Source: Iphione sp. A-MEVVRFRX5
Lineage: Eukaryota
Length of the DNA stretch: 64,000 bases
Direction: 5' to 3'
Assembly (NCBI GenBank): GCA_976226885.1
Contig: OZ320319.1
Span: forward strand, 71,610,001-71,674,000
Part shown: positions 1 to 64,000 of the stretch, piece by piece
Position numbering within the stretch: the stretch's first letter is position 1
How the letters are laid out: each line of letters starts with the position of its first letter
The notes under the pieces: generated by a model
What the model was told of the DNA's origin: nothing
The model's database searches: none
Seen by the model: the letters and a program-made list of their open reading frames with translations, nothing else
Translations under genes and position numbers: made by a program

Positions 1-1921
1 GATTGATTTATATTCAAATTTTCAATCACGAATATCCGAAAGGATGTATTTTAATAGCACGAATCTCAAACGCATGGTGACCACTGTATTTTCTGTATTT
101 GCATCGAATGCGACAAGATGAATGCTTGTTTTTTGTATCTCATAACCGGTGCATTTTCTTCCATTTTTACGAATTCTGAGGAAAATCTCTCCTATATTCA
201 AAGGACGCCTTTTAAAGGTATCTTTTCCGTACCATGAACAGCAATTGATAGGGCCTAAAGTATTTAACGGCATGGTCACTCCCTTTGCTGTCCGTAGTAG
301 TTTGCAGATGTACAAAACAAGATCTATCAGAAAGCCTGGAGAACATTGACTGAAATCCACTCTTTTTAACCTGTGACATCAATGCATCATGACACTATTT
401 CATACATTCCAGATTGAAGGTGGTTGACAAACTGTACCCAGGGAAGGTACTACGCAGGAAAAACTTGAGGAAGCCCTGGTTTGAAAGTACCTGTCCTGAA
501 GTTACCAAATAGGGAAACAAGTTGTTCTGGAAAGCACAGAAAACCAAATTTACGATGATTGGCTGATGGTCAAACTACAAATAAGAAAGGTTTACGACAG
601 TAATTTTGTGAAATAAGAGAAATTCTGGCAGGAAATCAATAGAAACTTCTTAAAATCAAGCAGTCCATCCTTGCATTCTGAGTCACAGCAGGCTTGAGTA
701 TAAGCTATAGAAAATCAACACACTGAAAGGGTAGATCTCATTTCTCAGTTCACTCGAATAGAATATTAAGAGAATATTATAAGAGTGTGCAGGTATACCA
801 GGCTGTACCAGGTGACTTTCGCAGACAGAGCTGACCAACCCTGCAGGGTGAGGTTACTGTAGTCTGCCCAAGTCACCGAGTCGGCTGAGTATATCTGCAC
901 ACTGCTGGAGTAATCTGGATATAATTTGACTTCCAAATTATGGCAAAAGCCTTTTCAACTTTGATTTTAGCACGAAGATAGAGGATGACAATATTTAAAT
1001 CTGTCACCATGTTGAATGAAGCATCATGGGAGTGTGTTCGGACCACAGTGCCCTTTTTTAGGCAGGTACCCAGTTTTTAACATTATTACATTGCATATAC
1101 GAAAGTTAGGTATAGGTGCCAATTGAGAACTCAAGCATATCCTAGTAATGACATTTTTTTTATTTTCAGTTTGTAAGTGAACCAGATATTTTGAAAATGA
1201 GATGATTATGGCTAAAAATGGGTGCATTCCTCTTCCAAATAGAATGTTTATGCACAATTGATCAATTATGTGCTTTGTTCAGTGATAAAACTTCTGTTAT
1301 TCCTATATTTCAAATGAATGCATGTTGACCTTTAATCTGGTTCAAACAGTCTCCGAGTGTGCCTAACAAAGCTGTGTGGTGACCCCCTAATATGCATACA
1401 ATCCATAGTCATTATCCCGGCATAGAGCTATAATAAAAAATTAATACTAAACCTTGTCGCTGAACCCACGTATACAACAGATATATTCCAGCCCAGCTGG
1501 GATACCTGCGTGACAGGTCGTAGAAGTGGAGCCCATTAGAATTTCCCTGTGTGCCTTACAGATTATGGATGCAAGAGCGTATCAACTAGCCAAGTTCATT
1601 TACACGTTCATTCGACAATCAAGGGCATTTCTCTAGGCTGGCGATCTGAGGTATGCGTGTTCAACCGAAACCTTCAGAATTTTGTGTGTTGTCCACCCCC
1701 CCCCCCCCAACCCCATACCCCCGGCCTACGATTGTTCGCCCAGATCTGACTGTGCCCACATAAAACGTCTCCGTCAGGATCCACCCCTGACTGGCGAACT
1801 TCAATAGAATGTACACAGGGCTGTCACTTTGTAGATATCTGCATGCAGATGATCATGGGGTCTTTGTGGGTGATCATAGGAGGGAAAAGAAACAAGAAGG
1901 GAGAGAATCGTCGAGAAGAAC

Positions 1922-1927
1922 AGAGAA

Positions 1928-1966
<39 letters not shown>

Positions 1967-2000
1967 CACAGAGAGACAGAGAGAGAGAGAGGGAGAGAGA
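1922..2000. repeat. (GA)n/(GACA)n compound microsatellite
   Basis: Directly visible runs of gaga and gaca. Confidence 0.95.
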
Positions 2001-3073
2001 GCAACGGAGAGTTGATGAGACGAGAGACTTCCCGTAAACACCATGCATCCACCATTCGATGACACTGCATGTATTATTAGTAAAGTACATCGAGATTCAA
2101 AAAGAGACGTTATGTATTTCCAGTGAATAACTGTCATATACAATAAATTTTAATGTGTCTCTTGTTGGAGGGAAAGAGAGGTAAAGGGGAAAACGTGTGG
2201 GTAGTAGGCCTACTGTCAGCATGTGTAAGAATGAACATTTAGTCTACATCCTATGCTGGTCGCTCCTAACGTATTGGACAATGCAACATAGCAAATCGTG
2301 CATTCATCCTCTTAAAATACGCGGCTCATTTCACCAAAAATGTCATAAACAGAATTATCATATTCTTAAAACCGCACCGTAAGCAGACAAAAATGAGAAA
2401 GCGACCCAATCCTAACAGTTTGTTTCCGAACAAGTAACCTTGCCATTGCAATATATATACATTTAAGATTCTTCGTGATGACTACTCAAAAGGGTCATGT
2501 TCAGTAGGAATGGTATATATATGTAGACGTCGATACCGTGTGTTTGCCGGTGCTTTTGTACTGTTTTGTGTGTTATTCAACGCTTGGTGACTTCATCGTC
2601 CTCTTGATCTCTGTTGCATTTGCCTTATACAAATAAATTTTGAATGAACCTTTCAAAAGCGAATATTTCGCGGATATGCCCCTCAAGAGACGTTGATTCA
2701 AAGGCAGCGATCCGATGTTGCTGTGTAGTGGGCGATGATATAGTGTTTGACCTTGCTGCTGTCAGAGGTCAAGCCGCCCCCGCCGTTTTTTTCAATCTTG
2801 CTCCTTTGCCTCTAAGAGTATCTTGGGTTGTGCGTGCTTTCGCTGGTATTTCCTTTGACATGTGTCATTCACCAACAGAGAACTGCTAAATGGTACTAAA
2901 TCTAAAGCTTTTATTTGCATTTTGTCTTTAGAAACGATTTAATAGATATATGGGGCTTGAAGCATCCATTTTTACATAGAGATACATGTAGATACATGTA
3001 ATACCCCCCCCCCATGTCATTCAGTTTATATTTAATTCTGATTCAGTTACACCTCATTTGAGACTCATCAAGG

Positions 3074-3208
3074 AATTCTAAAGGATTAGTTAGTGAATCA
3101 GAAGAATTCCAAGAAAGTTTAAAATATCCAAGTTCTGCAAAAGAATAAAACGGGTTAAATCACATTACAAATGCCTTGCCTCCGACGTGGACATCCTTAT
3201 TTAAGGGA
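3074..3208 (+). mobile_element. Possible degraded L1/Tx1-type LINE ORF2 C-terminal fragment
   Basis: Manual translation NSKGLVSESEEFQESLKYPSSAKE*NGLNHITNALPPTWTSLFKG resembles, from memory, the G..LS..EF...Y.GL..AIP..W pattern of L1/Tx1 ORF2 C-termini. It contains an internal stop, and no search was run. Confidence 0.25.
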
Positions 3209-6200
3209 TATCTTCTCTGCGGGTGGTAAATTCTGTTATAAATTCCAATCGAGCTCATCATAAAAGTATCCCTACCCAGGTCTAACCTGGTAGAATAGGA
3301 GGAGGCAGTCCTATTGGGTAACAAATTGCCAAGAATCCAAAAAGGTTAGTTAATCATTCACTCTCCTTTAGTATTGGAAAAATGTTTGACAGTGAATTAA
3401 GGTGGCTGTCAGAACATGACGAAACAACCACAGTGACATTCTCTGCTGGTGTCTTTTACATTCAGTTCATTTGCCTGCTGTAACGTGTTGTTATATTGAT
3501 TACATGGGTTGATTTTTCTACTATTGTCTAAAATTACCTATACATTTACTGCCATTCTGTAATTCGCTTTACAGTATCATGGTTGGAGAATTTTCTATGC
3601 ACAGTTTTGCATTTGTACCTACAGGCAACAACTTGCATTACATGAAAGGTTGAAGGTGTACAGTACCCAAATCATTTCATGTACTAGTAAAACACAGGAG
3701 GAGCAATAATATATAAAGTAAATCTTGGAGTCTTGTTATACTTCTGCTTTGGGAGCGATGTTCTGCGCGTGATTACAATTTGGGTTCGGACCTCGTGAAA
3801 GTGACTTGTTTACTGGCCGATGTCTCAGCGGGGCCTCGACCGACAGAGTGCAAACTACCACAGCAAGCGGTCCTTCCAGCTGTGCCAGGTCCTTCACATG
3901 CTACACCCTGATAGTTCCGGCCGCGGGAAGGCGGATCGCCAGATGGGCAGGCAGTGGAAAAAAGGCAAGGAAGCTCGAAATCCTTCCCCATGGGGTGCGT
4001 TGCCTGTTGTACAGATTAGCTATACTTTCCTACCTTTATGGATATGTTAGCCTATCAGTTGACTACTTCCTGCCATGTGACCATAGCCGTTGGCAATCTT
4101 CTCAGACCATTCTGCTATGACATGTCTTCAATTCACAGTCCTTCAATTGTACTTGACTGACAGCAACAGGGCTACGCCCACATAGTGTCAGGCAACGACA
4201 CAACCAGTCTTCGGAGGACTGGATTGGGTGGCAGTGAATTTATGACCAAGACCTCAGGAAGTGGCTCACGGCCCAGCTGCAAAGGCAACAAGAGGCCCAG
4301 CCACAATAGCAGGAAATCAGTAGGTATTCGCAAGTAGCGGCAAGTGAGTATAATTATCTGTGATTTTTCTTTGTGCGATTTACTATTCATTTAAATCATC
4401 GATTCTCTACCTGTTCTGTTATAGTGATGTATCCGCTGCTAACTGCTTTATACACTGTTGTCAGCCTTATTTTACTCATCTGCTTACAGATGGCCAGCCC
4501 ACCTCCGTAGAGGAGATCAGTCCTCTACAATGAACCATTGTACCGGTAGCTGAGGACTTTGTGGCCCTGGAGGCTCTAGTGGGCCGACTGGACGGCCTGC
4601 TGTGTGCTATTTCCAATTCGAACTCATCTAGAGGCTCAGCTGTGGTGTCAGCGGACAGTTCCAATTAATAGAGCCAGCCTCACCACCAAAAAACAAAAAT
4701 GAATATTTTGTATTCCAACCTTCAATTTCTTTTAGATTAATGGATGGAGATATCCATGTCACATTGGGTCCTCTCCAACCCGCCAATCACCCAATTTTAC
4801 AATGATTACTTGTATATATGCCGACTTGGCTACCTAAGGGATAATTGCTGCATGATTTTCGATGACTTCTTGAAGAAATGCACTGTTTCGTTTTCTATTT
4901 TATACATAGATTCATCCCATGCCATACTATTACATTCTTTGTGTTTTAGCTATAACTTTTATTTCTTGTTCAAATCGTATTTAATTTGCATTTTCATACA
5001 ATCAAACTCATTTACACATACCATGCCCGGGTGATGCAATGACAGATTTTATATTTTATGAGGCTTGATTTCAACCCAACCTTGTCCCTGATCCCAAATT
5101 TTCGGTGCATGTTTCTGATATTTTTGACATCTATACTATATAAACTAACGTGCTCCCATGTGCCTGTAAATATTGCTTTAAACATGGACACATGTTGCAG
5201 ATTGGAACATGTGCGATTTTCATGGAGCACAGATCCATGTCGAGGATAGGAGTATATGAAACAGGGATTAGTGTGATGGTTTATGTGAAGAAATTTCCAC
5301 AAAAAAAGACACACAATATACAGGTTCTAATAGATTCCTGAAAGATGTGCTGTACCACAGTAACGTTAAGGTTACAAAATTGGTATGTGCAAACAAAGCT
5401 CATGATGTCACAATATCCAGAGGAATAAAACTGTGTATGTAAAGTGGAAAGTTATAAGAAATTAAGTATGAGCCTTTTGTAGAGAGCATAAAGTGTGCAG
5501 TTGAATATTTTTGGTGTACAATGTCTGTACTTGGATGGCATACGTGGTGAAGCTTAGTCTGTAGGAAGTGTTAACTTGTTTATGTAAAACACTATCTTAT
5601 GTATCCATTAATGAGCTTGGACAAAAAAGCTATCTAGACTTAATATTTTGTGGGAACTTGGTCCTTTGTCCTAATTGTGACGTTAAGATTGGATATCTGT
5701 CCATGTTTTAATAGACTTATTTACCAATTGACACATCGCTGCGTGACAGGATGTCATGTTTTACTGTCACGCTACTTGTCAATCAAAGTGTTCCATAGCT
5801 AATGACGTTATGCTATTTTGTCACGTGACTTGTGTAACCAATCAATGCAGATGACATTTAAGCGACACTGTCGGTCGTGTGTGATCTTATCATAATCATG
5901 ACTGTCACATGTTATGTGGTTATGTTAATGTATAGACATTATATCCATTGAGAACATGCTGAAGCATCTATATTTATTTTCAGAGTATATGAGAAAGTGC
6001 AGTACATGGATAGTATGACTAGAAACCTTTTTTTAAAATTTTGAATATTGTATGTGACCGTAATGAAAGTATGACTGTCACGTTGTGATGAGTGGGCGTG
6101 GCTACATGACAGTATGGCGATGTGTCAATTTAAGGGTATATAAGACAAGTGATGCATTTCCTTGGGAACTCGTATAGTACAATCACAAGAGACTTTGCTG

Positions 6201-9200
6201 CTACTCAGCAATAAAAGGCTTCAAGACAAACCTCTGGTGTGGTGTATATTTTATTGTTATGTAAAGTGCACAAAATTGACATAACTTTGTTACAAAAGTC
6301 AAAGGCACAATTAACACATATTCTACCCATTTTTTGAGACATTTACACACATTGACACAAACTTTTAGTTGTTTTTTAAAGTATTTGCACAAAAAGGCAC
6401 AATGTACACAGAGTTCCGAGACATGTATATACATACATCTTTACATGCATATGTAAATATATTGGATGAATATATATGCATGTATGTTAGATGTATGCCT
6501 TAGAAGGTGATATATGTGGAAGCATACTCTAATATACATGTATATAATAATATGAACCTTGACTGTGAGACTGACCATCTGACAGATAGTTGACAGATGG
6601 CTAACAGTATGCTGGAAGTATTACAGGCAAAATGACTTTATAAAAAGACAATTTCATGTACCTCCTGTGATAGAGAAAATCTCGATTGTGACTTTTATCA
6701 GCGGACACTTAGATGCGTGATGGCTTACAGTATGCCGCATGAATATGTGACTAACAATATGCCTTTATGAGAAGATATTTTCACATAAAAACGAATAAGA
6801 ACTTCATTGTGTCTGTTTGTAGGTATTCTTGGTGTAACTACCAATGCGTATGTATTGAGACCTAAACCGTAACATCAGGGAGTATAGGTTTCACATTCAA
6901 CTGTATTTCACTCTTTCATTGTAAGAAACAATGTGATGGTATTTCCAAATCACATATGCTTCCATCGGCATTTAACGTCGGTGATCTTTCATTTCTCTGA
7001 ACTTCATAATAATCCTCCCATGTATAGAAGTCATTTCGCCGTACACCGTAAGTTATATTTCTAGGAATACATTGAAATAATGTCTTCCATATAAGGTTAT
7101 ACCAAAGTGCTCAAACAAGTTTAAATCCAATTACATTTCAGATACGTTTCTGTGTTATAACTACATGTATATTCTTCTTTGTATTAAGAGGAAATTTCTT
7201 GGACCATGTTTTTCTGTGACTGTCTCACAATGGTACAAATGTCTCCGTTTTCGTGCCTCAGAAGGTTTTTAGTCGAATAATATATTTTTTCGCTGCTGCC
7301 TTCCATATGACTAATATAAATCCTAATACTTTTGAAAATATTATTAGACTTGAGCACGCCAGGGCCCGTGCCTTCTGTTGTGATACCCGCCACCCACCTA
7401 AACCTAACCCCGTTGAAGGGGCCTTTGAAAAAATCCTACCAGGGTAGGTGTATTAGCGGAGGTATTCACACCTGACTCGACAGGTGGGACGTATTCCAAG
7501 GTGTCCCCACTCCAGGGCCAGGCAAAGGGCACTACGCCCTCTAATACAGGCCCTCTCCATGCCCCCCACGCACCCTTGCGTGTCCCTGGAGGAGACCTCA
7601 CCTGGGGCAGGAAGACTGGCACGGTCTCAGCAGGGATCGCGGGTAAAACAAGGGACAATGTCGGTAGTGTCTCACAACACACGAATAACCAGACCAAGGG
7701 GCCCCACTCGAACAGAAACTGTTCGACCACTAATGAAACAACACCCAGAGTGTCAACAGCTTTGAAAGCAGGATAAGGCACGGCTGGTGTTGGCTGAGTG
7801 TCGACAAGATATTTGTGTACAGACCGGTTTGCAGGCGGATGGCGATATACACTGATATTATAATAACTGTCCACGCTTGGTATTGCCAACGCCCACACCA
7901 CACCCTCTGCCCCGACCCACGCCTATCCTGCGCTGGAGATATCAATTTACTCAGCCATCCTCCTTCTCCTACTCCTACCAGCCGGGCTGTTGACCTTCAG
8001 CCGACCTTCAGTCGTTGGTGGTAAAATATGCCAACACGGCAACAACCTCGACGATGCCGTATACGGTTACAACAGCTACGGCGCCCCTCCCCTCACGTAG
8101 GACTACAATACGGAGGCGTATGTGTGCCTTACGTGCATCAATGACAAGCAATACGCCTAAGTCGACTCTCTCTTGCTATCAAATTATTTCAGACAATTTA
8201 ACTCCATCGATGTAAGCCATAATTGTTCGTTAACAAGGAAATGTTATCGTTTTATAATGAAATATGTGTAAAATCTATTGCAATGATTCGCCATAAAAGT
8301 CAGGATAGTAAATACTACGTAAACACCTGTGGCGAAATCGTACTTAATCGTAGCTGTAAATACAAAAGATTCGTACCACGATCTGTCAAACAGGGCCGTC
8401 TCGTGAATGACATGTTTTGACATAAACTGACTGCTGTAAGATAAAACAAAAAGAATCGAGGATGTTATATCCATCGCTACAGCAGTGTACACATCAAAGT
8501 TAAGTACGAGTTCACTAAAATGATAAAGTATGTAATCAACTTACTCACCATTTTGCTTTTCCACTGATTATAAACTGGATTGATTTGATTAGCCTTGATT
8601 TTGTTTCATTCTTTTTCTTATTGGTGCGATGAAGATATCACCCAGTACTTTGGACGTGAATTATATTTATTTCAGCTCAAAGTAGCCATGCTCTGATAGC
8701 CTAGCTGTGCCTCATAATATAGCTATATCTTCATAACCTCGTCATATCTGTTTAAACAAGCCTTGCCTTCACAATCCAACAATACCTGTACAAACTGTGT
8801 GTTTGGGCCACATAGGATAACACCACGAGTGCACAAATGTAGCATGTAGCGTACTCCATGTCTCTGTGCATCCTGTTTTCGGAATGGAATGTGTCCTATT
8901 CCACTATGTTATCATGTCATTGTATGTGTGTTTGGAATGGGAACTATAGTTAGGTACTGGATTGTAAACAGTGAACACACTACATGGGGACACAGAGGAA
9001 ACAGTGGTCAACATGGGGAGATAATTCACGGTGGCCCACAGCCATACATACTACATGGGTGCATGGAAAATGGGCCTTCAGTAAGGATGAAAACAAGAGA
9101 TTGTTCTAGGACGTTTAGTAGTTGTAATCATGCTCCTTTACTATTCATTTTATAGGTTTTATTTCTTAGGAAAAGATGGTTAGAGTCTAGGTGTGTTCGG

Positions 9201-10419
9201 GTACGTATGTCCTATTACGAAGCTGGCATGACTTGACAAAACAGACCATGGAATGCCAGGCGTTATAATCAAATGGTACCAAAACCAAGTTCTGAAATGA
9301 CCCCTGTCATGCTCTAAATTAGCAAGCTATGGCTGCTGATGATGACGGCTTTGGGAACAAGGGGAGATCGTAGGGACAATGAAGAGGTTGTACAAGACTG
9401 TTTTCGTGTAAGTGTGTACATTCTTAACAGCTCTCACCCTTACTCCTCAATCTCGTTCACTCTCCTCATAGTCCTTTACACATTTACAGTCTCACAGTGT
9501 GGGGCATGCAGTGTGTGTAGGAAATTGTAGTATTTATAGATAGATAGATAGATAGATACTCACGAGAAAGACTTTTTAAATGTATATTCATGCTATATTC
9601 ATATGAAATTTGACAAAGTTTGACACCAGTTATAATTATTTATATTGCCTAAACACACTAGTTGAAGTAACCTACACACACCAGTTACCTACATATATCA
9701 ATCTTACTAAGGCCAAACTTCATGCACCCATGTACCTTGTAAGACGGTATGATGCAGTGGACAGGCTCTCCATGTCACCATTCTTGTATATATCCATGTA
9801 GCATGCTTACTGTTTAAACATCAGCTTGTCAACCATGCATGGTTCCCATTCCAAACACACATACACAGGTGTGAAAACACAGTGAAATGAAACATGTTCC
9901 ATTAATAAAAATCATGCTACACACAGACACACAACATGCTACATGCTACACAGATACATGGAGACACTCCTTGCGTTATTCTATATGCCCAAATACCATA
10001 CTGGTTCATGCATGAACATGCAACATGGATACAGGTGTGTATTGAAATTAGGCCTTTAGGTATTACATCACCTATGCTGTGCCAATACGTCCAACTCTGT
10101 GTGATTGTACAGACATGTCTTACCCTGTGTGATTGTGGCAACATGTTCCGCCTTATGCGCCTGTGGTCAATAAGCCACACCATGTGCATTTGCTGATATT
10201 ACTCACTACCAGCCGACCCAAAATAATACTAACACAAAATAACAATACAATACAAATTCCAATGGCGAAGACAATCTTTTAATTCTGAGAACATAATAGA
10301 CAATTGTAGCTACCTCTTGAGGTCGAAGTACATCAAAAATACATATTGTCTCTAGAGACAGAAGCAAATATACATGAACTCTGATGGTCTCACGCCGAGA
10401 TGTGTGGGTCTGGAAGGAA

Positions 10420-12363
10420 TTAAAATGAAGAAATATGGGATATCAGAGATGAAGGGATTGAAACACGTATGATATGAGGATGTTGTGAAATGAAATTCTT
10501 AACAACTGCCCTATACTTGGGCGCTGTAGGAAGACGTGAGAGGGCGTCAGCGACGATCATTTTTTCTCCCGGCAGATGAGAGAAAACCAAGGAAACATTG
10601 AATCTGGCAGCTCTATACCAGACTGCTCTCAAAATTCTGGATAAGAAATAATCCTTGGACCTTCCTGTACTAAGGACTGAAATAGTGGCACTATTATCAC
10701 AGATGACTTCGATCCTAGAGTTCTGGTTATGAGGGCCGATGAAGAGATGAATGGCCACAGCAGTATTAAACGCCTCGAGCTGAGAGATGGGCAGATGAGC
10801 TAGGGAGGGGGGGGTGGACTGAGTGTAGTAGTAATTTGAGTTATATGCCCCCATGCCTACGAGGCAGGCGTCACAATATATGACGTCGGTGATTACTGGT
10901 GGAGTGATGAGGCGCACGCCGTTGAAATGTGGGAGGAATACAAGAAACCATCTCAAATCTCTTTTCACTGGATCTGTAAGTGAAACAAATGAGGAGTCGG
11001 GACGTGAAGCCTGTCGTATCTCATGTAGGATGGAGTTGATGAAGTAGCGGGCTGGTGGGGAACACTTCACTATGTGGTTGATTAACCCGACCACGCTCTG
11101 AGCCTTCTTAAGGGGAATGGATGAGAGGAAAATAATGCTTTGTATGGATTGAATGAGGTCTTGGATTTTCTGTTGAAGAATTGACATGGTAAGTGTGTTG
11201 GTGTCGAATGTGACGCCGAGCCAGGTTAGATTTCGTGTAGGGAGGACACACTTGTCGTGTGCGAGTTGTAGACCTAAATTGGAGATAAGAAGCTGTGCAT
11301 AGGAAAAGGCTTTGGAGATTTGTGAGTATGAGGGTGAGATGAAAACATAATCATCTAGATATGCGAATAGGGTAACATGTGGGAAATTACATGAAATATG
11401 TTTGACAATGACGGAGGAGAGTTCTTGAAGCAGGAGAGAGGAGTAGCGAGTTCCAAACGGTAGGGAAAGATCAAGGTAGAAATTACTGTTAAATTCAAAT
11501 GGGAGGAGGGGCCAATCAAGGGGGTCGACAGGAAAGTATCTATATGCACGCTTGAGGTCGAGAGAAGCTAGGTATGGTTTTTGTGAAGAGGTAGAAATGA
11601 TATGAGCAAGATCTAATGGGGATGGGAGGTTGACTTTTAGGGGTATTGAATAATAGTCATTCTTTGGGATGCCAGCATTCACACCTGAATGTGAGAGGTC
11701 GAATATTACTCTCCTCTCGTGGGAATCTTTCTTGGGCCTGGTCATTATAGGATTTAGGACTTGAGGATGGGTGAATGGGTGTTGATCAAACGGGCCCCTG
11801 ATAGCGCCCCATGCGAGCTCAGTACATACATATTTGGTAATGTGGGCCTCGTCCTTGGGATCAGTGGGGTACAACGACACAGGGAGAGGCAGCGTGTCGT
11901 TAGTGTAGCCAAGGGGAAAACCGTAATTCAGAAAATCTATGAATATTGTGCCTTTATGGCCTAATGGCAGTAGTATATCAGACCAATTGCTAATGTTCAG
12001 TTGAGACTGCAGGAGCAGCCTTGCTTCCATAAAATTGGGTAGTCCAGTGGATCTGACCATAGAGTAGGTATCGGGCAGATCAGGTGGGAGGTGGGCTGTA
12101 TGGAGAGGCCAATTGAAAATTCGATGGGCCAACATCTGGTGGTGGGATCTGGAAATGGAATTATTGTCATTAGTTGTAGGGAAGTCTTGGTTGTGGGCCC
12201 AGTCATCGAAGTAATCTGCATCGTGCTGACAGTCGGATGGAATCACCACTCTTGGTTGTCCGTTCGTGCTGGTCGTTGGTCTCTGGGCTGATTCGCTGTC
12301 CAGGGCTTGGGCTGCTGACGATCCTGAAGATTCTGCTGCTGGGCCTTCTTTTTGGACCGACAT
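10420..12363 (-). CDS. Reverse transcriptase/RNase H (DIRS/Ngaro-like), 647 aa, uninterrupted
   Basis: RT motifs LDLKRAYR, LPFG and YLDD (FAYLDDYVF). RNaseH motifs YCDAC, QLEAFN, CDNSAT and HLPGEKMIVADALSR. Confidence 0.9.
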   Translation of the reverse strand: MSVQKEGPAAESSGSSAAQALDSESAQRPTTSTNGQPRVVIPSDCQHDADYFDDWAHNQDFPTTNDNNSISRSHHQMLAHRIFNWPLHTAHLPPDLPDTYSMVRSTGLPNFMEARLLLQSQLNISNWSDILLPLGHKGTIFIDFLNYGFPLGYTNDTLPLPVSLYPTDPKDEAHITKYVCTELAWGAIRGPFDQHPFTHPQVLNPIMTRPKKDSHERRVIFDLSHSGVNAGIPKNDYYSIPLKVNLPSPLDLAHIISTSSQKPYLASLDLKRAYRYFPVDPLDWPLLPFEFNSNFYLDLSLPFGTRYSSLLLQELSSVIVKHISCNFPHVTLFAYLDDYVFISPSYSQISKAFSYAQLLISNLGLQLAHDKCVLPTRNLTWLGVTFDTNTLTMSILQQKIQDLIQSIQSIIFLSSIPLKKAQSVVGLINHIVKCSPPARYFINSILHEIRQASRPDSSFVSLTDPVKRDLRWFLVFLPHFNGVRLITPPVITDVIYCDACLVGMGAYNSNYYYTQSTPPSLAHLPISQLEAFNTAVAIHLFIGPHNQNSRIEVICDNSATISVLSTGRSKDYFLSRILRAVWYRAARFNVSLVFSHLPGEKMIVADALSRLPTAPKYRAVVKNFISQHPHIIRVSIPSSLISHISSF

Positions 12364-13220
12364 TGGTCCAATTTGTGTTCGAGCTGCTTATTGTGGAGAA
12401 GAAAGCAAAACGGACATATATGAGAGAAGGTCACGTCGTTGGCAATGTGAGTTGAGGGCTCAGTACATTTTGCACTGAACCAAGCAGGGCAAGGGACGAC
12501 AGAGTCTTTCTGTAGGGTGGGGCCATCACGATTGGCCCTGGTATGAGCATTGATACACCGTTGTTTAATTGACTCGATACGTTGGGTATCTGACCATGAT
12601 AGCCTGTCGTTCCCCGTAAGGTGCCAAATTTCGACAAGCCATTCCCTGACAGGGGCCCAGCCGCTGGCCTGAACCTCTTCTGCGGTGTCTCTGATATGAG
12701 TGATGAGAGTCATAATGTCTGCAGGATATACAATGGAGGGGTCAAGTAATATACCCATGATAGAGGACACATACTGAGGAAAAGTAAATTTTCTCAAGTC
12801 CGGCTTATCAGTCTCTGACATAACAATGTAAGAGGCGGGATTCGGGCGAGCCATTTTCTTACCTACAGTTTCTAATGCTGCCGGGTACATATGAGTGAAA
12901 ATCTCTTGTATCTTGGAGGCTGCCTCAGTTTTCAAGGCAGCTGGTTGAGGTGGAGGTGACGAATCGTTGTCCTCGTCCTCGTGTACGTCTGAACTTGAAC
13001 CGGCCACAGCAGTCGACTGACCTTCGGCCATTTTGGCCGCTGCAGCACGAGTGGTCACTGTCGTGGTTGAAAATTTCTTGGTCTTTTGGGAACTCTTGGA
13101 CTCCTTGGGCTCCTTGGGGTCCAATTTGTCCAAACGGTCCTCGATGGCTTTCATCTTTTCAAGCATTTTGACCAGAATTTCGCCTTCCTCCTCGGTGACA
13201 CCTGACTTTGGGTCCGGCAT
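12243..13220 (-). CDS. Gag-like ORF1 of the DIRS/Ngaro element, 325 aa from the ATG at 13220
   Basis: Intact ORF overlapping the RT ORF by 121 nt. It contains GWAPVREW...W and a Cys/His cluster (CPAWFSAKCTEPSTH...HICPFC...H....C). The ATG context is GCAACAATG; the ORF track starts at an upstream GTG. Confidence 0.75.
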   Translation of the reverse strand: MPDPKSGVTEEEGEILVKMLEKMKAIEDRLDKLDPKEPKESKSSQKTKKFSTTTVTTRAAAAKMAEGQSTAVAGSSSDVHEDEDNDSSPPPQPAALKTEAASKIQEIFTHMYPAALETVGKKMARPNPASYIVMSETDKPDLRKFTFPQYVSSIMGILLDPSIVYPADIMTLITHIRDTAEEVQASGWAPVREWLVEIWHLTGNDRLSWSDTQRIESIKQRCINAHTRANRDGPTLQKDSVVPCPAWFSAKCTEPSTHIANDVTFSHICPFCFLLHNKQLEHKLDQCRSKKKAQQQNLQDRQQPKPWTANQPRDQRPARTDNQEW

Positions 13221-14244
13221 TGTTGCGGCCACTTATTTTTGAAGTGACCTGTACGACAGCGAAGCAATGAATGTGATCACCTATATGCTAAATATATCCA
13301 CGCAGCGGCCTCAAGCCCGATACAACAGGTGGCGGGTCTGTCTGCATCTCGTAATACCTTGCAATCCCCTAGGGAGTAGCGTACAAATATCCTAACCTAA
13401 TTGCCTGTGACCACATGTCCCGCCATATTAGACTCTGCCGACATTTCAGCATAGTTAACTTGTGAATGAAAAAAAGGAATCATACCTCAATACATACCCT
13501 CACCCACACGCACACACTCATGAACGCTTATTCCTATATGTTCGAACATTCACGCTTAAAAGAGGCTGATACATTTCTTGTAAGTTCGCATGTCAACACT
13601 GCAGAAGCAGGAAGTAAGACAATGCCACAAACAAAACTGGTACTCATCCATCAAAAGCCATTTAAAACGCAGAAGATCGTTTCATTGGTCTTACTTCCTC
13701 GTGAATGGGTGGTGTTGAGGAGAAGAGATATGAGGTCAACAATGGGGAATTTTTTTCTTCCAGAGGAGATAGAAAACCAAGGAGTAGTAAGTGAGGAGGG
13801 AGAAGGAAGTAGCAGGTCATGTGGCTAATGATGGGAGAGTTTAACAATATGAATTGAAACGTAAGGAAATGAAAGGAATCCATCTTCAGAAAGAGAAAGC
13901 GGAAGGTAAAAAAGGACAGGGTGTTCTGTTAGGCAGGATGAACCAGAAAAAAACAAGGGCAGAAGGAAGTAATGGGGAAGGTACATGATGTAGATAAACA
14001 AGGAAGTCTAAATACAGATAATACATGAAAGATGTGTACATTTAAAATATGTACCATACATGTACAATTCACCCTGTGACTGTCACATCCTTGCTCCTAA
14101 TGAAGCTGTCCCATTTTAGGGTTGTCTATAAGTCTTAAGTGCACCATTGTGTTGGCGAACATTCAGGCCGCTCAGGCCAAAAGTGTTCCCCTATCTGAGG
14201 TGTCCCTTATAATGGTGTGTCCCAGTACTACGATCGACCATTTT

Positions 14245-14278
14245 TGATTGATTCATTGATTGATTGATTGATTGATTG
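14245..14278. repeat. (GATT)n microsatellite
   Basis: Directly visible. Confidence 0.9.
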
Positions 14279-16789
14279 GTTGAACGATTTATTTCTGAAG
14301 GGTGAAACATACATCAGTGTTGTGCAGTTATCTCCAGATCTTAATCCAAGTAAACAATGTAATGAATATGATAAATGGAAAGTCGTCTGCAATACCTCTA
14401 TGCAGTCACGTTGTCATTACTATCTTGACTTATAGTAAGGATAATACTACAAAAAAGTAAATTAGACCACATCTTGGCTTTAAATAGATTGTATATATGG
14501 TCATACCATATTCCAGGAGCTATCTTACATTTTTTGTATAATTCTTTTTTCCTACTTCCTAGCAATTTGGGTTCTGCGTCCAACCAATAGACCTCCATAG
14601 CTGATCTGTCCCATTCTCTCGATTATCCTAACAATATTCTACCCCCCCCCCCATATTTCATAATCAGCCATAAAGTAGATACGATGTAACAACAATCTCC
14701 ATTTGCTTACATGACATAAAGGGGAGCTCGGCTTATACACATCGGAATTTTAAAGATCCAAGACGATATCACGCCATGACTGACTCACACCGCGAGCAAC
14801 TCACAGACATCAGCTCATCCCGTCCTGCTAGACGATGCGTCACCTTCTAACTTCTTGGATATATTTATCCAGACATTGTCAATAGCATGAGGCAGTGTTG
14901 CCTACCAACATGGCCACCAACTAGCTATGTTGAAATCTTCATACCCCTTAGGATTCTTGAGAGGTATATTAAATAAACATGGAAGATTAGTGGATGAAGG
15001 AATTCTCACTTCAAATGAGGCACGCGCCAGGCAGGCCAGTGACACAAGGTGGATTATTTGAGAATAAGAAGGAATTATTCAATTATAATGGAGAGTGGCA
15101 CGAATCAGCCATGTGGCCAGTTAGCAGTTGTACACGATGTGGATAATTATTATTTAATGATATGGAGGAATTAGCATTTAATATGAGCAGTGAAAAGTTG
15201 GTTCATGGTGCGAGTTGGCAGTGACACCAGGTGGCGATTGTGCAAATTCCTGCAATAGCATGGCCTGGTTAAGACACAGATCCTCGTCCTCCCGAAAATC
15301 ACATACATGAAACCTCTATGCTTTCACCTAATTCAAAAAAAAAATTCATAGTAAGGGTTTTCGCTTGATTATAATTCTCTTTTCACAAAAAAAGCCTCTG
15401 ATGAACAAGCTTTCATGGTTGACCACTCACCTTTTGAATACTTTTACCAACGACGCTTCCGACATACCACAAAACTAAGCGTAAATTTATAGCCGTATTC
15501 CGTAGATACTGAGGAGGGAAAATGGGATTGGAAAAAGCCGTACGACAGGAAGGCATTCACACACACCTTTAATTGAAAATACCTGAGTGTGTTTTTTAGT
15601 TCCTAGTAATTTGACTACGTTGCATTATTAGGAAAAACTACGTGCTCCTGTCGTTTCTTTCCAGACTGTTTGTTTGTTTATTCAGGCCTCCGGAGTTCCG
15701 CTTTGTATGATCCGTTTATTGGACTTAACATCCCACCACATTCCCCAGTTGCACAATGTGACTAACTGCATGTATGTCATTGCGCTCGTGCATGGTAGCA
15801 TGTGGTAGGAATGTGTGCAGGCTTGGGATGGTAGACGGTGTATCTTGAGTGGGAGATGGTGACACACAGATGGAAAAAATACACTGACAGATGGGATGTA
15901 TACAGTCGACGCCTCACCAACCAGCACCCTATATACAACTCAAACAAAGCATAACTCAGATTACTCCAGGTCTGGTTTGATCTGTCTTTATTGTATGGAC
16001 ACTTGTACAGAAGCACAAGTTCGGAGCAGACTGAAGAGTGAAGTTGGCTCAAAGCTTTTACAGAATCATCCCTGGGCCAAAATACGAATTTAATCCCTTA
16101 TCCCTAGGTCACATATCCACGTGGTAGGTCACATATCCACGTGGTAGGATTAAGTGCCTATTACCTCTTATACTGTCTAAACATGCTTCGTGTTGATGCC
16201 TATTTCCTCTCATCAGCCAGTTAGCAGAGGTACATGAAGCATCTTTCATATTACTTGTAAGATACTGAGCTATTCACTACTACAGTTAATTGCAATAAGG
16301 TTAACCCACATCTTTACACATATGATCCAGCTTTACCTGCAATATGTGTAAATGCTAATGCTTATATCTGTAAACTGTATAATAAACAATTTTTCTAAAG
16401 TCTTGATATCATAAACAGAATCATGTCCCAAATAACACAACTGTTACACATCTGTCATTCACGTGCATGCATCTTCTGAACTTAGGCTGGGTTTCTATGC
16501 ACGTGTGTTTTCACAGGTGTGTAAGTGTGTTTTCAATGTGTTTTGGGGGAATACAAAATGTACATGCATGTATCCATGTGCACATGAGGCATGTGCTGTG
16601 CTTGCAAAGGTGTGAATGTGTGTTTTCAACGTGGGACATGCCCCATTTTCCATGATATCATGGGCAGCTTTCTCCATAGAAGTACACAAAAGGTGATGAT
16701 GAAAGAGTATTGTTAGCTGTGTTTCATGCAAAAAGAACATATTGTTGTACAATACCGCATGGCACCAAACATTACTGCACATGTAATCA

Positions 16790-16910
16790 TGAATTTCGCC
16801 ATTTGGGGGCTGAATTTCCATGAATTTCGCTGGTTTTGGCCTAGTTTCCATGTAATTTGCTGTTTTCGGGCAAATTTCCATGTAATTTACCATATTTTGG
16901 CGGAGTTTTC
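16790..16910. repeat. Degenerate ~30-bp minisatellite (aatttccatgtaattt...)
   Basis: Recurring aatttc(c)atg(t/a)aattt units. Confidence 0.65.
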
Positions 16911-19351
16911 ATGAAATGTGCTGTTTCCCACCATTATTCAGCATATGTTGTCTATTTGCCTCCTTTCAGTCGAATTTACCTGGTTTTGGTGTTGTCTCAC
17001 TGTTTCCTTGTGCTTTCCATACCCACGAAAATACGCCCCATGGCAACACATGCATATGGAAACCCGGCGTTAAAAGTGCCACCAAGTGTATCTTTTTTTC
17101 TTAGCAGAATACATTATCAAAGAGACGTATACATTCACCCCATACTTTCTTAAACTTTTTATATCCACCCGTAAAAAATGCAAGTGTGTATGTATCACCA
17201 GTATCTTACATTTTACACCTCGTTGATGTGATGAAACCATGGAAATGAATTGACAAGTTAGGTAATAAAAAAGTGAATTCCACCTGCAGCTTGCCTCACA
17301 CATGATATAAAAAAAATCTTCACATAGCCATAAAAAAACAATTTAATTGTAGTATATTACTCTTAGCTTATTTACCCATATAAACCAATCATTAAACCCT
17401 TCATAGTGACTGAGATTTGCCCCTATCCACTTTACCTTAATATCCCTACCAAGACTTACTAATTAGGTACTCATTGTAACTCCCGTTTGGTGGCTGACGC
17501 TTTGGATCTAGCCATTACCCCTGCTATTCATCCCCCCGTTGGTGTTGGGGCTTTGCCCCTAACACCTAACATAATAGCATCTTATGAAACTTTAAATGAC
17601 ATCTTATCCCTTCTACCTAATTGTTGCAGACAACTTCTCAATGGAGATAAATTTCCATTGCAAACTTCATCTGGAACTTTGGTCTTCTACCGCGCAGAAC
17701 CTTTTAAATCTCTTAAAATCGTGCTTTAACAGGCAAGAACAGTATATATAAGTCGTCTGTATAGTCAATATTCAATTCTCTGAATTAGTAGTGCAGCAAA
17801 GGTGTGCAGCTTTTAGGATGAATATGTCCGCGTTGTAGGGGTGGGGATTGGTTTCCATGACCGCCCCCCCCCCACTTCTTCCAACCTCATTCCCAGCACC
17901 TCTTTAGTGGTAGTCCTCAATCCTTATGTAGGATACTGACGAGTGTTGGAAATTCTGAGGAACAAAATAGAACGGCCGGTTGTCATATTTTGGGGCATAA
18001 CATGATGGTTAATCATCACATAAACCGCTTTTCAACTATATGTAGTAGTCACGTCCACTTTCATTCATCCCTGAAATATGCCTCATCCTTGTAGACCCTA
18101 AATGAGAAAACGCACTTGTCGCCTACCAGATTTGTGCGTCTGTGAATGTGTAGGAGTGCGTGTGCTCGTCTGTTTCTTATAAATCTTCATATATTAACCA
18201 TTAAGATAATTAACTGTTAAGGTTATTACTCCTAACTGCATCTGTGTTATATGTACACTACCCATATCTATATCAATTGTATACTATATGTTTCTAGTTG
18301 TCAGATACGAATTATCGGTTGAACTTTGTAGAATAAAGAGAGAAAACCACCTTTCCCTTCAAAGCCTTTCGGAAGGTACATTTTCTTGGCCGTCTCTTGG
18401 TCGGTTGTCGCGGGCAGACTCTACAAAAGCGGAATCAACATGACGCTATGATAAACGGTTAACTTCGTATCTGCATTCTGTGCAAGAGTAGCACTTTGTT
18501 CTAACCCAGTCAGCATTATATGTAACTGTGCTTTTCTGCTAGGTAATAAGTGCTCTCAACTCAAGCATTATTGCTATGTGATGTCCAGTCGGTTCACTAA
18601 AATATTATATTATCCATAGATTTTCCCTAGGGTCAGCCTAATAACGAGATGTACGTGTGTGTCTCTGCATTGATAGAGTTTGAGTTTCAACAAGTTTATC
18701 GAGTTCATAAATTATCATCACAAACTGATGGTTTTCAAATGCAGCTCACAAATTTATCAGTACCATTCGGCTGTGAGTGTACACTGTATAGCATCGTTTA
18801 AGTGATTCGTGTATTTACGGCAGGCTGGACAAAGCAAATACCCGTCATTCTCGTCGCACAAACATTCCTGACCTCCCCCAACTGGTCAGAATGACGACAG
18901 CCTACATTTTCACCGCGTTGGACGAAGAACTGGTACACTGACCGTAAGATACTGGACGGAGGTCAGAGGTGACAGGTTACCGAGTGTATAATGCTTTGTA
19001 TATACATATCATGAGGATGGCGTAACTGAAGTGGTGGTGGTGGTGATGGTGTTTGTGTTGGTGGCAGTCGGTCGTCGTTGACGGAACAAGTGGCAGACCC
19101 ATTTCTAAATATTCCTCCCCGTCAGTTTCGATGTCCGACCGCTTTCCTCGAACACGATATGTTGTGTGGCGGTGCGGGAAAGTGAAATATGTGCGTGAGA
19201 CCAGTCACGATTAGCAGGGGTACGTGTTATGAAAAGAAAAGTACAGACAGAACGATGGGCATAAACAGATTTATAAATAGATATGCATGTATTTCAACCA
19301 ACTCTTCCCCTCTCTCCTCTCCATCACCCCATGGACTTTGTTCTCACATAA

Positions 19352-19413
19352 ACAGGTAGACAGGTAGGTAGGTAGGTAGGTAGGTAGGTACATGTATATA
19401 GGTAGGTAGGTAG
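19352..19413. repeat. (AGGT)n microsatellite
   Basis: Directly visible. Confidence 0.9.
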
Positions 19414-19580
19414 ATGTGTAATTTATAAACTGAATCGACAGAGAGAACAATTTTAAGAAAAGAATGGGAGACGTAGGGAAGGAATTTAGAGATAAGAAAA
19501 AAAGCAAAGGTAGCAGAACTGAATATGGAACTCAAATTCATCGCAAATATGTCAATAACGATGCGATTCTTAACCTACAG

Positions 19581-19682
19581 ATGGCGCTTATGCAGCGCGT
19601 TCAGGAAGACGTCGCTCGTAACCTGCAGGTTCCGGTTTGGCAAAAGTATAAAGTAATTGCGGACGCTGCCGAAAATCGCAAA
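19581..19682 (+). CDS. FUOM: Fucose mutarotase internal exon (MALMQRVQEDVARNLQVPVWQKYKVIADAAENRK)
   Basis: Bounded by ctacag and gtaagt, 102 nt, phase 0/0. Aligns with the AAVMELVPSDKERGLQTPVWTEY segment of vertebrate FUOM. Confidence 0.8.
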
Positions 19683-20214
19683 GTAAGTTATTTTTTCTCC
19701 ATAATATTTTTTTGCGTGGCCTGAACTGCAGTCCTCTTAAACGTTCTCAGAATTGTTTATGTACAGTTTAAGGCGGATTTTAGATGTAGTAGCGCAGGGG
19801 GATTCTGGTCATCATCTCATTTCCCTTTTGCGGGGGCGGTCTAGCTCGTAAGTAGGCCTCTGTCGGTCTGTTTTTGTCGGGGGAAGGGGGAAAGGTTCCT
19901 TGTTACGTGCAAGAAGCCCCAGAAGTACCCTATCCCTGTCTTTGAGTAGAGAGACGGGATAAGAGTTGAAGAAATATTGCTTATAAGCAGAAGAAACTAC
20001 AGGTACTCTTCTATCTAGTGCTCAGTCCCTGTGAAGCCTTTTTAAGGCCAGGCTTCCATGTTTATGGGGTTTCGTCCATATATGGAGGAGTCTGGAAGAT
20101 TGGGCCAGTTTTCAAGACGGTCCTAGATGGTCGTAGAGAGGGGTGTTCCATGCATATGGCACCAGGACTCCTGGCAGAGGAGCAGATGTGTGTGAGTATG
20201 ATTGTGTGTGTGTG

Positions 20215-20455
20215 GAGATTGAAGCATATCTGTGGAAATTGTGAAGCATACATTGTACCAGTGAAATTCATGCAGTTTTTGTGGAAATTGGAGCGTATCT
20301 GCAGAATATGTGCAGTTTTTGAAAAATTTGTGCAGTTTTTGTTGAAATTGAAGGATATTTGTGGAATCCATGCAGTTTTTGTGGATATTGAAGCATATTG
20401 ATAATTTATATTGTGCAGATATTTGTGGAAATTGAAGCATATCTGTGAACATTGT
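20215..20455. repeat. Degenerate ~40-bp minisatellite (gtggaaattgaagcatat...gcagttttt)
   Basis: About 5-6 imperfect units are visible. Confidence 0.75.
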
Positions 20456-21163
20456 GTGATTTATATGCAAACCATATGTCACATGGCATAACATATGTTA
20501 GACAGTGTTCCTCATTCTTTCAATACTCATTTCTTTATCCTATTCATCTGTGTTACCCTTTGGAGTCCAGAGTCCAGAGAAATTTACAGACAATGTTTGT
20601 TTTCCATCTCTGCACTCTGAAATATGTAGTTCTAAGCCACACACATGGAACACCCTGTGATGTTTTTTAATGGACTCCACGTTCTTGACCTGAAATCCAA
20701 AAACATGAAAACTGGGCCTTATGGGTAAGCATAAAGAAAATGATCTCCCCTTATAATCATCCTCACCCTCTTTCCACGCTGTGCAGTAAGGTTTGCAAGA
20801 AAAAACACAAGCGTCCTTCCATTACTGCCCTACCATTTTAATGATATTTCTATCATGTACGATTTGGTATCCCTCAGTTCACATTCATTTTTCACTTAAG
20901 TGCACATTGTGCTCAAGCCGATGTGGTAGCAGTTTGCCTACTCTTCAAACCTGTTATGCACAGGACCGCTCCATCTCTAGCCCTTCTATGGTACCCTCTA
21001 TCTAGAGACACATGATTAGTGCAGCAAGCACCATCCAAATGATAAAACAATACATTTATAGGTAAAGGTTTTTGAACATGACGGGCATAGACTAGTAAGA
21101 GTATCAGTAGAAAGACTTGACAGAATGCAACAAATTGATGGCTGATACTTTTTCCATGTCAAG

Positions 21164-21237
21164 GTCAACGTAGAGTACGTAGAACGATTTGCCTTCTACG
21201 AAAGGGCCAAGAAGGCTTTTGCTGTTGTTGCTACTGG
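21164..21237 (+). CDS. FUOM: Fucose mutarotase exon (VNVEYVERFAFYERAKKAFAVVATG)
   Basis: Bounded by caag and gtgagt, 74 nt, phase 0/2. ERFxFYERAKKAFAVVATG is the FucU/RbsD-family signature. Confidence 0.93.
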
Positions 21238-22010
21238 GTGAGTGTCAAAAATTTTACCCTCTCCACAGTCAGTCCTTCTTATCTGACACCTTACTATCCG
21301 ATATCTCACCATCCATCACCTCTTGGTATCACGAATTATATGTTGTGTGACATAGCTTTGAGGGAATATATTTCCTCATCCCACCTAAATTCCCTTTAAT
21401 GAAAACGTCCTATAATAAGGGTTGGCTGTATTTCATTTCAAGAACATTTAACTTTTCTTGTACTATGTTTTATTGTCCATAGTTGTGTTTTTTCATTTGA
21501 TTCATTGTGAATTACTGCAGATGCCATAAAAAGAATGAGTTTGTTTGTTATAAACAAGAAAAGAAGAGACAGGAATGAAAGATGCAGTGGGCCCCGGTTT
21601 GAGCTGACATCTCGTTTGACCTGCATGCAAAATATTCATCATGCGACGAATTGGTGATTATTATTTAGGATTGTCAAAGTTCAGGAAGTCATCAATGGAT
21701 ATTGCTGCAGTATCAATGCACTCAAAATAGTTGGTGTTCAAGGGTAGGCCTTTAATGTCACATTTATTGTCAAGTCATACTGATATATCAGCAGTTATCA
21801 AATGAGAATGTGCATTAGTTGAGGGAACTTTGATATCGGGTATGCTGAATGTCAAGTGTAGAAAGGATTAGCTTGCATCCACTGACGAACCAGTACAACA
21901 AACACTTGTAGCTACTAGGGATCTGTTTGAGGAAGTCTATTTCTTTTATGTACCTTGTAAAGAGCAGTGCTACTTATGATTCAATTGCATGAATTCTGTT
22001 TCCTTTCCAG

Positions 22011-22071
22011 AGAAACCGCCCAATACGGAAACATTATCATCAAGAAGGGTGTAGTACTTCCAGAAGATTAA
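22011..22071 (+). CDS. FUOM: Fucose mutarotase last coding exon (ETAQYGNIIIKKGVVLPED*)
   Basis: Acceptor tttccag, phase-compatible with the previous exon, and carries the GETxxYGNIIIKKGV motif. AATAAA lies near 22334. Confidence 0.93.
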
Positions 22072-23294
22072 AGGCGGTGATCTCATGCCTAGCATGAGCA
22101 GTTTTCCCTTACCCCTCTTATCACCTCTGTAGACTGATCACACTGATATTTTATAAATTGTGTATGCTCAAATATGAACATTTAAAACCCGATGTAATTA
22201 CTTATATTCCCTTATGCTGCACGTCTTGTGAACATAGCTTATTCGCCATTTCCTGTTGGTCTCTGACCGACCTATCCCTTGAAGGCCTGCACCTTGTCAA
22301 TGCTCACTTGCCTTTGATTAGTGGCCTTGATGCAAATAAATTTATACCAATCAGCATGGGTCTATATGACTGAGACATGTTTTAGTAGCACCAGCAATCA
22401 AAAAGGAAGTCAGGTTTGGACTATTGCCTGACCTCCCGGCGATAGGTCAACTGTTAACAAATTAATCATAGGGGTGCATACTACTAGTAACCAGCGATCG
22501 TAAATGTTCTTTTTTTCTTCTACTCTTCACTTAAGCAAGGTGCTTTGATGGGCACATATGTACCTTTGCTCAAGAATAAAAGATGTGACCCAATTTTATA
22601 TGATTTCAGTTATATTTTAGAATCATTGCCTGAATAAACCGTCTATGCAATGTTTTCTCCAAGTAACTTACGGTTAGTTGTAAGGTAGGGAAAAAGTGAG
22701 TGGGTAATCCCTTAGACTGGATGCCCGGATGTTGTCACTTCTAAAAGGTAGACCAGGGTCTTTCCAGAAATCAAATGCAGACGTGGGGCAAGACGTTCTT
22801 CCGAGACAGAAAGAGGGGGGGGAGCTGTTCAGACGACCACTCCCCAGCCTCCGTCCCGAATCCCAACCTACCGGCCTGAAATCTACCCATAACCTGCCCA
22901 ACCTCAGGATACACACGCGCGCACGCGAGCACGCGAGCACACACTCACACAACACATGTACAAGCAGAAACCACTTGCTAACACCACCTATCCTCTTACT
23001 TCCACTGAGCTCTACCTGCTGACTATTATTTTCGGGTTCCCTAAATGGTCACGGCAGGGAGATAGGGGGCTCCCAACTGCGGAGTTTTGTAAGTATCCGC
23101 GGAATGGGGCCATTAATACCTTTCCCTGTGTTTTGCCGCTCCGTTTTATCGGGTTAGTTCGTTTCCGCATACCACCCGTATCATGGGCATCTACGCTCGG
23201 TAGCCTAAGAAGAAAAAAACACACGGCGGAGAACACCTGTCGAGTTGAAATGTTCCACATCGGCTTCCGGCATCAGCGTTGCAGACGGGCCAGG

Positions 23295-23461
23295 NNNNNN
23301 NNNNNNNNNNNNNNNNNNNNNNNNNNNNNNNNNNNNNNNNNNNNNNNNNNNNNNNNNNNNNNNNNNNNNNNNNNNNNNNNNNNNNNNNNNNNNNNNNNNN
23401 NNNNNNNNNNNNNNNNNNNNNNNNNNNNNNNNNNNNNNNNNNNNNNNNNNNNNNNNNNNNN
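23295..23461. other. Assembly gap (Ns)
   Basis: Run of N. Confidence 1.
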
Positions 23462-24065
23462 CGGTAGGAGATATAGAATCACCATAAAGTATTGAATCAC
23501 TCAGCTTACTTGTACAGTGACTAGTACACTTAAAGACCAGCATTAAAGAAGGCAGATAATTAATTCAGAAAACATAGGTGCTGCATCACCAGATGCTCAT
23601 ATAACTACCTGGTGAATCACTCTTGCAAATGAGTTGTGATAAAATGTACTGGATGATGAATAGCCCCAAAGTAGCACATTCAAAATATATATGATCGATT
23701 AGAAACTAAGATGGCTTAATGATTAACCACCAGAAGAAGTCAATCACTAGAGACCAAAAACCAGATGCTCAATCACTAGAAACTCCGATAACTAGAGAAA
23801 GAACAACCAGAAATATATATAGTGCATGCCTAATAGTAATCATAATTAAATGATGATTTACTGCTAATTGTTTTAAGGGTCTTCATCTCTAAAAAAAAAA
23901 GTATTAAGAAATTTTCCGAATTATGTATAGAACGTCTCAGAAAAGAGAAAACAGGGGGTTATAGAAGTTCGCAATACTTTCCTCAATTATAGAGTGTTTG
24001 GCCACCTTTGCAGAAAAGAAGAAATGGGGTTGTTGTGCAACAGTTTCTATCCAGGCAAATATATA

Positions 24066-24243
24066 CAGTAGAAATTCTATTTGCAACCCCCCCTTGGGTC
24101 CGACCAAAAGTGGTCTTATAAGTGAAATTGGTCTCAAATAAGTAACTGTTTATATAAGAAATCAAGACTCCCATTCCCACCTCAGGTGGTCTCAAATACA
24201 GAATGGTCCCAAATTGGAGTGGTTGCAAATAGAGGTTCCACTG
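24066..24243. mobile_element. MITE with Tc1/mariner (pogo/Tigger)-style termini
   Basis: Imperfect 23-bp TIRs: cagtagaaattctatttgcaacc and ggttgcaaatagaggttccactg. The left end is preceded by TA. Confidence 0.7.
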
Positions 24244-24779
24244 AAGTAGAATTCATTTATATCATTTATTAAGCATTCATATATTTTGTCAGAATAAAGG
24301 TAATAACCTGTTTTTTTAACCTAAGCATAATTCTTCTATTAGACCCATCAAAGTCTTTCAGTTTCCACTTACTTCAACCGTGATAATTCAGGATTTACCC
24401 TGTTTGCATGAACTAGTTTCTGCTAGGTGGACATCATTAGTTACAAAATGATAATAGATCCATCACACCTTATTCATCTAACTCTTTGATTCTTTCTTCA
24501 TTCACGTCTAATCCAAGTCTGATCGGTTCCCTCACAATACATGTAATTTCCTCTTATAACCTCTGAAGGCTCATATATAACAGCTCTTTTATCTTGTTCA
24601 GTATTTAAACTCGATATTACATTGTAGATGGGGTAAATAACATTTCTACACGTACATGCCATCTAGAGATAGCACAGTAAACTAGTGTATTGAAGTCATT
24701 TGACTTCATATATGGGTTAGAGATGTAACTGGAATGGGACCTTAGGCTGAACGGGAGTGTCTCTCTAGAGCCATAAGAG

Positions 24780-24880
24780 ATTGTAGATACATCCACTAGG
24801 AAATTGTCGATTGTAGATGGTGTAGATACATCCACTAGGGACCTGTAGATTGTAGACACTGAAGATACATCCACTATTAG
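24780..24880. repeat. ~41-bp tandem repeat containing gatacatccactag (3 copies)
   Basis: Directly visible. Confidence 0.75.
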
Positions 24881-27800
24881 GGAATGGTGTCAGATGATCA
24901 GAGGGTTGCGCCCCCTTGTGGCTACTAGCGTCGCCGCAATGCGGAAGTGAGTTTTGTTTACCTGCAAATTGACGGCCTCCCGAAGTCTACATACCCCGCT
25001 CTTCCTTGGGGTGATCATTCTTCCCGGCGGCTTTGCATCTCAGAGGAATTCCAGGCAGTTAAGTTCTACGAAAAATATGGACACGTTATGTGTGTTACTC
25101 GGTTAAATTTGTAACCGGTCGTGCTCGTTTCACACAGACGTTCATTTCCGCTTTGCTTGCCATTGCCGTCTGGGCTCTTCCAGGATTCCAAGAAGAGAAC
25201 GAGGAAGTAGCCCTCACTATATGTTGTAGACTGACAGCATCCTGGTTTTCCAAGGCTTGGAAAGTGAATCTTTGCCGAAGAATCTGGATTTGTTGTGATA
25301 ATCTCTACGGAGCATCCATCGTAAAAAAAATTGCATGCATTCTATCCCTCCCACGCCAGGTCTGGTGCTTGTGCACCTTACATATTGTGTTGTTGTTATT
25401 GTTGCTATTGCTTTATCCTTACCCTAGCCTTTCCATCAAAGGTTCTTCGGCTTTGGGAGGTTGAGTACGTTATCAGATATCTAGTCATGGCGAGGTATTG
25501 AAATATAGGTGGAAAAACGTCTAGATTTCTCGAACTAAAATTATCTTCTGTGTTCCAAGGTTATGCAGTGTTCTGGCAAATGTATTCCAAGGTGAAGCCG
25601 TCTGTGGTCATGTGGGTGATATTCATCTAACACATCATTCAAGTCAGTCTTAATGACATCTAGCTATCATCTTACATATAAAACAGTCCCAGAAAGATCA
25701 AAGGAAATTTGAAAGTACACCGACTGAATATGCATTGTAGGTCTTCCTCCAATGGCCACATTCTAGGACGTTTGTAACTAGAGGTTAATCTAATCTGGTA
25801 TATCAAAATCGCAAAGTTTCTGGAAATTTAGATCATTACTAGGAGATGGCTAAATGAGAAAACTTATGCTTTTCACTCGGTTCTCTTCGTGTATAAGTTA
25901 CCAAATTGTTAAAGACCTCTTGAATAAAGTAGCATATGACCCCCTTAAACACCACTTAAATGGCCCAGTCAACACAAAAGTCGCACTCATTACCATTGAT
26001 CTCTTCAGACTAGAAAACAATAGTAATGTCATGAAAGGTAACACCTGGTTGTGTAACGATAAGACATCAGAAGGGAGCTAAGAGCAGCACAAAGCTTAAC
26101 GCCTCGACCGGATACTTGACTGTTGATAACAACAAATGCCATGCTAACACATCAAAGACGGCTGGATCGGTTCTCAGCTTGTACAGGGTTCTCAAGTGAC
26201 TGGCAGTCATGCCGTTCACATCAGTGGTCTGGCAATGTCAGACGCGGAGTATCACTCAGTGCTCGCCGATACGGCGAAAGGTAGTTCTGTATTGATGAAG
26301 AGGGAAAGAAAGGAACCAGATTAAAGAGATACGGTAGCTTTTCAAGAAGAGAAGCGGGGGAGGGGGATAAAATAAAGAATGATGAAGAAAGTCGAATGTT
26401 GTTACTTCACCCTTAGCGACCTTTCGAAGTGGACTTCTATTATAGTTTATTTACAGAGTAGTATTGCTTGATAAGAGACAACAAAAGGAAAGGTGATGAA
26501 GGGTTGTGAGCAGGTTGACACCTTGCCTCTCCTGAACGTAGTAAAGTGAAACCTGCGCCGGATGGTCATTTACAGAAATGTTGTGCCTGCCTCGAACATG
26601 CCACTCATGATATCATCACTGCTTGACTACGATGTACTGACAGAAAGAGGAGTGTCACCTCTGACCTTGTATCCCTCAAATCTTGCGTGAAACATGTTAA
26701 TTAGGCTGTGACTTCAAAAACATAATGTTAAAGACTGAGTTGAAGTGCGTGCTTCGGTATTGTCCATATCTACGAGTGAACTTGAGTTACAGAAAGCAAC
26801 CGAGGTAAGCCCTGAGGTTAGAAAACAGTACCAAGATGGGCCCGTGATCTGTCCTGCTAGGAGTGGCTGCACTCTAGTCCATGAGGTTTATGCAGCGTCA
26901 TCTGTAGCTATCCTGCTGTAATTTTTCGCTTTATTTCACCACCTAGTCCCTTACAATTGGGGATGGTCTTCTCTGCGATGTATAGTATAACGATCCAGTA
27001 ATTCAGCTGGTTCCAAGGGAAACTCAAAGGAGTAGTTTGTATTTACGATTGCAATCAGTACACTTATGAATACACATTAGGAGCGCACTAATATCTTCAC
27101 GCTTGGAACTGGTCATTTGTGGTATCTACCATGAAGCAGATGTCTGTAGAAGGTTGGCGATAAAATAAGGCCCTACGTAAATTAGTCAGTAGGTGGATTC
27201 ACTGTTACTGTAATATGAGTTGGTTTTCATTTGTATTATGCATTGTAGTCCATTCACCTAATTCCCTTCAAAACCACCAAAGAAGACATTACAACGGATA
27301 CATCTATTTTCAATCTCTCTGATTTTTTAGTACCTTTTCTCTCATTCTGCGTCGTAACAGACATCTACATTTATTACATTTTTTTTAAATTGTGACTGGG
27401 GACATCTATTTACCTTACATATTCTTTACATTCATCGTCACACTCATTGCTGTTGTTCTTAGGTGGAAAGATACTTGTCATTGTTACATGCACAACATTT
27501 GTGATAGCTGTTCTTTATGATGATTCTTCTTTAGGTCGAAGTAGAGATTGTGAAGGGCACCTATTGTTCTGTCGTGTCATGAAACGTTAATTCTTCAGCT
27601 TTATGGATTTCTATTACTGAGTGATGAACATTTAAACTGATCAGCTTAGTTAAAGACAGTTATGTTATCCATAGAAATTCCATGGGCTAAGTATAGTACT
27701 GGTATACCTCAATTAACGAAGTCTCTGAGAACGAAGCTCCTTTGTACATAACGAAGTTTGTTTTCTAGTCATATATTGTGGCCTAGGGCCACTTCTACCG

Positions 27801-28659
27801 ACCTGTTTCACTGAAATTGATTAAAACCAAAGACAACAATTCTGAACATACGATATCATAATAAATATCAAAGGTTATCTTAATAAATATCCAGCACAAC
27901 GCATGGAACTTTCATACAGGAATTGTGTGCCTCTGATAACGTTTCCCCCAACAAACTGATTTCAAAGAACACCTTTACTTCATAAACAGAAGCTTACTTG
28001 TATAATACATACATCGATTTACATCAGTCTGTTCCATCGCTGGACTGGTTTGAAAAGCTATATTGCTAGAGAGAGCACCATTGAAAATGACCCTCCATCG
28101 TATTCACCAGACTACGGTTTAGGGAAGGAATCTGTTTGATCACGGGCTAGGTGCTAGAGATCCAATGTAATAATACATGTATATACATATGTACATTTGA
28201 TTTGTGTAAAATCGTCTGAATCACATCATGATACTTTGTGTATCTGACACTTCAGTCTTCAGTCAAAACATTCAGGGAAAAATAACGCACATGTCCCTCG
28301 TAAAAATTGCCCCTGTGAGAAATTAATCAGGGTAATGACTTCGAACTGATCTTGTTGAATAATAATGGGTGATGTCAGTGACATGAACTTGGTGACATGA
28401 CGGAGGTATTGTGGTATTTTGAAGGTGATTCGTTACTCTACGTCGAGATGGGGGGGGGGCGGGGTGGAGTGTAGGTTTACCCACTGTCCACAACGTTCAA
28501 TCAATGCCTATTGCGCATAAGTTTTGTGTGTGTAGCTCTTGCTCACCCCATGCCTGCTGACGAGCTGCTCGCTAAAGGGGGTTGTATGCGTCACTGAGGG
28601 GTTTCCCCTTCTACCCGGGATCCCCCCCTCCCACCAAGTAAAACTCCTCCCTACCCCCT

Positions 28660-29065
28660 AACCGGTCCACCAATCAGCATCTGACCAATGCCAGTCAGGT
28701 GTCTGGAGGAGGTGCTGGCGGAGGGGCGGTGTTAGGGTGCGTTAGGGGCGGGGTTTAGAGCAGGGAGGGAGGGTCGGTGACGTGCTTTGAGTATGTGGGC
28801 GATAGTAGGTGGATTTAGGGAAGGTGTGTTGATGGGGGGCAGGTGTTGGGTTAGGAGGGTGGTCAGACAGGTAAGTGAGCGGGAGGGGGGCCGTTGCGAG
28901 GGGGATGGCCGGAGGGGCAGACGGGCCGGCGTCTGAGTCAGTGCGGCTCCCTAGCCATGCGCATGCGCGTGCCTGACTCATGGTCCGTGTTTGGGTGGTG
29001 TCTCTGGCTGGTATCCACTTCCGGTAGCGTTCAAACACGTACCACCTGACAACCGGAAGGAAGTG
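28660..29065. promoter_or_regulatory. GC-rich promoter-like motif cluster not linked to an identified gene
   Basis: CCAAT at 28670 and 28685; GC boxes at 28723 and 28745; a GTAAGT donor at 28871; TGAGTCA/TGACTCA at 28934 and 28974; TGCGCATGCGC at 28958; ETS-like CACTTCCGG at 29016 and CCGGAAG at 29053. Confidence 0.45.
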
Positions 29066-29586
29066 CTCCAACCACTGCCCCTTCACGTTCCTCACCTACT
29101 CCACCTCAACCACACAGGTGTGTTAGGATGGTCTGCTCTTACCAATAGCAACAGAGGAGAACACCTCCTGTGAACAGGAAAATTGACAACAGTATAGATT
29201 TATCCTCTCCTCTGTGGAATTACATTAAAGAGGGATTAGTCAGAATTAGACAATTATTGGTTGACTTCTGTAAGGCAGTGGTATATAGGAACAAACAATA
29301 AATCATAAAGTGTCTGATTAAATGAAAAGGACGTACGTTTATATTTGTTACGTAGTAGATACGACACAGGGCATTTTAACATGGAACCGTAGAACCTGAT
29401 TATTTTTTACTATTCTTTGCTCTTGTGCGTTATCTTGTACGTCCGATGGACTGAATGTAATGAAATGTTTTTAAGACGCCTGTCATGATAGAATGTTTAT
29501 GCATGATTTCTTGATTAGCGCCACAATAAGTCAATATCACACTCCATTAAATCATATTTTTCTCCGCTTGGTCTCTCTGTCACTGG

Positions 29587-29610
29587 CTCTCTCTCCCTCC
29601 CTCCTTCCCT

Positions 29611-29669
<59 letters not shown>

Positions 29670-29785
29670 AGGTTTCCTTCATTCCCTCTTTCTCACCTCC
29701 TCTATGTTTCTATCATGTTCCTTGTTTGTTCTCCCTCAGTTCCTCCTATCTCTCTGTCTCTTTCTCACTGTCGCTCTCTCTCTCT

Positions 29786-29818
<33 letters not shown>
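29587..29818. repeat. (CT)n microsatellites and pyrimidine-rich tract
   Basis: Directly visible. Confidence 0.95.
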
Positions 29819-29821
<3 letters not shown>

Positions 29822-30792
29822 CTTTACTTTTCCTAATCCGTTTTCTTCCGTCTACCGTTACATTTCCTTCATTACTTTCAACTTTCCACAGTCTTTCCCT
29901 CCTTTCTCACCTTCATTTTCCTATACTCTTCATGTTACCTTTCCTTCCCTTCGTATCTATCCCCTCTCTTCCCTATTCTCTCCTTTATCCTATTCTGATC
30001 TTCCTGTTCGCCAACACTCTCTTGCTCATTTTCTTCTCGCCACTGCTGAGGCCTGTTCCTCTAGCACGGATCACCCTTTGACCGCACCTCGTCGCTGTGT
30101 CTCAACGCGCCTCCAGGCATCCCGGATCTAACGCTGAAGAACCAAAAATTCCCAGGGTACCATGTTTTTTTCGTCCCAGAGTAAGCAATCTGTGTACGTA
30201 TCCCTATTGGCACACTTTGAATTTGGATATACAGCCCTGGCTACGCAATACCACTTCCTCATCGCCAATCATCTGTCTGCGGGGTATAGAGCCAATCCTA
30301 CATGTGGACCTTCATCTTGGTGACAACTACCAATTTAAATACATCACGCAGAGTACTGATTCTCATGAGAAGTTAAGTGCATTTTATGGTGCCATCGATA
30401 CAGTCATTGCTCCCGAGAGCTACAGGTTACTTTATTCTTGAGGAAGAGGACTGGCTTTTAGACGTAATCCTTTGATTAGCCCTCCCATTGAGGGTTATCC
30501 CAAATAAATGTACCAGATATTATTTCAATTGAAATTAAATGCTGCATTTTGACGGTTAACTCCTCTTAGCTCTTTTTCTCGTGCTTATACTGCCCATTTT
30601 CTACTGCTCATTATGTTTTATGATCTGCCTTATCCATCTCCTCTATAAAATAATACCGGAGCATGACAGGGGCAGCGCAAGGCCGAATAGAGCCGGTTTA
30701 TTCTTCATACTCGAAGGGCTTCTGTTGGATAACATTACTGGTGTGCAGCTGTTAGCTTCCAATGGGAGACGACCAAAGAATCTCTATTATAT

Positions 30793-31340
30793 TGTAGGGT
30801 AGCGTAAGGAGGGCTAGACGTACTACATGTACTTGAGAAGGGCCCAAGCAGTTTAAGGAGAAGAAAGTAGGGGCCCGAGCATATAGGGGAGGGGCCCGAA
30901 CAACTGTAGTGGGGCCCAACCACTTTTGTACAAGGGCCCAGCTGTTGCACCGAATGCCCCCTACTTTGACTGACAGATGAGACCAGAAAGAGCAATGTTG
31001 TATCAATTTTATTCCATATTTGGATACAGTCACCGGGTCACATGACGTGTATACTTGCTATAAATAAGAGCCCTGTGTGGCAAATAAACCAGTCTGCACT
31101 TGGATTACGTTGTGGCTGTTGTCTCTTCAGGGAATGCTAGGAACAGATACTCACTTGAACTTACCTTAGGGTTAGCCTATTGGAGTAACGTATTGGATTA
31201 ACACATGAGGATTATTAAGCCAGGTAATTAACTACCATAGGAGGATTTACCAAGTGGGAATAACAACACACATACGACACTTGGGGATATTACTTTATTC
31301 CAAGGAGTAACTCAAAGGAGATTTAAATACGCAGATTACA
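30793..31340 (+). repeat. 5' LTR (548 bp)
   Basis: Runs TGTAGGG...ATTACA, with TATAAATA at 31059 and AATAAA at 31083. Matches 42092-42639 except at 3 positions. Confidence 0.98.
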
Positions 31341-31341
31341 C

Positions 31342-31360
31342 TGGTGTCAGAAGTGGGATT
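31342..31360 (+). promoter_or_regulatory. Primer binding site complementary to the tRNA-Leu 3' end
   Basis: TGGTGTCAGAAGTGGGATT is the reverse complement of AATCCCACTTCTGACACCA, the 3' end of eukaryotic tRNA-Leu. It starts 1 nt after the LTR. Confidence 0.9.
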
Positions 31361-31371
31361 CCCCAGACAAG

Positions 31372-32235
31372 ATGGCTACAGCTTATGTCTCTGTGGATGA
31401 TGAAGTGCAGATTCGTGTCACCAGCCCGGCACCTGACACAGAAGAGGAGGAGCACTTTGAGATTGCTCCAGAAGAGCCACTCAAGATCAACACTTTGAAG
31501 CCGGAGCGGTTTGACGGTAAGACTGTTGATTGGGACAGCTGGATCAGTCAGTTTGCGGAGTGGGCAACCGCTTGCAGGTGGGGGGAGGACACAAAATGTT
31601 CTGCATTGACCCTGTCCCTGACTGGGACAGCCCGCATGTACTATGGGGATCTCCCTGCCGAGGAGAAGAGGGACTATGCTAGCAGGGTGGCCGCCCTTGA
31701 GCGAAGATTTGGCAGAAGGAGGGATCGCGTTGTGGCAATGCAGAAGCTATCAGGCATGAGACGTCAGAAAGATGAAGATGTGAGGGACTTGGCCGATCGG
31801 GTTAGGAGGCTGGTACGTACAGCCTACCCCGACGTGACGGGGGAAACTAGGGAATTGGCAGCTGTCGCGGCATTCCAGAGGGCCCTAGCAGACTCCCTCC
31901 ACTTGAAGTGCCTCGAAGCCAAGTGTACCACGCTAGATAACGCCGTCCAGGTGGTGGAGACTCAGGAACGTTTTCGGGCAAAGGCAATTAACACCGTACA
32001 GCAGGCTCCCATTCAGACCCCTATCGCCTCAACCCCAGCTGGGTGGAAAAAGGAGATGGAGGAGCTCATAGCTCAGGAAATCCGGAAACTGAGGGAAGAA
32101 GCTAAGACCCCAGAGGAGGGAAAGCCAAGGAAGCCCCGGTTCACTGGATGCTATCAGTGTGGACAACATGGCCACTTTAAGCGGGATTGTCCCCAGCTAC
32201 CCGCATCGGGAAACGCCAACCAGCCGGCTCAGTAG
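31372..32235 (+). CDS. gag: Gag (287 aa) with capsid-like region and CCHC knuckle
   Basis: KPERFDG...W...W...L..SLTG.A capsid-like motif and CYQCGQHGHFKRDC zinc knuckle. Confidence 0.95.
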   Translation: MATAYVSVDDEVQIRVTSPAPDTEEEEHFEIAPEEPLKINTLKPERFDGKTVDWDSWISQFAEWATACRWGEDTKCSALTLSLTGTARMYYGDLPAEEKRDYASRVAALERRFGRRRDRVVAMQKLSGMRRQKDEDVRDLADRVRRLVRTAYPDVTGETRELAAVAAFQRALADSLHLKCLEAKCTTLDNAVQVVETQERFRAKAINTVQQAPIQTPIASTPAGWKKEMEELIAQEIRKLREEAKTPEEGKPRKPRFTGCYQCGQHGHFKRDCPQLPASGNANQPAQ

Positions 32236-32933
32236 GCCAGGAGGGCGCGGCTGATCCAGTCCCCATGGGGTGTATAATGGAACAAGGCCAGGGGCCACAC
32301 TTACAGGTAAGCGTGAGGGGTGGCAACTATATGTTTCTGGTGGATACAGGGGCCGAAGTTTCCATTGTTAACCCTGAGGTGGTCCCTGGCCTAGAAGGTG
32401 ACAGGGGGGAGATCCGGATTACTGGGGCGGGTGGGCATGTAATCCCCACACTAGGAAAAGAGGTCCTAGAGGTAGAAGTAGCAGGTAAACAGTTTTCCCA
32501 TCCTTTCTTGATAGCTCAAATTGGGGAAGAGGGTATCTTGGGGAATGATTTCTTAAACCACCATCAGGCAGTCATAGACCTGGCTCATGGGAGGGTGTGT
32601 TTTGATAGTAGGTCCGGGGGGCAGCGATGCCCTGAGAAGCCGACTGCCCTGCGTGTGGCCCATGATGTGTCTTTGTCCCCAGGCGAGGGGACGGCTGTCC
32701 CCCTGATTAACCCTGGGGGTGCATCCTTCCTGATAGAAGGGGTGGATGAGAAGCAAATGGGGAGGGGGATCTTCGGGATTAGGAGCATTGTTAGAGCCAC
32801 CCTCCCCCTTTGGAATTTGGGAGATCGGGATGTGATGCTGACGCAGGGGACCCTATTAGCCATGGGGCACCCAACCTGTTGCTCAGAAGTCACGAAAGGG
32901 GCCCCTGAAAACAGGGTCCGGATGATTCAGTAG
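32208..32933 (+). CDS. pol: Aspartic protease region of pol, in the -1 frame relative to gag
   Basis: FLVDTGAEVSIV active site and GILGNDFL motif. A G GGA AAC slippery site lies at 32208-32214. The ORF ends at TAG 32931-32933. Confidence 0.92.
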   Translation, partial: GKRQPAGSVGQEGAADPVPMGCIMEQGQGPHLQVSVRGGNYMFLVDTGAEVSIVNPEVVPGLEGDRGEIRITGAGGHVIPTLGKEVLEVEVAGKQFSHPFLIAQIGEEGILGNDFLNHHQAVIDLAHGRVCFDSRSGGQRCPEKPTALRVAHDVSLSPGEGTAVPLINPGGASFLIEGVDEKQMGRGIFGIRSIVRATLPLWNLGDRDVMLTQGTLLAMGHPTCCSEVTKGAPENRVRMIQ

Positions 32934-35858
32934 GTGTCTGGGGCAGTGTTTGAGGGGTTATTGGCCCAGACAGCAGGACGACTCCAAGAGGGAGAACAGG
33001 TAGCCCTTGCCAAGGTCCTAAGGAAGCATAAAGCTGTGTTCGCTCGGTCGAAGGGGGACCTGGGGCAGACCGACCTGGTACAACATAGGATCTACCTACT
33101 AGACCCCCACCCTATTAAGCAGCCCCCTAGGCGGCTCCCCATAGCCCGGCGGCGAGAGGAGCGTGAGCTGGTGGCGGAGATGAGGGCGCTGGGGGTGATC
33201 CGGGAGAGCAGTAGCCCTTGGTCCAGTCCGGTGGTCATGGTCCGAAAGAAAGACGGCACCACCCGTTTCTGCGTTGATTATCGGAAGTTGAACCAGCAGA
33301 CGAAGGTCGACGCCTACCCCCTGCCACGGATAGATGACTCACTGAGCACGTTGGCAGGCGCCCGGTACTTCTGTTCCTTGGATTTGGCATCAGGCTACTG
33401 GCAGGTCCGGATGCACCCCGAGGACCGCGAAAAAACGGCTTTCTCTACATCCGTAGGACTGTACGAGTTCACCGTAATGCCGTTTGGGTTGGTGAATGCC
33501 CCGGCCACGTTCGAGCGGTTGATGGACACAGTATTACGGGGTCTTGCCTGGGAGCAGTGCCTCGTGTACCTGGACGATATCTTAGTGTTTGGGCGAGATT
33601 TCCCAGAGACACTAGAAAGGCTGGACCGCGTGCTAAGTCGAATTGCCCAGGCTGGGTTGAAGCTCAAACCAACCAAGTGCCAGTTGTTCTTGGAAGAGGT
33701 CGGTTTCCTCGGACACCTTGTCTCGCGAAAGGGGGTGGCGACTGACCCTGCTAAGACCAAATGCATCGTCGACTGGCCGACCCCACGATGCACTACTGAT
33801 GTTCGCGCCTTCTTGGGGATCTGTTCCTATTACCGGCGTCATGTGCCCCGGTTTGCCAATGTAGCCGCACCCCTAAACCGTCTTACCAGTGCAAGGGTGA
33901 GGTTTACCTGGGGGCCAGAAGAAGAGTCTGCATTCCAAGAACTGAAACGGGCACTGAGCACCAGTCCCATCCTCGGCTATCCCCAACCTAATGGGAGGTA
34001 CTACTTGGATACGGACGCCAGTAACGTGGGGCTGGGCGCTGTCTTGGCGCAGGAACAAGAGGGCCAGGAAGTAGTGCTAGCCTACTATAGCCGGAGCCTC
34101 AGCGAGGCAGAACGACGCTACTGCGTCATGCGACGGGAGCTCCTTGCCGTTGTGGCAGCTCTGAAGCACTTCCACTTTTACCTCTATGGGCAGGATGTAA
34201 CCGTGCGCACTGATAACGGGGCTGTCAGCTGGCTCAGCCGGATAAAGGACCCAGAGGGACAGCTAGCCCGTTGGTTGGAAAGGATTGGCCAATATCGATT
34301 GCAGCTCGTTCATCGTGCAGGGCGACTGAATTCCAACGCTGACGCTCTGTCTCGTCGAGTTTGTCGGCAGTGCCAACAACCCCACCTTGAACCTGAGGAA
34401 GAGGAGGTGATTCCAGTAAGGGTGGTGACCCGCAGCCAGACTACCCCCGCTCCGGGTCGGGAATTACGTCGGGACCAGCTACAAGACGAGACTGTAGGGC
34501 CAATCCTGCGACTGAGAGAAGAGACCACGGATCAACCTTCATGGGAAGCAGTGTCTGCCCTGCCAGCCGCGGCGAAGGCTTTATGGAGACAGTGGGACCG
34601 GCTGACGGTCAACGACGGGCTATTACAGCGGCGCTGGTATGGGCTGGGGAGCGATCCCACCCGGTTGCAAGTAGTACTCCCTGCAATACGACAGGAAGGG
34701 GCCATCAAGGAAGTGCATGCTGGACGAACCGGAGGACACTTGGCCACCGATCATACCACCTATTTGGTGTCGCTTGCTTACTATTGGCCAGGGATGCGAA
34801 AGGATGTTGAAGCCTTCTGCCGTCGCTGTCACTGTGCCCTCCTGAATATCAGTCCTCAGAAACCGCAAACTGCATTGAAGACTTACCTGCCCGGTGAGCC
34901 AATGGAACGCTGGTCAATGGACGTGGCGGGGCCCCTACCAGAAACGAAGAGGGGGAATCGCTATGTCCTTATGGTGGGTGACCATTTCACCAAATGGATA
35001 GAGGCCTTCGCCATGCCCGACCAGAAGGCCAGCCGGGTAGCCGCTCTGCTAGCTGAAGAAGTCATTGCACGATACGGGTGCTTCTTAGAGATCCATAGTG
35101 ATCAAGGCACCAATTTCTGCAGTGAAGTCCTGGTGGCGCTGTGCCAGTATTTGGATATAAAGAAGACCCGGACTACGCCGCGCCACCCCCAGAGCGACGG
35201 TTTCATTGAGAGGAGCTTCCGTACTATGAGCCGAATGATAAAAGCCCATTGCCATGAAGTGCGGGATGATTGGGACGAGGCTTTACCGTTTTTGATGATG
35301 GCCTATCGGGCCTCGCCGCAAGCTAGTACTGGGTATACCCCGAACTTCCTGATGTTTGGGCGGGAGATCATCCTCCCAGTGCATGCGTGGGACGGACTTC
35401 CACGACACACTATGGAGGAGCGTCCCCTCCCGGAGCAGGTGGCTGATGTCGGGCGTCGGATGCAGGCCGCGTACAAGGAGGTAAGACGCCATTTGCAGCG
35501 GGCCGCGAGGACCCAGGCCCGGGCGTACGACCGCCGAGTGCAGGGGCACCCATTGCAGGATGGGGACGCGGTTTGGTTGCACGAGGCTCAGCCCCCAAAG
35601 GGGCGTAGTCCAAAGACACACTTCCCTTGGACAGGGCCCTGGGCAGTAGTCAGGCGGCTCGATGACGAGCGTTTGGTGATACAGCGGACGCAAAAGGCGA
35701 AGCTGAAAGTGGTCCATAGGAACCGGCTACGACGTTACCAGGGGGACGATCTTCCCCGGTGGATCCTGACACTAAGGAAGAAGATGGTAGCGTCGCAGGA
35801 GAATGGAGAGGTCAAAAAGAAGACTTCGGGCGTGGGGGGAACCAATCCCCCGGAGTAG
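32934..35858 (+). CDS. pol: RT-RNaseH-integrase region of pol, same frame as the protease, after a single TAG
   Basis: RFCVDYRKLN, LDLASGYWQ and YLDD (RT); DTDAS, RELLA, TDN and NADALSR (RH); H..GH..YYWPG..CRRC, MDVAGP, HSDQG, DGFIER and WTGPW (IN). Confidence 0.97.
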   Translation: MSGAVFEGLLAQTAGRLQEGEQVALAKVLRKHKAVFARSKGDLGQTDLVQHRIYLLDPHPIKQPPRRLPIARRREERELVAEMRALGVIRESSSPWSSPVVMVRKKDGTTRFCVDYRKLNQQTKVDAYPLPRIDDSLSTLAGARYFCSLDLASGYWQVRMHPEDREKTAFSTSVGLYEFTVMPFGLVNAPATFERLMDTVLRGLAWEQCLVYLDDILVFGRDFPETLERLDRVLSRIAQAGLKLKPTKCQLFLEEVGFLGHLVSRKGVATDPAKTKCIVDWPTPRCTTDVRAFLGICSYYRRHVPRFANVAAPLNRLTSARVRFTWGPEEESAFQELKRALSTSPILGYPQPNGRYYLDTDASNVGLGAVLAQEQEGQEVVLAYYSRSLSEAERRYCVMRRELLAVVAALKHFHFYLYGQDVTVRTDNGAVSWLSRIKDPEGQLARWLERIGQYRLQLVHRAGRLNSNADALSRRVCRQCQQPHLEPEEEEVIPVRVVTRSQTTPAPGRELRRDQLQDETVGPILRLREETTDQPSWEAVSALPAAAKALWRQWDRLTVNDGLLQRRWYGLGSDPTRLQVVLPAIRQEGAIKEVHAGRTGGHLATDHTTYLVSLAYYWPGMRKDVEAFCRRCHCALLNISPQKPQTALKTYLPGEPMERWSMDVAGPLPETKRGNRYVLMVGDHFTKWIEAFAMPDQKASRVAALLAEEVIARYGCFLEIHSDQGTNFCSEVLVALCQYLDIKKTRTTPRHPQSDGFIERSFRTMSRMIKAHCHEVRDDWDEALPFLMMAYRASPQASTGYTPNFLMFGREIILPVHAWDGLPRHTMEERPLPEQVADVGRRMQAAYKEVRRHLQRAARTQARAYDRRVQGHPLQDGDAVWLHEAQPPKGRSPKTHFPWTGPWAVVRRLDDERLVIQRTQKAKLKVVHRNRLRRYQGDDLPRWILTLRKKMVASQENGEVKKKTSGVGGTNPPE

Positions 35859-36871
35859 CCGGAGCCAGGACGAATTGGGGGTATGAGCACCCAGGTGGCA
35901 CTCAAAAAGTTCATGGAAGGTGGTGGAACACCTGGAGCGTGTAGCGCTCAAAAGTTCCAGTAGGACATGACGGACGTCCTGAGGATCATCGGCATCCAAA
36001 ACGAGTCCGTGTAGGGGTAGACTCCCTGTAAGCGTCCAAAAAGTTCTGGGAGGTGAAAGCGAGGAGAGCCTGGAGCTGCTAGAAACTTAGAATGCTCCTC
36101 GGAAGGAGAGAGTAGACATCCTGGGGGCCATGCGGGCCCTGAAAAGGTCTAGGAGGAGGACGGACATCCTGGGACGCTTAAAAAGGTCTGGAGTGGGAGG
36201 ATGAACATCCCAGAGTGCACAAAAGAGCTTATGGAATGTGCAGGGCTATCGGAGAGGGCCAGGAGTTAGACATCGGAAGACTGGAGAACGATCTCCAGAG
36301 GGGTCGATAGGTAGGCCCCTGAGAGGAGCAACCGAGAGGGTGACTAGGACGAGAACAGACTGTTCCACAAAGAGTTAGGTTCCCCCCCCTTTTACCACCA
36401 AGGGGTGGGAGAGAAACCGGCCTCCACACCGTCGCCGCACGGAACGCTATCCAAACTGCTGGTCATCCCCGCTGAGGGAACGCTTGGGCCAGGACGTAGC
36501 CCATGGCTTCCGCAAGACAAGAGATCCATCGTGGGCCTGGTGAGGAAGAGTAGCACTACGTATGGATAGCAACGGGCTGGCCAAACCACGGTCTGAACCA
36601 AGCTGCCGTCCCTTTCCTCTAGGAGAAGGCGGAGACCAAGATGCTGTCCACTTCCTCTGGGGGCACCTGCTGCTCGGCTGCTAGGATAAGGTAAAAGATA
36701 ATCATCCCATCTAACCGACGGCCCCTGACATTAGGAAGTAAATTCCCCCCCTTTTTCCCTCTGAAAGGACCGACAAAGAGAATCAAAGGTTAGGAAATTT
36801 ATTCATCAGCAACAGTAAAAATATACACTTGAGTATATACAATGGCTACATACAACATGCAAGCCCCAGGG

Positions 36872-38082
36872 TTAGTCATCCTCCACCAGGATGGGGTGGC
36901 ACGCCAAATCCCCTGCCCGCACCTCCAGCAACCAGTTCACGATCCCAGTGGGCAGGTCATCAACCAAGGCCCGGCCAAAGAGGGGGCCTGTCTCGGGGGA
37001 CCCCACTGGTGTTGGGCGCGATGGGGTGTCGCAGGAAGACAATGAGTCTGGTGACGGGGAACGCGGGGAGGAGGACTCGGAGGAGCCGTCCGAGCTGAGG
37101 ACGGGAAACCAGTCGCAATCGGAAGAGGCTTGTCGGGGTGGTGTCCGCGTTGAGAACAACCCAAAAGATTCGTCAGAAGAGGAGTCGTAGTGAGGACTCC
37201 AGGGATCGAGCATCTCTGTTGTCCATGACCCCGGAGACCAGGAACGCTCGCTGGGCGAGGAAACGAAGGGCCGGGCCGGTGGAGACGACGGGATGTATGC
37301 AGGGGAGCGGTCGTCCAGCTGGCTCAGGTAGGCCTCTACGGAGCGGGGGCTCACCTCGGGAGATACCGCCTCCGCCCGGACCGAGTAACAAGGGGAGGTG
37401 GGAGGAGCCAGCGGCGTCATCGGAATGGCCGAACATGGGGAAGATGGCTCGATGGGGTGCACACTGATGGTAACCCGGTGGTAGGGCCCAAAGAGCTGTA
37501 CTTGGCCCGGAGCAGGAATGAACAGAGGGTCGGTGAGGACTGGGTAGAGTCCGAACACCCGGATCATTGGTCCGGGCGTCCCTATGTCCAGGGACCTGTA
37601 GTAAGTATCCGGCGGGAAACTCCTGGGAGGAAGAAAGAAGAAAGAAGGTTAGAAAAAAAAGAAAAAAAAAAAAAAAAAAAAAAAAAAGAGTTCTCTTACC
37701 TGGTGAGCAACCAACTGACAACTGGCAACAGTAGGAAAACCAGCAGGTCACAACTGGTAATCGTGGACGGCTCCAAAGGAAACGGAGACTCTACCTATCA
37801 TCCGCTGGAGGGTACCCTGCTAACTCCCGGGCCAAGGCCTCAATGTCAGGGGACTGACACGGCTGGGGCAGAGATAGGGATGCTCTGGAATATCAGGAGC
37901 AAGGAAAGTGTAAGCAACCATTCTTCCCTCACCCCCCTCCTGTTTGGAAATAGCAAGGATACACAGCAAAAAGTATGCAGCACTAAGAAATCTTACCGGT
38001 CGGACCACACAGGATCCCTGGACTCCCAAGGGAGAAAACATCCATGCTGGGTCATGCCTGTGAGATAGGGAGGTAATTCCAT
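36872..38082 (-). CDS. Predicted spliced antisense accessory gene, 308 aa (exons 38082-37997, 37884-37795, 37622-36872), Ser/Pro-rich, function unknown
   Basis: TATAAATA at 38158-38151 and a GCCATGG start. GT-AG introns 37996-37885 and 37794-37623 keep the frame (86+90+751 = 927 nt). AATAAA at 36803-36798. Confidence 0.6.
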
Positions 38083-38150
38083 GGCTGGAAGGCCCAAGTG
38101 TACGCCTAAGTGTCTTCGCGACGACTGGCGCAGCAGACCGCGCGGTGCGA

Positions 38151-38900
38151 TATTTATAGACGGGTACAACTGTCGCTCGGGCCCCGTGAGAAACACAGAC
38201 ACCGCGCGGAGGGCCCGACCGGTACCTGAACGCTAGCTCGCTCGGGCCCCGTGTAGAAAACGAAAACGAGCAAAACGGGCCCGATCGATAAGCAGACTGG
38301 GAGAAAAAGGTTTTTCGTGGCAGAAAAATATTCGTAAAATTACCTACAGCGAAAAAGGGCCCGACCAAGTACGAGGTTACGCTCGGGCCCCCAAACCGGA
38401 AGAGGCCGAAAGGTAAACATCCGCCGAGCCTCGTTTTGATCTCCAGAAGCAGCAGACGAGTTTTCGTGTCAATAAAAACTGCAAAATTTAAGGAACTAAA
38501 GAAGAATCAACCCGAAGAGAAGGAGGAAATGGATCAAGACCCATCCTAGCATCATCAAGGACGTCCCTTTGAAGAGGGGGGAGGAAGCAGAAGCCAGCTT
38601 CGTGGGAGAAAAGACCGACCGGCGTTGGGGCCCGACAAGCAGAAGACCTGAGGGCCCGAGCGGAGGAGTACGCTGATCTGTGTGAGTGTAGCGAATCTTC
38701 CCTTCTGTCGGGCCCTGCCTCTGTTGTTTTTTCGTGGAGTACGCTGATCTGTAGCGAATATCCCCTTCTGTCGGGCCCTGCCTCTGTTGTTTTCGTGATG
38801 CAGCACGGGCCCGAGTGATACCGCGATTGTTGTACCTTTGGGGGGCCCGAACACCGAGCATTCGTTGTGATCCTATAGGGCCCGAGCAGCAGGGCCCGAG
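38151..38900. promoter_or_regulatory. Candidate internal bidirectional promoter with 14 GGGCCCGA motifs
   Basis: Non-coding interval between two divergent ORFs. All 14 GGGCCC hexamers in it extend to GGGCCCGA or TCGGGCCC. Confidence 0.6.
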
Positions 38901-38964
38901 CCCCAAGCCTTGTCAAGACCTCCAGTAAGTAGTTGTCTTCCCCGTACTACCTGGCCATCCCATC

Positions 38965-40932
38965 ATGCCGCGTCCCATCATTGGCATGCCAAAGGTAAAG
39001 AGGGTGTTGAAGAAGGATGACCCCATCCCAGAGGGGACTAAGTTGTGTCAACTCTGCACTGTAAGGCGGCCCTTTTTTCCCGGGGATTCCATGGAACGCC
39101 ACCTGGATGCAGTCCACCGGGGGAAAAGGAGCCGGCGCATGTACTGCCTGTACTGCCCAGGTGTGATAGGGGATGTGCATTCCTGGGCCGCGCATGTGCG
39201 GCGCTACCACCCGTGGGCTGCTCAAATGGGCCTGGTAGAGCCGAGGTATCGGGATCTCTACGACGTGACACCCAAGGCGGACCCGCACGTACCTGATGAC
39301 GAGCTGACCCCGATCATCTTGAGAGCTCGCACTCTGAGGGCCGACGGATGGGCCCTGGGGGAGGCAGAAGCGGAGGACATGTTGGCCAACGCCCCGCGTC
39401 GCTCCTCGCCCCCACGTGTAGAGCGGGAAACCCGAGCCTCGTCAAGGCGGCGGAAGGCCTCGGCCGGCACCCCGAACGAGAGGAGTAAGCCTGCCAAAAG
39501 AGGGAGGAGTACAGCAGTCGTCCCACCCACTACACCTCCACTGGGTCAGGCGGAGGGTCACGGGGATTCCCCGGCAAGGGTGCGACAGCCTAGCCAGGAA
39601 GTGGACGTCCCGTATGCCGCCGATCGCCCGCCCAGTATGGCTACCCCCACCTTGTCCAAGGCCCCCTCTACAACCTCTGCCGCTACCCCCCGGGGGAAGA
39701 GTAGAGCCGCAAAGAGAAGGAAAGGGGCGTCGGTCGCCCAGCCTACTGCACCTCCCCCGGGTGACGGGGAAGGCCGTGAGAACCCCCCAGCAAGGACGGG
39801 CCAGCCCTGCCAGGGGGCGGTCGCCCCTTACCCCGCCGGTCATCTACCCAGTGCGGCCACCCCTGCCTTGCCTGGAGCCCCCCCTTCAGCTGAAGGGACA
39901 CCAGCTACTGACGACCCAGGTGATGCCGCCCCCACCTGGAGGCTACCCGCAACCTGGGATCAGGGGGAGGTTGATGCAGTGGTCTCGCAACTGCAGCGAG
40001 CAGTAGAACCTCCCCTGGTAGGCCTCCTGTCGGCCGGCGACACGACCCAGACAGGTAGGGCCCCAGCTACGCGGGACCCCCTCTTATGCCAAGGGGTCGC
40101 TACTCCCTGCCCAACGTCGGGAGAGTGGAGCGGGAGGCCTTCTGGCACGTACCAACCATCTACCCCGTCTCGGGACACTGTTCCGGGGTGGGGAGAGCTG
40201 GAGATGGGCCCCCTCGGCCCAGGATTTGTGCTCTCAGGGACTGAGGAAACCCTACCGGGTCCCTCTACGTCCGTGCAGGGGCGACTACCCCGTATGGCTC
40301 AGCGCCTCTTATCGCCTGACCGGGCTGGCCCTGCCGCTGCCCGGGCGATGGACATCCTCGATGGGCTAGCCCCACCCTACTTCACAGTCGCCCGCGCCTC
40401 TACCCCCCCTGCACCTGTCCGCCTGCCCTCCACTATGCCGTGGCCACCTCGGGGTTGGGAGGCATGGAGCCCCACCCATCGGCTAATGGCCTGTGTCTCT
40501 GTTGCGTGGGTATTATTTCTGGCAGAGGGAGACGTGCAGGCCCCCAAGTCCTTGCTGACACCGTTGCAGCGGCACCCCTGGCTATTACTCCCCGGGGTCA
40601 CCATCCCCACTGCGGCCGACTGGGGCAGCTTGGAGGCCACCATTGGGCGACACAATCGGGCGGTGGATGCAGCGGAGGGATTACTAAAAGGTTTGCAGGC
40701 CCAAGTGGGGGATCAACAGAAGCCACCGGTGGAGGCCCGACAATGGAGGCAGGAGGCCAGCCTAGCGAGGTCGGCACGCGAACAGCGTAACCCAACCCTG
40801 GCTGACATCTGTGCGTTTGCTCCGCCCTGGCAAAGTCGGCTTGACTTGCAGGACATTTGGCCAGAGGCAGCACTACCGACCCACTCCGGCTCCCAGGCAG
40901 AGTACTCCCCCTTAGCATCGCGCCAACAGTAG
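38965..40932 (+). CDS. Accessory ORF, 655 aa, with two N-terminal C2H2-like zinc fingers, basic patches and a Pro-rich middle
   Basis: C-x2-C-x14-H-x4-H (CQLC...HLDAVH) and C-x2-C-x12-H-x4-H (CLYC...HVRRYH). The ORF is uninterrupted and lies inside the LTR pair. No signal peptide is evident. Confidence 0.8.
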   Translation: MPRPIIGMPKVKRVLKKDDPIPEGTKLCQLCTVRRPFFPGDSMERHLDAVHRGKRSRRMYCLYCPGVIGDVHSWAAHVRRYHPWAAQMGLVEPRYRDLYDVTPKADPHVPDDELTPIILRARTLRADGWALGEAEAEDMLANAPRRSSPPRVERETRASSRRRKASAGTPNERSKPAKRGRSTAVVPPTTPPLGQAEGHGDSPARVRQPSQEVDVPYAADRPPSMATPTLSKAPSTTSAATPRGKSRAAKRRKGASVAQPTAPPPGDGEGRENPPARTGQPCQGAVAPYPAGHLPSAATPALPGAPPSAEGTPATDDPGDAAPTWRLPATWDQGEVDAVVSQLQRAVEPPLVGLLSAGDTTQTGRAPATRDPLLCQGVATPCPTSGEWSGRPSGTYQPSTPSRDTVPGWGELEMGPLGPGFVLSGTEETLPGPSTSVQGRLPRMAQRLLSPDRAGPAAARAMDILDGLAPPYFTVARASTPPAPVRLPSTMPWPPRGWEAWSPTHRLMACVSVAWVLFLAEGDVQAPKSLLTPLQRHPWLLLPGVTIPTAADWGSLEATIGRHNRAVDAAEGLLKGLQAQVGDQQKPPVEARQWRQEASLARSAREQRNPTLADICAFAPPWQSRLDLQDIWPEAALPTHSGSQAEYSPLASRQQ

Positions 40933-42078
40933 GTGGAGATTGTAGCCGCTACCTTAGAGACCTTTCATGGGGAAGGGACCGACACAGGGACATAGGGGTG
41001 GGGTATATTTTGTGTAATCTAACGGTAACCCCGACTGTTCTGCTGGAAGGCTAAAAGAAAGAGGACTGTACCTCCCAAAAAGAGAATTTTTGATGGATGC
41101 TGTGCTCAGGTGTTACCAGATAATGAGGTGTTGTCGGACTCTGTGGGGGGGATTTGATGTTGTTTATCCAAGAACAGAGGGAACTGGCGGATAAGGCATA
41201 CCAGGTGTTAGGTGATTACTATAAGTCGTTCTGTGATCAAGGTGTTGATTATATGTAACCACAAAGGATACTGATGACGTTTCTGTAGGGGGGGGGCAAA
41301 ATGGATATGCGCCATACTGTGATTTGAGAAAAGAAAACTACAGAAGAGGACTGTACCTCCCAAAAAGAGAATCCGTGTAAGTGAAGTGATTAGATGTTGC
41401 CGGCCTATGTGCCGCTGGTGGTGTTGACAGTACTTACCCAAGCGAGTGGTGGCAAAGCAGTGTGATACCAACATGACGGGTGTTGCCAAGCGATCAGGAG
41501 TGATTTGATTATGTACCAGTGACGACGTTAAGGATGTTAATAGTATTTACCCAAGATTATGTGCCATTGATGATGTTAAGAGTGTTGGCAGTATTTACCC
41601 AAGTGAAAAGTGGCAAAGCGGTGTGATAGCGACATGACGGGCGTTCCCAAGTGATCAGGTGTGGCTAGATTATGTGACTGTGATAGACGTTACAATTTCA
41701 CCACCCCGTTACGATCTGATCAGCTGTTGTTATCAAATATGCCACTACTACTGTTATAGCTTATCATATTACTGTGAACAATCAATTCTCGTCTTGTTGT
41801 GATTTTCTCGGGTTGTTACTCAGACAGGCATGATGGCCTTGTGTTTACCACTGTTTTGTTAAAAATTTGGTCTGTTGATGCTATCAAGTGTGATATTGTT
41901 AGAGGGGCCTATTTTCAAGTTGCTATCAAGTATGTCGTTACGATTTTCTCAGGGTGTCCCCCAGATGTTGTTTTCCTAGCTGTGATAGGTGTGGCCGCCT
42001 CGCGTTCGCCGTTGTTCTGTTATGATTTGATCCGTTAGTGCTATCAAGTGTGACATTGTTAGAGGGGCCTATTTTTTT

Positions 42079-42091
42079 AAGCAGGGGAGAG
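42079..42091 (+). promoter_or_regulatory. Polypurine tract
   Basis: AAGCAGGGGAGAG immediately precedes the 3' LTR. Confidence 0.85.
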
Positions 42092-42639
42092 TGTAGGGTA
42101 GCGTAAGGAGGGCTAGACGTACTACATGTACTTGAGAAGGGCCCAAGCAGTTTAAGGAGAAGAAAGTAGGGGCCCGAGCATATAGGGGAGGGGCCCGAAC
42201 AACTGTAGTGGGGCCCAACCACTTTTGTACAAGGGCCCAGCTGTTGCACCGAATGCCCCCTACTTTGACTGACAGATGAGACCAGAAAGAGCAATGTTGT
42301 ATCAATTTTATTCCATATTTGGATACAGTCACCGGGTCACATGACGTGTATACTTGCTATAAATAAGAGCCCTGTGTGGCAAATAAACCAGTCTGCACTT
42401 GGATTACGTTGTGGCTGTTGTCTCTTCAGGGAATGCTAGGAACACATACCCACTTGAACTTACCTTAGGGTTAGCCTATTGGAGTAACGTATTGGATTAA
42501 CACATGAGGATTATTAAGCCAGGCAATTAACTACCATAGGAGGATTTACCAAGTGGGAATAACAACACACATACGACACTTGGGGATATTACTTTATTCC
42601 AAGGAGTAACTCAAAGGAGATTTAAATACGCAGATTACA
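42092..42639 (+). repeat. 3' LTR (548 bp)
   Basis: Copy of 30793-31340, followed by the ATAT TSD. Confidence 0.98.
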
Positions 42640-43249
42640 ATATCATTTTCTAGTGGCCAGATAGATGTGGTTTGGGTCGTAGGGCAGTGAGAAGCTAGTT
42701 TAAAGGATTCCAAATGCACAGGTGAGCCTCATTGAGGTTTATCCGCATCAAGAGCAGTTTTCCTATAGTAACGTATCACTGTCTTTGGCTAAGGATGAAA
42801 TGCCAGGTAGTTTAGGAAATGGGAGAGTGACTACTCTGGCTGTGAATTCCAGGTACCGACAAGTACCGTATACGAACTGCGACGAGCCCTACTCATGACT
42901 TCGTCTGTACTGTGTAGTTCATTTGAGAAAATAACTGATATTTTCATCAACCAGTCTGTGTCTTTTCACTCTTCCTATAACGTTTTCAAAAGAAGTTTAT
43001 ATATCCGAAATATTCAATTTCCGAATCCGAATGTTGTCATTTGGTCAAAATACATTTAAATTATATTCAAAAACCGAATGGTAAGCCTTGGAGAGCTGAC
43101 TGCAAGCCCAGTCACTCTCCCCCAAGTTCGCTACCGTTTGATGAGCTTGCACCTCAAAACAATAACATAAGAGCTACATGCAGGTTGTGACCTCCTACAG
43201 TAAGAGACAACACAGGCAGAGAACAAAGAAACAGTTACATTCTCCCTGA

Positions 43250-43385
43250 AATTTGACATTTTTTGGCACTTTGTCCCTGAAATTTACCATTTTTCAGCAC
43301 TTTCTCCATGGAATTTGCCACAATCTCCATGAAATAGTCCTATTTCAGCACTTTCTCCGTGGGATTTGCCACAATCACCAAGAGA
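43250..43385. repeat. Degenerate minisatellite (cactttctccatggaatttgccacaatc-like)
   Basis: Three to four imperfect units are visible. Confidence 0.6.
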
Positions 43386-44903
43386 TTTATTTACTTTTGT
43401 AGGTACAAAAAGTGTTGAGGTATGGCCTAGGGCCCCACTTAACTGATTGAAAGTGGCAGTGGCCTGTAGCCACTATTTGAAATCAAAATTATCCGAAAAC
43501 CAAACGATTTTGGCTGAAATGGCGATCGTTTGGTTTTTGAATTCTCTCTGTACATGTTTGCCTTGCGGATATATTTTGTCTTTCCCTATACTTGGTCTCT
43601 TAACTGGGTTGGTCTTAAAGTCACTCCTAACATATACCCTTTAATGCCTACAATAGTAGAACAGCAAAGAAAATTGTATAAAAAAAAACTTAAAGTATCA
43701 AAGAAAACTTTGAAGTACAGGGTATTCATGAAGAACTCATTGTGATGATTCACTTTAGTAAGCAGGGTTTGAACTTAACTTTGTACAAATTTGACCACAG
43801 GGCCAAAATCTTTGGTACTTTTATAATCCAAACCATGGAGTTTATTTTAACAACGTATTTGGATGGAATAATATCTTGGCCACCTAGGTCGAAGTTTTTA
43901 TAGCTTGTACTGAAGCAATTCACCCCCATCCCCAATTATGACTAATGGTTACTGGGAGAATTAAATTCTGTCCCTGATTTTGGGGTGTAACTACTCCCTT
44001 GATCGATGACTATCTTCCATTTTTTATTATAAAATAATGTTCACCATGTACCGTATTACCCTTTACAAATACGTTGAAAGAAAACATTAATGTACACTTT
44101 GTGTTATATTTTCCTGAAATAAATTGTACTTAAAAACAATACGTAAACGGACCACCCCAGAACCACCTGGGAATGGGGCCAGAGAGCTTAGTCTGAAATG
44201 TTGGGTTGGACGTCAAATAAAAGTGAAATCTCGGGCAAAGAAAAATTGCACAAATGCTTTGATCAAAACAAAATAAAATGACTTTGCAAAATTGCTCAAG
44301 TGAGGGATTCATGAAACATGGACACCGCTTTTTCGCCTATTCATGTTCGCTTATGCAGAATCCATTTCTGATTTAATTTTCCTTTTTCTCTGTTTAACGA
44401 TATGACTAGCTGTATTTTTATTCCTCTGTTTTGTTTTTTTTATTTGTGAATGTCCCCTCTCCATTATTCTTCTCCTGCCTTTGTCCATTCTTACAGGAGA
44501 AAAGCATGTTTAGAAGGAGTGTGATATTGACCTTTTTGGCAACTGTACATCTTAGTTTGTCTATGACATCCACCTCCGCCAGTTTCTCTCTGGTCCATTG
44601 GCCCACCCCTCTACGAATCCTGGTTTCTATCTGTCCCCACTTCTTTGTCTAGGCGCGTTTTATTTCCGGATATACCTGTGCTTTCATTTGTAATTGCAAG
44701 TAATACCTGTAGAGGGAACCAGCGTAGACGACTGCAAATTCTCATATTTTCCTATAGACGGAGCCACCTTACTACCGTTAAAACCCCGAACTACCTACTG
44801 TCATTCAAGCCTTTGTTTACGTGTATCTACAAAATATCTTGTAGCTGTCCTCATATTAAGCGTTTTTCTGCTCCAACCTCTTCCAACCCAAATATTACAA
44901 ACT

Positions 44904-45073
44904 CAGGCCCGTAGACAGGAAGATTTCTGGGGGGGGGGGGGGGTTATCGGACGATACCCCTAGTACCACAGAGGTCGAACTATTCTTTTTCTATCCCTAT
45001 AAAGCCCAATAGATATTAATTGCTCTGGGGGGTATCGGACGATACCCTCGATACCCCCTTGGCTACGGGCATG
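44904..45073. mobile_element. MITE with CAGGCCCGTAG...CTACGGGCATG termini and apparent 5-bp TSD AAACT
   Basis: 11-bp imperfect TIR, with AAACT at 44899-44903 and 45074-45078. A related partial copy lies at 57259-57318. Confidence 0.7.
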
Positions 45074-46585
45074 AAACTACTAGAGACTCCAATAAGCGTC
45101 CGTTTTTGACTATCAGATAAGGCAAACATCATGCTAGATTGTAATTTGACACATTGCAGAAAATTAGATTGAGCTCCCTATACATGTACTTGAAAAACTA
45201 ACAATACCACAGGAAAAACTCCTGCCACTGACTTTTTTCTCATTAATTAAAAAGGAATTCATTTTGTCGAAGATGCTTTATTTCGAAAGGTAATCTACAA
45301 ATTTTCTTTTTCCGTTTGGTGAAGTCGAACAGCAGTTCCTCTCCATGAACGGCACCTATTGCATCTGACGGACAGGTCGCCCTTTCTCCATGCATGTAAA
45401 GGTTAACAGTAATAATGTGGCATTAGTTGAATTATATTTCTAACATATTAGTCCATTTGGAGACTGCATCTCATCTACGACATGGGATTCCATGTATAAC
45501 TTCAAGTTGTTCTCCTAGGTTGTTTTTTTTTCTTTACCGGATTCGACAGTTAAGGGTTTTATAAAGAAAAACACATGCTCTATGGGAGTTCCTTCGGCCT
45601 ATATTCCACTCAAAAGAAACGCTTCTTCTTAACAAGAAAAAAATACACTAATCCTTTTAACGTTTTACGGCCTTTTAAGTGTGTCCCTGCTTTCTCCCCC
45701 AACAGATGATACAGTAGGCGGTACAGACAAGTTATAAGGTGAACGGATGCATTGGCTACTGCTTCAGTTTCCTTATGTTGTATAGTAGAAGATGCATTTT
45801 TGTGTATTAAAAAAATTCAGTCATGGGCCACTTCTTTACTGTTCGTAGACTCATTTAACTTCTTTTGTAACATCCTACGATATATGTAGGAGGAAACAGT
45901 TATTTGTTTGGTTTATTTAAGTAGCCATGTTCCAGGGCCTTTGCGGAATCCATGTTCCAGGGCCATACAAGCCTCTCCCGCCTGGCGAAAAAACACCCCT
46001 GAGGACCAGCTGATGAGAGGGAAGAATTTTTCTTCCTCCCTCCCCGATGAGCCCATGGGGTGGATCTATGGAATGCATTCACACTTTGGAGTAAGCTGGC
46101 AAGGTCAGACCAAGGCGTTTCTATGGTTACCCATTCGCATCAACACAGAGTTTGCTGAAGGTAGCCAAAGTGTTTCTTTTCTACCACACCAATGCAAGGA
46201 AAGATCTGAGTAGTGAGAGTGCTCCATTATTTACTGGTTTTAACTAGATTACTTACTTGAAAATAAGAAACCAAAAGAAATCAGCAACATGAAAATGTCT
46301 AGAAATACAAATTAATGTTCACTATAAGAAATTAGTCTGAACGTGTAGCAACGTCACCCTTACTGTTTTGCTCTAGAAATTCGTGGCGGTCATTATAGGA
46401 TTTCCGATTTGACAAAATGTTCCTTTTGATTTTTTTTCATTTTTTAGTGTTAATACCTCACTTATGAACATGGCAAGTTTTGTTGAAGAGACCGTCAGTT
46501 TTGTTGAGGTTGGTCCGAGCTATCCCAGCTGTGTAACAATGGTGACTACGAAGCAGACGACAATTTGCTGTAACCAAAGCAACGG

Positions 46586-46681
46586 CTAGTCGTCCTGATT
46601 ACCACGCTTGATGATATGCACAAATTTAGTGTAATTAATTTGCCCTCCTTCCACTGGGCATTCCTTCCATGTTTGCTTGAT
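46586..46681 (-). CDS. MRLC: Myosin regulatory light chain, last coding exon (IKQTWKECPVEGGQINYTKFVHIIKRGNQDD*)
   Basis: Acceptor ttttcatttcag, 96 nt ending in TAG. Matches the C-terminus of invertebrate RLCs. Confidence 0.92.
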   Translation of the reverse strand: MKQTWKECPVEGGQINYTKFVHIIKRGNQDD

Positions 46682-47581
46682 CTGAAATGAAAAGACTCAG
46701 TTAAAAAGTTGAAATCGCTTGTTTCCAGAGAGGCATGTAGATGTATTTCATATTAAACAATTTTCTAAGCTTACATCACTAGGCTAGATAAATGCAGCAA
46801 GCCCCTCGGATCCGAACAACATCCATTTCACGGGCATTTGGATAAAATAATTATCCATTATGATGGAAATATGCATTCATTAAAAAAATTCATGTGAATA
46901 GCTGAGGAATTTGGTCATTTGGGGGTAGCTTTATATGTCACTACATACACAAAAGGCCAATAAATAATGCTAAGTACTAGCAATTAAGTGCTGTACCCAT
47001 AGGCACGAACCTTCCAGACCCACCACTCTGTGCGTGAAGAGCGGGATGTCTGGCCCAGGTAGTTCATATAGAGCTATACCCATGTGCATGGACTTCCGGC
47101 ACACGCCACCTACTGTGTGCGGGATGATCGGTGTTGGTCCGGTTTTCCCGCATACCACACCACCTCATGCATGTTGGGGATAGGTGTTTGTGTGTGTATG
47201 TCTGTGGGTAGACCCTGCCACCTGTTGCAGGACAGTCCGGGAAGTCTGCACCACGTCACTTTGTGCGTGCGGATAATTCTTGTCTATGGGGATAGCGCTT
47301 TACAGTGGAAGGATCCCACCTGGATGCCAACAACATAGGCTCAGAGACGTTAAAGGGACAAATGGGAATGGGAAGGGATTGTGAGGGAACGGGTAAAGAA
47401 AGAGAGGGATGGGTGACTGGAGAAAGACAAGTACGGAGAGAAAGATAGGGAAGGAGAGGGACACAGAGGAAGAGGGAATCCTGCCCATAGATTTCGGTCT
47501 GGTCCTGCTGCATATATAGAAAGAGTCCAAAAGCAGTCATCAAAATGCCACAAAACACAATGTCTGAAGAGATTTCCTCAC

Positions 47582-47630
47582 CTCGTCTTTACTAAACTGA
47601 TCTCCAGTGTTCATGAGTAGATCTTTCACG
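47582..47630 (-). CDS. MRLC: MRLC exon ((Y)VKDLLMNTGDQFSKDE)
   Basis: Bounded by ttttcag and gtgagg, 49 nt, phase 2/0, compatible with both neighbouring exons. Confidence 0.92.
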
Positions 47631-48113
47631 CTGAAAATAAAGAATTTCATAAATATTAGCTCTATCACGAATCATTCAGCTACTACAAACTGGGACAATA
47701 TCTGTTTTTATTTCATGTATTGGGCTTTCCTGTTTTTTTCATTTTGGTCATATCCATCAAACTTCAAACAAGCCAAAAGCTTTGAAACCCCTTCCCCAAG
47801 TTATGGGCATGTCATCATAACAGTAAACAATAACACCCTTATAAAATAAAATACAGATTTTGATATTGCAGTTGTGCTCCCTCTCCGTAACCTAAGTCAT
47901 GATTTTGCAACTTATGCCACGTATACGTTTTCTGTAATTTGCTGCAGTCATACATCATGGAATTTAACCGCTGCATAAACGAACCACAGGAGGCTTGTTT
48001 ATTCCAAGTAATTACAAATTGTTAAATGTACCTGTGCTTGGATAAAAGTATTTATGCGGCACTTATTGGTCAAGATTACTTCCCATATATCTATATACTA
48101 AATTGTATGTGAT

Positions 48114-48401
48114 AGATACAGCACGAGTAGAGCACTCTACGCGATATATTACTGTATAATCATCGAGGCAATGCCAAGAGGATTATACAGTAATATATCA
48201 AGTACATGCTCTACGAGAGCTGTATCTCANNNNNNNNNNNNNNNNNNNNNNNNNNNNNNNNNNNNNNNNNNNNNNNNNNNNNNNNNNNNNNNNNNNNNNN
48301 NNNNNNNNNNNNNNNNNNNNNNNNNNNNNNNNNNNNNNNNNNNNNNNNNNNNNNNNNAGTCATGCCTCCCTTCTCTCTCTGTCTCTCTCTCATTCTCTCT
48401 G

Positions 48402-48434
<33 letters not shown>

Positions 48435-48783
48435 TAATAAGGTTGGTACTATGAGGCAACAGGTTCAGCTGAGTTCAGAGACTGCGTTGAACCCCTTGCC
48501 ACGTTTGCTCATTGTCTTTAGGCTCCGGTGCGATTTTTTTCTCTCTCTCTCTTAATGTTCGTCAGTTTTTGTACGACTCGTAGTAAAATACCGAGTCACG
48601 GCTGCAGTGTTTCTTTGGGCACTGCTGTCTGGCGCCATGATGGCACCCATGATATTATGGAATACGTGATAGATACAGCACAAGTAGAGCACTGTATGCG
48701 ATATATTACAAATAATCTTCGAGGCACAGCCGAGGAGATTATGAAGTAATATATCAAGTGCATGCTCTACGAGGGCTGTATCT
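48114..48783. repeat. Two diverged copies (48114-48227, 48671-48783) of a ~113-bp unit with inverted ends, flanking an N-gap (48230-48357) and (CT)n tracts
   Basis: Both copies run agatacagcac.agtagagca ... tgctctacgag.gctgtatct. Confidence 0.7.
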
Positions 48784-48798
48784 CACTTAAAGTCACGG

Positions 48799-48856
<58 letters not shown>

Positions 48857-49730
48857 GCAGTCTCTTGTTAGCGAGTTTAGGCCGTCCTGCTGACTCGCGG
48901 TAAAAAAAAAGCGTCATTTTCGCCGTGAGTCAGCGGCGAAATTTAAAATGGCCGCCAAATCGTCCCTAATTATCCTAGAAAGTCAAGGTTTAGCTCATTC
49001 TCTTCCTTAGATCCTCACCTTTCATATGGTGGTTGTTGCATCAAATGCGGACAAATAGAAGTGTGTGATTTTGGCTTGGAAAGATCTCTCTAGGTTGATT
49101 TTTTCACCATGACGTTTTTTTGGTATGCCCAGTCTTGTCAGTTTTGTATGAACCGCGAGTCCGTGTATTACGCGACGAAAGTTTACATGGACATAGCATC
49201 CACCATATTGGCTCTAGAGAGCCATACTATGGCTAATTGTCTTCCTCAGGCCCTTAGCTTTCATTTGATATAAAATTTATTAAAATCGGACAAGTAGAAG
49301 TGGCTGCAGTGTCTCTGACTCTCTCAATGTTTGTCAGTTTTTGTATGGTTTCGCGAGTCTGCGTATTACGCGACGATATTTACCGCAGTCTGCGTATTAA
49401 GCATAGTGTTATATTATGGAATACGTAATATATTGGTACACTTTGTCAAATAGGCACAAAGAGTGTTAAAGATCGTAGCCGTGCTTTAAATATGTGTAAA
49501 TTCATCAATGTGTGTACCAGCTGTAATCTCAGGGACTGCTCAAAACTAAAGGAAGAAATTATCTTATAGTACAAAAAAGATATTACAGACTCCTGATGTC
49601 CCCTAGACCCAGCCATACCAAAAAGGATTTAAAATATCAAATTTAACCCTGAGTTTTACTTTTACAAAAAGGCCATCCCGGAGCTTACATCTGTTACACA
49701 CATTGGTGGATTCTCAGATAGGTATCCATG

Positions 49731-50339
49731 TGTGACCAGCCAAGGAAAAAGGGTATTCCAGTGCAAACCTATGGAAACTAAAGAACATTTTTGGCTATCA
49801 TTTGGTGCAAAGATTGTGTAAATACTCCTTCTAGATCCGGAGATATCTCAATTCGAAGTTGATATAACCGACCGTTCAAAAAGATGAAATTTAATGTTTA
49901 ATGCATTCCTTGACATTCTATAGTCGACCTATCTATATGTTGTAAAATATATAAATTATTCTTAAATTTTCATTCTTTCATAGAATCTGTTCTAGAAAAG
50001 ATATTCTTGAAAGGGTTTCAGTTCTTGATAGGGCATTTCTTATATTTCTATACCATAAAGGTATTTTAAATAATCCTCAAATATTGTCACTATGGTAACT
50101 TAATGTATTCATTTATGTAAATTAGCTCATTTACATATCTGATCACATGACTGAAAATAACTTAATAAATAATAAGAATTTACAAAAACTGACTTTTGTA
50201 ACAGATTCTACAGGAAAAATTAGCAAGAAGAGTTTTTCATGACTAGATTTCCGTTTCCTTCATTTTTGGCCTCAAATAATGGTTATTTTACACTTTGACT
50301 TTTTTGCGCCGGATACCCCTTTTCCCATGGCTGGTCACA
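49731..50339. mobile_element. ~610-bp non-autonomous DNA element with ~35-bp imperfect TIRs
   Basis: tgtgaccagccaaggaaaaagggtattccagtgcaaa is matched in inverted orientation by tttgcgccggataccccttttcccatggctggtcaca. Confidence 0.6.
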
Positions 50340-51377
50340 TGTATGCATCACGTTTAATACACTCTGTTAGGGCCATCATGCCCTGCTCCTCAAATAAAAA
50401 GAAGGATATTTTCAATTTAAAACAATAGATGGCACCAATGATGGCATCGTCCTCTGTAAAGACTGTACATGTATAAGGGGAGGGACACTTAAGAACGATA
50501 CAAACTTGTATGCTTGGCATCATTTCTTGTTGCTCTTGGGTTCGAAACCATTTATTGGGTCATAATTATGCCAGGAAGTGCACCGCAAAGGCAACTTCAT
50601 TATATGTTTCTCCGCTCCAGGAGTTGAGATTGTAATCATGGTGGTTTTCATTCACAAGGATATGCATGTAATTTCTACTCTAAGTAGCCAAACTAGAAGC
50701 CCGAATGAAGATACATGTATATCAAAACTTAATGAATCTTGGTCCAAAGCATTCCCAAAAGGTTTCCTTAACAACAGTAATGAGGATGTTCGGTAAACGT
50801 TGACATGGTTTCAAGTGTTTTTCACCTGGTTAGAAAATAATCAAGAGCGAGGATATATTCTGCTATTCTCTATTGTACCTGCAGTTATTAAGTATATATA
50901 ATCCAAGTATAATGAAACCTAAAAAGAACCTGCACGTAGACTCTTACCAAAGTCCGCCATATACACATACTGGAAGTGGAGGCAAGGCCGGCCCTTCAAA
51001 AGTCACTATGCACATGTACCACCAGATGTTGTGTTGGCGAACATGAATATCCTGACTACTATTATTTTCAGGGTGCCAATGCAAGGTCACAATTGAGGTC
51101 ACCCTTCTAGGCTAGCCAGGTTACACAGTCACATTAAAGGTCGCATGTGCCTTTTAACTTTTTCTTTCTCGGGTCATAGGTAAATTGAATGAATGTAACA
51201 TCACTTCCGTAGACCTTCCATGTCGCAAATTACCAAAACCTGATGGGCAGCCTCTGTGCTCATACCATCATGCTCCGAATTGATCTAACCTTGTTTTCAG
51301 AACTAGTTAAGCCTGCCTAAATCTGGCCGAGGTTTTCCCATGGAAGACTGGAGTTGTTTATGGAGTGATGTACTTAC

Positions 51378-51456
51378 TATTCCTCGTCCAGGTAACCCTT
51401 TCCTTCTGGGTCGAACATCTTGAAAGCGTCCATCAGGGTCCTCTCAGGGTCCGTAC
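51378..51456 (-). CDS. MRLC: MRLC exon ((G)TDPERTLMDAFKMFDPEGKGYLDEE(Y))
   Basis: Bounded by ggcag and gtaagt, 79 nt, phase 1/2. Contains the GTDPE...AF.MFD RLC motif. Confidence 0.95.
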
Positions 51457-53763
51457 CTGCCAAATAACAGGCCATTAAAAAAAGACACGGGCACTCGGCC
51501 GACACACATCTGAACAGTAGACGGAGATATTTAAAAAGAAGGAGTATCACTTGTCAGATCTATCAGTAAGTGAAGACAATTTATTCCGGAATCACCATTT
51601 TTAAGTATATACTTGCCTGTGGCAGGGGGAAGATAGAACGATTTCTACACCAAATGACAACTAAATAGTTCTTGCCCAGTCAGGGACGTCTGTCATAAAT
51701 TATCACAAGGATAACATTATATTTGTAATTCAAACTAGATCAATCTACAATACTTCAGAAGTTCACTTAAAGATAATACATCTAGCCAACCCGATGCATA
51801 GGACAATAATCTATATTCTAATACTGAATAATGGATTTGGGAGAGATATTCGATGGTCCTTCATACTAATTCTTCCGTGATCTCTTTTTGAAATGGATAC
51901 TCATTTCACATAATAGTTCTGGTACCTGGAATAATGATACAGAGTTTAAATTTTAATCAATCAGAATTTCCCAATAATTTCACTTTGGATTGAAAAAAAG
52001 ATACTTGCATGGATATATATTAAGTTACCAACTTTAAAAACTACTTATAATTACACTACAAAATTAATAGGGTTTGGTTTGATAGTACGTGCGTTATCAT
52101 TTTTCTTAAGATTCTACTTGGGTTAAACTATCTTAATCATTGAGATACTATAATAGTAATTACTCATTATCAATACGCTTTAGATATACTTACGTGAAAG
52201 AAACATTGTTTCATGTGAACCTTGCCTGATGTTTTATCAGAAGGAAATTTAAAGCATACCCAGAAGAAATGAACATATATTTTTTTACAACGTTATTGGG
52301 CCTTTTTCAAATATACATATATAATGGAGAAAAATTTTATCAAAATTCAACTTATTGGCCATTTTAGGCCCGTCTGTTATGCGGCAAGTATGAATTTCGT
52401 CCGCTGGAATTGTTTATGGCGTTATAGCGCTGTCCAATGAACATGTTACTGGTCATCACAATACATTTACTCTTCTAGATATACACGTGTTCATGCCAAT
52501 TTCTTCCAAACTCTCTCTCTCTCTCGATCGATCTCTGCCTCCCTCTCATTCTCGCACTTTTTCTCTCTCCTCTTTGTCTATCTGTCTCTGTCTTTCTCTT
52601 CCTCTTCTGCAAGTCTCTATCGGAAGATGAAGCTCTTTTTCCCTGTGCTTCTGTCTGTTTATCCGTCTTTCTTCCTATTCCATGTCTCTTACTGTTTATG
52701 CTTCTCTATCTTTTACCTAAAACGTTCTGTTCACTCCCTTTCTGTATATCACATAGTAGCCAGTTGGACAACTGCGACATAACTGGCTAAGAACATTTTG
52801 ATGACATTATTCTTAAGAACATTACCTGTATTTTAAAAAACAATTATTCCCAGGAACAAATGATTCTGGCAGACTTCCAAGTGGAGCTATTTATGTGGAA
52901 GAATGGACTCTTATTGTTGTGTTTTCTCGACTCTGTTAATATATACGTAACCCCATATTGTATTTAAGTATTTTTAATCGTATTCAATAAAATATTTGCC
53001 GATGAAAATCTTTCTCAGATTTATCATGTACGTATTAGTATTTTAATATATAGTTGTGTTACGAGTTCGAAGTATTGTGTTGCAAATATATTTTCGTTAC
53101 CTTTCACATGATACAAACAGTTGATTATTTTATTTACTTTATGACCAACATATGCACATATCATGAAGTAGATGTACAGTGTATATGCATTGTGACCGTT
53201 TCGGCGGTATGGAATCAAGATTCAGTATCATTTTATTGACCTGTCTAGAGAAAATGTACACCAGGATCTTTCCTGAGCAAATCAAAGTGTAGCTGGTGCA
53301 GAGGATGGATCTTGTTTTAATATAAGGCCAAAAGAATAGGTGTGTTTCTGGTAACGACCAGCCAAAAACATAGGTAGCGAGGGGAGTATCTTTTTTTATT
53401 TTTTCCACTTTCTTCCTCTGGTTTTCAATAGTAGTAAAAACAATATGAATAATTTTGATCAATTTGCAGTTTTTTGCTGAATTTCCATGAATGTGGTTGT
53501 TTTTCTACTGAATTTACCAAAAACATGTGCTGTGAAAACATGTATCTAAGGAAATTTAGCCTTAGAAACTCTTTAGGGCCAAAAAACATTTAGGTAAGGT
53601 GAGGTTTTACTAGGTAGGGGTGGGTTGCCAGAAACACACCTATTTTTTGTTTTGGCCTAACACACATCTGAAAGATTACTTGGTGTATTTGGTAAGATTT
53701 GGTGCCCTTTTTGCATACATTGATCAGCGCTATATCTGTCGCATATCCAACCTTTGGACCTAC

Positions 53764-53865
53764 CTTTCATCTTATCACCAAAGAGGTTCAGAAACATTGT
53801 AAAGTTGAGAGGACCGGGGGCCTCATTCAGCATATCGTCGAGAACCTTCATTCCTGGCTCTCGAC
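53764..53865 (-). CDS. MRLC: MRLC alternative exon 3b ((G)[33 protein letters not shown](G))
   Basis: Bounded by ttgcag and gtaggt, 102 nt, phase 1/1. Contains [12 protein letters not shown]. Confidence 0.93.
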
Positions 53866-54911
53866 CTGCAATTAGAGGATTCACTCAGACGGTTAGAGCA
53901 AGCATGCAAGTGGGAGGGAAGAGGGAGAGGAGATTAGGGAGAAGTAGGGAGGGGGGAAGAGATCATCAGTAGGGGGGGGGGGACATACAAGGTACCAGTC
54001 TATGCGACGGGTATGTATACAAGGTCTTTGAATCCCATTGGCTCACACTCCTTTGACGTCAGCACGCGCCTGTTTGGGTTACGACAATCACACTGGAATG
54101 GAATATTTACACACGTTCATGAGTTAGGAGCAAGTTGTTTTGAAATGCCAGTCTCAATACTACGTCATTCCAACTGACTTCCGTGGAAATGGTCTACAGT
54201 AACTGAAAACATTTTATAGCTAAGTAAGAGGATACACAATTGCTGTATGCCTCCAAAGAAATGCATTAACTAATAAATGCTTTGAGTCAGACTTTATGCT
54301 TTATTTTTTAAAATATGCAAATATGAAGTGAGGTCATGCGCCATTTCCTCTAGGTCACTTGTTCTTAGCATTGATTTCTGGCTTTCAAATAGTTTACACT
54401 TGTGAGCAAGGAAATAGAGATATCTGAGCAAGAACCATGCAGATATACTCGCAATAATGAGCACTGGCCGTTACTTTAGAACAAAGCCGCCATTTTGTTA
54501 TAGACACAATGAAGTGGGACCTATATGGTATTGTGTCCCAAAACATTTAGTCCGTGATTCGCTGTCACAACATGGAAGTGGACATGTTAAATCTGACTTT
54601 AGACATGTCGAAAGATTATAAGGTTGAGATTTAGGTTCTGCATGGAAACAAGAGAATGGTAACTTGACAACGGCCGGTAATGCATCTGCTTTCCTTTCTT
54701 GCTCAGAGAGAGGTATGTTAAAGGACATCTGAGTCAGGCAGTGGGTATGAAGGGCTGGGAGAAGTGAGACACTGGTCAAGGGAATATGGGCACACTGTTT
54801 CCCAGGATGCAGGTTCGATCTCATCGGGTGGGTTACCGGGTCGCACCACCATCACACCATTCCTGTCTGTGACGTCACGTCGGGTTCACCGTGGCGTCTA
54901 GGACATCTTAC

Positions 54912-55013
54912 CGTGCAACTTCTCGCCAAAAAGCGTGAGAAAATGTGTGAAGTTCAGCTGGCCGGGCGCTTCCGCCAACATGGAGTCGATCGTCTTCGAG
55001 TCCGGCTCACGGC
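54912..55013 (-). CDS. MRLC: MRLC alternative exon 3a ((G)REPDSKTIDSMLAEAPGQLNFTHFLTLFGEKLH(G))
   Basis: Bounded by cttgcag and gtaaga, 102 nt, phase 1/1. Paralogous to 53764-53865. Confidence 0.93.
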
Positions 55014-57258
55014 CTGCAAGAATCGCCTGACTAAAGACCTTCTGGAACCTTCTAGGCCTATCAGGTTACCTTAAGAAACATCACTATTCCTTAGGTATTA
55101 GCTTTATTGCGTCATTGATGACATGTGATTAAAATGTTAGATAATCATTTATTTTTACAAAGAATACGAATTGAGCTGATTTATTATGAGCGGCAGTATT
55201 ATAAGGATTGTTTGTTTTATGCTTGCTTGATTGCTGTATGGGATCTAATGGCTACTGGCTGAAACTGTACATAGGTGAACCTGCTTAGTGTGTAAAACAG
55301 AACAGGGATCTTTTAGTACAGGAGCCAGAAAGGATTTTGACGTTGAATGCTGGTATTTTCAGGATAGATTGTGTAAACTTACCTTCAATCAAGCGCAATA
55401 TTTACCGCTCCATAATACTTAATGGTACTTAGAAGTCATTAAACTGTTAAAAATCAAGCCCCTGGTAACGGAGGTATTGGATGCAGGAAGTTGGATGACC
55501 CCTACACCTTTCAGAAATATCTAGGGCTAATTTTATTAATGCCCCGTTGGCTTTCTCAGACGAAGGGCTAATATTTCAACGGTAATAGCCAATTAGTTTG
55601 CTGCCAGTGTTGACTTGTTCTCCGGATTTTGTCAGGATTTATTATTGGAGAGGTCAGGTAGTCACTAGAAAACATCATTTGTGACCTACATATACTGCAT
55701 GTTTTTGACTCTTTGTGAATCCTGGTTTTAATTTGTCATTAGGCACCGCAAAAGCAATAGCACAAAGACCGCTCTTCTTCTGGATATGAAATGCCCAACC
55801 CCAACCTCCGGAAACAATTTCACTTTGATTAGAAACTAGGCATCGAGAGTTTAGCTTGGCAGATTAACCATTCTCCCTTACCACCAGAGCTCCCTCCACC
55901 TCAGATCGCATTCTAAGGCCTGACTTAACTACTTCTATCCACCTCAGAGGCCTAACTGTGTGCTGAACGGAGCCCCCCCCCCCTTCCTCTGTCCAAATGA
56001 GATACCATGGGCCTGATTAATATATTTTTAGGAGACCCTACTCAGTTTTAATAGAGATCATAAGAAGATATGTCAGCAAGGGGGCGTGGATGTATGTGAA
56101 GGAGAATGTGAAGAAACTCATTTAAACATATATCATGTATGAGAAGACAAAATATAAACGTGATCTGGCTTATGCGACGTTATCTACAAAATATTACTAC
56201 ACAAACACAAAAGTCTGCAAGCATCTGATGAAAGAATTACACGACTGACAAGAATTCCGAGAAGGAAAAGAGAAGCAACAGAGACCAATCATTTATATTC
56301 TACATAGAAAAAGCGAGCGGAATGTGGAGCCGGGCAAGACTGGTAGAGAAAGAGACGGAGATCGAAAATTACTAGTCTAGAAGTGAGCAGAAAAGGGAAA
56401 TGTTACAAAACAGCTTGCAAAATCGCAATGACAGAGCATGTGGTTTACAGATAACAGGGTGCAAAATACGGGTCATCACCAAACAATTTACTCTAAAAGT
56501 CTACATTCTTTACTTAGGGTTGCATAAGGATTAAAAAGGTCATATAAACATCCCTCATTTTTCAGTATTTTCCTGTTGTAGGCAATGTCATTCAAGCAGT
56601 GAACAATCTGAATAGTATGTAGATTGTACATTTCATTTCTTGATAGTGAATAATCAAATTATGAGGGATGGCTGTATGACATACAGTGTATGGCAGTCAT
56701 AGAAACTAAGAGACATGATCCATATATCCATAGGTTTAATGTATCTAGGTACACCTGACCCCTTTCTCATTATAAGCCCTAATATCTATGTAAAACCAAT
56801 ACAGATAATGCTGTTTTCTAACTATTACCCTTACATTTATGACGTGTATTTAGCATAATGATGGGATGTGCTTCCAGATCTTTATGCAGACATTATAGTG
56901 TTATCCGCACCTTGGATATATCTACCAGGTATGCTTTCTTAACCACAGCCAGAGAAAGAGGTTCCTTTGTAATCAAGTTGGGTAAACCTAACAGAAAGAA
57001 ACTTAAAAGAAACAATGAAAGATTATCAGCAAAATTCTTGTTAATCAGCAGAGAGCGACTAATAAAGTGTATTACTAAATAGGAAAGCTACGTTTTGAAT
57101 GTTTTTTCTAATGTACAATAAACCTACCTATACATATATGGGTCATGTGGCTAAGGTAGAAGAGGAACATCTAAACATACTTGACACAGATTCGAGCTAC
57201 TCCATGGTCACCTAAATTTCAAAGATATCACCACAGCAAGACCAGCTCCTCACATACT

Positions 57259-57318
57259 CAGGCCTGTAGCCAAGGGGGTATCGGGGGTATCATCCGATAC
57301 CCCCCTCCCCTAGAAATC
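57259..57318. mobile_element. Partial or internally deleted copy of the 44904-45073 MITE family
   Basis: caggcctgtagccaagggggtatcgggggtatcatccgatacccc matches the reverse complement of 45020-45073. Confidence 0.65.
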
Positions 57319-57438
57319 AATGCCTATGCACATACATAGAGATGGCCACCAGGTGTTCCACCTCTGGGGTGTAGGGGGTATCATCTGGTACCATCCAAAA
57401 CAAGTCCTGGATAGGGGCCTGCATGCTTACTCACTCAC

Positions 57439-57514
57439 CTGTTTGCTGGAACATGGCAGCCAGGTCATTGTGGTCTATAAATCCATCTCTGTTCTGGTCA
57501 ATCATTGTAAAAGC
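57439..57514 (-). CDS. MRLC: MRLC alternative EF-hand-1 exon 2c (AFTMIDQNRDGFIDHNDLAAMFQQT(G))
   Basis: Bounded by cctctag and gtgagt, 76 nt, phase 0/1. Confidence 0.93.
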
Positions 57515-58134
57515 CTAGAGGACAACAACAGGGAGGCTACGGTGAAGCTACCTCTACAAACGGGAACCTAAATACAATTGAAGTCATGTTAGGAGAATTC
57601 TAGTAGAGGTTGGTCTGATATCTTGTAAAAAGCTCAAATTTCAACTCAGTATGACATTAAGAGCTATATTGAGTTTCAGGTGGACACAATTTTTAGAATT
57701 TTTAACTGACAATGAATAAAAGATTTGGTTGTGGTCGTAGAACGGGTGCTTTAAACGGAAGAACCATGGTTTCTCAAAAAAATAGAAGGGGTAAGTTGTT
57801 AGTCATTAAATTTTATTCTAATTTAAGAAGGTAAGCTTTGAGTGTGAATCTTTAATATTTCACAAATAAATAGCTACAAAATTGTTCTGAATGGTATAAT
57901 GGTGCTGGTCAGTGGCATTAGACTGTTATGGACCATGTTGGAAATGACGTGTAACACTTGCCCAGGGCAGAAACTCTCATCAGCAAGAGCCACCATTGTC
58001 ACAAATCCTCATCCTTCTGATTTATACAACTCGCTATGAAGAAAATCGCAGAAATACTGGTCATTTCGGAAGTTTTTGCTCTAGGTGTGACGTCACTTCC
58101 AGAGGACGCTGGTCAAATACGGAATGCCACTTAC

Positions 58135-58210
58135 CCAGTTGAATATGCATTTGGGTTAAATCCATCTTATCTATAAAGCCATCATTGTTCTGATCCAGGA
58201 TTGAGAAAGC
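58135..58210 (-). CDS. MRLC: MRLC alternative EF-hand-1 exon 2b (AFSILDQNNDGFIDKMDLTQMHIQL(G))
   Basis: Bounded by gtccag and gtaagt, 76 nt, phase 0/1. Confidence 0.9.
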
Positions 58211-59171
58211 CTGGACACAGATATACACAACAGAATTGCCATTAGCGCAGTAGAACATCCCATAGCAATGCACTTCTCATCTGGCTTTGGTTCCTGCTCG
58301 AGTTGAAGTTAATCGAAAATCATTGGAATATGGATTCCTAATTTTAGTTGCGTTTCCTTACATATGTGAGCATTCATTTATTCAAGTAATTATATTCATG
58401 TTCTGGACAATTTTTCGGATTATGTCTTCAAACGGGGAATATCCGCCTTTACAAATACCGAAATACAAAATTCAGATCCGAACAATTTTCTGACATTGTC
58501 GAGTAGGTACCCATAACCATACATTTCAATGCATTTCCTACAGTAGTGTCTCATAGCTCCGATTGTTTAATTCCTTTTAACTTTCGGTCAGTGACTCAGA
58601 TGATGCCCTATGCAACATCCAGCATGAAAATGTTTTTCGCTTGTCCATGTGAGTCCATACACAGTACGTATACACAGATACGAATGCAAATTCAACATGC
58701 ATAAATACGGACTGAGTTGATATGTATGCTGTCCTGATAACTTGAATAGTCATCACTTCACATACATGCTTCAGGAACAATGCATGGACATGGGGTTTAA
58801 GCCTGAATACCTTGACTACATGTATATGATACGATGGATTTCAATGGAATCTGAGAAATGTTTAAGATACTACTGTAAGATAGGTTCATATGCAACATTT
58901 CATCAGCATCAATACTAGTAGCTACATACCATACAAACTACCATAAGAAAACAGCTATGCATTATGTTTATTGTCGCACGAATAAAGTTCTTTCATATGC
59001 CATATTTTACATATCATTTATGAGAAATTAATAAGTGCTTTTTAAAAGTAAATGGCTCCACTTCCCTGGAATTGTATTTTGCTCCAGGGAAATCTCATTA
59101 ATATATGGATGCATATAATCTTACTCTGCTCCGTAAGTAAAGAGGATTATGGTCTGTGTACATGCACTCAC

Positions 59172-59247
59172 CAAGGGTTTCAAAGATATGGCGAAGGTCA
59201 TCGCGGTCAATGAACCCGTCCCGATTCTGGTCCATCAAGGTGAAAGC
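59172..59247 (-). CDS. MRLC: MRLC alternative EF-hand-1 exon 2a (AFTLMDQNRDGFIDRDDLRHIFETL(G))
   Basis: Bounded by gtgaag and gtgagt, 76 nt, phase 0/1. Confidence 0.9.
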
Positions 59248-61057
59248 CTTCACACCATGCATGGTACAGGAAAAAGAACACAAAGCATGCAAAAGGTCAG
59301 ACGACTGGACTTCAGATTTACTGGTTATTTTTTCTCAAAGGACAGACATGTACTATTTGTTGGGAAAGAATCTTACGTTTTCCACCAAAAGGAATTGAGA
59401 AACAGAGAGAGGAGTGTTACAAAACTGCAGAAGGGAAGAGGTAGCAGAACAGAGACACAGAGAGACAAATGGAGAAAGAGAGAGAGAGGGGGGGGAGAGA
59501 GAGAGTGACGGGGAGAGACATTAAGGAAACAAAGAAAAGAGGATGAATAGCACCAAAAAACAGGTGTTTTTACGGATCAAGTAAAGGTAAAGAAATGAAA
59601 GGAGTAAGCTTGAGCAGTTTGAGGGTATGAAAAACTTCATTCTTCAAAGCAGACCTGCTAAGGACAACAAGTGTTTTTGGAAACGTTTTGACTTTATCCT
59701 TTTGAATACCAACGGGTCATTCTTGCCATCGCTTGTTGGTTGGATCACGTTAACATATGGGGAGTCTGTTTGAATTGAAGGAATATATCCTGTATTAGAG
59801 TGTCAATTTAATCCTTAATGGGGCTACCGAAATAATTAGTCAGCTCTTGTAGTTCAGTAAAAATAGATTTATTTTCAGAACTGGCCTATACCTATCATGA
59901 TGAGGCAAACAGCAACTATTTATCTCTTGGTGCATTTTCAGCGAACCTCCTCGTAAACGTAAACTGTAGTTACATAAAAAGGAACTTTTTCGCTAATATC
60001 GCACAATAGAAAACAGAAACCTGGATACATATTTCTTTGGAAATGTTATAAATTTATCCTATTGAATACCACAGGTTATGACGAAGCCCAGGTTAGTTTG
60101 AAGGATGAATCATTCAAATTGCGCGCAATATTCAAATACATTAGGACTATACGTCCATGTGTCCTTAATCGTGATGACTCTTTAATGATCCCTACACAGT
60201 AGAACTTGTCAGCCGTCTGAATGTGCATGAAAGCTAGAATCATAGCATTTTGAATATTTTCCAAAATTAAAGAAATGAATTTTGTGTGTCTATGTGATAA
60301 TTAATGCTCAGATTAATGACACACTGTGGTAAGTGCTATAAATCATGAACATGCATACAAGAATAACACAAATCAATAAGAAACCTGACTTAAATGCCCT
60401 CTGATGTAAACCTCATGATATGGAATCAGTGACTGATGGGTGCTTGAGAATCTCGTGCCATTTGGCAATATTTACTTACAACAGACTTGGTGGGTTGTCG
60501 AATAAGTTAGCAACTACGACATCCACGTCAGCTTGAGGCCAGTCATGTAAAACCACCCTTTCATTAAAACTTGCCGTGGAGTGGATGGCTTCAAACTGTG
60601 CACAGAATGTATAAACACCTGCTCTTCCAAATGGATTTATTCCAAGCAGATTATCTCGTCTCATGATCATAACTAAGTGACCACCGTACTTTCTGAAAAG
60701 GGCCATTCAGCATATCGGAAGGATGTTCGTATATGCACAGTTCCAGCTGTTTTTTACTGATCTTAAAATGCGAGATTCCATATCCTAGGCGTACATCCGG
60801 GATCAAGGCAGGCTCTGATACATCTTGCTCTCAATCACATAACCTGCTGACGTCATCGAGGGACATGGCAAACGTAGCAGGCCCTCTGAGGCTGCAGTCG
60901 GCTGCACCATTCCCCGTTGACCTTAGCGCAGTCATGGAATCGATTTTTTTAAAAAAAATACACACACAATGCACAACCAGGTTCGGAACTGAACAGTCAG
61001 CACACTCTGAAGGGAAGGAGGGAGAGGGTGGGGGTGCGTGATTTAGAGGTGGCCGAC

Positions 61058-61234
61058 CTCCTTGAACTCCTGGATCTGAGCCTGGTTGAAGAGGGCGAAC
61101 ACGTTGGATGTGGCTCGCTGCGCCCGCTTGGGCTCGGCCGGGGCCGGGGCTGGGGCATCTCCGCCCCCGCTCTCCGCCGGAGGCTCCTCGGTCTTCTCCG
61201 ACTTCTTCTTGGACTTCTTCTCTTTCTTCTTCTC
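61058..61234 (-). CDS. MRLC: MRLC alternative N-terminal exon 1b (EKKKEKK...APAPAPAEPKRAQRATSNVFALFNQAQIQEFKE)
   Basis: Bounded by tacacag and gtcggc, 177 nt, phase 0/0. Carries the canonical KRxQRATSNVF site and QIQEFKE. Confidence 0.92.
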
Positions 61235-62232
61235 CTGTGTACAATAAAATGACAATAATGTGCAGGAGGAGAGGTTTAGACTATGGCCATGTGCTCCAGC
61301 TCATCCTGGAAAAAAAACTCACCCTTTCCGAGGTGTCACATCCGGAGGTTTGGAGTTCTGTGAATTGGTGCTGTCCTGTATACAAGCATTCTTCCGAATC
61401 ATAAATCGGTAAGGGATGAAATCTGCAACGTCGTAGGGGCTGGAACTGCCATACTTCTGTGTTGAAATCCGTCATTTTAATAGGTTGGTTTAAAGCCCTG
61501 GTTCTCCATCAATTATCATAAAGAAGTTTGGAAAGTCCAGAACTGTAGCCAACATTCTACACTGGAGGCCCAATGCCTGAGTTGGCTAATGAAAAGCACT
61601 CCTGTTAAGCTTCCTGGCAGGAGATCAGTTTGCATTGATCTGAAAGTTATTAAGAGCTTGCATTAGTGGGACAAAGAAATGTCGGTTAATACAGCTTGGT
61701 TGGCGTCATCTCTTGCTTGTTGGCCTAACCTAGAATTCCTGATAAGATCATCTTGTCCACGTTGCATAATCTAAAGAGAAGAGATGCGGTTGCAACAGAC
61801 TGTTAGCTATTATTGTTGTTCACTGAAGACGTTCACGTGAAGCAAACTGCTGTATGACCTGCCATCCTCAATCTTCTACGCTGACTTCCGATTTCTACCT
61901 GAGAAACCGCATAATCTACATTAAAAATGTCTGTTAAGGGGTCTTATTGGTAACCAGTAGTTCGTGCACCATTGCAAAGAGCCGGTTATATGTGATTAAT
62001 AGTGCGCATGTGCTTGTGTTGAAGAGGAACTTTCCATTGCTGCAGGCAATGGTATGTCCCTCAAGAGACCAGTTCCTGTTGGTGATATATTCTAACCTCT
62101 AGTAACCATGCACATGTATATATCCATATATATATTGTCTGGTAAGTGGGAAATTCCAACGGTCTCCCGTTGGGGGGGGGAGCACCTGTGCTCTGGAGTA
62201 GTTTACTTCCTACAGCCGACCTATGTTTTTAC

Positions 62233-62475
62233 CTCTTTCATCTCCTGGATCTCGGCAGGAGGGAACATAGAGAAGACACTGGAGGTGGAACGGCGCTCGG
62301 CCCTCCGTGGTGGCGGCGGCGGGGGCGGCGAGGGCAGCACGTCTCGGGCGTGGCCGCTGCCCAGGGTTGCTCCAGGGGCCTCCTTCACCCCGCCTGGACG
62401 GGAGTAGGGCCTAGGGGAAGGACCGGTGGGGCTCTTGTCCCTATCCACCTGCCGGTTCCTCACCCTCTGGCTTGC
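62233..62475 (-). CDS. MRLC: MRLC alternative N-terminal exon 1a (ASQRVRNRQ...PPPPPPPRRAERRSTSSVFSMFPPAEIQEMKE)
   Basis: Bounded by gaccag and gtaaaa, 243 nt, phase 0/0. Its 3' end is homologous to exon 1b. The start-codon exon was not identified. Confidence 0.85.
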
Positions 62476-64000
62476 CTGGTCACCATTAACCAAGACAAAG
62501 TCATCAGTTATAGCAGTGGGGAAGATGACCTAAAGATTGCTGACTCTAGCAAATGGGCTAGGTACTTTTGAAAAGAAATAACCCCACCAAACTATTTCCC
62601 TGGAGTTTTATTCCCAAACATTTGCAGGCAAATGCTAGGGAGTGAGCAGTATCTCTTTCTATTATAGACTGACTTAACGTTAAACTAAACATGTAGAATG
62701 TATTTCACTACCACGAATGCAATATTAGTGAGATCGTGGAGTAGTGCTCCTACATCACTATGTGTAACTGAGATGTTTGGTAGATAATTTGACATTCTAC
62801 CTTCATTTGCAGGTTTAGTCTATCTTAAATGAAATTCTCTTGATTCGAAATGTGCGTTATATTCTCTATACACAGTTGTAGGCTTTCTCCACTAGACAAA
62901 CTAAGAGACTAAAATATTGCTGTGCCTCTCTGTCCTATCTATACATGTACATATATGTGAAAATACTGGAGAAAGTAAGTGTGGGTCCGACAAACCGTAT
63001 GATAAAAACTACTTTAACATTTGTCAGCCCAAACCTTTGCTTTAATAAGTATGATCTACTTACAATTGTGCTGATGTAGGCATACTGGGCAGACATACTC
63101 CTCAAGATGGCCAATTGTACAATGTTAACGTCAAAGAGTCAAGAGTGACTTGTATGCAAGTGCGCAACTTTGAAACCGGGGAGATGGTCACTGCGCAACT
63201 ATCTCATGTTTAAATCTTATAACAATACCTTCAGACCCTGGGGATTTGGTGGTTGTAGCCAAGATGGGCTTTGTTTGAGAACTTGTATGTCTATTGGGAG
63301 TATTGCTTCAGGACAATCAGCATTTAATTCATACTTTGACCTGGTCAGATAATGAGGTCTGGTAGAAGGAATAGATGGACTAGACTTAGCGCATCTTAAA
63401 CTATCCTATGTGGAATAAGAAACACATGGAAACAGGAGACAGACAGACAGGCAGGTACTGAGACAGAGAAGCAAAGAAAAATAGAGAAAAGGAACCTAGA
63501 CGCAGAGAGAAATAAGGGCGAATTGGGGGCAGATAGGGGGAGATTAAGGCCATCTGGTGGAGTGGAAAATCTGTCCAGGGTTTCGGTTAGTCTTCAGGGT
63601 TCGGACGAACCCTCCTCGAAACATAACGTCCACCCACATACATCTGTATTTAGTTTTTTTGTCGTTGATGTCCTTCTTGACCTCATAATAAACTCGGCCA
63701 ATATAATTGCACTCCGTTTAGTCTATCCGCTCTCGTTCTGACCTAGGCGGGAACTATTCACTCGAATGCCTGGCCTCATACCAGCACCTCACCTTCACCA
63801 TAGTGTTAAGCCGCTCTCGACAGATGTTCACCTTTAGTATACATTAGTATACACCTTTATCTACCAGGTAACAGGTTTCATCCTTGGTAAAGAAATTATC
63901 AACCTATCAATGACTTCCAATACCGTTGGTATTCGAATTCCCTCATTGTCGAAAGGATATGCAAAGTAATTAAAATGTTTTTACTCTTATTTAATATTCC

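Follow-up and report, generated by a model that had tools for sequence, protein, structure and literature searches.

A Ty3/Gypsy lineage in the genome of Iphione sp. A-MEVVRFRX5 carries two additional genes with an array of short sequence motifs between them. The word of each family, present in this spacer and in the LTR, changes together with a few residues of a zinc finger encoded by one of the two genes, and the finger protein is thus likely to bind its own family's word. That such binding activates instead of represses is, in our view, probable. Taken together, the sequence comparisons on balance favour a finger protein that binds both the array and the LTR motif of its own family and would activate its own element.

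In the window, which is the entire stretch of 64,000 nucleotides that was analysed, the carrier is a Ty3/Gypsy LTR retrotransposon at 30793-42639 (Table 1). Its LTRs (99.45% identical to each other), primer-binding site (PBS), polypurine tract and 4-bp target duplication are those of a Ty3/Gypsy element, and so is the gene order, with gag followed by protease, reverse transcriptase (RT), RNase H (RH) and integrase; relatives of the RT/RH region have at most 65% identity. Twelve bases of the PBS are identical to the tRNA-Leu PBS described for Steamer. The initial annotation had placed an accessory module in the position of env: extra genes are indeed present there, but an env-like third gene, as in an element of the errantivirus type, was rejected. 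The finger protein is without transmembrane segment (the 19-residue hydropathy maximum is 0.82-1.48 in seven of seven proteins), and neither a conserved leader donor nor an acceptor for an env-like subgenomic message was found.

Table 1. Features of the element in the window (positions refer to the 64,000-nucleotide stretch)
Feature	Position	Strand	Remarks
5' LTR	30793..31340	+	548 bp, TG..CA, flanked by ATAT target duplication
U3 motif cluster, 5' LTR	30840..30942	+	five GGGCCC cores, two of them GGGCCCGA; LTR TATA box downstream, near 31059
Primer-binding site	31342..31359	+	12 bases identical to Steamer tRNA-Leu PBS
gag	31372..32235	+	CCHC knuckle; slippery word GGGAAAC close to 3' end
Protease-RT-RNase H-integrase frame	32181..35858	+	one in-frame stop in the protease/RT interval in the window copy
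Antisense poly(A) signal AATAAA	36798..36803	-
Antisense last exon	36872..37622	-	249 codons
Antisense second splice region	37623..37699	-	conserved donor 37699, poly(T) tract 37653-37687, acceptor
Antisense probable second exon	37795..37884	-	90 nt, phase-2; ends in GYPP..DR word
Antisense first coding exon	37997..38082	-	ATG 76 nt below TATA; phase-2 donor
Antisense TATA box	38153..38158	-
GGGCCCGA array	38177..38899	both	14 sites in 723 bp; predicted internal promoter
Finger gene (ORF2)	38965..40932	+	655 aa; two-finger N-terminal domain, low-complexity middle, conserved C-terminal domain
Two C2H2-type fingers	39046..39210	+	C28-H51, C61-H82; basic linker
Finger-2 helix positions -1 to +3	39172..39183	+	D70 V71 H72 S73; tracks motif across families
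ORF2 C-terminal domain	40396..40878	+	conserved, Trp/Pro-rich; matches no known family
Polypurine tract	42079..42091	+
3' LTR	42092..42639	+	548 bp; U3 motif cluster at 42139-42241, same as 5' LTR

The sense gene had been described as a divergent ORF with two C2H2-like fingers, and this was confirmed: the spacings are C-x2-C-x14-H-x4-H and C-x2-C-x12-H-x4-H, and all eight zinc ligands are unchanged in 31 of 31 aligned relatives. A structure model of the finger domain (pLDDT 85.6) has helices at residues 41-51 and 71-81, with D70 directly before the second helix. Matches of a finger-domain profile (best E 1.5e-11) fall on the finger pair, and seven of the eight checked are C2H2 proteins; the Pfam C2H2 model matches the window protein with E 0.03-0.09, under its curated cut-off, structure searches give weak similarity to C2H2 fingers (Foldseek E 0.64 and Z 3.3 at best) and an atlas search with the N-terminal domain returned unnamed or C2H2 clusters only. 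Classical tandem C2H2 proteins (CTCF, Tramtrack, ZFAT) are similar in ligand spacing, predicted helices and profile matches, but finger 1 has a 14-residue loop here, the linker is basic instead of TGEKP, and no counterpart was found for the flanking helices or the C-domain. Searches with the entire ORF2 against 8000 candidates and with the C-domain alignment against 7997 longer proteins returned nothing at E<=0.001, though both can miss relatives, and no full-length relative was found; a viral fold library also had nothing at this threshold. The model of the C-domain is unusable (pLDDT 44).

On the opposite strand, the proposed antisense gene with introns stands: TATA box, exons, poly(T) acceptor tract and AATAAA are present, with splicing predicted from conserved signals and phase. 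In other families, the GYPP..DR word is the end of antisense exon 1. By a strict scan, exon 1 is in compatible phase in 15 of the 29 elements that could be scored; a relaxed scan added three elements, and three more were read by eye. The last exon encodes a conserved N-terminal part of about 60 amino acids, an acidic Ser/Pro-rich middle and a conserved C-terminal part of about 40 amino acids, and domain and atlas searches for a known protein family or DNA-binding domain gave no usable match to it.

GGGCCCGA occurs 18 times in the window: 14 times in the spacer, twice in each LTR and nowhere else (shuffled-sequence control: mean 0.86, maximum 4). The 14 sites had been noticed before, in a spacer given as 720 bp; this length is the span of the array and the distance between the start codons is 882 bp. 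The reported clustering of the motif core in the LTR was also found: in each LTR, the TATA box is preceded by all five GGGCCC cores, including the two GGGCCCGA. Motif positions vary less than the rest of the spacer (13% versus 27% difference in four deep copies), and a column test for constraint at these positions gave P=0.006 (25 copies). Spacer and U3 share no exact word longer than 19 bp (31 elements) and an origin of the arrays as block copies of LTR sequence was thus rejected, as was, for the window array, a tandem repeat. Tandem duplication has expanded some U3 site arrays, and most spacer arrays consist of dispersed sites. A search for a sense-strand TATA box at the spacer found none; the only TATA box lies on the antisense side, so that divergent initiation from the spacer remains a prediction.

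The layout of two genes plus array is a property of an entire Ty3/Gypsy lineage of this genome: it is present in 41 of 41 elements chosen by their finger gene, and among 20 elements chosen by integrase alone, the antisense gene is present in all and the finger gene in 19. Loss of the accessory ORFs and motifs among family copies would have spoken against the initial annotation, but both genes and the array are conserved, with purifying selection on both genes. Between the window copy and seven diverged siblings, dN/dS is 0.05-0.20 for the finger domain, 0.03-0.17 for the C-domain, 0.16-0.34 for the antisense exon and 0.08-0.17 for pol. Copies that have lost pol retain the finger gene (pN/pS 0.25-0.76 in close pairs of such copies, based on few changes).

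Eleven motif classes are found in the lineage, mostly pseudo-palindromes of 6+2+6, and together they form a one-step series in a single 6+2+6 frame. The window family is atypical in that its site is non-palindromic, and GGGCCCGA is specific to it. In 84 of 90 copies, the top 6-mer of the spacer is richer in the copy's own U3 than in the U3 of other classes (mean 5.4 versus 0.5); six copies failed this test, and four further classes have the same sharing of words between spacer and U3. Spacer, finger gene and 3' LTR form one linked block, and their co-inheritance would be expected from linkage alone. Among 88 variable columns, D70, H72 and V71 rank first to third in explaining the motif class. 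On a tree built without the helix, D70 and H72 are the only two of 219 columns to change exclusively on branches with a motif change. Residues 70-73 rank first of 134 four-residue windows, with a partial r of 0.37 versus 0.23 for the best non-overlapping window (38 sequences; half-site labels were partly set by hand after the helices had been seen). K10, outside the fingers, follows the motif as well as H72 in this larger set. Behind these comparisons are about ten independent motif changes, and the deep nodes of the tree are weak. The classes are represented by the helix types DVHS, DVHA, DEQS, EDQT, HEQS, DEHY, DEYY, DMYA, EMYS, DTQS and DEYA.

Eight pairs of elements with the same backbone have an integrase pS of 0.02-0.12 versus a finger-domain pS of 0.71-0.85, which is saturation at silent sites, and seven of the eight retain helix positions -1 and +2; the pair with an altered -1 also has an altered motif. 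A rule set in advance, that His at +2 goes with C at half-site position 3, was refuted by 13 DEHY-type loci among 20 held-out loci. Two other rules held in the interpretable loci, namely that Asp or Glu at -1 goes with G or A at position 5 and His with C, and that the same residues go with the same motif; the exception to the latter is the DVHS helix, which pairs with both GCCCGA and CCCCGA. Helix-motif pairs do not fit the canonical C2H2 code cleanly. Because nested arms confounded it, a test of the gap length within palindromes was excluded.

Family-specific motifs in spacer and U3 and their tracking by the finger-2 helix lend sequence-level backing to the earlier proposal of a regulatory circuit encoded by the element. 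In such a circuit, the spacer would serve as internal promoter, with a TATA box for the antisense gene and without one for the finger gene. Finger protein at basal level would bind the dense spacer array, its own level would rise and it would then act on the U3 sites that lie upstream of the TATA box in the LTR, a positive loop like that of Tas in foamy viruses. The 6+2+6 sites of most families suggest two protein copies per site, and the antisense protein may be a co-regulated partner or a brake. Each family would end up with a private activator-operator pair, and cassettes with the finger gene may have been swapped between backbones mainly where the helix still fits the motif. More tentatively, and with slightly less than even confidence, we propose a complete circuit in the style of complex retroviruses that arose in Gypsy independently of them, with a private C2H2 activator, an operator array at a bidirectional promoter and in the LTR, an antisense counter-regulator and at least 11 coexisting specificities, the exchangeable cassettes being compatibility types that insulate the families transcriptionally.

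The evidence for binding is blind to its sign, and the finger protein could also bind the motif to repress, as a copy-number or timing brake on LTR and internal promoter. The sites closely flank both TATA boxes, and a finger gene kept in pol-less copies fits self-restraint as well as self-activation. We nevertheless consider repression unlikely, since diversified private motif-helix pairs and tandem-expanded U3 arrays suit selection for more expression and since the copies are young and numerous. Another use of binding would be mainly anti-silencing, with the protein stripping its own family of host methylation and heterochromatin or blocking them there, as VANC does: dense non-coding arrays and conserved domains around a variable middle recall VANC (PMC5735166). 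In pol, singleton transitions at CpG exceed those at other C/G sites by a factor of 2.2, and CpG observed/expected is 1.0 in the spacer array versus 0.6 in its flanks. However, the words of several classes have no CpG (CCACAG, CCCCAA and ACCCAA), which makes a poor fit to a pure anti-methylation role, sites are found at promoters only instead of along the element, and the window array is dispersed; a main role in anti-silencing is thus rather unlikely. Anti-silencing and activation of the own element overlap, and they differ in the downstream step.

If the motifs were sites of host transcription factors, one factor per family, the finger gene would merely co-travel, and linkage would account for the joint inheritance; GGGGAACCCC and TGTGGT, which we take to resemble a Rel/NF-kB and a Runx site, respectively, would suit this. 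Yet a one-step series of eleven classes in one frame is unlike jumps among unrelated factors, the motif is tracked by the helix and not by the rest of the protein, and the helix residues survive across cassettes saturated at silent sites, which leaves host factors quite improbable. C2H2 fingers can also bind RNA, and the palindromes could act in packaging, dimerisation or export, with the finger protein as Rev-like RNA adaptor: the genomic RNA contains both arrays, and a conserved poly(A) run of 15-56 nt lies nearby. We regard this as very improbable, as sites lie upstream of TATA boxes and in both orientations, a hairpin loop cannot close with a 2-nt centre and the window site is not a full palindrome. 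Finally, the antisense protein could be the reader of the motif, as its tree clusters the motif classes too (7 changes versus 6). This is extremely improbable: the protein has no recognised DNA-binding domain, near-identical antisense proteins occur with different motifs (L033/L123), and six pol-less copies without detected antisense gene retain finger gene and motif. Binding by the finger protein, followed by activation, is the reading we prefer.

By analogy, the best reading is a circuit that would resemble those of Tas in foamy viruses or VANC in plants but be built from unrelated proteins. In foamy viruses (Spumaretrovirinae), Tas/Bel1 is made from an internal promoter 3' of pol and binds response elements in both this promoter and the LTR; a further accessory product, Bet, is expressed alongside it (PMC13220597). 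The same element in the internal promoter region and in the LTR is also what is seen here at the level of motifs; unlike in the Tas system, a Ty3/Gypsy element that lacks env is the carrier here, the fingers are C2H2, the second gene is divergent and antisense, and co-resident families have different site arrays. DNA binding, proven for Tas, is predicted for the finger protein, which had no match to Tas in Pfam or database searches. VANDAL transposons likewise combine a protein, VANC, with dense motif arrays in non-coding DNA; the arrays vary from family to family, and their co-evolution with the protein has been proposed (PMC5735166). A self-encoded protein with family-specific dense non-coding arrays, conserved domains around a variable middle and tandem site expansion, here in some U3 regions, are common to our elements, VANC and Spm TnpA (bioRxiv 10.64898/2026.08.24.746577). 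These sources describe plant DNA transposons with unrelated binding domains and demonstrated demethylation; here, the carrier is an LTR retrotransposon and not Mutator-type, most spacer arrays are dispersed instead of tandem, and Pfam and database searches of the extra genes found no VANC-related protein.

Both extra genes are additional ORFs of LTR retrotransposons (aORF-3S / aORF-3R), the function of which is an open question (PMC7264820). As here, such ORFs can be conserved in the env position, sense or antisense, and the one of Grande has its own promoter; the review describes no divergent pair, C2H2 protein or LTR-shared motif, and no sequence similarity between its ORFs and the extra genes was found. 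No paper describing the divergent finger/antisense layout was found in the literature searched, which lay outside Repbase, Dfam, most subscription journals and supplements. About a dozen natural protein-motif pairs are supplied by this genome, which makes the idea of an additional ORF as regulator of its own element directly testable by a binding matrix. If it is true, self-encoded control by DNA binding arose in Gypsy elements as well as in the foamy viruses and plant DNA transposons where it is known, the element set would be a natural record of co-change between zinc finger and site, and small orthogonal finger-operator pairs could be obtained from it. HTLV-1 likewise combines a sense regulator, Tax, with a spliced antisense gene, HBZ; there, the 3' LTR drives HBZ and Tax works via host CREB (PMC10186651), whereas the antisense TATA box of our elements is internal.

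The accessory genes in the window lie within a young Ty3/Gypsy element with a tRNA-Leu type primer site and the gene order gag, protease, RT, RNase H, integrase; the named relatives of its RT are animal. A single stop, between protease and RT, interrupts pol in this copy; of 18 elements counted, 8 have a pol without stops. The initial annotation had described a spliced antisense gene, a motif-rich spacer and a divergent sense ORF with two Cys2His2 patterns (the finger gene), and all three were recovered: GGGCCCGA clusters in the spacer, with two further sites per LTR and none elsewhere in the window, and the predicted antisense gene has a TATA box, phase-compatible coding exons, a poly(T) acceptor tract and a poly(A) signal.

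Features of the element and its surroundings (window coordinates)
Feature	Position	Remarks
Two overlapping ORFs	10420-13220 (-)	RT domain in one; looks like a separate non-LTR retroelement
Target duplication	30789-30792	ATAT
Young Ty3/Gypsy element	30793-42639	LTRs 548 bp, 99.45% identical
Stretch from pol to antisense poly(A) signal	35859-36797	about 940 bp; C-runs and short repeats
Antisense poly(A) signal	36798	
Second antisense splice donor with poly(T) run	37623-37699	
GGGCCCGA cluster	38177-38899	14 sites (18 in the whole window, against 0.86 expected by chance)
Sense ORF	38965-40932	655 aa
Repeated word of about 27 bp	41061-41087; about 41347-41373	in the long 3' untranslated stretch

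In the genome assembly searched (1.18 Gb), the spacer and finger region had 26 near-full-length matches (76-100% identity), and a finger-domain search gave 1995 first-look candidates, 150 of which were scored. The 41 elements first examined were chosen by their finger gene. In each, gag is followed by the antisense gene, the finger domain and a conserved C-terminal domain (C-domain), always in one order, at 78-82% pol identity too. In an unbiased check, 20 elements were chosen on integrase alone, at 67-74% similarity to that of the window; the antisense gene was present in all of them and the finger gene in 19. Measured against seven diverged siblings, the finger domain of the window has a dN/dS of 0.05-0.20 and the C-domain one of 0.03-0.17; values are 0.16-0.34 in the antisense exon and 0.35-0.60 in the low-complexity middle of the finger protein. 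The three closest copies carry too few changes for judgement. Pol-less copies retain the finger gene, and in six of them the antisense gene was not detected.

The motif word is specific to the family. Words counted de novo were GCCCGA (window family), CCCCGA/CCCCAA, CCACGA, CCACGG, CCGCCA, CCGTAG and CCRCAG, and the integrase-chosen set added ACSCAA, TCRCAA, ACRCSA and CCCAAG. The typical site is a 14-bp pseudo-palindrome of two 6-bp halves with two free bases between, the non-palindromic site of the window family being an exception. In three decayed relatives (L117, L118, L120) the word is GGGACCC(G/A)A, which exceeds that of the window by one base and stands at LTR positions that seem to correspond. 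Of 90 copies, 84 have more occurrences of their top spacer 6-mer in their own U3 than other classes have in theirs (mean 5.4 vs 0.5); these copies are not independent, and 18 loci with stops, a missing finger or an undetectable 3' LTR were left out. The DTQS class (named after its finger-2 helix) favours ACACGA in the spacer and ACGCGA in the LTR, so that sharing there is only at the degenerate level. The longest exact word common to spacer and U3 is at most 19 bp (median 15; 31 elements), and the arrays are therefore not block copies of each other. In the window family, motif bases are less variable than the remaining spacer bases.

The motif class follows the helix of finger 2. In an AlphaFold model of residues 1-150 (pLDDT 85.6), two helices span 41-51 and 71-81, which would place D70, V71, H72 and S73 at finger-2 positions -1 to +3.

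Residues at finger-2 positions -1 to +3 and the accompanying words
Helix	Word
DVHS	GCCCGA, CCCCGA
DVHA	CCCCAA
DEQS, DDQT	CCACGA
EDQT	CCACGG
HEQS	CCGCCA
DEHY	CCRCAG
DEYY	CCGTAG
DMYA	ACSCAA
EMYS	TCRCAA
DTQS	ACACGA
DEYA	CCCAAG

D70, H72 and V71 are the three best of 88 variable columns for motif class. When the tree leaves out the helix, D70 and H72 are the only ones of the 219 columns from both domains whose changes are confined to motif-change branches (average share 0.23), in a small sample of about ten motif changes. Residues 70-73 ranked first of 134 stretches among 38 sequences, some with hand-set motif labels (r 0.37; best non-overlapping stretch 0.23); in this set K10 matches H72 in motif tracking. 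A rule written beforehand was half wrong: in 13 of 20 held-out loci, the C predicted for position 3 did not accompany a His at +2; known helices went with known words in five held-out loci and a new helix with a new word. Helix and word do not pair as the canonical recognition code would have it.

Some element pairs are 93-98% identical from integrase to mid-spacer, about 65% identical over the finger gene, and regain identity in the LTR. Eight pairs of this kind diverge at silent sites by 0.02-0.12 in integrase but by 0.71-0.85 in the finger domain, indicating old finger-gene cassettes on common backbones. Finger-2 positions -1 and +2 are unchanged in seven pairs, and in the remaining one the motif has changed. 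The CCGCCA families are 96-98% identical to the window in pol, yet differ in motif, finger gene and U3. Were the motifs host-factor sites, the finger gene would be hitch-hiking; cassette exchange weakens, without removing, the objection that linkage alone accounts for the association of motif and helix.

Most likely, to judge from sequence, the finger protein would bind its family's word, both in the internal array and in U3, and then activate. Binding is probable on the strength of co-variation; given binding, activation is probable too, if somewhat less so, as sites lie above TATA boxes and the U3 arrays have expanded. The less likely alternatives are that the protein represses, that it counters silencing, that host factors read the motifs while the finger gene hitch-hikes, or that motifs or protein act in RNA. 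Such an activator would resemble foamy-virus Tas, which acts at its own internal promoter and LTR (PMC13220597), and co-evolution between a transposon protein and dense motif arrays has been described for VANC of plant VANDAL transposons (PMC5735166). U3 has grown by tandem duplication of 50-120-bp units with one or two sites each (L192; L189-L191; L021), and LTRs range from about 540 to 1085 bp.

No Pfam family scored above cut-off for the two accessory proteins of the window. A finger profile matched 67 of 1.84 billion proteins (best E 1.5e-11), with the hits centred on its two fingers, and seven of eight checked were ordinary C2H2 proteins; fold matches were rich in C2H2 domains, but weak. 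The sense protein has no transmembrane segment and there is no conserved env-like splice path; an env-like gene was rejected. Extra sense and antisense ORFs at this position are known, their function being given as unknown in PMC7264820 and PMC9289625, and the words retrotransposon and LTR are absent from the main text of a 2026 preprint on transposon-encoded regulators (bioRxiv 10.64898/2026.08.24.746577). Searches of published papers, mainly open-access ones, listed none that describes a Gypsy element combining divergent accessory genes with a motif tracked by a finger. We consider the pattern real and strongly patterned, its logic known, its carrier and proteins new.

The antisense first exon, TATA box, phase-2 donor and poly(T) tract recur across motif classes. 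The orientation of this gene may be explained by minus-strand introns and poly(A) signal leaving the genomic RNA uncut. By analogy with the foamy-virus accessory product Bet and HBZ of HTLV-1 (PMC10186651), one might guess at a regulatory role for its protein. In nearly all families a second splice donor precedes, by 5-44 nt, a run of 15-56 nt of poly(T), which is a poly(A) run in genomic RNA; no coding exon ending at this donor was found in the window or at equivalent positions.

A word similar to the 27-bp repeat occurs in 9 of 31 representatives. Like the ATAT of the window's element, the target duplications flanking the LTRs of L021-L099 appear to be mostly ATAT, GTAT, GTAC or ATAC, which suggests that certain target sequences are preferred. 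Finger gene and motif arrays were kept after loss of most of pol in L041, L053, L075, L121, L122, L128, L129, L133, L134, L154 and L162; in some of these copies the two LTRs are identical, or near-identical siblings are numerous, which suggests spread in trans. At L047/L048, one element is nested within the integrase region of a second Gypsy element.

Follow-up and report, generated by a model that had tools for sequence, protein, structure and literature searches.

A selected antisense gene with predicted introns in Ty3/Gypsy retrotransposons of the animal Iphione

The genome sequence of Iphione sp. A-MEVVRFRX5 supports the presence of an intron-bearing protein gene that lies antisense to gag-pol in a Ty3/Gypsy retrotransposon and is under purifying selection. 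We analyzed a stretch of 64,000 nt (GCA_976226885.1, OZ320319.1, positions 71,610,001-71,674,000 of the forward strand), hereafter termed the window, and followed the gene into eight element families. To judge from the searches described below, its product is a new protein family, with no homologue, family or fold found. We regard it as evenly balanced whether this selected, predicted-spliced accessory gene forms one half of a two-gene module that would control transcription of the element itself.

The window element spans positions 30793-42639 (11.8 kb, with an internal region of 10.7 kb; Table 1). In a Pfam scan its gag gene is followed by PR, RT, RNase H and integrase, the order that marks Ty3/Gypsy elements, and the window element as well as its siblings have LTRs with TG...CA ends, a target duplication, a primer-binding site and a polypurine tract. 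The primer-binding site of the window element is presumably of the tRNA-Leu type. The nearest named relatives of its RT-RH region are animal Gypsy polyproteins (about 50-65% identity), and the Pfam scan detected no integrase chromodomain in the window pol. An Rfam scan gave no matches. Readthrough at the PR/RT stop was considered and dropped, because this in-frame stop (32931-32933), which interrupts pol, is private to the window copy: the 28 other examined elements are open there. The 6.2-kb interval between pol and the 3' LTR holds the antisense gene together with a head-to-head sense ORF. There is no env-like ORF in the window element; the extra gene downstream of pol is antisense, where an env gene would run in sense orientation, and neither a signal peptide nor a transmembrane segment is evident by eye in the alignments of the antisense and partner proteins. 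An antisense ORF is found between pol and the 3' LTR in most copies, which is the arrangement of the aORF-3R class.

Table 1. Features of the window element and of its two accessory genes (window coordinates).
Feature	Position	Strand	Details
Target duplication	30789-30792 (left), 42640-42643 (right)		ATAT, 4 bp
5' LTR	30793..31340	+	548 bp, TG...CA ends
GGGCCC palindromes in 5' LTR	30840-30934		n=5
5' LTR signals	31059 and 31083		TATAAA (31059), AATAAA (31083)
Primer-binding site	31342..31359	+
gag	31372..32235	+	with CCHC zinc knuckle
pro-pol	32181..35858	+	PR, RT, RNase H, integrase
AATAAA polyadenylation signal	36798..36803	-	68 nt between stop and signal
Exon 3	36872..37622	-	751 nt, 249 codons plus TAA stop
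Intron 2	37623..37794	-	172 nt, GT-AG, phase 2, poly-T tract of variable length
Second donor (D3)	37694..37702	-	CAG/GTAAGA, junction 37700/37699, within intron 2
Exon 2	37795..37884	-	90 nt, ends in GYPP.DD motif
Intron 1	37885..37996	-	112 nt, GT-AG, phase 2; absent outside family A and its old relatives
Coding exon 1	37997..38082	-	86 nt, ATG at 38082 within GCCATGG
TATA box of antisense gene	38151..38158	-	TATAAATA
Inter-gene region	38161..38964	.	14 GGGCCC palindromes, candidate enhancer/promoter array
Second accessory ORF	38965..40932	+	655 aa, head-to-head with antisense gene
Polypurine tract	42079..42091	+
3' LTR	42092..42639	+	99.45% identity to 5' LTR

A preliminary description of the window had proposed a complete antisense gene with two introns. 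Indeed, the TATA box, GCCATGG start, exons, GT-AG introns, TAA stop and AATAAA signal are all present at the positions then proposed, and the spliced frame is open over 308 codons plus stop (86 + 90 + 751 nt = 927 nt), each exon being free of stops in its expected phase. The AATAAA at 36803-36798 is the sole antisense one in the 10.7-kb internal region. The TATA box at 38158, about 3.9 kb inside the 3' LTR start (42092), is kept in eight families and represents a candidate internal promoter. We infer splicing from the genome sequence; very probably, its own TATA promoter would drive a transcript that is then spliced and translated. The spliceosome does not act on splice signals in antisense orientation within the sense genomic RNA, and it is highly likely that this orientation is what lets the introns persist through reverse transcription.

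We investigated whether copies of the element preserve this structure. A DNA search of the same genome returned 42 matches, from which 30 loci were aligned; two have internal deletions and were excluded from the family A counts, and 28 span the whole gene (L001-L028). The TATA box and the ATG are intact in 27 of the 28. Exon 1 measures 86 nt in 27/28 copies, exon 2 measures 90 nt in all of them and exon 3 measures 751 or 754 nt in 24/28; intron lengths vary (110-120 nt for intron 1, 141-189 nt for intron 2). The exons share a single indel, of 3 nt, and 14 of the 18 shared intron indels are not multiples of three (6/7 in intron 1, 8/11 in intron 2). Variants common to at least two copies were next scored against the commonest codon per column. 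In the predicted frame, synonymous and nonsynonymous variants number 5 and 2 in exon 1 (p=0.005), 6 and 1 in exon 2 (p=0.002), and 51 and 31 in exon 3 (p=1e-11, omega 0.22). The remaining frames of the exons, like the introns, had no synonymous excess (lowest p 0.058), and each exon is thus under purifying selection only in the frame predicted by splicing, as expected if the proposed gene model is correct. Shared variants, which have been propagated by the element, have an omega of 0.08-0.22 versus about 0.5 for private ones. Private variants thus are nearer to neutral, which argues that selection operates during element replication and transposition. The choice of exon 2 acceptor, about which the preliminary description had voiced doubt, is right, because the 90-nt length is fixed (all 28 copies and two of the three old relatives described below) and selection acts on the very frame that results from this acceptor. 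We dropped GT/AG conservation within family A as evidence for splicing, since other intronic GT/AG dinucleotides are equally conserved. A search of the genome for intron-less, processed copies found none, which is uninformative either way.

The gene extends well beyond family A. A genome protein search with exon 3 returned at least 214 matches from the 150 of 1675 candidates that were scored. We opened 39 elements, 29 of them chosen via exon 3 itself and 10 via the partner ORF, plus 40 shorter copies, and could distinguish eight families (A, which includes the window element, and B-H) and three old relatives of A. Identity to the window element ranges from 70 to 98% in pol and from 42 to 85% in exon 3 across families B-H and the old relatives. 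All families have a TATA box, an ATG exon with a phase-2 donor, a poly-T tract, an acceptor before the same conserved start and an AATAAA signal. The antisense gene is found in 9 of the 10 elements picked by their partner ORF, the tenth having an internal deletion, and it is retained in a young copy from which pol has been deleted (L142). Exon 3 is intact in 24/28 A, 21/21 B and 18/21 C copies, and its variants are in excess at third codon positions in family B (117 vs 33/19) and in family C (55 vs 17/20).

Families B-H have a single 5' exon of 53-92 nt and no intron 1, and this exon shares the GYPP.DD motif of window exon 2. In C, D and E it carries, within a single frame, the beginning of window exon 1 fused to the last part of exon 2. 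The motifs of two predicted exons are thus found in one exon elsewhere, which independently fixes the splice phases originally proposed. The old relatives of A keep an 86-nt exon 1 and a 90-nt exon 2 (89 nt in one decayed copy), and no similarity is left in intron 1 (z about 0). In an exon-3 tree, a single clade unites family A with these old relatives (support 0.998, midpoint root only), and intron 1 is therefore likely a lineage-specific gain rather than a loss, as far as a midpoint-rooted tree can tell. That intron 1 arose as a duplicate of intron 2 is not supported: 36 comparisons gave no significant similarity (best z 2.6). In family C, gag, pol and half of the LTR are of A type (92-98% nucleotide identity), the accessory region is unalignable to A, and the family changes position between trees. 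This pattern is explained by one template switch after pol, and thus speaks for interchangeability, not for co-adaptation. It appears from these alignments that the accessory cassette has been swapped between gag-pol cores.

Intron 2 contains a second donor, located immediately upstream of the poly-T tract, in 28/28 A, 21/21 B and 21/21 C copies and also in D-H. The preliminary model had not listed this site: its claim of an intron-bearing antisense protein gene is strengthened by selection, fixed exon lengths and the other families, but the model itself was incomplete. In 7 of the 8 families the second donor matches U1 equally well as or better than the productive donor. Reading on past the productive donor immediately leads to a stop codon, and the stretch between the donors is without frame constraint. 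Use of the second donor would yield a peptide of 18-60 aa, with a stop 90-290 nt upstream of the last junction, and the resulting message is a predicted NMD substrate. Exon 3 is conserved from its first codons on and has no conserved ATG; the weaker donor must therefore be in use at least some of the time. By analogy with P-element IVS3, the donor pair may represent a regulated splicing switch. It could go either way, in our judgement, whether the stronger second donor would provide a truncated, decay-prone default message, with the full protein made only in those cell types that prefer the weaker donor. Because B and C lack the AG/GT form, we rejected recursive splicing at the second donor.

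The exon 3 product has a conserved predicted beta domain of about 60 aa, a Ser/Pro-rich acidic disordered middle part with Trp motifs and a conserved C-terminal block. Two structure models contain a five-stranded N-terminal domain of about 60 residues (pLDDT 68-83), the remainder being low-confidence or disordered. With a pI of 4.2-4.8 in intact copies, the protein is acidic; Ser/Thr-Pro sites are abundant, and a basic nuclear-localisation signal is absent. Lysines are scarce: we counted 5 Lys versus 231 Arg in 17 exon-3 products, compared with 208 versus 759 in 16 partner ORFs. Base composition (an A-poor strand) alone predicts just 2-3 Lys per protein, and the depletion is thus real and modest per sequence. 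Lysine deserts have been linked to ubiquitin-system and viral proteins (PMC10169902). A hydrophobic-then-Ser/acidic C-terminal motif is found in 8/8 families and is invariant in 24 A and 18 C intact copies. Its three-residue hydrophobic core with an acidic/Ser flank is SIM-like, one residue short of the four-residue hXhh/hhXh consensus core (PMC8616421). Shuffled sequences produce a motif of this kind in about 10% of cases per family, and the families are related and hence not independent. A search for the SUMO family returned polyubiquitin-type arrays and partial matches only. We dropped a beta-TrCP-degron-like motif of families A-E, as it is absent from F-H in a wider alignment.

Homology searches with exon 3 were negative throughout. 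No Pfam family, TRP28 (PF04195) included, matched exon 3 of five families at E<=0.1-1, and an exon-3 alignment had no match at E<=0.001 among 8000 candidates (72-487 aa) out of 5.8 billion proteins. A profile gave 0 matches in 1.84 billion representatives, the Atlas no usable match and the PDB sequences none. A viral contig scan produced one match, to the strand opposite a 319-aa ORF in phage-like surroundings, which we attribute to chance, and one match in a metagenome scan has the same statistics. The two structure models had no fold match in the PDB or BFVD, which does not establish a new fold.

The partner ORF encodes two C2H2-like Cys/His pairs at its N terminus and a conserved C-terminal domain, the pairs being invariant in all families. 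Its C2H2 assignment is weak (Pfam E 0.03-0.09; Atlas feature matches 0.90-0.94), an alignment search found no homologues, and there is no TATA box upstream of it. GGGCCC palindromes occur at 17 per kb in the region between the two genes, versus 0.9 per kb in gag-pol. The palindrome word differs by family and is near-absent from pol; the window element has 14 copies between the genes and five in the LTR. Inter-gene region and LTR share their palindromes in A, A', B, D, F, G and H and in two of four C elements (one of the four without an LTR call). In family E the array is found between the genes only, without an 8-mer common to promoter region and LTR. A family-specific short motif thus occurs at high copy inside its own element, as in VANC-like systems. 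The zinc-finger N termini diverge strongly within families C and D and the palindrome stays similar, which weakens the case for tight co-evolution. A complex prediction for the antisense protein and two domains of the partner ORF gave no answer (score 0.00).

We propose that the zinc-finger protein probably binds the family palindromes in U3 and between the genes. With slightly less assurance, the antisense protein may be a stable, phosphorylated, disordered adaptor that acts on element transcription or silencing and is not part of the particle. Only tentatively can a route be named: the protein would most likely act via SUMO-marked silencing factors recognized by its C-terminal SIM-like motif, the lack of lysines shielding it from ubiquitin or SUMO attachment. 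It is more speculative still that the genes form a 'complex-retrovirus' style cassette, invented by the lineage itself, in which a zinc finger reading the palindromes in U3 would be joined by a spliced, lysine-free, SUMO-binding counter-silencer that is gated by cell-type-specific 5' splice-site choice, the whole cassette being exchangeable between gag-pol cores. If true, an animal transposon would itself encode a protein that antagonizes SUMO-dependent transposon silencing.

It is conceivable, if doubtful, that the antisense protein (perhaps the RNA) is an HBZ-like brake, which would dampen the element against the zinc-finger activator and thereby limit copy number or keep latency. Head-to-head genes around one motif array would form a natural feedback loop, and the spliced antisense HBZ/APH genes repress deltaretroviral LTRs (PMC10186651). 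The window gene, however, has no match to bZIP or any other family, its promoter lies inside the element, at a distance of about 3.9 kb from the 3' LTR, and its predicted transcript ends 0.9 kb short of pol, so that no pairing with gag-pol codons would occur. This brake and the control module differ mainly in sign. Rather unlikely, in our view, is a post-transcriptional helper whose beta domain binds genomic RNA, or whose Trp motifs occupy Argonaute or deadenylase pockets, and which would aid export, translation or escape from small-RNA slicing. Such a role is suggested by the conserved Trp block (SWS...W...DPW) in the disordered region and by Pur-alpha, which provided the top structural rows for the first model (Z 4.2, rmsd 2.6, 49 aligned residues). 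This score is below typical background, though, and the match to a PUR/Whirly-type fold was not repeated with a better domain model (best Z 2.7); in addition, the protein is acidic, and the Trp block is partly lost in F and H.

The introns, TATA box and poly(A) signal also resemble those of a cellular gene, and capture of a host gene in reverse orientation would preserve introns. That the gene is such a capture, riding as a passenger or serving the host, is nevertheless very unlikely: the low omega of shared relative to private variants points to selection during transposition, no host homologue was found in the 1.84 billion representatives, and all 39 opened genome places are LTR-element copies (with 150 of 1675 candidates scored). 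The passenger reading is already largely refuted by selection on element-propagated variants. Even less credible is an additional, always included micro-exon that has the second donor at its end; the 308-aa product would then not be the main form. A 15-nt in-frame candidate is present in the window copy and a clean 34-nt cassette in 21/21 family B copies, and one frame of the inter-donor stretch has a marginal synonymous excess (p=0.058). Yet four A copies, three of them with intact genes, share a 1-nt insertion within the 15-nt candidate, and the cassette candidates of B (34 nt), C (28 nt) and H (11 nt) break the frame. Finally, a shadow frame of a sense gene, or chance signals in a GC-rich region, can practically be dismissed: the sense frame with the same wobble positions likewise has a low omega (0.18-0.27), but all three sense frames contain stops over exon 3 in 8/8 families where the proposed frame has none, and splice sites, TATA box and poly(A) signal are found again in elements whose intron sequence can no longer be aligned.

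We compared the gene to other antisense accessory genes. The brtn gene of the fungal element Boty reportedly carries an intron. The plant elements Grande, RIRE2, Retand and PvRetro13, as well as Boty, have antisense extra genes located between pol and the 3' LTR, with their function given as unknown (PMC7264820, PMC11963269, PMC8365987); the accessible text of PMC8220671 merely cites these elements, and that of PMC13547354 covers accessory proteins of plants only. The Iphione gene differs from the plant aORF-3R set (maize Grande gene23, rice RIRE2, Silene Retand/TRP28, PvRetro13) in its animal host, in its pairing with a sense zinc-finger-like ORF and, unlike the Retand TRP28 proteins, in having neither TRP28 (PF04195) nor another Pfam domain. 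It also has predicted introns and a conserved second donor, whereas the word 'intron' is absent from the main text of PMC7264820 and PMC11963269. The brtn gene of Boty/BcGypsy1 (Botrytis, Sclerotinia) is likewise an antisense extra gene of a Ty3/Gypsy element outside plants (PMC7264820, PMC8365987). Its element belongs to a fungal chromovirus lineage, in contrast to the window pol without a chromodomain, and the accessible text of the same two sources reports no partner ORF such as we find here. In the literature searched, outside subscription journals, Repbase notes and supplements, we found no example of a spliced antisense protein gene in an animal Ty3/Gypsy element. Antisense extra genes as such are thus known from plant and fungal elements; the animal variant, the protein family and the richer layout appear to be new.

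Parallels exist in other elements as well. HTLV-1 hbz and HTLV-2-4 aph are likewise spliced antisense regulatory genes of retroelements with a transactivator (PMC10186651), but they start in the 3' LTR of enveloped retroviruses, whereas the window gene has an internal TATA box and neither an env-like ORF nor a bZIP. The anti-silencing VANC/VANDAL system of Arabidopsis similarly combines an element-encoded accessory factor with a short motif at high copy within its own family (PMC6719617). VANDALs are plant DNA transposons without a sequence link to the window genes, and VANC-like binding is suggested here by analogy. In P-element IVS3, tissue-gated splicing yields a truncated product by default (PMC6719617); this is intron retention in a transposase gene, compared with a predicted competing donor in an accessory gene in our case.

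Among the genes of LTR retrotransposons, the antisense extra genes have long been an orphan class, with descriptions from plants and a fungus. The animal case offers young copies by the hundred, spread over at least eight families, spliceosomal-type introns (one of them lineage-specific) that would be carried through reverse transcription, and a conserved candidate splicing switch. Candidate target motifs of the partner ORF can be read straight from the sequence, and natural families with different motifs, together with a natural cassette swap, make function directly testable. Repeat annotation based on homology and long ORFs overlooks such genes.

The window's Ty3/Gypsy element belongs to family A. 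Among its relatives, family C (for instance L043, L045, L047 and L049), young and abundant, is a recombinant in which gag-pol and the U5 half of the LTR are of the window type, while the accessory cassette and U3 are foreign. Two other elements, L142 and L148, are non-autonomous derivatives with near-identical LTRs. L142 has lost most of pol and retains both accessory genes; L148, situated next to or within a family D element, has lost pol and the antisense gene and retains the zinc-finger-like ORF.

This second accessory ORF has at least 150 matches in the genome (all 150 scored candidates, out of 1980, were positive), and a database search for homologues returned none. Its N terminus is highly variable, even inside families C and D. 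VIDLT-type SIM-like motifs are present in the family F versions.

In L037 and family B, the last intron of the antisense gene contains a candidate frame-shifting cassette exon of 34 nt with a strong acceptor and donor, constant in length in 21 of 21 copies; an additional AG-G-GT site lies upstream.

The 4-bp target duplications flanking the LTRs (L110-L128, L033-L108) are skewed to GTAC, ATAT, ATAC and GTAT-type words, a bias suggesting that the integrase may have a site preference. The PBS of families D, E and H differs from that of A, B, C, F and G. Within their LTRs, families B-E carry tandemly repeated units some 130-170 nt long.

Features located in the window and elsewhere in the genome
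Feature	Location	Strand	Description
Two long overlapping ORFs	window 10420-13232	-	329-aa gag-like frame; 655-aa frame with reverse transcriptase domain
Second accessory ORF	window 38965-40932	+	two C2H2-like Cys/His pairs; conserved C-terminal domain
Short direct repeats (several, 44-51 nt)	window 41290-42075		spacer upstream of PPT
Polyubiquitin-like 228-nt repeat arrays	G000:C13:58.62 Mb, C1:114.97 Mb, C10:84.33 Mb		

The longer frame of the overlapping ORF pair matches Pfam RVT_1 (E 8e-14). The layout suggests a DIRS/Ngaro-type element; no recombinase ORF was seen within 8300-10600. Our search for SUMO met three polyubiquitin-like arrays, their repeats lying in long open frames.

What the first reader, a model, noticed from the sequence alone, without database searches (positions are those of the whole stretch)
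38179..38897. Fourteen exact copies of the 8-mer GGGCCCGA in 720 bp, in both orientations
GGGCCC starts at 38179, 38211, 38244, 38277, 38357, 38385, 38628, 38652, 38710, 38773, 38807, 38843, 38878 and 38892. Nine read GGGCCCGA and five read TCGGGCCC. Chance expectation for a given 8-mer in this span is well under one. Only 38710 and 38773 are explained by a local ~65-bp tandem duplication; the other flanks differ. The first four are spaced 32-33 nt apart. This looks like a homotypic binding-site array (inference).
Basis: seen in the sequence. Interest (0 to 1): 0.8.

Follow-up and report, generated by a model that had tools for sequence, protein, structure and literature searches.

The report
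Binding-site array inside a gypsy retrotransposon
Fourteen perfect copies of GGGCCCGA fill the gap between two back-to-back extra genes inside a young jumping gene (a Ty3/gypsy retrotransposon), and the same motif sits in that element's main promoter, so it is most likely a docking array for one DNA-binding protein that runs an internal promoter.

Summary
There are 14 exact GGGCCCGA sites (9 on +, 5 on -) in 38177-38899. Local shuffles give 0.07. All 14 GGGCCC cores carry the GA extension, against 0 of 17 cores elsewhere outside the LTRs. Flanks are random apart from one 63-bp duplication and one older, decayed 65-66-bp duplication.

The array lies inside an intact 11.85-kb Ty3/gypsy LTR retrotransposon (30793-42639; LTRs differ at 3 of 548 positions). 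It fills the space between two divergent accessory genes:
- A minus-strand gene (ATG 38082, canonical intron, stop 36872). Its core promoter, TATAAATA-N22-CCAGTC, copies the LTR core promoter at identical spacing.
- Sense ORF3 (38965-40932), a protein with two N-terminal C2H2 zinc fingers. Related elements carry a homologous ORF3.

The LTR U3 holds five GGGCCC[GA]A sites, in helical phase, upstream of its TATA box.

Best reading: a homotypic array of sites for a double-strand DNA-binding protein, acting as an internal divergent promoter/enhancer co-regulated with the LTR. The binding factor is unknown; it could be a host factor or the ORF3 protein.

No sibling copies, RNA data or motif database were available. 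Binding and conservation are therefore untested.

This is a new variant of a known kind, of moderate interest.

The parts
30793..31340 (+). 5' LTR (548 bp, TG...CA) of a Ty3/gypsy element; 4-bp target-site duplication ATAT on both sides
   Evidence: Direct repeat at offset 11299 with 3 mismatches
30840..30941 (+). U3 cluster of five GGGCCC[GA]A sites (two are exact GGGCCCGA), spaced 31/21/20/22 bp, 125-219 bp upstream of the LTR TATA box
   Evidence: helical phasing R = 0.96 at 10.5 bp
31059..31094 (+). LTR core promoter TATAAATA-N22-CCAGTC
31342..31361 (+). Primer-binding site starting TGG, one base after the LTR
   Evidence: Read from the sequence. The tRNA identity (Leu-CAA-like 3' end) is from memory only
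31372..35858 (+). gag (zf-CCHC), protease, RT-RNaseH-integrase
   Evidence: Pfam hits. Pol relatives are metazoan Ty3/gypsy elements, best 53% identity
36872..38082 (-). Antisense accessory gene. Exon 1 is 38082-37997 (ATG in the context GCCATGG). The intron 37996-37623 has a GTAAGA donor, a CTAAC branch site, a run of 35 T and a CAG acceptor. The last exon is 37622-36872 and is in frame, giving a 279-aa Ser/Pro-rich product. An AATAAA lies about 70 nt past the stop. An alternative in-frame 54-nt middle exon is 37753-37700
   Evidence: No homologues and no Pfam family
38123..38158 (-). Internal antisense core promoter TATAAATA-N22-CCAGTC, with the same boxes and spacing as the LTR
   Evidence: 3 matches in the window (2 LTRs plus this one), 0.00 expected
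38177..38390 (.). Cluster A: six GGGCCCGA sites (orientation - + - + + -), starting 19 bp upstream of the antisense TATA box
38628..38899 (.). Cluster B: eight GGGCCCGA sites (+ + - - + + + +), ending 66 bp before the ORF3 ATG and 22 bp before a CCAGTA Inr-like site at 38922
38687..38812 (+). 63-bp tandem duplication that accounts for sites 38708 and 38771
38965..40932 (+). ORF3, 655 aa. It has two N-terminal C2H2 fingers (C28, C31, H46, H51; C61, C64, H77, H82), a Pro/Ala-rich middle and a C-terminal WPPxGW..SP..R motif
42079..42091 (+). Polypurine tract next to the 3' LTR
42092..42639 (+). 3' LTR with the same five-site cluster

Best explanation
The array is a homotypic cluster of recognition sites for one sequence-specific double-strand DNA-binding protein. 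The extended consensus is GGGCCCGA[G/C]C, read asymmetrically, so a monomer is the likely binder. It forms the regulatory region of an internal divergent promoter inside a Ty3/gypsy LTR retrotransposon. Cluster A lies immediately upstream of a TATA-Inr core promoter on the minus strand, which would transcribe a spliced antisense accessory gene. Because that intron is antisense to the genomic RNA, it survives retrotransposition. Cluster B lies immediately upstream of the zinc-finger gene ORF3. The same motif is clustered in the U3 enhancer position of the LTRs, so one factor would switch on the LTR promoter and the internal promoter together. Shown here: the enrichment, the invariant core with random flanks, both orientations, the location inside the element, the duplicated core-promoter architecture, the canonical splice, Kozak and polyA signals, and the shared motif in U3. 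Inferred: that a protein binds, that transcription starts near 38126 (minus strand) and 38924 (plus strand), and which protein it is.
For: Enrichment is 14 observed against 0.07 expected, and the GA extension is on 14/14 cores against 0/17 elsewhere. Flank identity is about 25%, apart from the duplications. TRF finds no tandem array. An older 65-66-bp duplicate kept both motifs intact while the rest of the unit diverged. The element is a single insertion unit: 548-bp LTRs with 3 mismatches, a 4-bp target duplication, and gag-PR-RT-RH-IN. TATAAATA-N22-CCAGTC occurs only in the two LTRs and on the minus strand at 38158-38123. An in-frame two-exon antisense ORF has canonical signals. The five U3 sites lie upstream of the LTR TATA box and are in helical phase. 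The LTR and the internal region share nothing beyond the motif, so the array is not a copied piece of LTR. CpG observed/expected is 1.04 in the array against about 0.6 around it.
Against: There is no transcript, binding or reporter evidence. No sibling or orthologous copy was found, so conservation across copies is untested. On the sense side there is no TATA box at the LTR-type spacing, only a CCAGTA; ORF3 could instead be expressed from a spliced LTR transcript, since plausible acceptors exist at about 38740 and 38803. Relatives that carry ORF3 place it 230-270 bp (L124, L125) or 1.2-2.2 kb (L001, L123) after pol, with no such array. The array is therefore not required for ORF3 expression in general. 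Fourteen perfect sites with no weak variants is unusual for host enhancers. The antisense protein has no homologues and is of low complexity.
Confidence: 0.6

Rival explanations
1. The sites are bound by the element's own ORF3 protein through its two C2H2 fingers. This would make a self-encoded transactivator or autoregulatory circuit acting on both the LTR U3 and the internal promoter, as Tas does in foamy viruses. It is a special case of the best explanation in which the factor is named.
For: ORF3 starts 66 bp after the last site. Its N-terminus aligns ligand for ligand with paired C2H2 fingers: weak PDB matches to INSM1 (E = 0.035) and CTCF, and the P0123 repeats. The eight zinc ligands are invariant in ORF3 homologues of three related elements. 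The motif is asymmetric and 8-10 bp long, a size that two or three fingers could read. All sites are perfect, as expected for a single dedicated reader. The motif is present in both U3 and the internal region.
Against: There is no binding test. The structure model of the finger region is of low confidence (pLDDT 55). Pfam zinc-finger hits fall below threshold. Relatives with ORF3 show no matching array next to ORF3, and their LTR motif clusters differ or are absent. L123 has two GGGCCCA sites in its U3 although its fingers are quite different, which fits a shared host factor better.
Confidence: 0.15
2. The array is an insulator or anti-silencing boundary, not a promoter. Like the Su(Hw) array of Drosophila gypsy, it would be a dense row of sites for a host architectural zinc-finger protein. 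It would shield the accessory genes, or the element as a whole, from neighbouring chromatin.
For: It is a dense homotypic array of similar size (14 sites in 720 bp, against 12 sites in about 350 bp in gypsy, from established knowledge; Su(Hw) and gypsy in PMC3384341). It sits in the same superfamily of elements. It is CpG-rich.
Against: The motif is unrelated to the Su(Hw) site. The position is between divergent genes and abuts a TATA-Inr, not in the 5' leader. The same motif in the LTR lies in the enhancer position upstream of the TATA box, which is a promoter-type arrangement.
Confidence: 0.1
3. The array is a by-product of local duplication with no selected function: repeated short duplications or slippage spread a seed motif that has not yet had time to decay.
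For: Two duplication events are visible (63 bp, and 65-66 bp) and cover six of the sites. The element is young (LTRs about 99.5% identical). LTR retrotransposons often carry repeats in non-coding parts; L001 and L123 do.
Against: Eight sites have flanks with no detectable similarity to any other site. TRF finds nothing. In the decayed 65-66-bp pair the 16 motif positions are all intact while roughly a third of the aligned positions differ. The motif recurs in the LTR, which shares no other similarity with the array. Sites occur in both orientations.
Confidence: 0.08
4. The function is at the RNA level. The GC-rich palindromes would act as dimerisation or packaging contacts in the genomic RNA, like retroviral dimerisation initiation sites.
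For: GGGCCC is self-complementary. The region folds more stably than shuffles (z = -4.2).
Against: The extra stability follows trivially from inverted copies pairing with each other. In the predicted fold the motifs lie in stems, not in hairpin loops. The GA extension is conserved on either strand, which has no meaning for one RNA strand. The location is 3' of pol, not in the leader. There is no Rfam match.
Confidence: 0.04

Closest known systems
Su(Hw) binding-site array (gypsy insulator) of the Drosophila gypsy retrotransposon
   Same: It is a dense homotypic row of about a dozen sites for one zinc-finger-type DNA-binding protein, carried inside a Ty3/gypsy element and moved with it (PMC3384341; site number from established knowledge).
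   Different: The motif is different. The position is different: the 5' transcribed leader there, but between two divergent accessory genes 3' of pol here. Here the sites also occur in the LTR U3 and abut a TATA-Inr core promoter. Insulator activity was not tested.
Foamy-virus internal promoter with the transactivator Tas
   Same: A second promoter lies inside the element, upstream of accessory genes, and carries the same responsive elements as the LTR U3. An element-encoded DNA-binding protein lies just downstream (PMC8670036, PMC4929722).
   Different: Here the element is a Ty3/gypsy retrotransposon, not a spumaretrovirus. ORF3 has no similarity to Tas. The best-supported internal core promoter points antisense. 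Binding of ORF3 to the sites is only a hypothesis.
Antisense genes of retroelements (HTLV-1 HBZ, spliced and antisense; antisense extra ORFs of plant Tat-type Ty3/gypsy elements)
   Same: An accessory ORF lies on the opposite strand in the 3' part of the element. Its intron can persist because it is antisense to the genomic RNA (established knowledge; not checked in papers here).
   Different: HBZ is driven from the 3' LTR, whereas here a dedicated internal TATA-Inr promoter copies the LTR core promoter. There is no sequence similarity to any of these proteins.
Repeated enhancer motifs in LTR U3 regions
   Same: The five in-phase GGGCCC[GA]A sites upstream of the LTR TATA box are an ordinary U3 enhancer layout. 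Relative L001 has 13 GGRACGA sites in its U3.
   Different: The unusual part is the second, larger, non-homologous cluster of the same motif deep inside the element.

Membership tests
Ty3/gypsy LTR retrotransposon (context of the array) | Two near-identical LTRs ending TG...CA, flanked by a short target-site duplication | tested here: met
   548-bp LTRs with 3 mismatches; ATAT on both sides
Ty3/gypsy LTR retrotransposon (context of the array) | gag with CCHC knuckle, then protease, RT, RNase H and integrase in that order | tested here: met
   Pfam hits; 7936 pol relatives
Ty3/gypsy LTR retrotransposon (context of the array) | Primer-binding site after the 5' LTR and polypurine tract before the 3' LTR | tested here: met
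   A TGG... stretch starts one base after the LTR, and AAGCAGGGGAGAG lies before the 3' LTR. The matching tRNA was not tested
Homotypic transcription-factor binding-site cluster | Motif over-represented against composition-matched shuffles | tested here: met
   14 observed against 0.07 expected
Homotypic transcription-factor binding-site cluster | Core conserved, flanks not; both orientations used | tested here: met
Homotypic transcription-factor binding-site cluster | Lies next to a core promoter | tested here: met
   On the antisense side, TATAAATA-N22-CCAGTC lies 19 bp from the first site. The sense side has only a CCAGTA
Homotypic transcription-factor binding-site cluster | Sites retained in sibling or orthologous copies | not testable with these tools
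   No copy of this family turned up in any collection
Homotypic transcription-factor binding-site cluster | A protein binds the motif | not testable with these tools
   No motif database or wet assay was available. The literature search gave only plant TCP factors for GGGCCC, which do not exist in animals
gypsy-type Su(Hw) insulator | Su(Hw) consensus sites in the 5' leader | tested here: not met
   The motif and the position are both different
Foamy-virus-type internal promoter / transactivator circuit | Same responsive element in the LTR U3 and in an internal promoter | tested here: met
Foamy-virus-type internal promoter / transactivator circuit | Element-encoded protein that binds those elements | tested here: inconclusive
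   ORF3 has two C2H2 fingers. Binding is untested and the structure model is of low confidence
Foamy-virus-type internal promoter / transactivator circuit | Homology to spumaretroviral Tas or pol | tested here: not met
   No homologues of ORF3 beyond finger-level matches; pol is Ty3/gypsy
Decayed tandem repeat / minisatellite | Head-to-tail units with evenly conserved sequence | tested here: not met
   TRF finds none in 38100-38950; flanks are at chance identity; there is no periodicity
Retroviral dimerisation/packaging palindromes | Palindrome shown in hairpin loops of the leader, on one strand | tested here: not met
   Motifs are in stems of the predicted fold, occur in both orientations, and lie 3' of pol

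The most novel reading that the evidence does not exclude
This invertebrate-type Ty3/gypsy retrotransposon would run a complex-retrovirus-like circuit. Its own two-finger protein, ORF3, would read GGGCCCGA in both the LTR U3 and a dedicated internal divergent promoter. It would thereby control its own gene, a spliced antisense gene and genomic transcription. ORF3 would then be the founding member of a family of retrotransposon-encoded zinc-finger regulators, already seen downstream of pol in at least four related elements.
Probability: 0.15. Interest if true: 0.8.

Novelty: new variant of a known kind. Interest (0 to 1): 0.5.

Why it matters
Regulatory site arrays in transposable elements are the raw material from which hosts recruit enhancers and insulators. 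Complex regulation, meaning internal promoters, antisense genes and self-encoded activators, is usually thought of as a retrovirus trait. This element combines four things in one 11.85-kb unit: an LTR enhancer, a second non-homologous cluster of the same motif, a copied core promoter pointing antisense, and a conserved zinc-finger accessory gene. That gives a compact, testable case of how a retrotransposon wires extra genes to its own control signal. The 8-mer is sharp enough (14 perfect sites) to make pull-down of the factor straightforward.

Tried and rejected
- **Sibling copies.** Exact look-up of five ORFs found nothing. Word searches with ORF3 and the antisense protein found nothing. An exhaustive HMMER search with ORF3 gave three weak hits. 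Two are bacterial or low-complexity repeats and spurious (P0121, P0122). One is a marine protein made of paired C2H2 repeats, related to ORF3 only through the fingers (P0123).
- **Collection scans.** Scans with ORF3 in metagenomes and with pol in viral contigs found nothing.
- **Metagenome scan for three spaced GGGCCCGA sites.** It returned 120 or more loci. Most are GC-rich (median 69% GC) and none shows any similarity to the element. About a dozen low-GC contigs hold 7-19 copies at spacings that are mostly multiples of 9 or 18 nt, which reads as Gly-Pro-Glu/Asp collagen-like coding repeats. Both groups are unrelated to the element by blastn.
- **Array as a copied LTR fragment.** Rejected: only motif-sized matches of 10-12 nt.
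- **Poly-A at 37653-37687 as the tail of a nested retroposon.** Rejected. It fits better as the polypyrimidine tract of a minus-strand intron, which has a GTAAGA donor, a CTAAC branch site and a CAG acceptor.
- **Same principle in relatives.** L001, L123, L124 and L125 carry ORF3 homologues but no motif cluster next to ORF3.
- **Helical periodicity of the internal array.** None.
- **Known RNA families.** None.
- **Plant TCP site II (GGNCCC).** This was the only literature match for the core. It was set aside because pol and its relatives are metazoan.
- **Searching papers for the raw 8-mer.** Only primers turned up.
- **Structure of the finger region.** pLDDT was 55, too low for a fold search, so none was run.
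- **Host identity.** The contig is not taken for human. It has an intact Ty3/gypsy element, flank CpG observed/expected of 0.6, and its nearest pol relatives are in invertebrate-type assemblies.

Full report
**Observation.**
The whole window has 18 copies against 0.86 expected. In 5000 dinucleotide-preserving shuffles of 38100-38950 alone, the mean was 0.07 and the maximum 3. Every GGGCCC core in the array carries GA on one side. None of the 17 cores elsewhere in the window outside the LTRs does (p = 4e-9). There are no one-mismatch variants inside the array. The consensus extends to GGGCCCGA[G/C]C.

**Is it one decayed repeat?**
No. Tandem Repeats Finder reports nothing in the interval. Pairwise identity of the 40 flanking bases is about 10 of 40, which is chance, with two exceptions. 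The 63-bp duplication covers 38708 and 38771 (34/40). The pair 38177/38242 belongs to an older 65-66-bp unit (38165-38230 against 38231-38296). In that unit all 16 motif positions are intact while roughly a third of the aligned positions differ.

**Context.**
The array lies inside a complete Ty3/gypsy LTR retrotransposon, 30793-42639.
- The two 548-bp LTRs differ at 3 positions, end TG...CA and are flanked by ATAT.
- gag (CCHC knuckle), protease and RT-RNaseH-integrase follow in the usual order.
- Pol relatives are metazoan elements, the best at 53% identity.
- The element is GC-rich (55-60%) in a host background of about 40% GC with CpG observed/expected of 0.6.
- I do not take the contig for human.
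- The 6.2 kb between pol and the 3' LTR is extra, and the array sits in its middle.

**The left neighbour: a minus-strand gene.**
Read on the minus strand, a TATAAATA box at 38158-38151 is followed after 22 bases by CCAGTC. This is exactly the arrangement and spacing of the LTR core promoter at 31059-31094. The composite pattern occurs three times in the window (two LTRs plus this site) against 0.00 expected. Forty-four bases after the A of the CCAGTC element (about 38126) comes an ATG in the context GCCATGG (38082).

The gene continues as follows:
- An 86-nt coding exon ends at a GTAAGA donor (37996).
- The run of 35 A on the plus strand is, on this strand, a polypyrimidine tract. It is preceded by CTAAC and followed by CAG (acceptor 37623).
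- The next exon continues in frame to a stop at 36872, with an AATAAA about 70 nt beyond.

The product is 279 aa and Ser/Pro-rich, with no homologue and no Pfam family. A second GTAAGA donor at 37699 allows an alternative in-frame 54-nt middle exon that encodes a hydrophobic stretch. The gene is a model from signals only. GC3 of 0.71 is weakly consistent with coding.

**The right neighbour: ORF3.**
ORF3 is 38965-40932, 655 aa. It has no Pfam family at threshold and no homologue in the word search. The exhaustive search gave three weak hits. Only P0123, a protein of repeated paired C2H2 fingers, is meaningful.

ORF3 residues 28-82 align ligand for ligand with those repeats, and weakly with the paired fingers of INSM1 and CTCF. 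A structure model places helices where the recognition helices should be, but its confidence is low (pLDDT 55).

Related gypsy elements fetched through pol hits carry an ORF in the same place.
- L001 14841-17606 matches ORF3 in two collinear blocks (E = 9e-5 and 2e-3).
- L123 11547-13550 and L125 4664-5689 share the finger pair, with all eight ligands invariant.
- L001, L123 and L124 share a C-terminal WPPxGW..SP..R motif.

ORF3 is therefore a conserved accessory gene of this clade. I found no paper describing it.

**Geometry.**
The first site starts 19 bp upstream of the antisense TATA box. The last site ends 66 bp before the ORF3 ATG and 22 bp before a CCAGTA that resembles the CCAGTC initiator. 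The array thus fills the 883-bp divergent intergenic space. Its CpG observed/expected is 1.04 against about 0.6 everywhere else.

**The same motif in the LTR.**
U3 holds five GGGCCC[GA]A sites (two are exact 8-mers), 125-219 bp upstream of the LTR TATA box. They are spaced 31, 21, 20 and 22 bp, so they lie on one face of the helix (R = 0.96 at 10.5 bp). The LTR and the internal region share no similarity beyond 10-12-nt motif matches. The two clusters are therefore independent solutions using one motif.

**Interpretation.**
An invariant asymmetric 8-10-bp core, used in both orientations, next to core promoters and repeated in U3, is what a row of sites for one double-strand DNA-binding protein looks like. 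The most economical function is an internal divergent promoter/enhancer co-regulated with the LTR. The antisense side is well supported by the copied TATA-Inr. The sense side is weaker, because ORF3 could also be reached by splicing from the LTR transcript. The factor is unknown. A host factor is the default, and relative L123 also has two GGGCCCA sites at the start of its U3. The element's own ORF3 fingers are an attractive but untested candidate.

**Relatives.**
None of L001, L123, L124 or L125 has GGGCCCGA arrays. In L124 and L125, ORF3 follows pol within about 250 bp. The array plus the antisense gene is therefore a lineage-specific addition. L001 has 13 GGRACGA sites in U3. L123 has about 35 GGAYCACA sites between the LTR and gag. 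Homotypic motif rows are thus common in this clade, but their motifs and positions differ.

**Rivals.**
- A Su(Hw)-like insulator is possible, but the position and the U3 arrangement look promoter-like.
- Neutral duplication explains at most six sites.
- An RNA-level role is unlikely. Orientation is mixed, the motifs pair into stems rather than loops, and no RNA family matches.

**Limits.**
There were no sibling copies, no transcript data, no motif database and no binding data. Collection scans led nowhere. N stretches were left alone.

Noticed in passing
window 32931-32933 and 32233-32235: The protease and RT ORFs are in one frame, separated by a single TAG in the context CAGTAGG. The gag stop has the same context. 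This is either programmed read-through or a nonsense change in this copy.
   Followed up: partly
window 35880-36240: Just after pol there are about six loose copies of AAAAGKTCYRGGAGG, and several of GACGGACRTCCTG, at 45-100-bp spacing. This is a second, degenerate repeated-motif zone.
   Followed up: partly
window 30840-30941 and 42139-42240: The five U3 sites are spaced 31/21/20/22 bp, in phase with the DNA helix (R = 0.96 at 10.5 bp). The internal array shows no such phasing.
   Followed up: yes
window 38160-38900: CpG observed/expected is 1.04 in the array, against 0.56-0.67 in the other internal segments of the element and about 0.6 in the host flanks (0.42 in the LTR). The array is a small CpG-island-like patch, and every site contains a CpG.
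   Followed up: partly
window 37753-37700 (minus strand): An optional in-frame 54-nt exon of the antisense gene would insert a hydrophobic stretch (LLVFLLLPVVSWLL), giving a possible membrane-anchored isoform.
   Followed up: no
window 41059-41087 / 41344-41372, 41507-41603, 41865-42075: The 3' untranslated part of the element has a 29-bp exact repeat, a 48-bp tandem pair and an 80-bp pair 160 bp apart.
   Followed up: no
window 10420-13232 (minus strand): Two adjoining ORFs (647 and 329 aa) carry an RT domain only. This is probably a non-LTR retrotransposon remnant.
   Followed up: no
window 29572-29818; 23295-23461; 48230-48357: A long (TC)n microsatellite lies just upstream of the element, and there are two N stretches (left untouched).
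   Followed up: no
L001 8343-8500 and 21864-22020: The LTR U3 of the nearest relative (53% pol identity) starts with 13 GGRACGA sites upstream of its TATA box. This is the same layout with a different motif.
   Followed up: partly
L123 2870-3460: About 35 one-strand copies of GGAYCACA at 9/12/21-nt spacing lie between the LTR and gag of another relative. The same element has two GGGCCCA sites at the start of its U3 (15973-16016).
   Followed up: partly
L103 8533-9958, L081 4003-5181, L115, L109, L041: Low-GC metagenome contigs hold 11-19 GGGCCCGA copies at spacings that are mostly multiples of 9 or 18 nt, typically a plus-strand block followed by a minus-strand block. They look like Gly-Pro-Glu/Asp collagen-like genes facing each other and are unrelated to this element.
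   Followed up: partly
L124 2586-4441 and 17605-19460: Each LTR region of this relative contains about ten 144-bp tandem repeats.
   Followed up: no

Follow-up and report, generated by a model that had tools for sequence, protein, structure and literature searches.

LTR retrotransposons are usually thought to depend on host factors for their transcription. Two described systems come closest to the locus reported here: the bovine foamy virus Tas protein (BTas) binds both the LTR and an internal promoter, and does so as a dimer (PMC4929722), and the VANC proteins of Arabidopsis VANDAL elements bind motifs specific to each family, which build up in tandem repeats (PMC5735166). Extra open reading frames are also known within Ty3/gypsy, namely the antisense TRP28 gene of Retand (PMC11963269), a GDSL/DEDDy ORF3 in bdelloid elements (PMC5408684) and CERV in Cer1 (PMC10309623). 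Like the gene described below, these lie between pol and the 3' LTR and are not env genes. They are in sense or antisense orientation, some are spliced and some have been proposed to be regulators; the accessible parts of those three reports contain no ORF3 with two C2H2 fingers and no matching lineage-specific cis motif in both promoters. Nor is this C2H2 ORF3 gene mentioned in the accessible parts of four further papers (PMC6238403, PMC8220671, PMC10886601, PMC12859917). The accessible literature, to which most subscription journals, Repbase and supplements do not belong, describes no C2H2 ORF3 with matched LTR motifs, and an earlier annotation is possible.

An accessory gene in a young Ty3/gypsy element

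The window, by which we mean the whole stretch of 64,000 nucleotides that was analyzed, carries a young Ty3/gypsy retrotransposon at 30793-42639, in which the gene that we call ORF3 lies between pol and the 3' LTR. TG...CA LTRs, primer-binding site, polypurine tract and target duplication are all present. The two LTRs (548 nt; 30793-31340 on the plus strand, TGT...ACA, and 42092-42639) are 99.45% identical, with the target duplication ATAT at 30789-30792 just before the first and again after the second; the polypurine tract and 3' LTR together span 42079-42639 (plus strand). The primer-binding site TGGTGTCAGAAGTGGGAT (31342-31359, plus strand), which we take to be of the tRNA-Leu type, is identical in other lineages and in the metagenome contig L092. 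A gag gene with a CCHC knuckle (31372-32235, plus strand) is followed by pro-RT-RNaseH-integrase (32265-35858, plus strand; Pfam and ORF list), with GGGAAAC at 32208-32214 in the gag-pro overlap as a candidate slippery heptamer for -1 frameshifting. The Pfam domain order, from gag knuckle through protease, RT and RNase H to integrase, is that of gypsy, and a Gmr1 order was ruled out, the integrase being downstream of RT. In the window copy pol is broken by an in-frame stop at 32931-32933, which is missing from all five other copies checked.

Among 18 regions examined, LTR pairs were found in 14 (13 at 99.4-100% identity, one at 98.4%); one of the remaining four gave just a 75% repeat and three gave none. 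LTR lengths span about 550 to over 1000 nt across lineages, and several 3' LTRs (L033, L034, L035, L122-L131) show growth of U3 by tandem repeats of about 43-170 nt with at least one site per unit. The 4-bp target duplications, in the window and in other copies, lean to ATAT/GTAT-like sequences. Three loci (L037 with L057, L075 and L089) are missing most of pol and retain gag, an antisense gene and ORF3; the L037-type frame of 537 aa recurs at six loci, which suggests non-autonomous amplification. Open reading frames flanking some insertions (L034:8266-9953; L039:9463-10000; L041:9075-9593) seem to resemble Polinton/adintovirus-type genes, and the host flank of the window holds a two-copy repeat with a period of about 557 nt at 48106-48785.

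ORF3 occupies 38965-40932 on the plus strand, between the end of pol at 35858 and the 3' LTR, and is an open frame of 655 aa, as had been stated in an earlier note made from the sequence alone. The two C2H2 fingers written out there (39046-39210; residues 28-51 and 61-82) are confirmed, with the spacings C28-x2-C31-x14-H46-x4-H51 and C61-x2-C64-x12-H77-x4-H82. They are followed by a conserved helical domain (39214-39399, about residues 84-145), by a variable linker (39415-40266, residues 151-434) which at 16% Pro is the proline-rich region already noticed, and by a conserved C-terminal domain (40267-40866, residues 435-634) with WPP..W...RL and LPG motifs, shared with Mytilus proteins. A C-terminal block of some 170 residues had been proposed; the block exists and is larger, at about 200 residues. 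The basic, NLS-like patches also pointed out are present in the linker, but this is variable and the patches are family-specific, without conservation in other lineages. An env identity was rejected: the full protein has no Pfam match, to fusion proteins or otherwise, and it has no signal or membrane stretch (maximum 19-residue Kyte-Doolittle mean 1.48; 0.02 over the first 43 aa), so ORF3 is not an env gene, in agreement with the first description.

The AlphaFold model of the N-terminal region (pLDDT 80.8) consists of two predicted beta-beta-alpha fingers and a helical domain, the helices at 41-51 and 71-81 bearing the His pairs of the fingers. Its closest structural neighbours are DNA-binding C2H2 proteins, including CTCF, Kaiso and tramtrack, all below significance; Foldseek with the finger model against PDB and BFVD returned nothing at E<=0.001, and the best Z from VIA was 3.2. 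The family zf-C2H2_12 matches 7 of 15 members (best E 7.9e-5), the window protein scoring 14.5 bits against a cut-off of 27.3. The C-terminal domain was modelled poorly (pLDDT 45.9) and left out of the fold search; its profile found no match in a PDB sequence search. An ESM Atlas search yielded unnamed or weak clusters only. The modelled fingers, their C2H2 neighbours (non-significant as they are) and a candidate DNA target within the element support the layout of a DNA-binding regulator suggested from the sequence, and we infer a nuclear location and DNA binding for ORF3.

The organism's own genome (1.18 Gb) was searched with residues 1-122, which gave 1952 candidates; at least 28 copies of the window family, the window copy being one of them, are found among the 150 that were scored. 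Further genome searches and 100 sequence stretches added many more ORF3 lineages. Eleven full ORF3 proteins are 39-41% identical to that of the window, conserved at residues 1-150 and 435-634 and variable in the linker. The finger ligands, whose loss in relatives the earlier note had named as counting against its reading, are all eight unchanged in 15 of 15 N-domains, from lineages that share about 40% identity, and 26 of the 28 window-family copies keep every one; disruption in most copies had been named likewise, and 17 of the 28 are open over the first 622 codons. Between lineages dS is saturated; over 12 pairs, dN/dS (wherever dS could be measured) is 0.00-0.27 for the fingers, 0.07-0.27 for the C-terminal domain and 0.15-0.53 for the linker. 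Inside the window family pN/pS is 0.14-0.17 versus 0.51. The fingers and the C-terminal domain are under purifying selection, and this Ty3/gypsy lineage has in ORF3 an accessory gene that is conserved and selected.

Distant relatives in mussels

Homologues outside the genome are sparse. The finger region gave none among 83 candidates, an alignment of the C-terminal domain none among 8000 scored, and no ORF3 relative was present in 31 stretches of viral contigs. A profile search of 1.84 billion proteins returned five weak matches, of which the top one is a Mytilus edulis protein and another (P0004) a generic C2H2 protein. The mussel set includes the Mytilus "C2H2-type domain-containing proteins" CAG2256847.1 (P0001) and P0015, together with contig L091. 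The sequence comparisons support homology for the C-terminal domain only (E 8.6e-6; profile comparison probability 95.9 over 93 columns); in profile comparison the Mytilus-type fingers failed to align to those of the window lineage.

Like ORF3, the Mytilus proteins have two N-terminal Cys/His fingers, a variable linker and the homologous C-terminal domain, with an integrase upstream and the same primer-binding site in L092; they differ in being annotated as host genes, in an extra middle domain and in having no motif array in L091 or L092. That extra domain, conserved after a YSP motif, was observed in the mollusc-type proteins P0001, P0027, P0028 and P0030 and is absent from the window lineage. 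One Mytilus gene model is an integrase fused to an ORF3-type frame, and contig L091 reads gag-pol-ORF3 with a pol 45% identical to that of the window element, which makes ORF3 an old part of this gypsy clade and suggests that a group of mollusc entries named "C2H2-type domain-containing protein" in UniProt are in fact genes of retrotransposons. The order in L092:1884-3760 is ORF3, LTR-like region, the same primer-binding site and gag, which reads as a mussel-type element in circular or tandem form. No antisense ORF of the window type was seen in L091 or L092. No repeated motif was found in three of three mussel-type regions tested, so the motif system described next may be lineage-restricted.

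Repeated DNA motifs upstream of ORF3 and in U3

The hexamer GGGCCC occurs 33 times in the window element: 14 copies stand in the 720 bp that precede ORF3 and each LTR has 5, compared with 8 in the remaining 52 kb of the window. The internal sites lie in a putative divergent promoter region (38177-38899), and all 14 read TCGGGCCC, 5 on the plus and 9 on the minus strand; those of the 5' LTR are YYGGGCCC sites in U3, with GGGCCC at 30840, 30871, 30892, 30912 and 30934, and the 3' LTR has five such sites as well. The top 6-mer upstream of ORF3 counts 14, a number reached in none of 100 shuffles, for which the maximum averages 4.2, and in the window U3 (278 nt) a targeted test gave 2 TCGGGC against a shuffle maximum of 1.

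Other lineages have other half-sites in the same two places (TCGTGG, TGGCGG, TYGGGG, CTTGGG, TCGTGT and TTGYGA), mostly arranged as 6+2+6 dyads. With the caveat that the data tested here also served to define the generic dyad and the motif classes, and that G-run families score at spacer 1 too, the generic dyad T.G.G.-NN-.C.C.A upstream of ORF3 beats all shuffles in 21 of 24 lineage representatives. The three exceptions are the window family (0), F4 (3) and EDQT (1), whose sites are lopsided; for the window family the 6+2+6 dyad was rejected outright, there being no dyad at spacer 2. Asymmetric sites were observed in the sister family F8 too (TCGGGTCCCC; L082:4700-5800).

The motif class upstream of ORF3 is the same as that in U3 in 62 of the 63 callable elements, and the single mismatch is an old disrupted copy with two matches; 69 elements were examined, and the comparison drops L112 (no finger pair), L046, L050 and L134 (U3 not located) and L043 and L087 (under 2 hits). 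Sites are better conserved than their flanks (p<0.05) in 8 of 10 subfamily pairs, six divergent copies being left out of this test; within the window family site conservation is just a trend (p=0.07-0.09; 21 of 27 rows kept).

The array upstream of ORF3 sits between it and a predicted spliced antisense gene (36798-38158, minus strand), and the putative internal promoter region is common to both. This minus-strand gene has a TATA box; its features in the window are TATAAATA at 38158-38151, donor-like sites at 37996 and 37699, an intron at 37699-37623 with a poly(T) tract, a coding exon ending at 36872 and AATAAA at 36803-36798. The donor and poly(T) intron signature is seen in all 13 representatives, and 12 of them have AATAAA. 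The product has a conserved N-terminal domain of about 60 aa, present in all 15 elements tested, and its tail is Ser/Pro-rich and acidic; it has no family or DNA-binding domain match in Pfam and, used as a profile, none in PDB.

The residues at the start of the finger-2 helix vary together with the motif: HEQ pairs with TGGCGG, D(E/D)Q and EDQ with TCGTGG, DEY with CTTGGG, D(V/T)Q with TCGTGT, EMY with TTGYGA and (D/N)VH with TYGGG, the DVHS helix accompanying two motif classes. Over the stretch that runs from the end of U3 to the end of pol, families F1 and F5 show 94.7% identity, but their U3, ORF3 and motif are different. In F3 and F6 the LTR, pol and antisense gene are shared (96.8%); ORF3 has been exchanged between them, the helix start DEQS and the motif being kept. 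As far as these alignments go, the motif changes with the ORF3 finger helices rather than with pol, and the mosaic pattern of the elements would fit a lock-and-key constraint. Physical linkage and homology-limited recombination could explain part of it, since linkage allows one template switch to move ORF3, internal region and U3 jointly.

Motif predictions from the finger-2 helix were written down before the DNA was viewed, and were right for 27 of 37 firmly predicted copies: HEQ 13/13, DEQS 4/4, DEYA 7/7 and EDQT 3/3, one of the last only in U3. Failures fell at inner bases in new clades, in 8 D(V/T)QS copies (TCGTGT, where TCGTGG was predicted) and 2 EMYS copies (TTGYGA, where TTGGG was predicted), and a softer guess, made for 2 F14 copies, was wrong as well. 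A rule of recognition by finger 2 only, which mispredicted these new clades, is incomplete, and the successes largely reflect descent, most belonging to ORF3 clades that had been seen before. On the tree of the C-terminal domain the motif needs five changes, the fewest possible, and an AU test does not reject a monophyletic TCGTGG group (p=0.062); F2c, F8 and F10 were left out of the integrase trees, and L082 out of alignment A5. Much of the covariation between motif and helix is shared descent.

A proposed self-encoded regulator and its known counterparts

Given these observations, we favour the view, with a probability of roughly 0.6, that ORF3, encoded by the element itself, binds DNA sequence-specifically and serves as an activator or anti-silencer of the internal promoter and of U3. 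Weak basal transcription from the internal promoter would lead to ORF3 being made; bound to the internal array, it would exert feedback on its own gene and on the divergent antisense gene, and on the U3 array it would then drive genomic RNA. The two fingers would read the 6-bp half-site T-x-G-x-G-x, and in most lineages two ORF3 molecules would presumably occupy the observed 6+2+6 dyad, the site of the window family being asymmetric. The C-terminal domain might recruit host co-factors, which is the weakest step.

The activating direction of this effect is presumed, as is the binding itself. ORF3 could bind the same sites as a repressor or insulator, to cap copy-number damage or to keep antisense and sense units apart; everything that speaks for binding counts here too, the nearest sites come as close as 20-70 bp to the ORF3 start codon, a position at which binding could obstruct transcription, and the weak, non-significant fold neighbours include CTCF, Kaiso and tramtrack. 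We nevertheless regard this as unlikely: the arrays in U3 are found upstream of the TATA box and grow by tandem repetition of units that each hold one site, as in enhancers and VANC targets (PMC5735166), and many ORF3 lineages have recently been amplified with intact frames, including pol-less copies such as L037.

It is unlikelier still that the motifs are sites for host transcription factors, a different one in each lineage, with ORF3 playing another role. The kappa-B consensus is GGGRNWYYCC, to which F2-type sites such as GGGGAACCCC do conform, and the mussel-type relatives retain ORF3 without visible arrays. The six motifs, however, fall in one frame, T-x-G-x-G-x, with a free 2-bp spacer, so that several unrelated factors with the same geometry would be needed, and their variable bases change with finger-helix residues.

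C2H2 fingers can also bind RNA, and the element has predicted introns. ORF3 as a Rev- or CERV-like RNA-binding protein, with the dyads forming RNA hairpins for export or packaging, would have Cer1 CERV as a precedent (PMC10309623) and is in our judgement very improbable. Across 18 representatives the dyad halves vary independently, being complementary in 276 of 423 cases against 282.7 expected, and the spacer is free, a pattern that suits DNA sites of a protein rather than RNA stems; this applies to dyads only, and the non-palindromic sites of the window family lie on both strands. Sites cluster at promoters, with no enrichment in gag-pol or the 3' UTR. Least probable by our estimate is that the antisense product reads the motifs in place of ORF3: it is linked to the arrays and conserved in 15 of 15 elements tested, and antisense DNA-binding candidates have been proposed for plant Retand elements in the accessible text (PMC11963269), but no DNA-binding domain was detected in it, and the F4 antisense protein groups with F1/F5 (100/99) whereas the F4 motif and finger-2 helix resemble those of F3/F6.

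A bolder picture can be entertained, tentatively and at somewhat less than even odds: at least seven mutually specific protein-site pairs in one genome, ORF3 cassettes swapped only within a specificity class, so that each lineage would switch on itself and not its competitors, a widespread env-less animal Ty3/gypsy clade encoding its own transcription factor, and a natural code for a two-finger dimer. At least seven such pairs in one genome would make protein-DNA coevolution, and discrimination between self and non-self among families, testable.

Among known systems, foamy-virus Tas/Bel1 likewise comes from an accessory gene close to the 3' LTR; its N-terminal region binds DNA, as predicted for ORF3, and its C-terminal region is the effector, as presumed for ORF3. 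Its targets are in U3 and an internal promoter, as are the candidate sites here, and it acts as a dimer, as ORF3 may (PMC4929722, accessible text). Tas belongs to Retroviridae with env and has been tested, whereas ORF3, a C2H2 protein with a predicted activity and no Pfam match, comes from a Ty3/gypsy element that lacks env, and its sites, unlike Tas targets, are many copies of one short motif; Pfam, PDB and BFVD searches gave no Tas-type homologue. The VANC21 and VANC6 proteins, as far as the accessible text goes (PMC5735166), are element-encoded too, with conserved domains and a variable region, their short family-specific motifs are dense in non-coding regions and often tandem, and protein and motif change together, a pattern confounded here by descent. 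VANDALs differ in being plant DNA transposons with same-orientation arrays and not dyads. Loss of methylation has been shown for VANC, to which no homology was detected, and for ORF3 it is hypothetical; the CpG o/e of 1.00 in the internal region 38177-38899, compared with 0.58-0.59 in the host flanks, would fit a VANC-like loss of silencing marks and is only suggestive. On our best reading, ORF3 would work like foamy-virus Tas or plant VANC while having no detectable homology to known families, and, if this is true, regulatory logic of both the Tas and the VANC type exists in an animal Ty3/gypsy clade.

What the first reader, a model, noticed from the sequence alone, without database searches (positions are those of the whole stretch)
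46586..62475. Myosin regulatory light chain gene with duplicated alternative exons at three consecutive positions (2 x 3 x 2)
Seen: two N-terminal exons (62233-62475, 61058-61234), three 76-nt EF-hand-1 exons (59172-59247, 58135-58210, 57439-57514) and two 102-nt exons (54912-55013, 53764-53865), then single copies of the last three exons. All have GT-AG boundaries, matching phases and no stops. Up to 12 isoforms are possible, or a few coupled ones, which would act like several RLC paralogues sharing one C-terminal lobe. Alternative RLC splicing is known in some invertebrates; whether this three-tier layout has been described needs a literature check.
Basis: partly seen in the sequence, partly recalled or inferred. 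Interest (0 to 1): 0.75.

Follow-up and report, generated by a model that had tools for sequence, protein, structure and literature searches.

The report
Worm myosin light chain, swappable exons
An annelid worm's muscle myosin regulatory light chain gene carries 2, 3 and 2 interchangeable copies of its first three coding exons, all kept intact by selection. One gene can therefore build up to twelve versions of the half of the protein that controls the motor, a layout that is real and shared with related worms but is a variation on a known theme.

Summary
On the minus strand lies a myosin regulatory light chain (RLC) gene with two N-terminal exons (243 and 177 nt), three 76-nt EF-hand-1 exons, two 102-nt exons and single last three exons. 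All have GT-AG borders and all 12 combinations stay in frame. The N gap (48230-48357) lies inside the intron between the 79-nt and 49-nt exons, and the codon split across that intron reads as in relatives, so no coding sequence is missing.

The organism is an annelid. The same 2x3x2 layout occurs in a closer relative (a Logan contig) and in Capitella teleta, which rules out misassembly. Between window and relative only the exons align. Synonymous sites are saturated while dN is 0.02-0.22 for every alternative exon, so none evolves neutrally.

Transcript pairs in relatives differ by exactly one exon (A1/A3 type, B1/B2 type). Lingula RefSeq isoforms combine two N exons with three B exons. No transcript with an A2-type or annelid N1-type exon was found, and no RNA run of this species was listed.

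Only the 76-nt cluster is forced to be exclusive by reading frame. I found no paper describing this RLC layout, but it fits the known pattern of mutually exclusive exons in lophotrochozoan muscle genes. The scan had not noted this gene before.

The parts
62233..62475 (-). N1: alternative N-terminal exon, 243 nt, phase 0-0. It has a conserved head (ASQRVRNRQ), a Pro/Ser-rich middle, and a tail with the phosphorylatable Ser motif and the start of helix A (RRSTSSVFSMF..EIQEMKE).
   Evidence: AG/GT borders and open frame. The orthologous exon in L004 (1698-1913) has an identical 9-aa head and a 76% identical tail, and Capitella L001 11046-11168 has a short 41-aa version. dN 0.05-0.17 with saturated dS. 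Best PDB hit is the tarantula striated RLC.
61058..61234 (-). N2: canonical N-terminal exon, 177 nt, phase 0-0. It has a Lys/Glu- and Pro/Ala-rich extension plus KRAQRATSNVFALFNQAQIQEFKE.
   Evidence: The tail is 100% identical in L004 and in many annelid transcripts. PDB hits are RLCs.
59172..59247 (-). A1: EF-hand-1 exon copy 1, 76 nt, phase 0-1.
   Evidence: The L004 orthologue is 84-85% identical. A1-type exons are used in transcripts of relatives (P0289, P0175, P0182).
58135..58210 (-). A2: EF-hand-1 exon copy 2, 76 nt. It is the most divergent copy, but all cation-ligand positions of the loop are kept (DQNNDGFIDKMD).
   Evidence: The L004 orthologue is 80-81% identical, with 83% nt identity over 89 nt while the introns do not align. 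dN/dS about 0.10. Best PDB hits are RLC EF-hand 1. No transcript with this exon type was found.
57439..57514 (-). A3: EF-hand-1 exon copy 3, 76 nt. This is the type found in most annelid RLC transcripts.
   Evidence: The L004 orthologue is 88% identical.
54912..55013 (-). B1: 102-nt exon (phase 1-1) for the linker, helix C and the start of helix D (..APGQLNFTHFLTLFGEKLH). This is the type in most annelid transcripts.
   Evidence: It is 91% identical in L004 with dN/dS 0.03. PDB hits map to RLC residues about 63-94.
53764..53865 (-). B2: alternative 102-nt exon (..[19 protein letters not shown]).
   Evidence: It is 70% identical in L004 with dN/dS 0.31. B2-type exons are used in transcripts of relatives (P0157, P0175, P0182). 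PDB hits.
51378..51456 (-). Constitutive exon E5, 79 nt (GTDPERTLMDAFKMFDPEGKGYLDEE-).
   Evidence: single copy.
48230..48357 (.). Assembly gap, inside the E5-E6 intron.
   Evidence: It is flanked by a GA-rich simple repeat. The split codon across this intron matches homologues.
47582..47630 (-). Constitutive exon E6, 49 nt (-VKDLLMNTGDQFSKDE).
46586..46681 (-). Last coding exon E7 with the stop codon (IKQTWKECPVEGGQINYTKFVHIIKRGNQDD*).
   Evidence: Best PDB hits are the C-termini of scallop and squid RLCs.

Best explanation
[quoted passage not shown] Its N-terminal lobe is encoded by three successive clusters of tandemly duplicated exons that are spliced as alternatives, one per cluster. Cluster N (N1/N2) gives the N-terminal extension, the phosphorylatable serine and the start of helix A. 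Cluster A (A1/A2/A3) gives the divalent-cation EF-hand 1 and helix B. Cluster B (B1/B2) gives helices C-D. The C-terminal lobe (three exons) is constant. One gene can thus make several RLCs, up to 12, with different regulatory or neck-binding N-lobes, most likely for different muscle types or stages. This parallels the many mutually exclusive exon clusters of the annelid myosin heavy chain gene.

Shown: the exon anatomy, its conservation in related annelids, purifying selection on all seven alternative exons, and one-exon-swap transcripts for A1/A3 and B1/B2 types in relatives. Also shown: including two or none of the 76-nt exons shifts the frame into an early stop.

Inferred: that this species uses all seven exons, that choices are tissue-specific, how exclusivity is enforced in clusters N and B (their lengths are multiples of three), and what the functional differences are.
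For: Anatomy and frames.

RLC identity.

Same layout elsewhere. L004 has N1, N2, A1, A2, A3, B1, B2, E5 in the same order within 6 kb. Capitella teleta L001 has N1-like, N2, three A exons, B1 and B2. Paralvinella has 2 A and 2 B exons, and Lamellibrachia has 2 B exons.

Selection. Only exons align between window and L004. For every alternative exon dS is high (0.71-1.67) or saturated and dN is 0.02-0.22.

Transcripts. P0166 and P0289 are identical except residues 70-90 (A3 versus A1 type). P0157 and P0163 are identical except residues 93-124 (B2 versus B1). Capitella P0165 and P0175 differ only in the A and B exons, and all four of those exons are present in L001.

Combinations seen in relatives: A3+B1, A3+B2, A1+B1 and A1+B2.

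N-exon alternatives used one at a time in Lingula RefSeq isoforms.

Frame test: A1+A2, A2+A3, all three, or no A exon give a premature stop. B1+B2, no B, and N1+N2 stay in frame.

Heavy-chain parallel: PMC3912159.
Against: There are no RNA data for this species; none was listed.

Among about 150 annelid-type RLC transcripts or proteins inspected, none carries an A2-type exon or an annelid N1-type exon. A metagenome scan for N1 and a pattern scan for A2 found nothing.

The start-codon exon is not in the window, so it is unknown whether N1 and N2 share a first exon.

No conserved RNA pairing or other exclusivity mechanism was found for clusters N and B.

The orthology of the third A copy between Capitella and this species is unresolved: the order differs and the exon tree is weak.
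Confidence: 0.8

Rival explanations
1. Only part of the array is functional. N2, A1, A3, B1 and B2 are used, while A2 and/or N1 are silent relics or rarely spliced decoy exons that do not contribute protein.
For: No transcript with an A2-type or annelid N1-type exon was seen in the top hits of the three protein searches (120 listed per search) or among the cluster members read. Scans for them were blank. A2 is the most divergent copy.
Against: A2 and N1 keep their open frame, exact length, phase and splice sites in the window and in L004, while the surrounding introns have lost all alignable similarity. A2 has dN/dS about 0.10. The N1 head is 9/9 identical although 30% of its nucleotides differ. 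An N1-type exon with the same head motif is present in Capitella, Lineus and Lingula, and is used in Lingula RefSeq isoforms X1/X2. A2 keeps every EF-hand ligand position.
Confidence: 0.12
2. The first tier is not splicing of two cassette exons after a shared first exon. It is a choice between alternative promoters or first exons, each leading to N1 or N2. On this view the gene has two true mutually exclusive clusters (A, B) plus an alternative 5' end.
For: Lingula isoforms with the N1-type exon start M-ASKARVQ, while those with the N2-type exon start MAED-KVKK, which implies different upstream exons. The start-codon exon was not found upstream of N1 in the window or in L004.
Against: In Capitella a single small ATG exon (MGEEK) lies 1 kb upstream of both the N1-like and N2 exons. 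N1 has an ordinary acceptor and no in-frame ATG before its conserved tail.
Confidence: 0.35
3. The apparent array is an assembly artefact that has merged separate RLC paralogues, or collapsed haplotypes, into one locus.
For: There is an assembly gap within the gene span.
Against: The gap is in a different intron, 3' of all duplicated exons. The same order of seven alternative exons is found on a single short-read contig of a related species and in the Capitella assembly. The copies are 48-64% identical, far too divergent for haplotypes. Only one copy of exons E5-E7 exists in 64 kb.
Confidence: 0.02

Closest known systems
Lingula anatina (brachiopod) 'myosin regulatory light chain, smooth muscle' isoforms X1-X6 in RefSeq
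   Same: This is an orthologous lophotrochozoan RLC gene. Two alternative N-terminal exons, the 5' one with the same AS.(A/R)RV head motif, combine with alternative 102/105-nt B exons, and the C-lobe is constant.
   Different: Lingula has one EF-hand-1 exon and three B exons, a 2 x 1 x 3 layout. Its B copies look lineage-specific. It is known only as automatic annotation; I found no paper on it.
Mutually exclusive exon clusters of muscle myosin heavy chain genes (Drosophila Mhc; Capitella Mhc with seven clusters; Kollmar and Hatje 2014, PMC3912159)
   Same: Tandem exon duplication within a single sarcomeric gene replaces gene families. Several clusters sit in one gene, they are old, and they are gained and lost by lineage. 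The protein is the binding partner of this RLC.
   Different: It concerns the motor and rod of the heavy chain. That paper does not mention light chains (0 occurrences).
Scallop RLC isoforms (striated type and a catch-muscle-specific phosphorylatable type; Morita and Kondo 1982, as cited in PMC12040844)
   Same: These are lophotrochozoan muscle-type-specific RLC isoforms that differ in regulatory properties. From my own memory, not checked here: Placopecten RLC isoforms were attributed to alternative splicing of one gene.
   Different: They were described as proteins or cDNAs with two or three isoforms. No three-cluster exon layout was reported. The gastropod locus I checked (Haliotis) has only the N pair duplicated.
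Vertebrate fast skeletal MYL1 (MLC1f/MLC3f) gene (own knowledge)
   Same: It is an EF-hand myosin light chain whose N-terminal region is varied through alternative 5' exons, including a mutually exclusive pair.
   Different: It is an essential, not a regulatory, light chain. There are two isoforms only, driven by two promoters, and the EF-hand exons are not duplicated.
Dscam-type multi-cluster combinatorial mutually exclusive splicing (PMC3364881 lists three variable clusters)
   Same: Three successive clusters, each supplying one exon, give a product number equal to the product of the cluster sizes.
   Different: The numbers here are tiny (2 x 3 x 2). No docking/selector RNA elements were found here.

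Membership tests
Myosin regulatory light chain (EF-hand superfamily, myosin II RLC) | Sequence similarity over the whole length to bona fide RLCs | tested here: met
   N2-A3-B1 is 82% identical over 157 aa to P0166 and 70-80% identical to Riftia, Lamellibrachia and Capitella RLCs. Each exon hits RLC chains best in the PDB.
Myosin regulatory light chain (EF-hand superfamily, myosin II RLC) | N-terminal phosphorylatable Ser in a basic context followed by (N/S)VF | tested here: met
   N2 has KRAQRATSNVF, identical to the smooth/non-muscle RLC motif. N1 has RRAERRSTSSVF. Phosphorylation itself was not tested.
Myosin regulatory light chain (EF-hand superfamily, myosin II RLC) | One canonical 12-residue divalent-cation loop in EF-hand 1 | tested here: met
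   All three A copies read D-Q-N-x-D-G-F-I-D-x-x-D, with acidic or amide side chains at loop positions 1, 3, 5, 9 and 12.
Cluster of mutually exclusive exons arisen by tandem exon duplication | Neighbouring exons of equal length, equal phase, compatible splice sites and homologous sequence | tested here: met
   The A exons are 76/76/76 nt and the B exons are 102/102 nt, with identical phases and GT-AG borders. The N1 and N2 tails are homologous but the exon lengths differ (243 versus 177 nt).
Cluster of mutually exclusive exons arisen by tandem exon duplication | Transcripts contain exactly one exon of the cluster | tested here: inconclusive
   This could not be tested in this species. In relatives it is met for A1/A3 and B1/B2 types and for the N pair in Lingula. 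It was not observed for A2 or for the annelid N1.
Cluster of mutually exclusive exons arisen by tandem exon duplication | A mechanism that prevents joint inclusion or skipping | tested here: inconclusive
   Cluster A: any number of exons other than one gives a frameshift and an early stop. Clusters B and N: joint inclusion or skipping stays in frame. The introns between copies are long in the window (998 and 1046 nt), and no conserved pairing elements were found.
Cluster of mutually exclusive exons arisen by tandem exon duplication | Each copy maintained by purifying selection | tested here: met
   In the window versus L004 comparison the exons are 70-100% identical in protein, dS is 0.7 to saturated, and the introns are unalignable.
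Striated-muscle (sarcomeric) RLC clade as opposed to smooth/non-muscle RLC | Placement in the sarcomeric-type clade of an RLC phylogeny | not tested
   Only names given by sources point that way (Lamellibrachia 'striated muscle, 25 kDa'), while RefSeq names the Lingula and mollusc relatives 'smooth muscle'. No whole-protein tree was built.

The most novel reading that the evidence does not exclude
The three clusters form a coordinated code. Exon choices in the RLC N-lobe are matched, muscle by muscle, to the mutually exclusive exon choices of the annelid myosin heavy chain. The so-far unseen N1 and A2 exons would define a specialised RLC with a different regulatory mode, such as another kinase input through its Pro/Ser-rich extension or altered Mg/Ca handling, in a rare muscle or stage. 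That would make annelid myosin a holoenzyme assembled combinatorially from two multi-cluster genes.
Probability: 0.25. Interest if true: 0.65.

Novelty: new variant of a known kind. Interest (0 to 1): 0.5.

Why it matters
Animals usually vary their regulatory light chains through separate genes: vertebrate MYL2, MYL9, MYL11 and MYL12, or the two tarantula RLCs. Here, and in several lophotrochozoans, one gene varies the whole N-terminal lobe in three modules while holding the C-lobe constant. The N-lobe carries the phosphorylation site and the Mg/Ca site, and it grips the heavy-chain hook at the head-tail junction.

This is a natural domain-swap experiment. Each module has two or three versions tested by evolution, so it points to which RLC segments tune regulation. 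It complements the known multi-cluster heavy chain gene of annelids. The comparison across phyla (N pair in annelid, brachiopod, nemertean and mollusc; B copies in annelid and brachiopod; A copies in annelids only; six copies of the next exon in one relative) shows a gene that repeatedly gains alternative exons.

It also has an annotation consequence. Gene models that include both B exons (Paralvinella) or several N exons (Biomphalaria) are probably wrong.

Tried and rejected
- RNA evidence for this species: the look-up of sequencing runs listed no run, so read laying could not be used.
- Full-length spliced isoforms could not be given to the search tools by reference, and I did not type them. 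Instead I searched with exon B2 by reference and continued from the protein ids found.
- Search for N1-containing transcripts or loci in metagenome contigs with a three-species N1 alignment: 599 pattern matches, none confirmed.
- Degenerate pattern for the A2 exon in metagenome contigs: no match. I wrote that pattern with Leu where the window has Phe, so it was too narrow. The blank says little.
- Start-codon exon: the pattern MGE... as in Capitella is absent from 61235-64000 and from L004 upstream. A looser scan gives only one weak candidate, MVK at 63793-63801, with no counterpart in L004.
- Docking/selector-type RNA pairing: inverted-repeat scans of the window and of L004 gave only AT-rich or simple-repeat pairs, none conserved.
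- The idea that the two GTGACGTCAC palindromes pair as RNA to couple A2 with B2 is not supported. The placement differs in L004, and there the motif sits in a cluster of E-box, CRE and ETS-like DNA motifs.
- Microsynteny with the 5'-nucleotidase gene that follows the RLC gene in Capitella and Lingula: no match in the window.
- Contigs of P0002 and P0005 (further tandem B exons): DNA was not retrievable.
- Ravaux et al. 2001 (Riftia RLC gene, Gene 263:141) is not held. From memory it analyses a cDNA, not exon duplicates.
- Exon trees of 26 and 34 columns resolve little. Only the window-L004 pairs, a weak A3 group and the B1/B2 grouping appear.


Full report
**1. The observation**

Reading the minus strand at the stated coordinates shows every claimed exon with an AG acceptor, a GT donor and an open frame.

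| Exon | Coordinates | Length |
|---|---|---|
| N1 | 62233-62475 | 243 nt |
| N2 | 61058-61234 | 177 nt |
| A1 | 59172-59247 | 76 nt |
| A2 | 58135-58210 | 76 nt |
| A3 | 57439-57514 | 76 nt |
| B1 | 54912-55013 | 102 nt |
| B2 | 53764-53865 | 102 nt |
| E5 | 51378-51456 | 79 nt |
| E6 | 47582-47630 | 49 nt |
| E7 (with stop) | 46586-46681 | 96 nt |

I located the last three exons. All 12 N x A x B combinations give an uninterrupted frame ending at the same stop. A deliberately permissive tblastn of each exon peptide against all 64 kb finds exactly these copies and no others, and only one copy each of E5-E7.

**2. The gap**

The run of N at 48230-48357 lies in the 3.7-kb intron between E5 and E6, next to a GA-rich simple repeat. 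E5 ends with two bases (TA) and E6 starts with C, giving Tyr. The resulting EEY-VKDLL matches all relatives. So the gap interrupts no coding sequence. I cannot exclude that it hides one more exon copy. I did not try to fill it.

**3. What the gene is**

- The N2 exon hits tarantula striated-muscle RLC and vertebrate smooth/non-muscle RLCs.
- The last exon hits scallop and squid RLC C-termini.
- A2, N1, B1 and B2 all hit RLC chains best, at RLC residues about 5-36 (N), 36-57 (A) and 63-94 (B).
- A search of 1.8 billion representatives with exon B2 gave protein ids. From these, full-length relatives were found.
- The named relatives are annelid RLCs: Capitella teleta, Riftia, Lamellibrachia, Paralvinella.
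- The closest protein (P0166) is 82% identical to the N2-A3-B1 product, and 100 of 136 full-length hits match that combination best.

The window therefore comes from an annelid. This agrees with notes on other windows of this genome. N2-A3-B1 is the canonical form.

**4. Are the extra copies real, conserved exons?**

Four genomic loci of relatives were fetched first.

- **L004**, a 7.9-kb Logan contig from a closer relative, carries N1, N2, A1, A2, A3, B1, B2 and E5 in the same order within 6 kb. Lengths and phases of the A and B exons are the same. The N1 exon has an identical nine-residue head and a 76% identical tail.
- **Capitella teleta** (L001) has an N1-like exon of 41 aa, N2, three 76-nt A exons, B1 and B2.
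- **Paralvinella** has two A and two B exons, and **Lamellibrachia** has two B exons.

At the DNA level only the exons align between the window and L004. The introns share nothing detectable. Per-exon Nei-Gojobori estimates give saturated or high dS and dN of 0.02-0.22 for every alternative exon, including N1 and A2. Within the window the copies are old: 48-64% protein identity, with dS saturated for the A copies and about 2 for the B and N pairs.

**5. Are they used as alternatives?**

No RNA run of this species was listed, so this rests on relatives. Three protein pairs from spliced contigs differ by exactly one exon.

| Pair | Difference | Exon types |
|---|---|---|
| P0166 / P0289 | residues 70-90 only | A3 versus A1 |
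| P0157 / P0163 | residues 93-124 only | B2 versus B1 |
| P0165 / P0175 | A and B exons only | A3+B1 versus A1+B2 |

- P0157 and P0163 are Capitella-like sequences filed under the Ancora sagittata transcriptome in EukProt. That Ancora is a gregarine parasite of Capitella, which would make them host reads, is my own knowledge.
- P0165 and P0175 are from Capitella teleta. All four of their A and B exons are present in L001.

Across relatives all four A1/A3 x B1/B2 combinations occur, so these two choices are not strictly coupled. No transcript with an A2-type exon or an annelid N1-type exon was seen. Two metagenome scans were blank, the second with a pattern I wrote too narrowly.

The N1 type is nevertheless old. 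Exons with the same head motif and the same position 5' of the N2-type exon exist in Lingula and Lineus, and an N1-like exon lies 5' of N2 in Haliotis. Lingula RefSeq isoforms X1/X2 use the N1 type, while X4/X6 use the N2 type.

**6. Mechanism**

- The three clusters encode the N-terminal lobe in three modules. N gives the extension, the phospho-serine and the start of helix A. A gives EF-hand 1 with all ligand positions kept in all three copies, plus helix B. B gives helices C-D. The C-lobe is constant.
- For cluster A, the reading frame enforces one exon per mRNA. Two, three or no A exons give a stop within a few codons, and such mRNAs would be expected to be degraded (inference).
- For clusters B and N, joint inclusion or skipping stays in frame, so exclusivity must come from splicing control. 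I found no conserved pairing elements.
- The only non-coding conservation is about 25 nt upstream of A3 and of B2.
- It is open whether N1 and N2 follow one shared first exon (as the Capitella locus suggests) or different first exons (as the Lingula isoform N-termini suggest). The start exon is not in the window.

**7. Wider distribution**

| Taxon / locus | Layout found |
|---|---|
| Lingula | N x2, A x1, B x3 |
| Haliotis | N x2 only |
| Lineus | N x2 and two copies of the E6-type exon |
| L005 (unidentified relative) | N x2, A x2, B x2, six copies of the E5-type exon in 4.4 kb |
| Tara metagenome contigs (L006, L007) | two B-type exons |

Tandem alternative exons in this RLC gene are therefore a general, repeatedly renewed feature of lophotrochozoans. 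On this small sample the A cluster appears only in annelids.

**8. Comparison with what is known**

- Mutually exclusive exon clusters in muscle genes are classic. Capitella Mhc has seven clusters (PMC3912159), but that paper does not treat light chains.
- Scallop catch muscle has two RLC isoforms, one with a phosphorylation site (PMC12040844).
- Brunet et al. 2016 treat annelid striated and smooth RLC as separate genes and do not mention alternative exons.
- Six full-text searches found no description of a multi-cluster RLC gene.
- RefSeq's automatic annotation of Lingula already lists the N x B isoforms.

I therefore rate this as a new variant of a known kind. It is a solid, conserved three-cluster layout in an EF-hand light chain, moderately interesting, and not a new principle.

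**9. Limits**

- There is no expression evidence in this species.
- A2 and N1 are supported by conservation only.
- The exon trees are weak.
- The species of the window, L004 and L005 are unknown.

Noticed in passing
window 58087-58096 and 54869-54878: The 10-nt palindrome GTGACGTCAC (a full CRE-like site) occurs only twice in the 64 kb: 39 nt downstream of exon A2 and 34 nt downstream of exon B1. One of 100 shuffles reaches this count. L004 has GACGTCAC 39 nt after its B1 and 48 nt before its B2. It could be an intronic enhancer or a splicing element; undecided.
   Followed up: partly
L004:6670-6743: The B1-B2 intron of the relative holds a dense, partly palindromic cluster of CACGTG, GCGTCACATG (x2) and GACGTCAC motifs, flanked by CCGGAAGT/ACTTCCGG. 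It looks like a promoter or enhancer module inside the intron.
   Followed up: no
L005:2196-4086: An unidentified relative (Logan contig of ERR14986678) has six tandem copies of the E5-type exon (start of the C-lobe, GTDPE...), besides two N, two A and two B exons, all within 4.4 kb. That is a fourth cluster, absent from the window.
   Followed up: partly
L010:13862-13909 and 15514-15555: The nemertean Lineus longissimus RLC gene has two copies of the E6-type exon and an N1-like exon starting SQQRVQRRRV.
   Followed up: no
P0155 (Paralvinella), P0295 (Biomphalaria): The deposited Paralvinella protein contains B1 and B2 in tandem. The Biomphalaria RefSeq isoform X2 contains three N-type segments in tandem. 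These are probably gene-model artefacts of in-frame alternative exons.
   Followed up: partly
P0165; P0157/P0163: A protein filed at NCBI as a Clostridium perfringens hypothetical protein is a Capitella teleta RLC isoform: its A and B exon segments are identical to exons in L001. The EukProt 'Ancora sagittata' set contains Capitella-like RLC transcripts, presumably host contamination.
   Followed up: partly
window 63793-63801 (minus strand): ATG GTG AAG followed by GTGAG, with A at -3 and G at +4, is the only short ATG-exon candidate upstream of N1. It has no counterpart in L004, so it is weak.
   Followed up: partly
window 48066-48182 and 48599-48766 (minus strand): Similar sequence (translating to ..IYR.(Q/E)CST.AVSITY..) lies on both sides of the assembly gap, together with GA-rich simple repeats. 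A repeated element probably caused the gap.
   Followed up: no
window 53331-53355 and 53624-53648: A 25-nt inverted repeat, 92% complementary and 268 nt apart, lies in the intron just downstream of B2. It may mark the ends of a small MITE-like insertion.
   Followed up: no
window about 28000-42000: A GC-rich block (0.47-0.60 against about 0.40 elsewhere) lies downstream of the RLC gene. Earlier notes of the scan call part of it (36798-40932) a Gypsy retrotransposon. I did not examine it.
   Followed up: no
L001:36737-44532, L008:18702-21426: In both Capitella and Lingula a 5'-nucleotidase (PF05761) gene lies tail to tail just downstream of the RLC gene. No such gene is detectable in the window.
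   Followed up: partly
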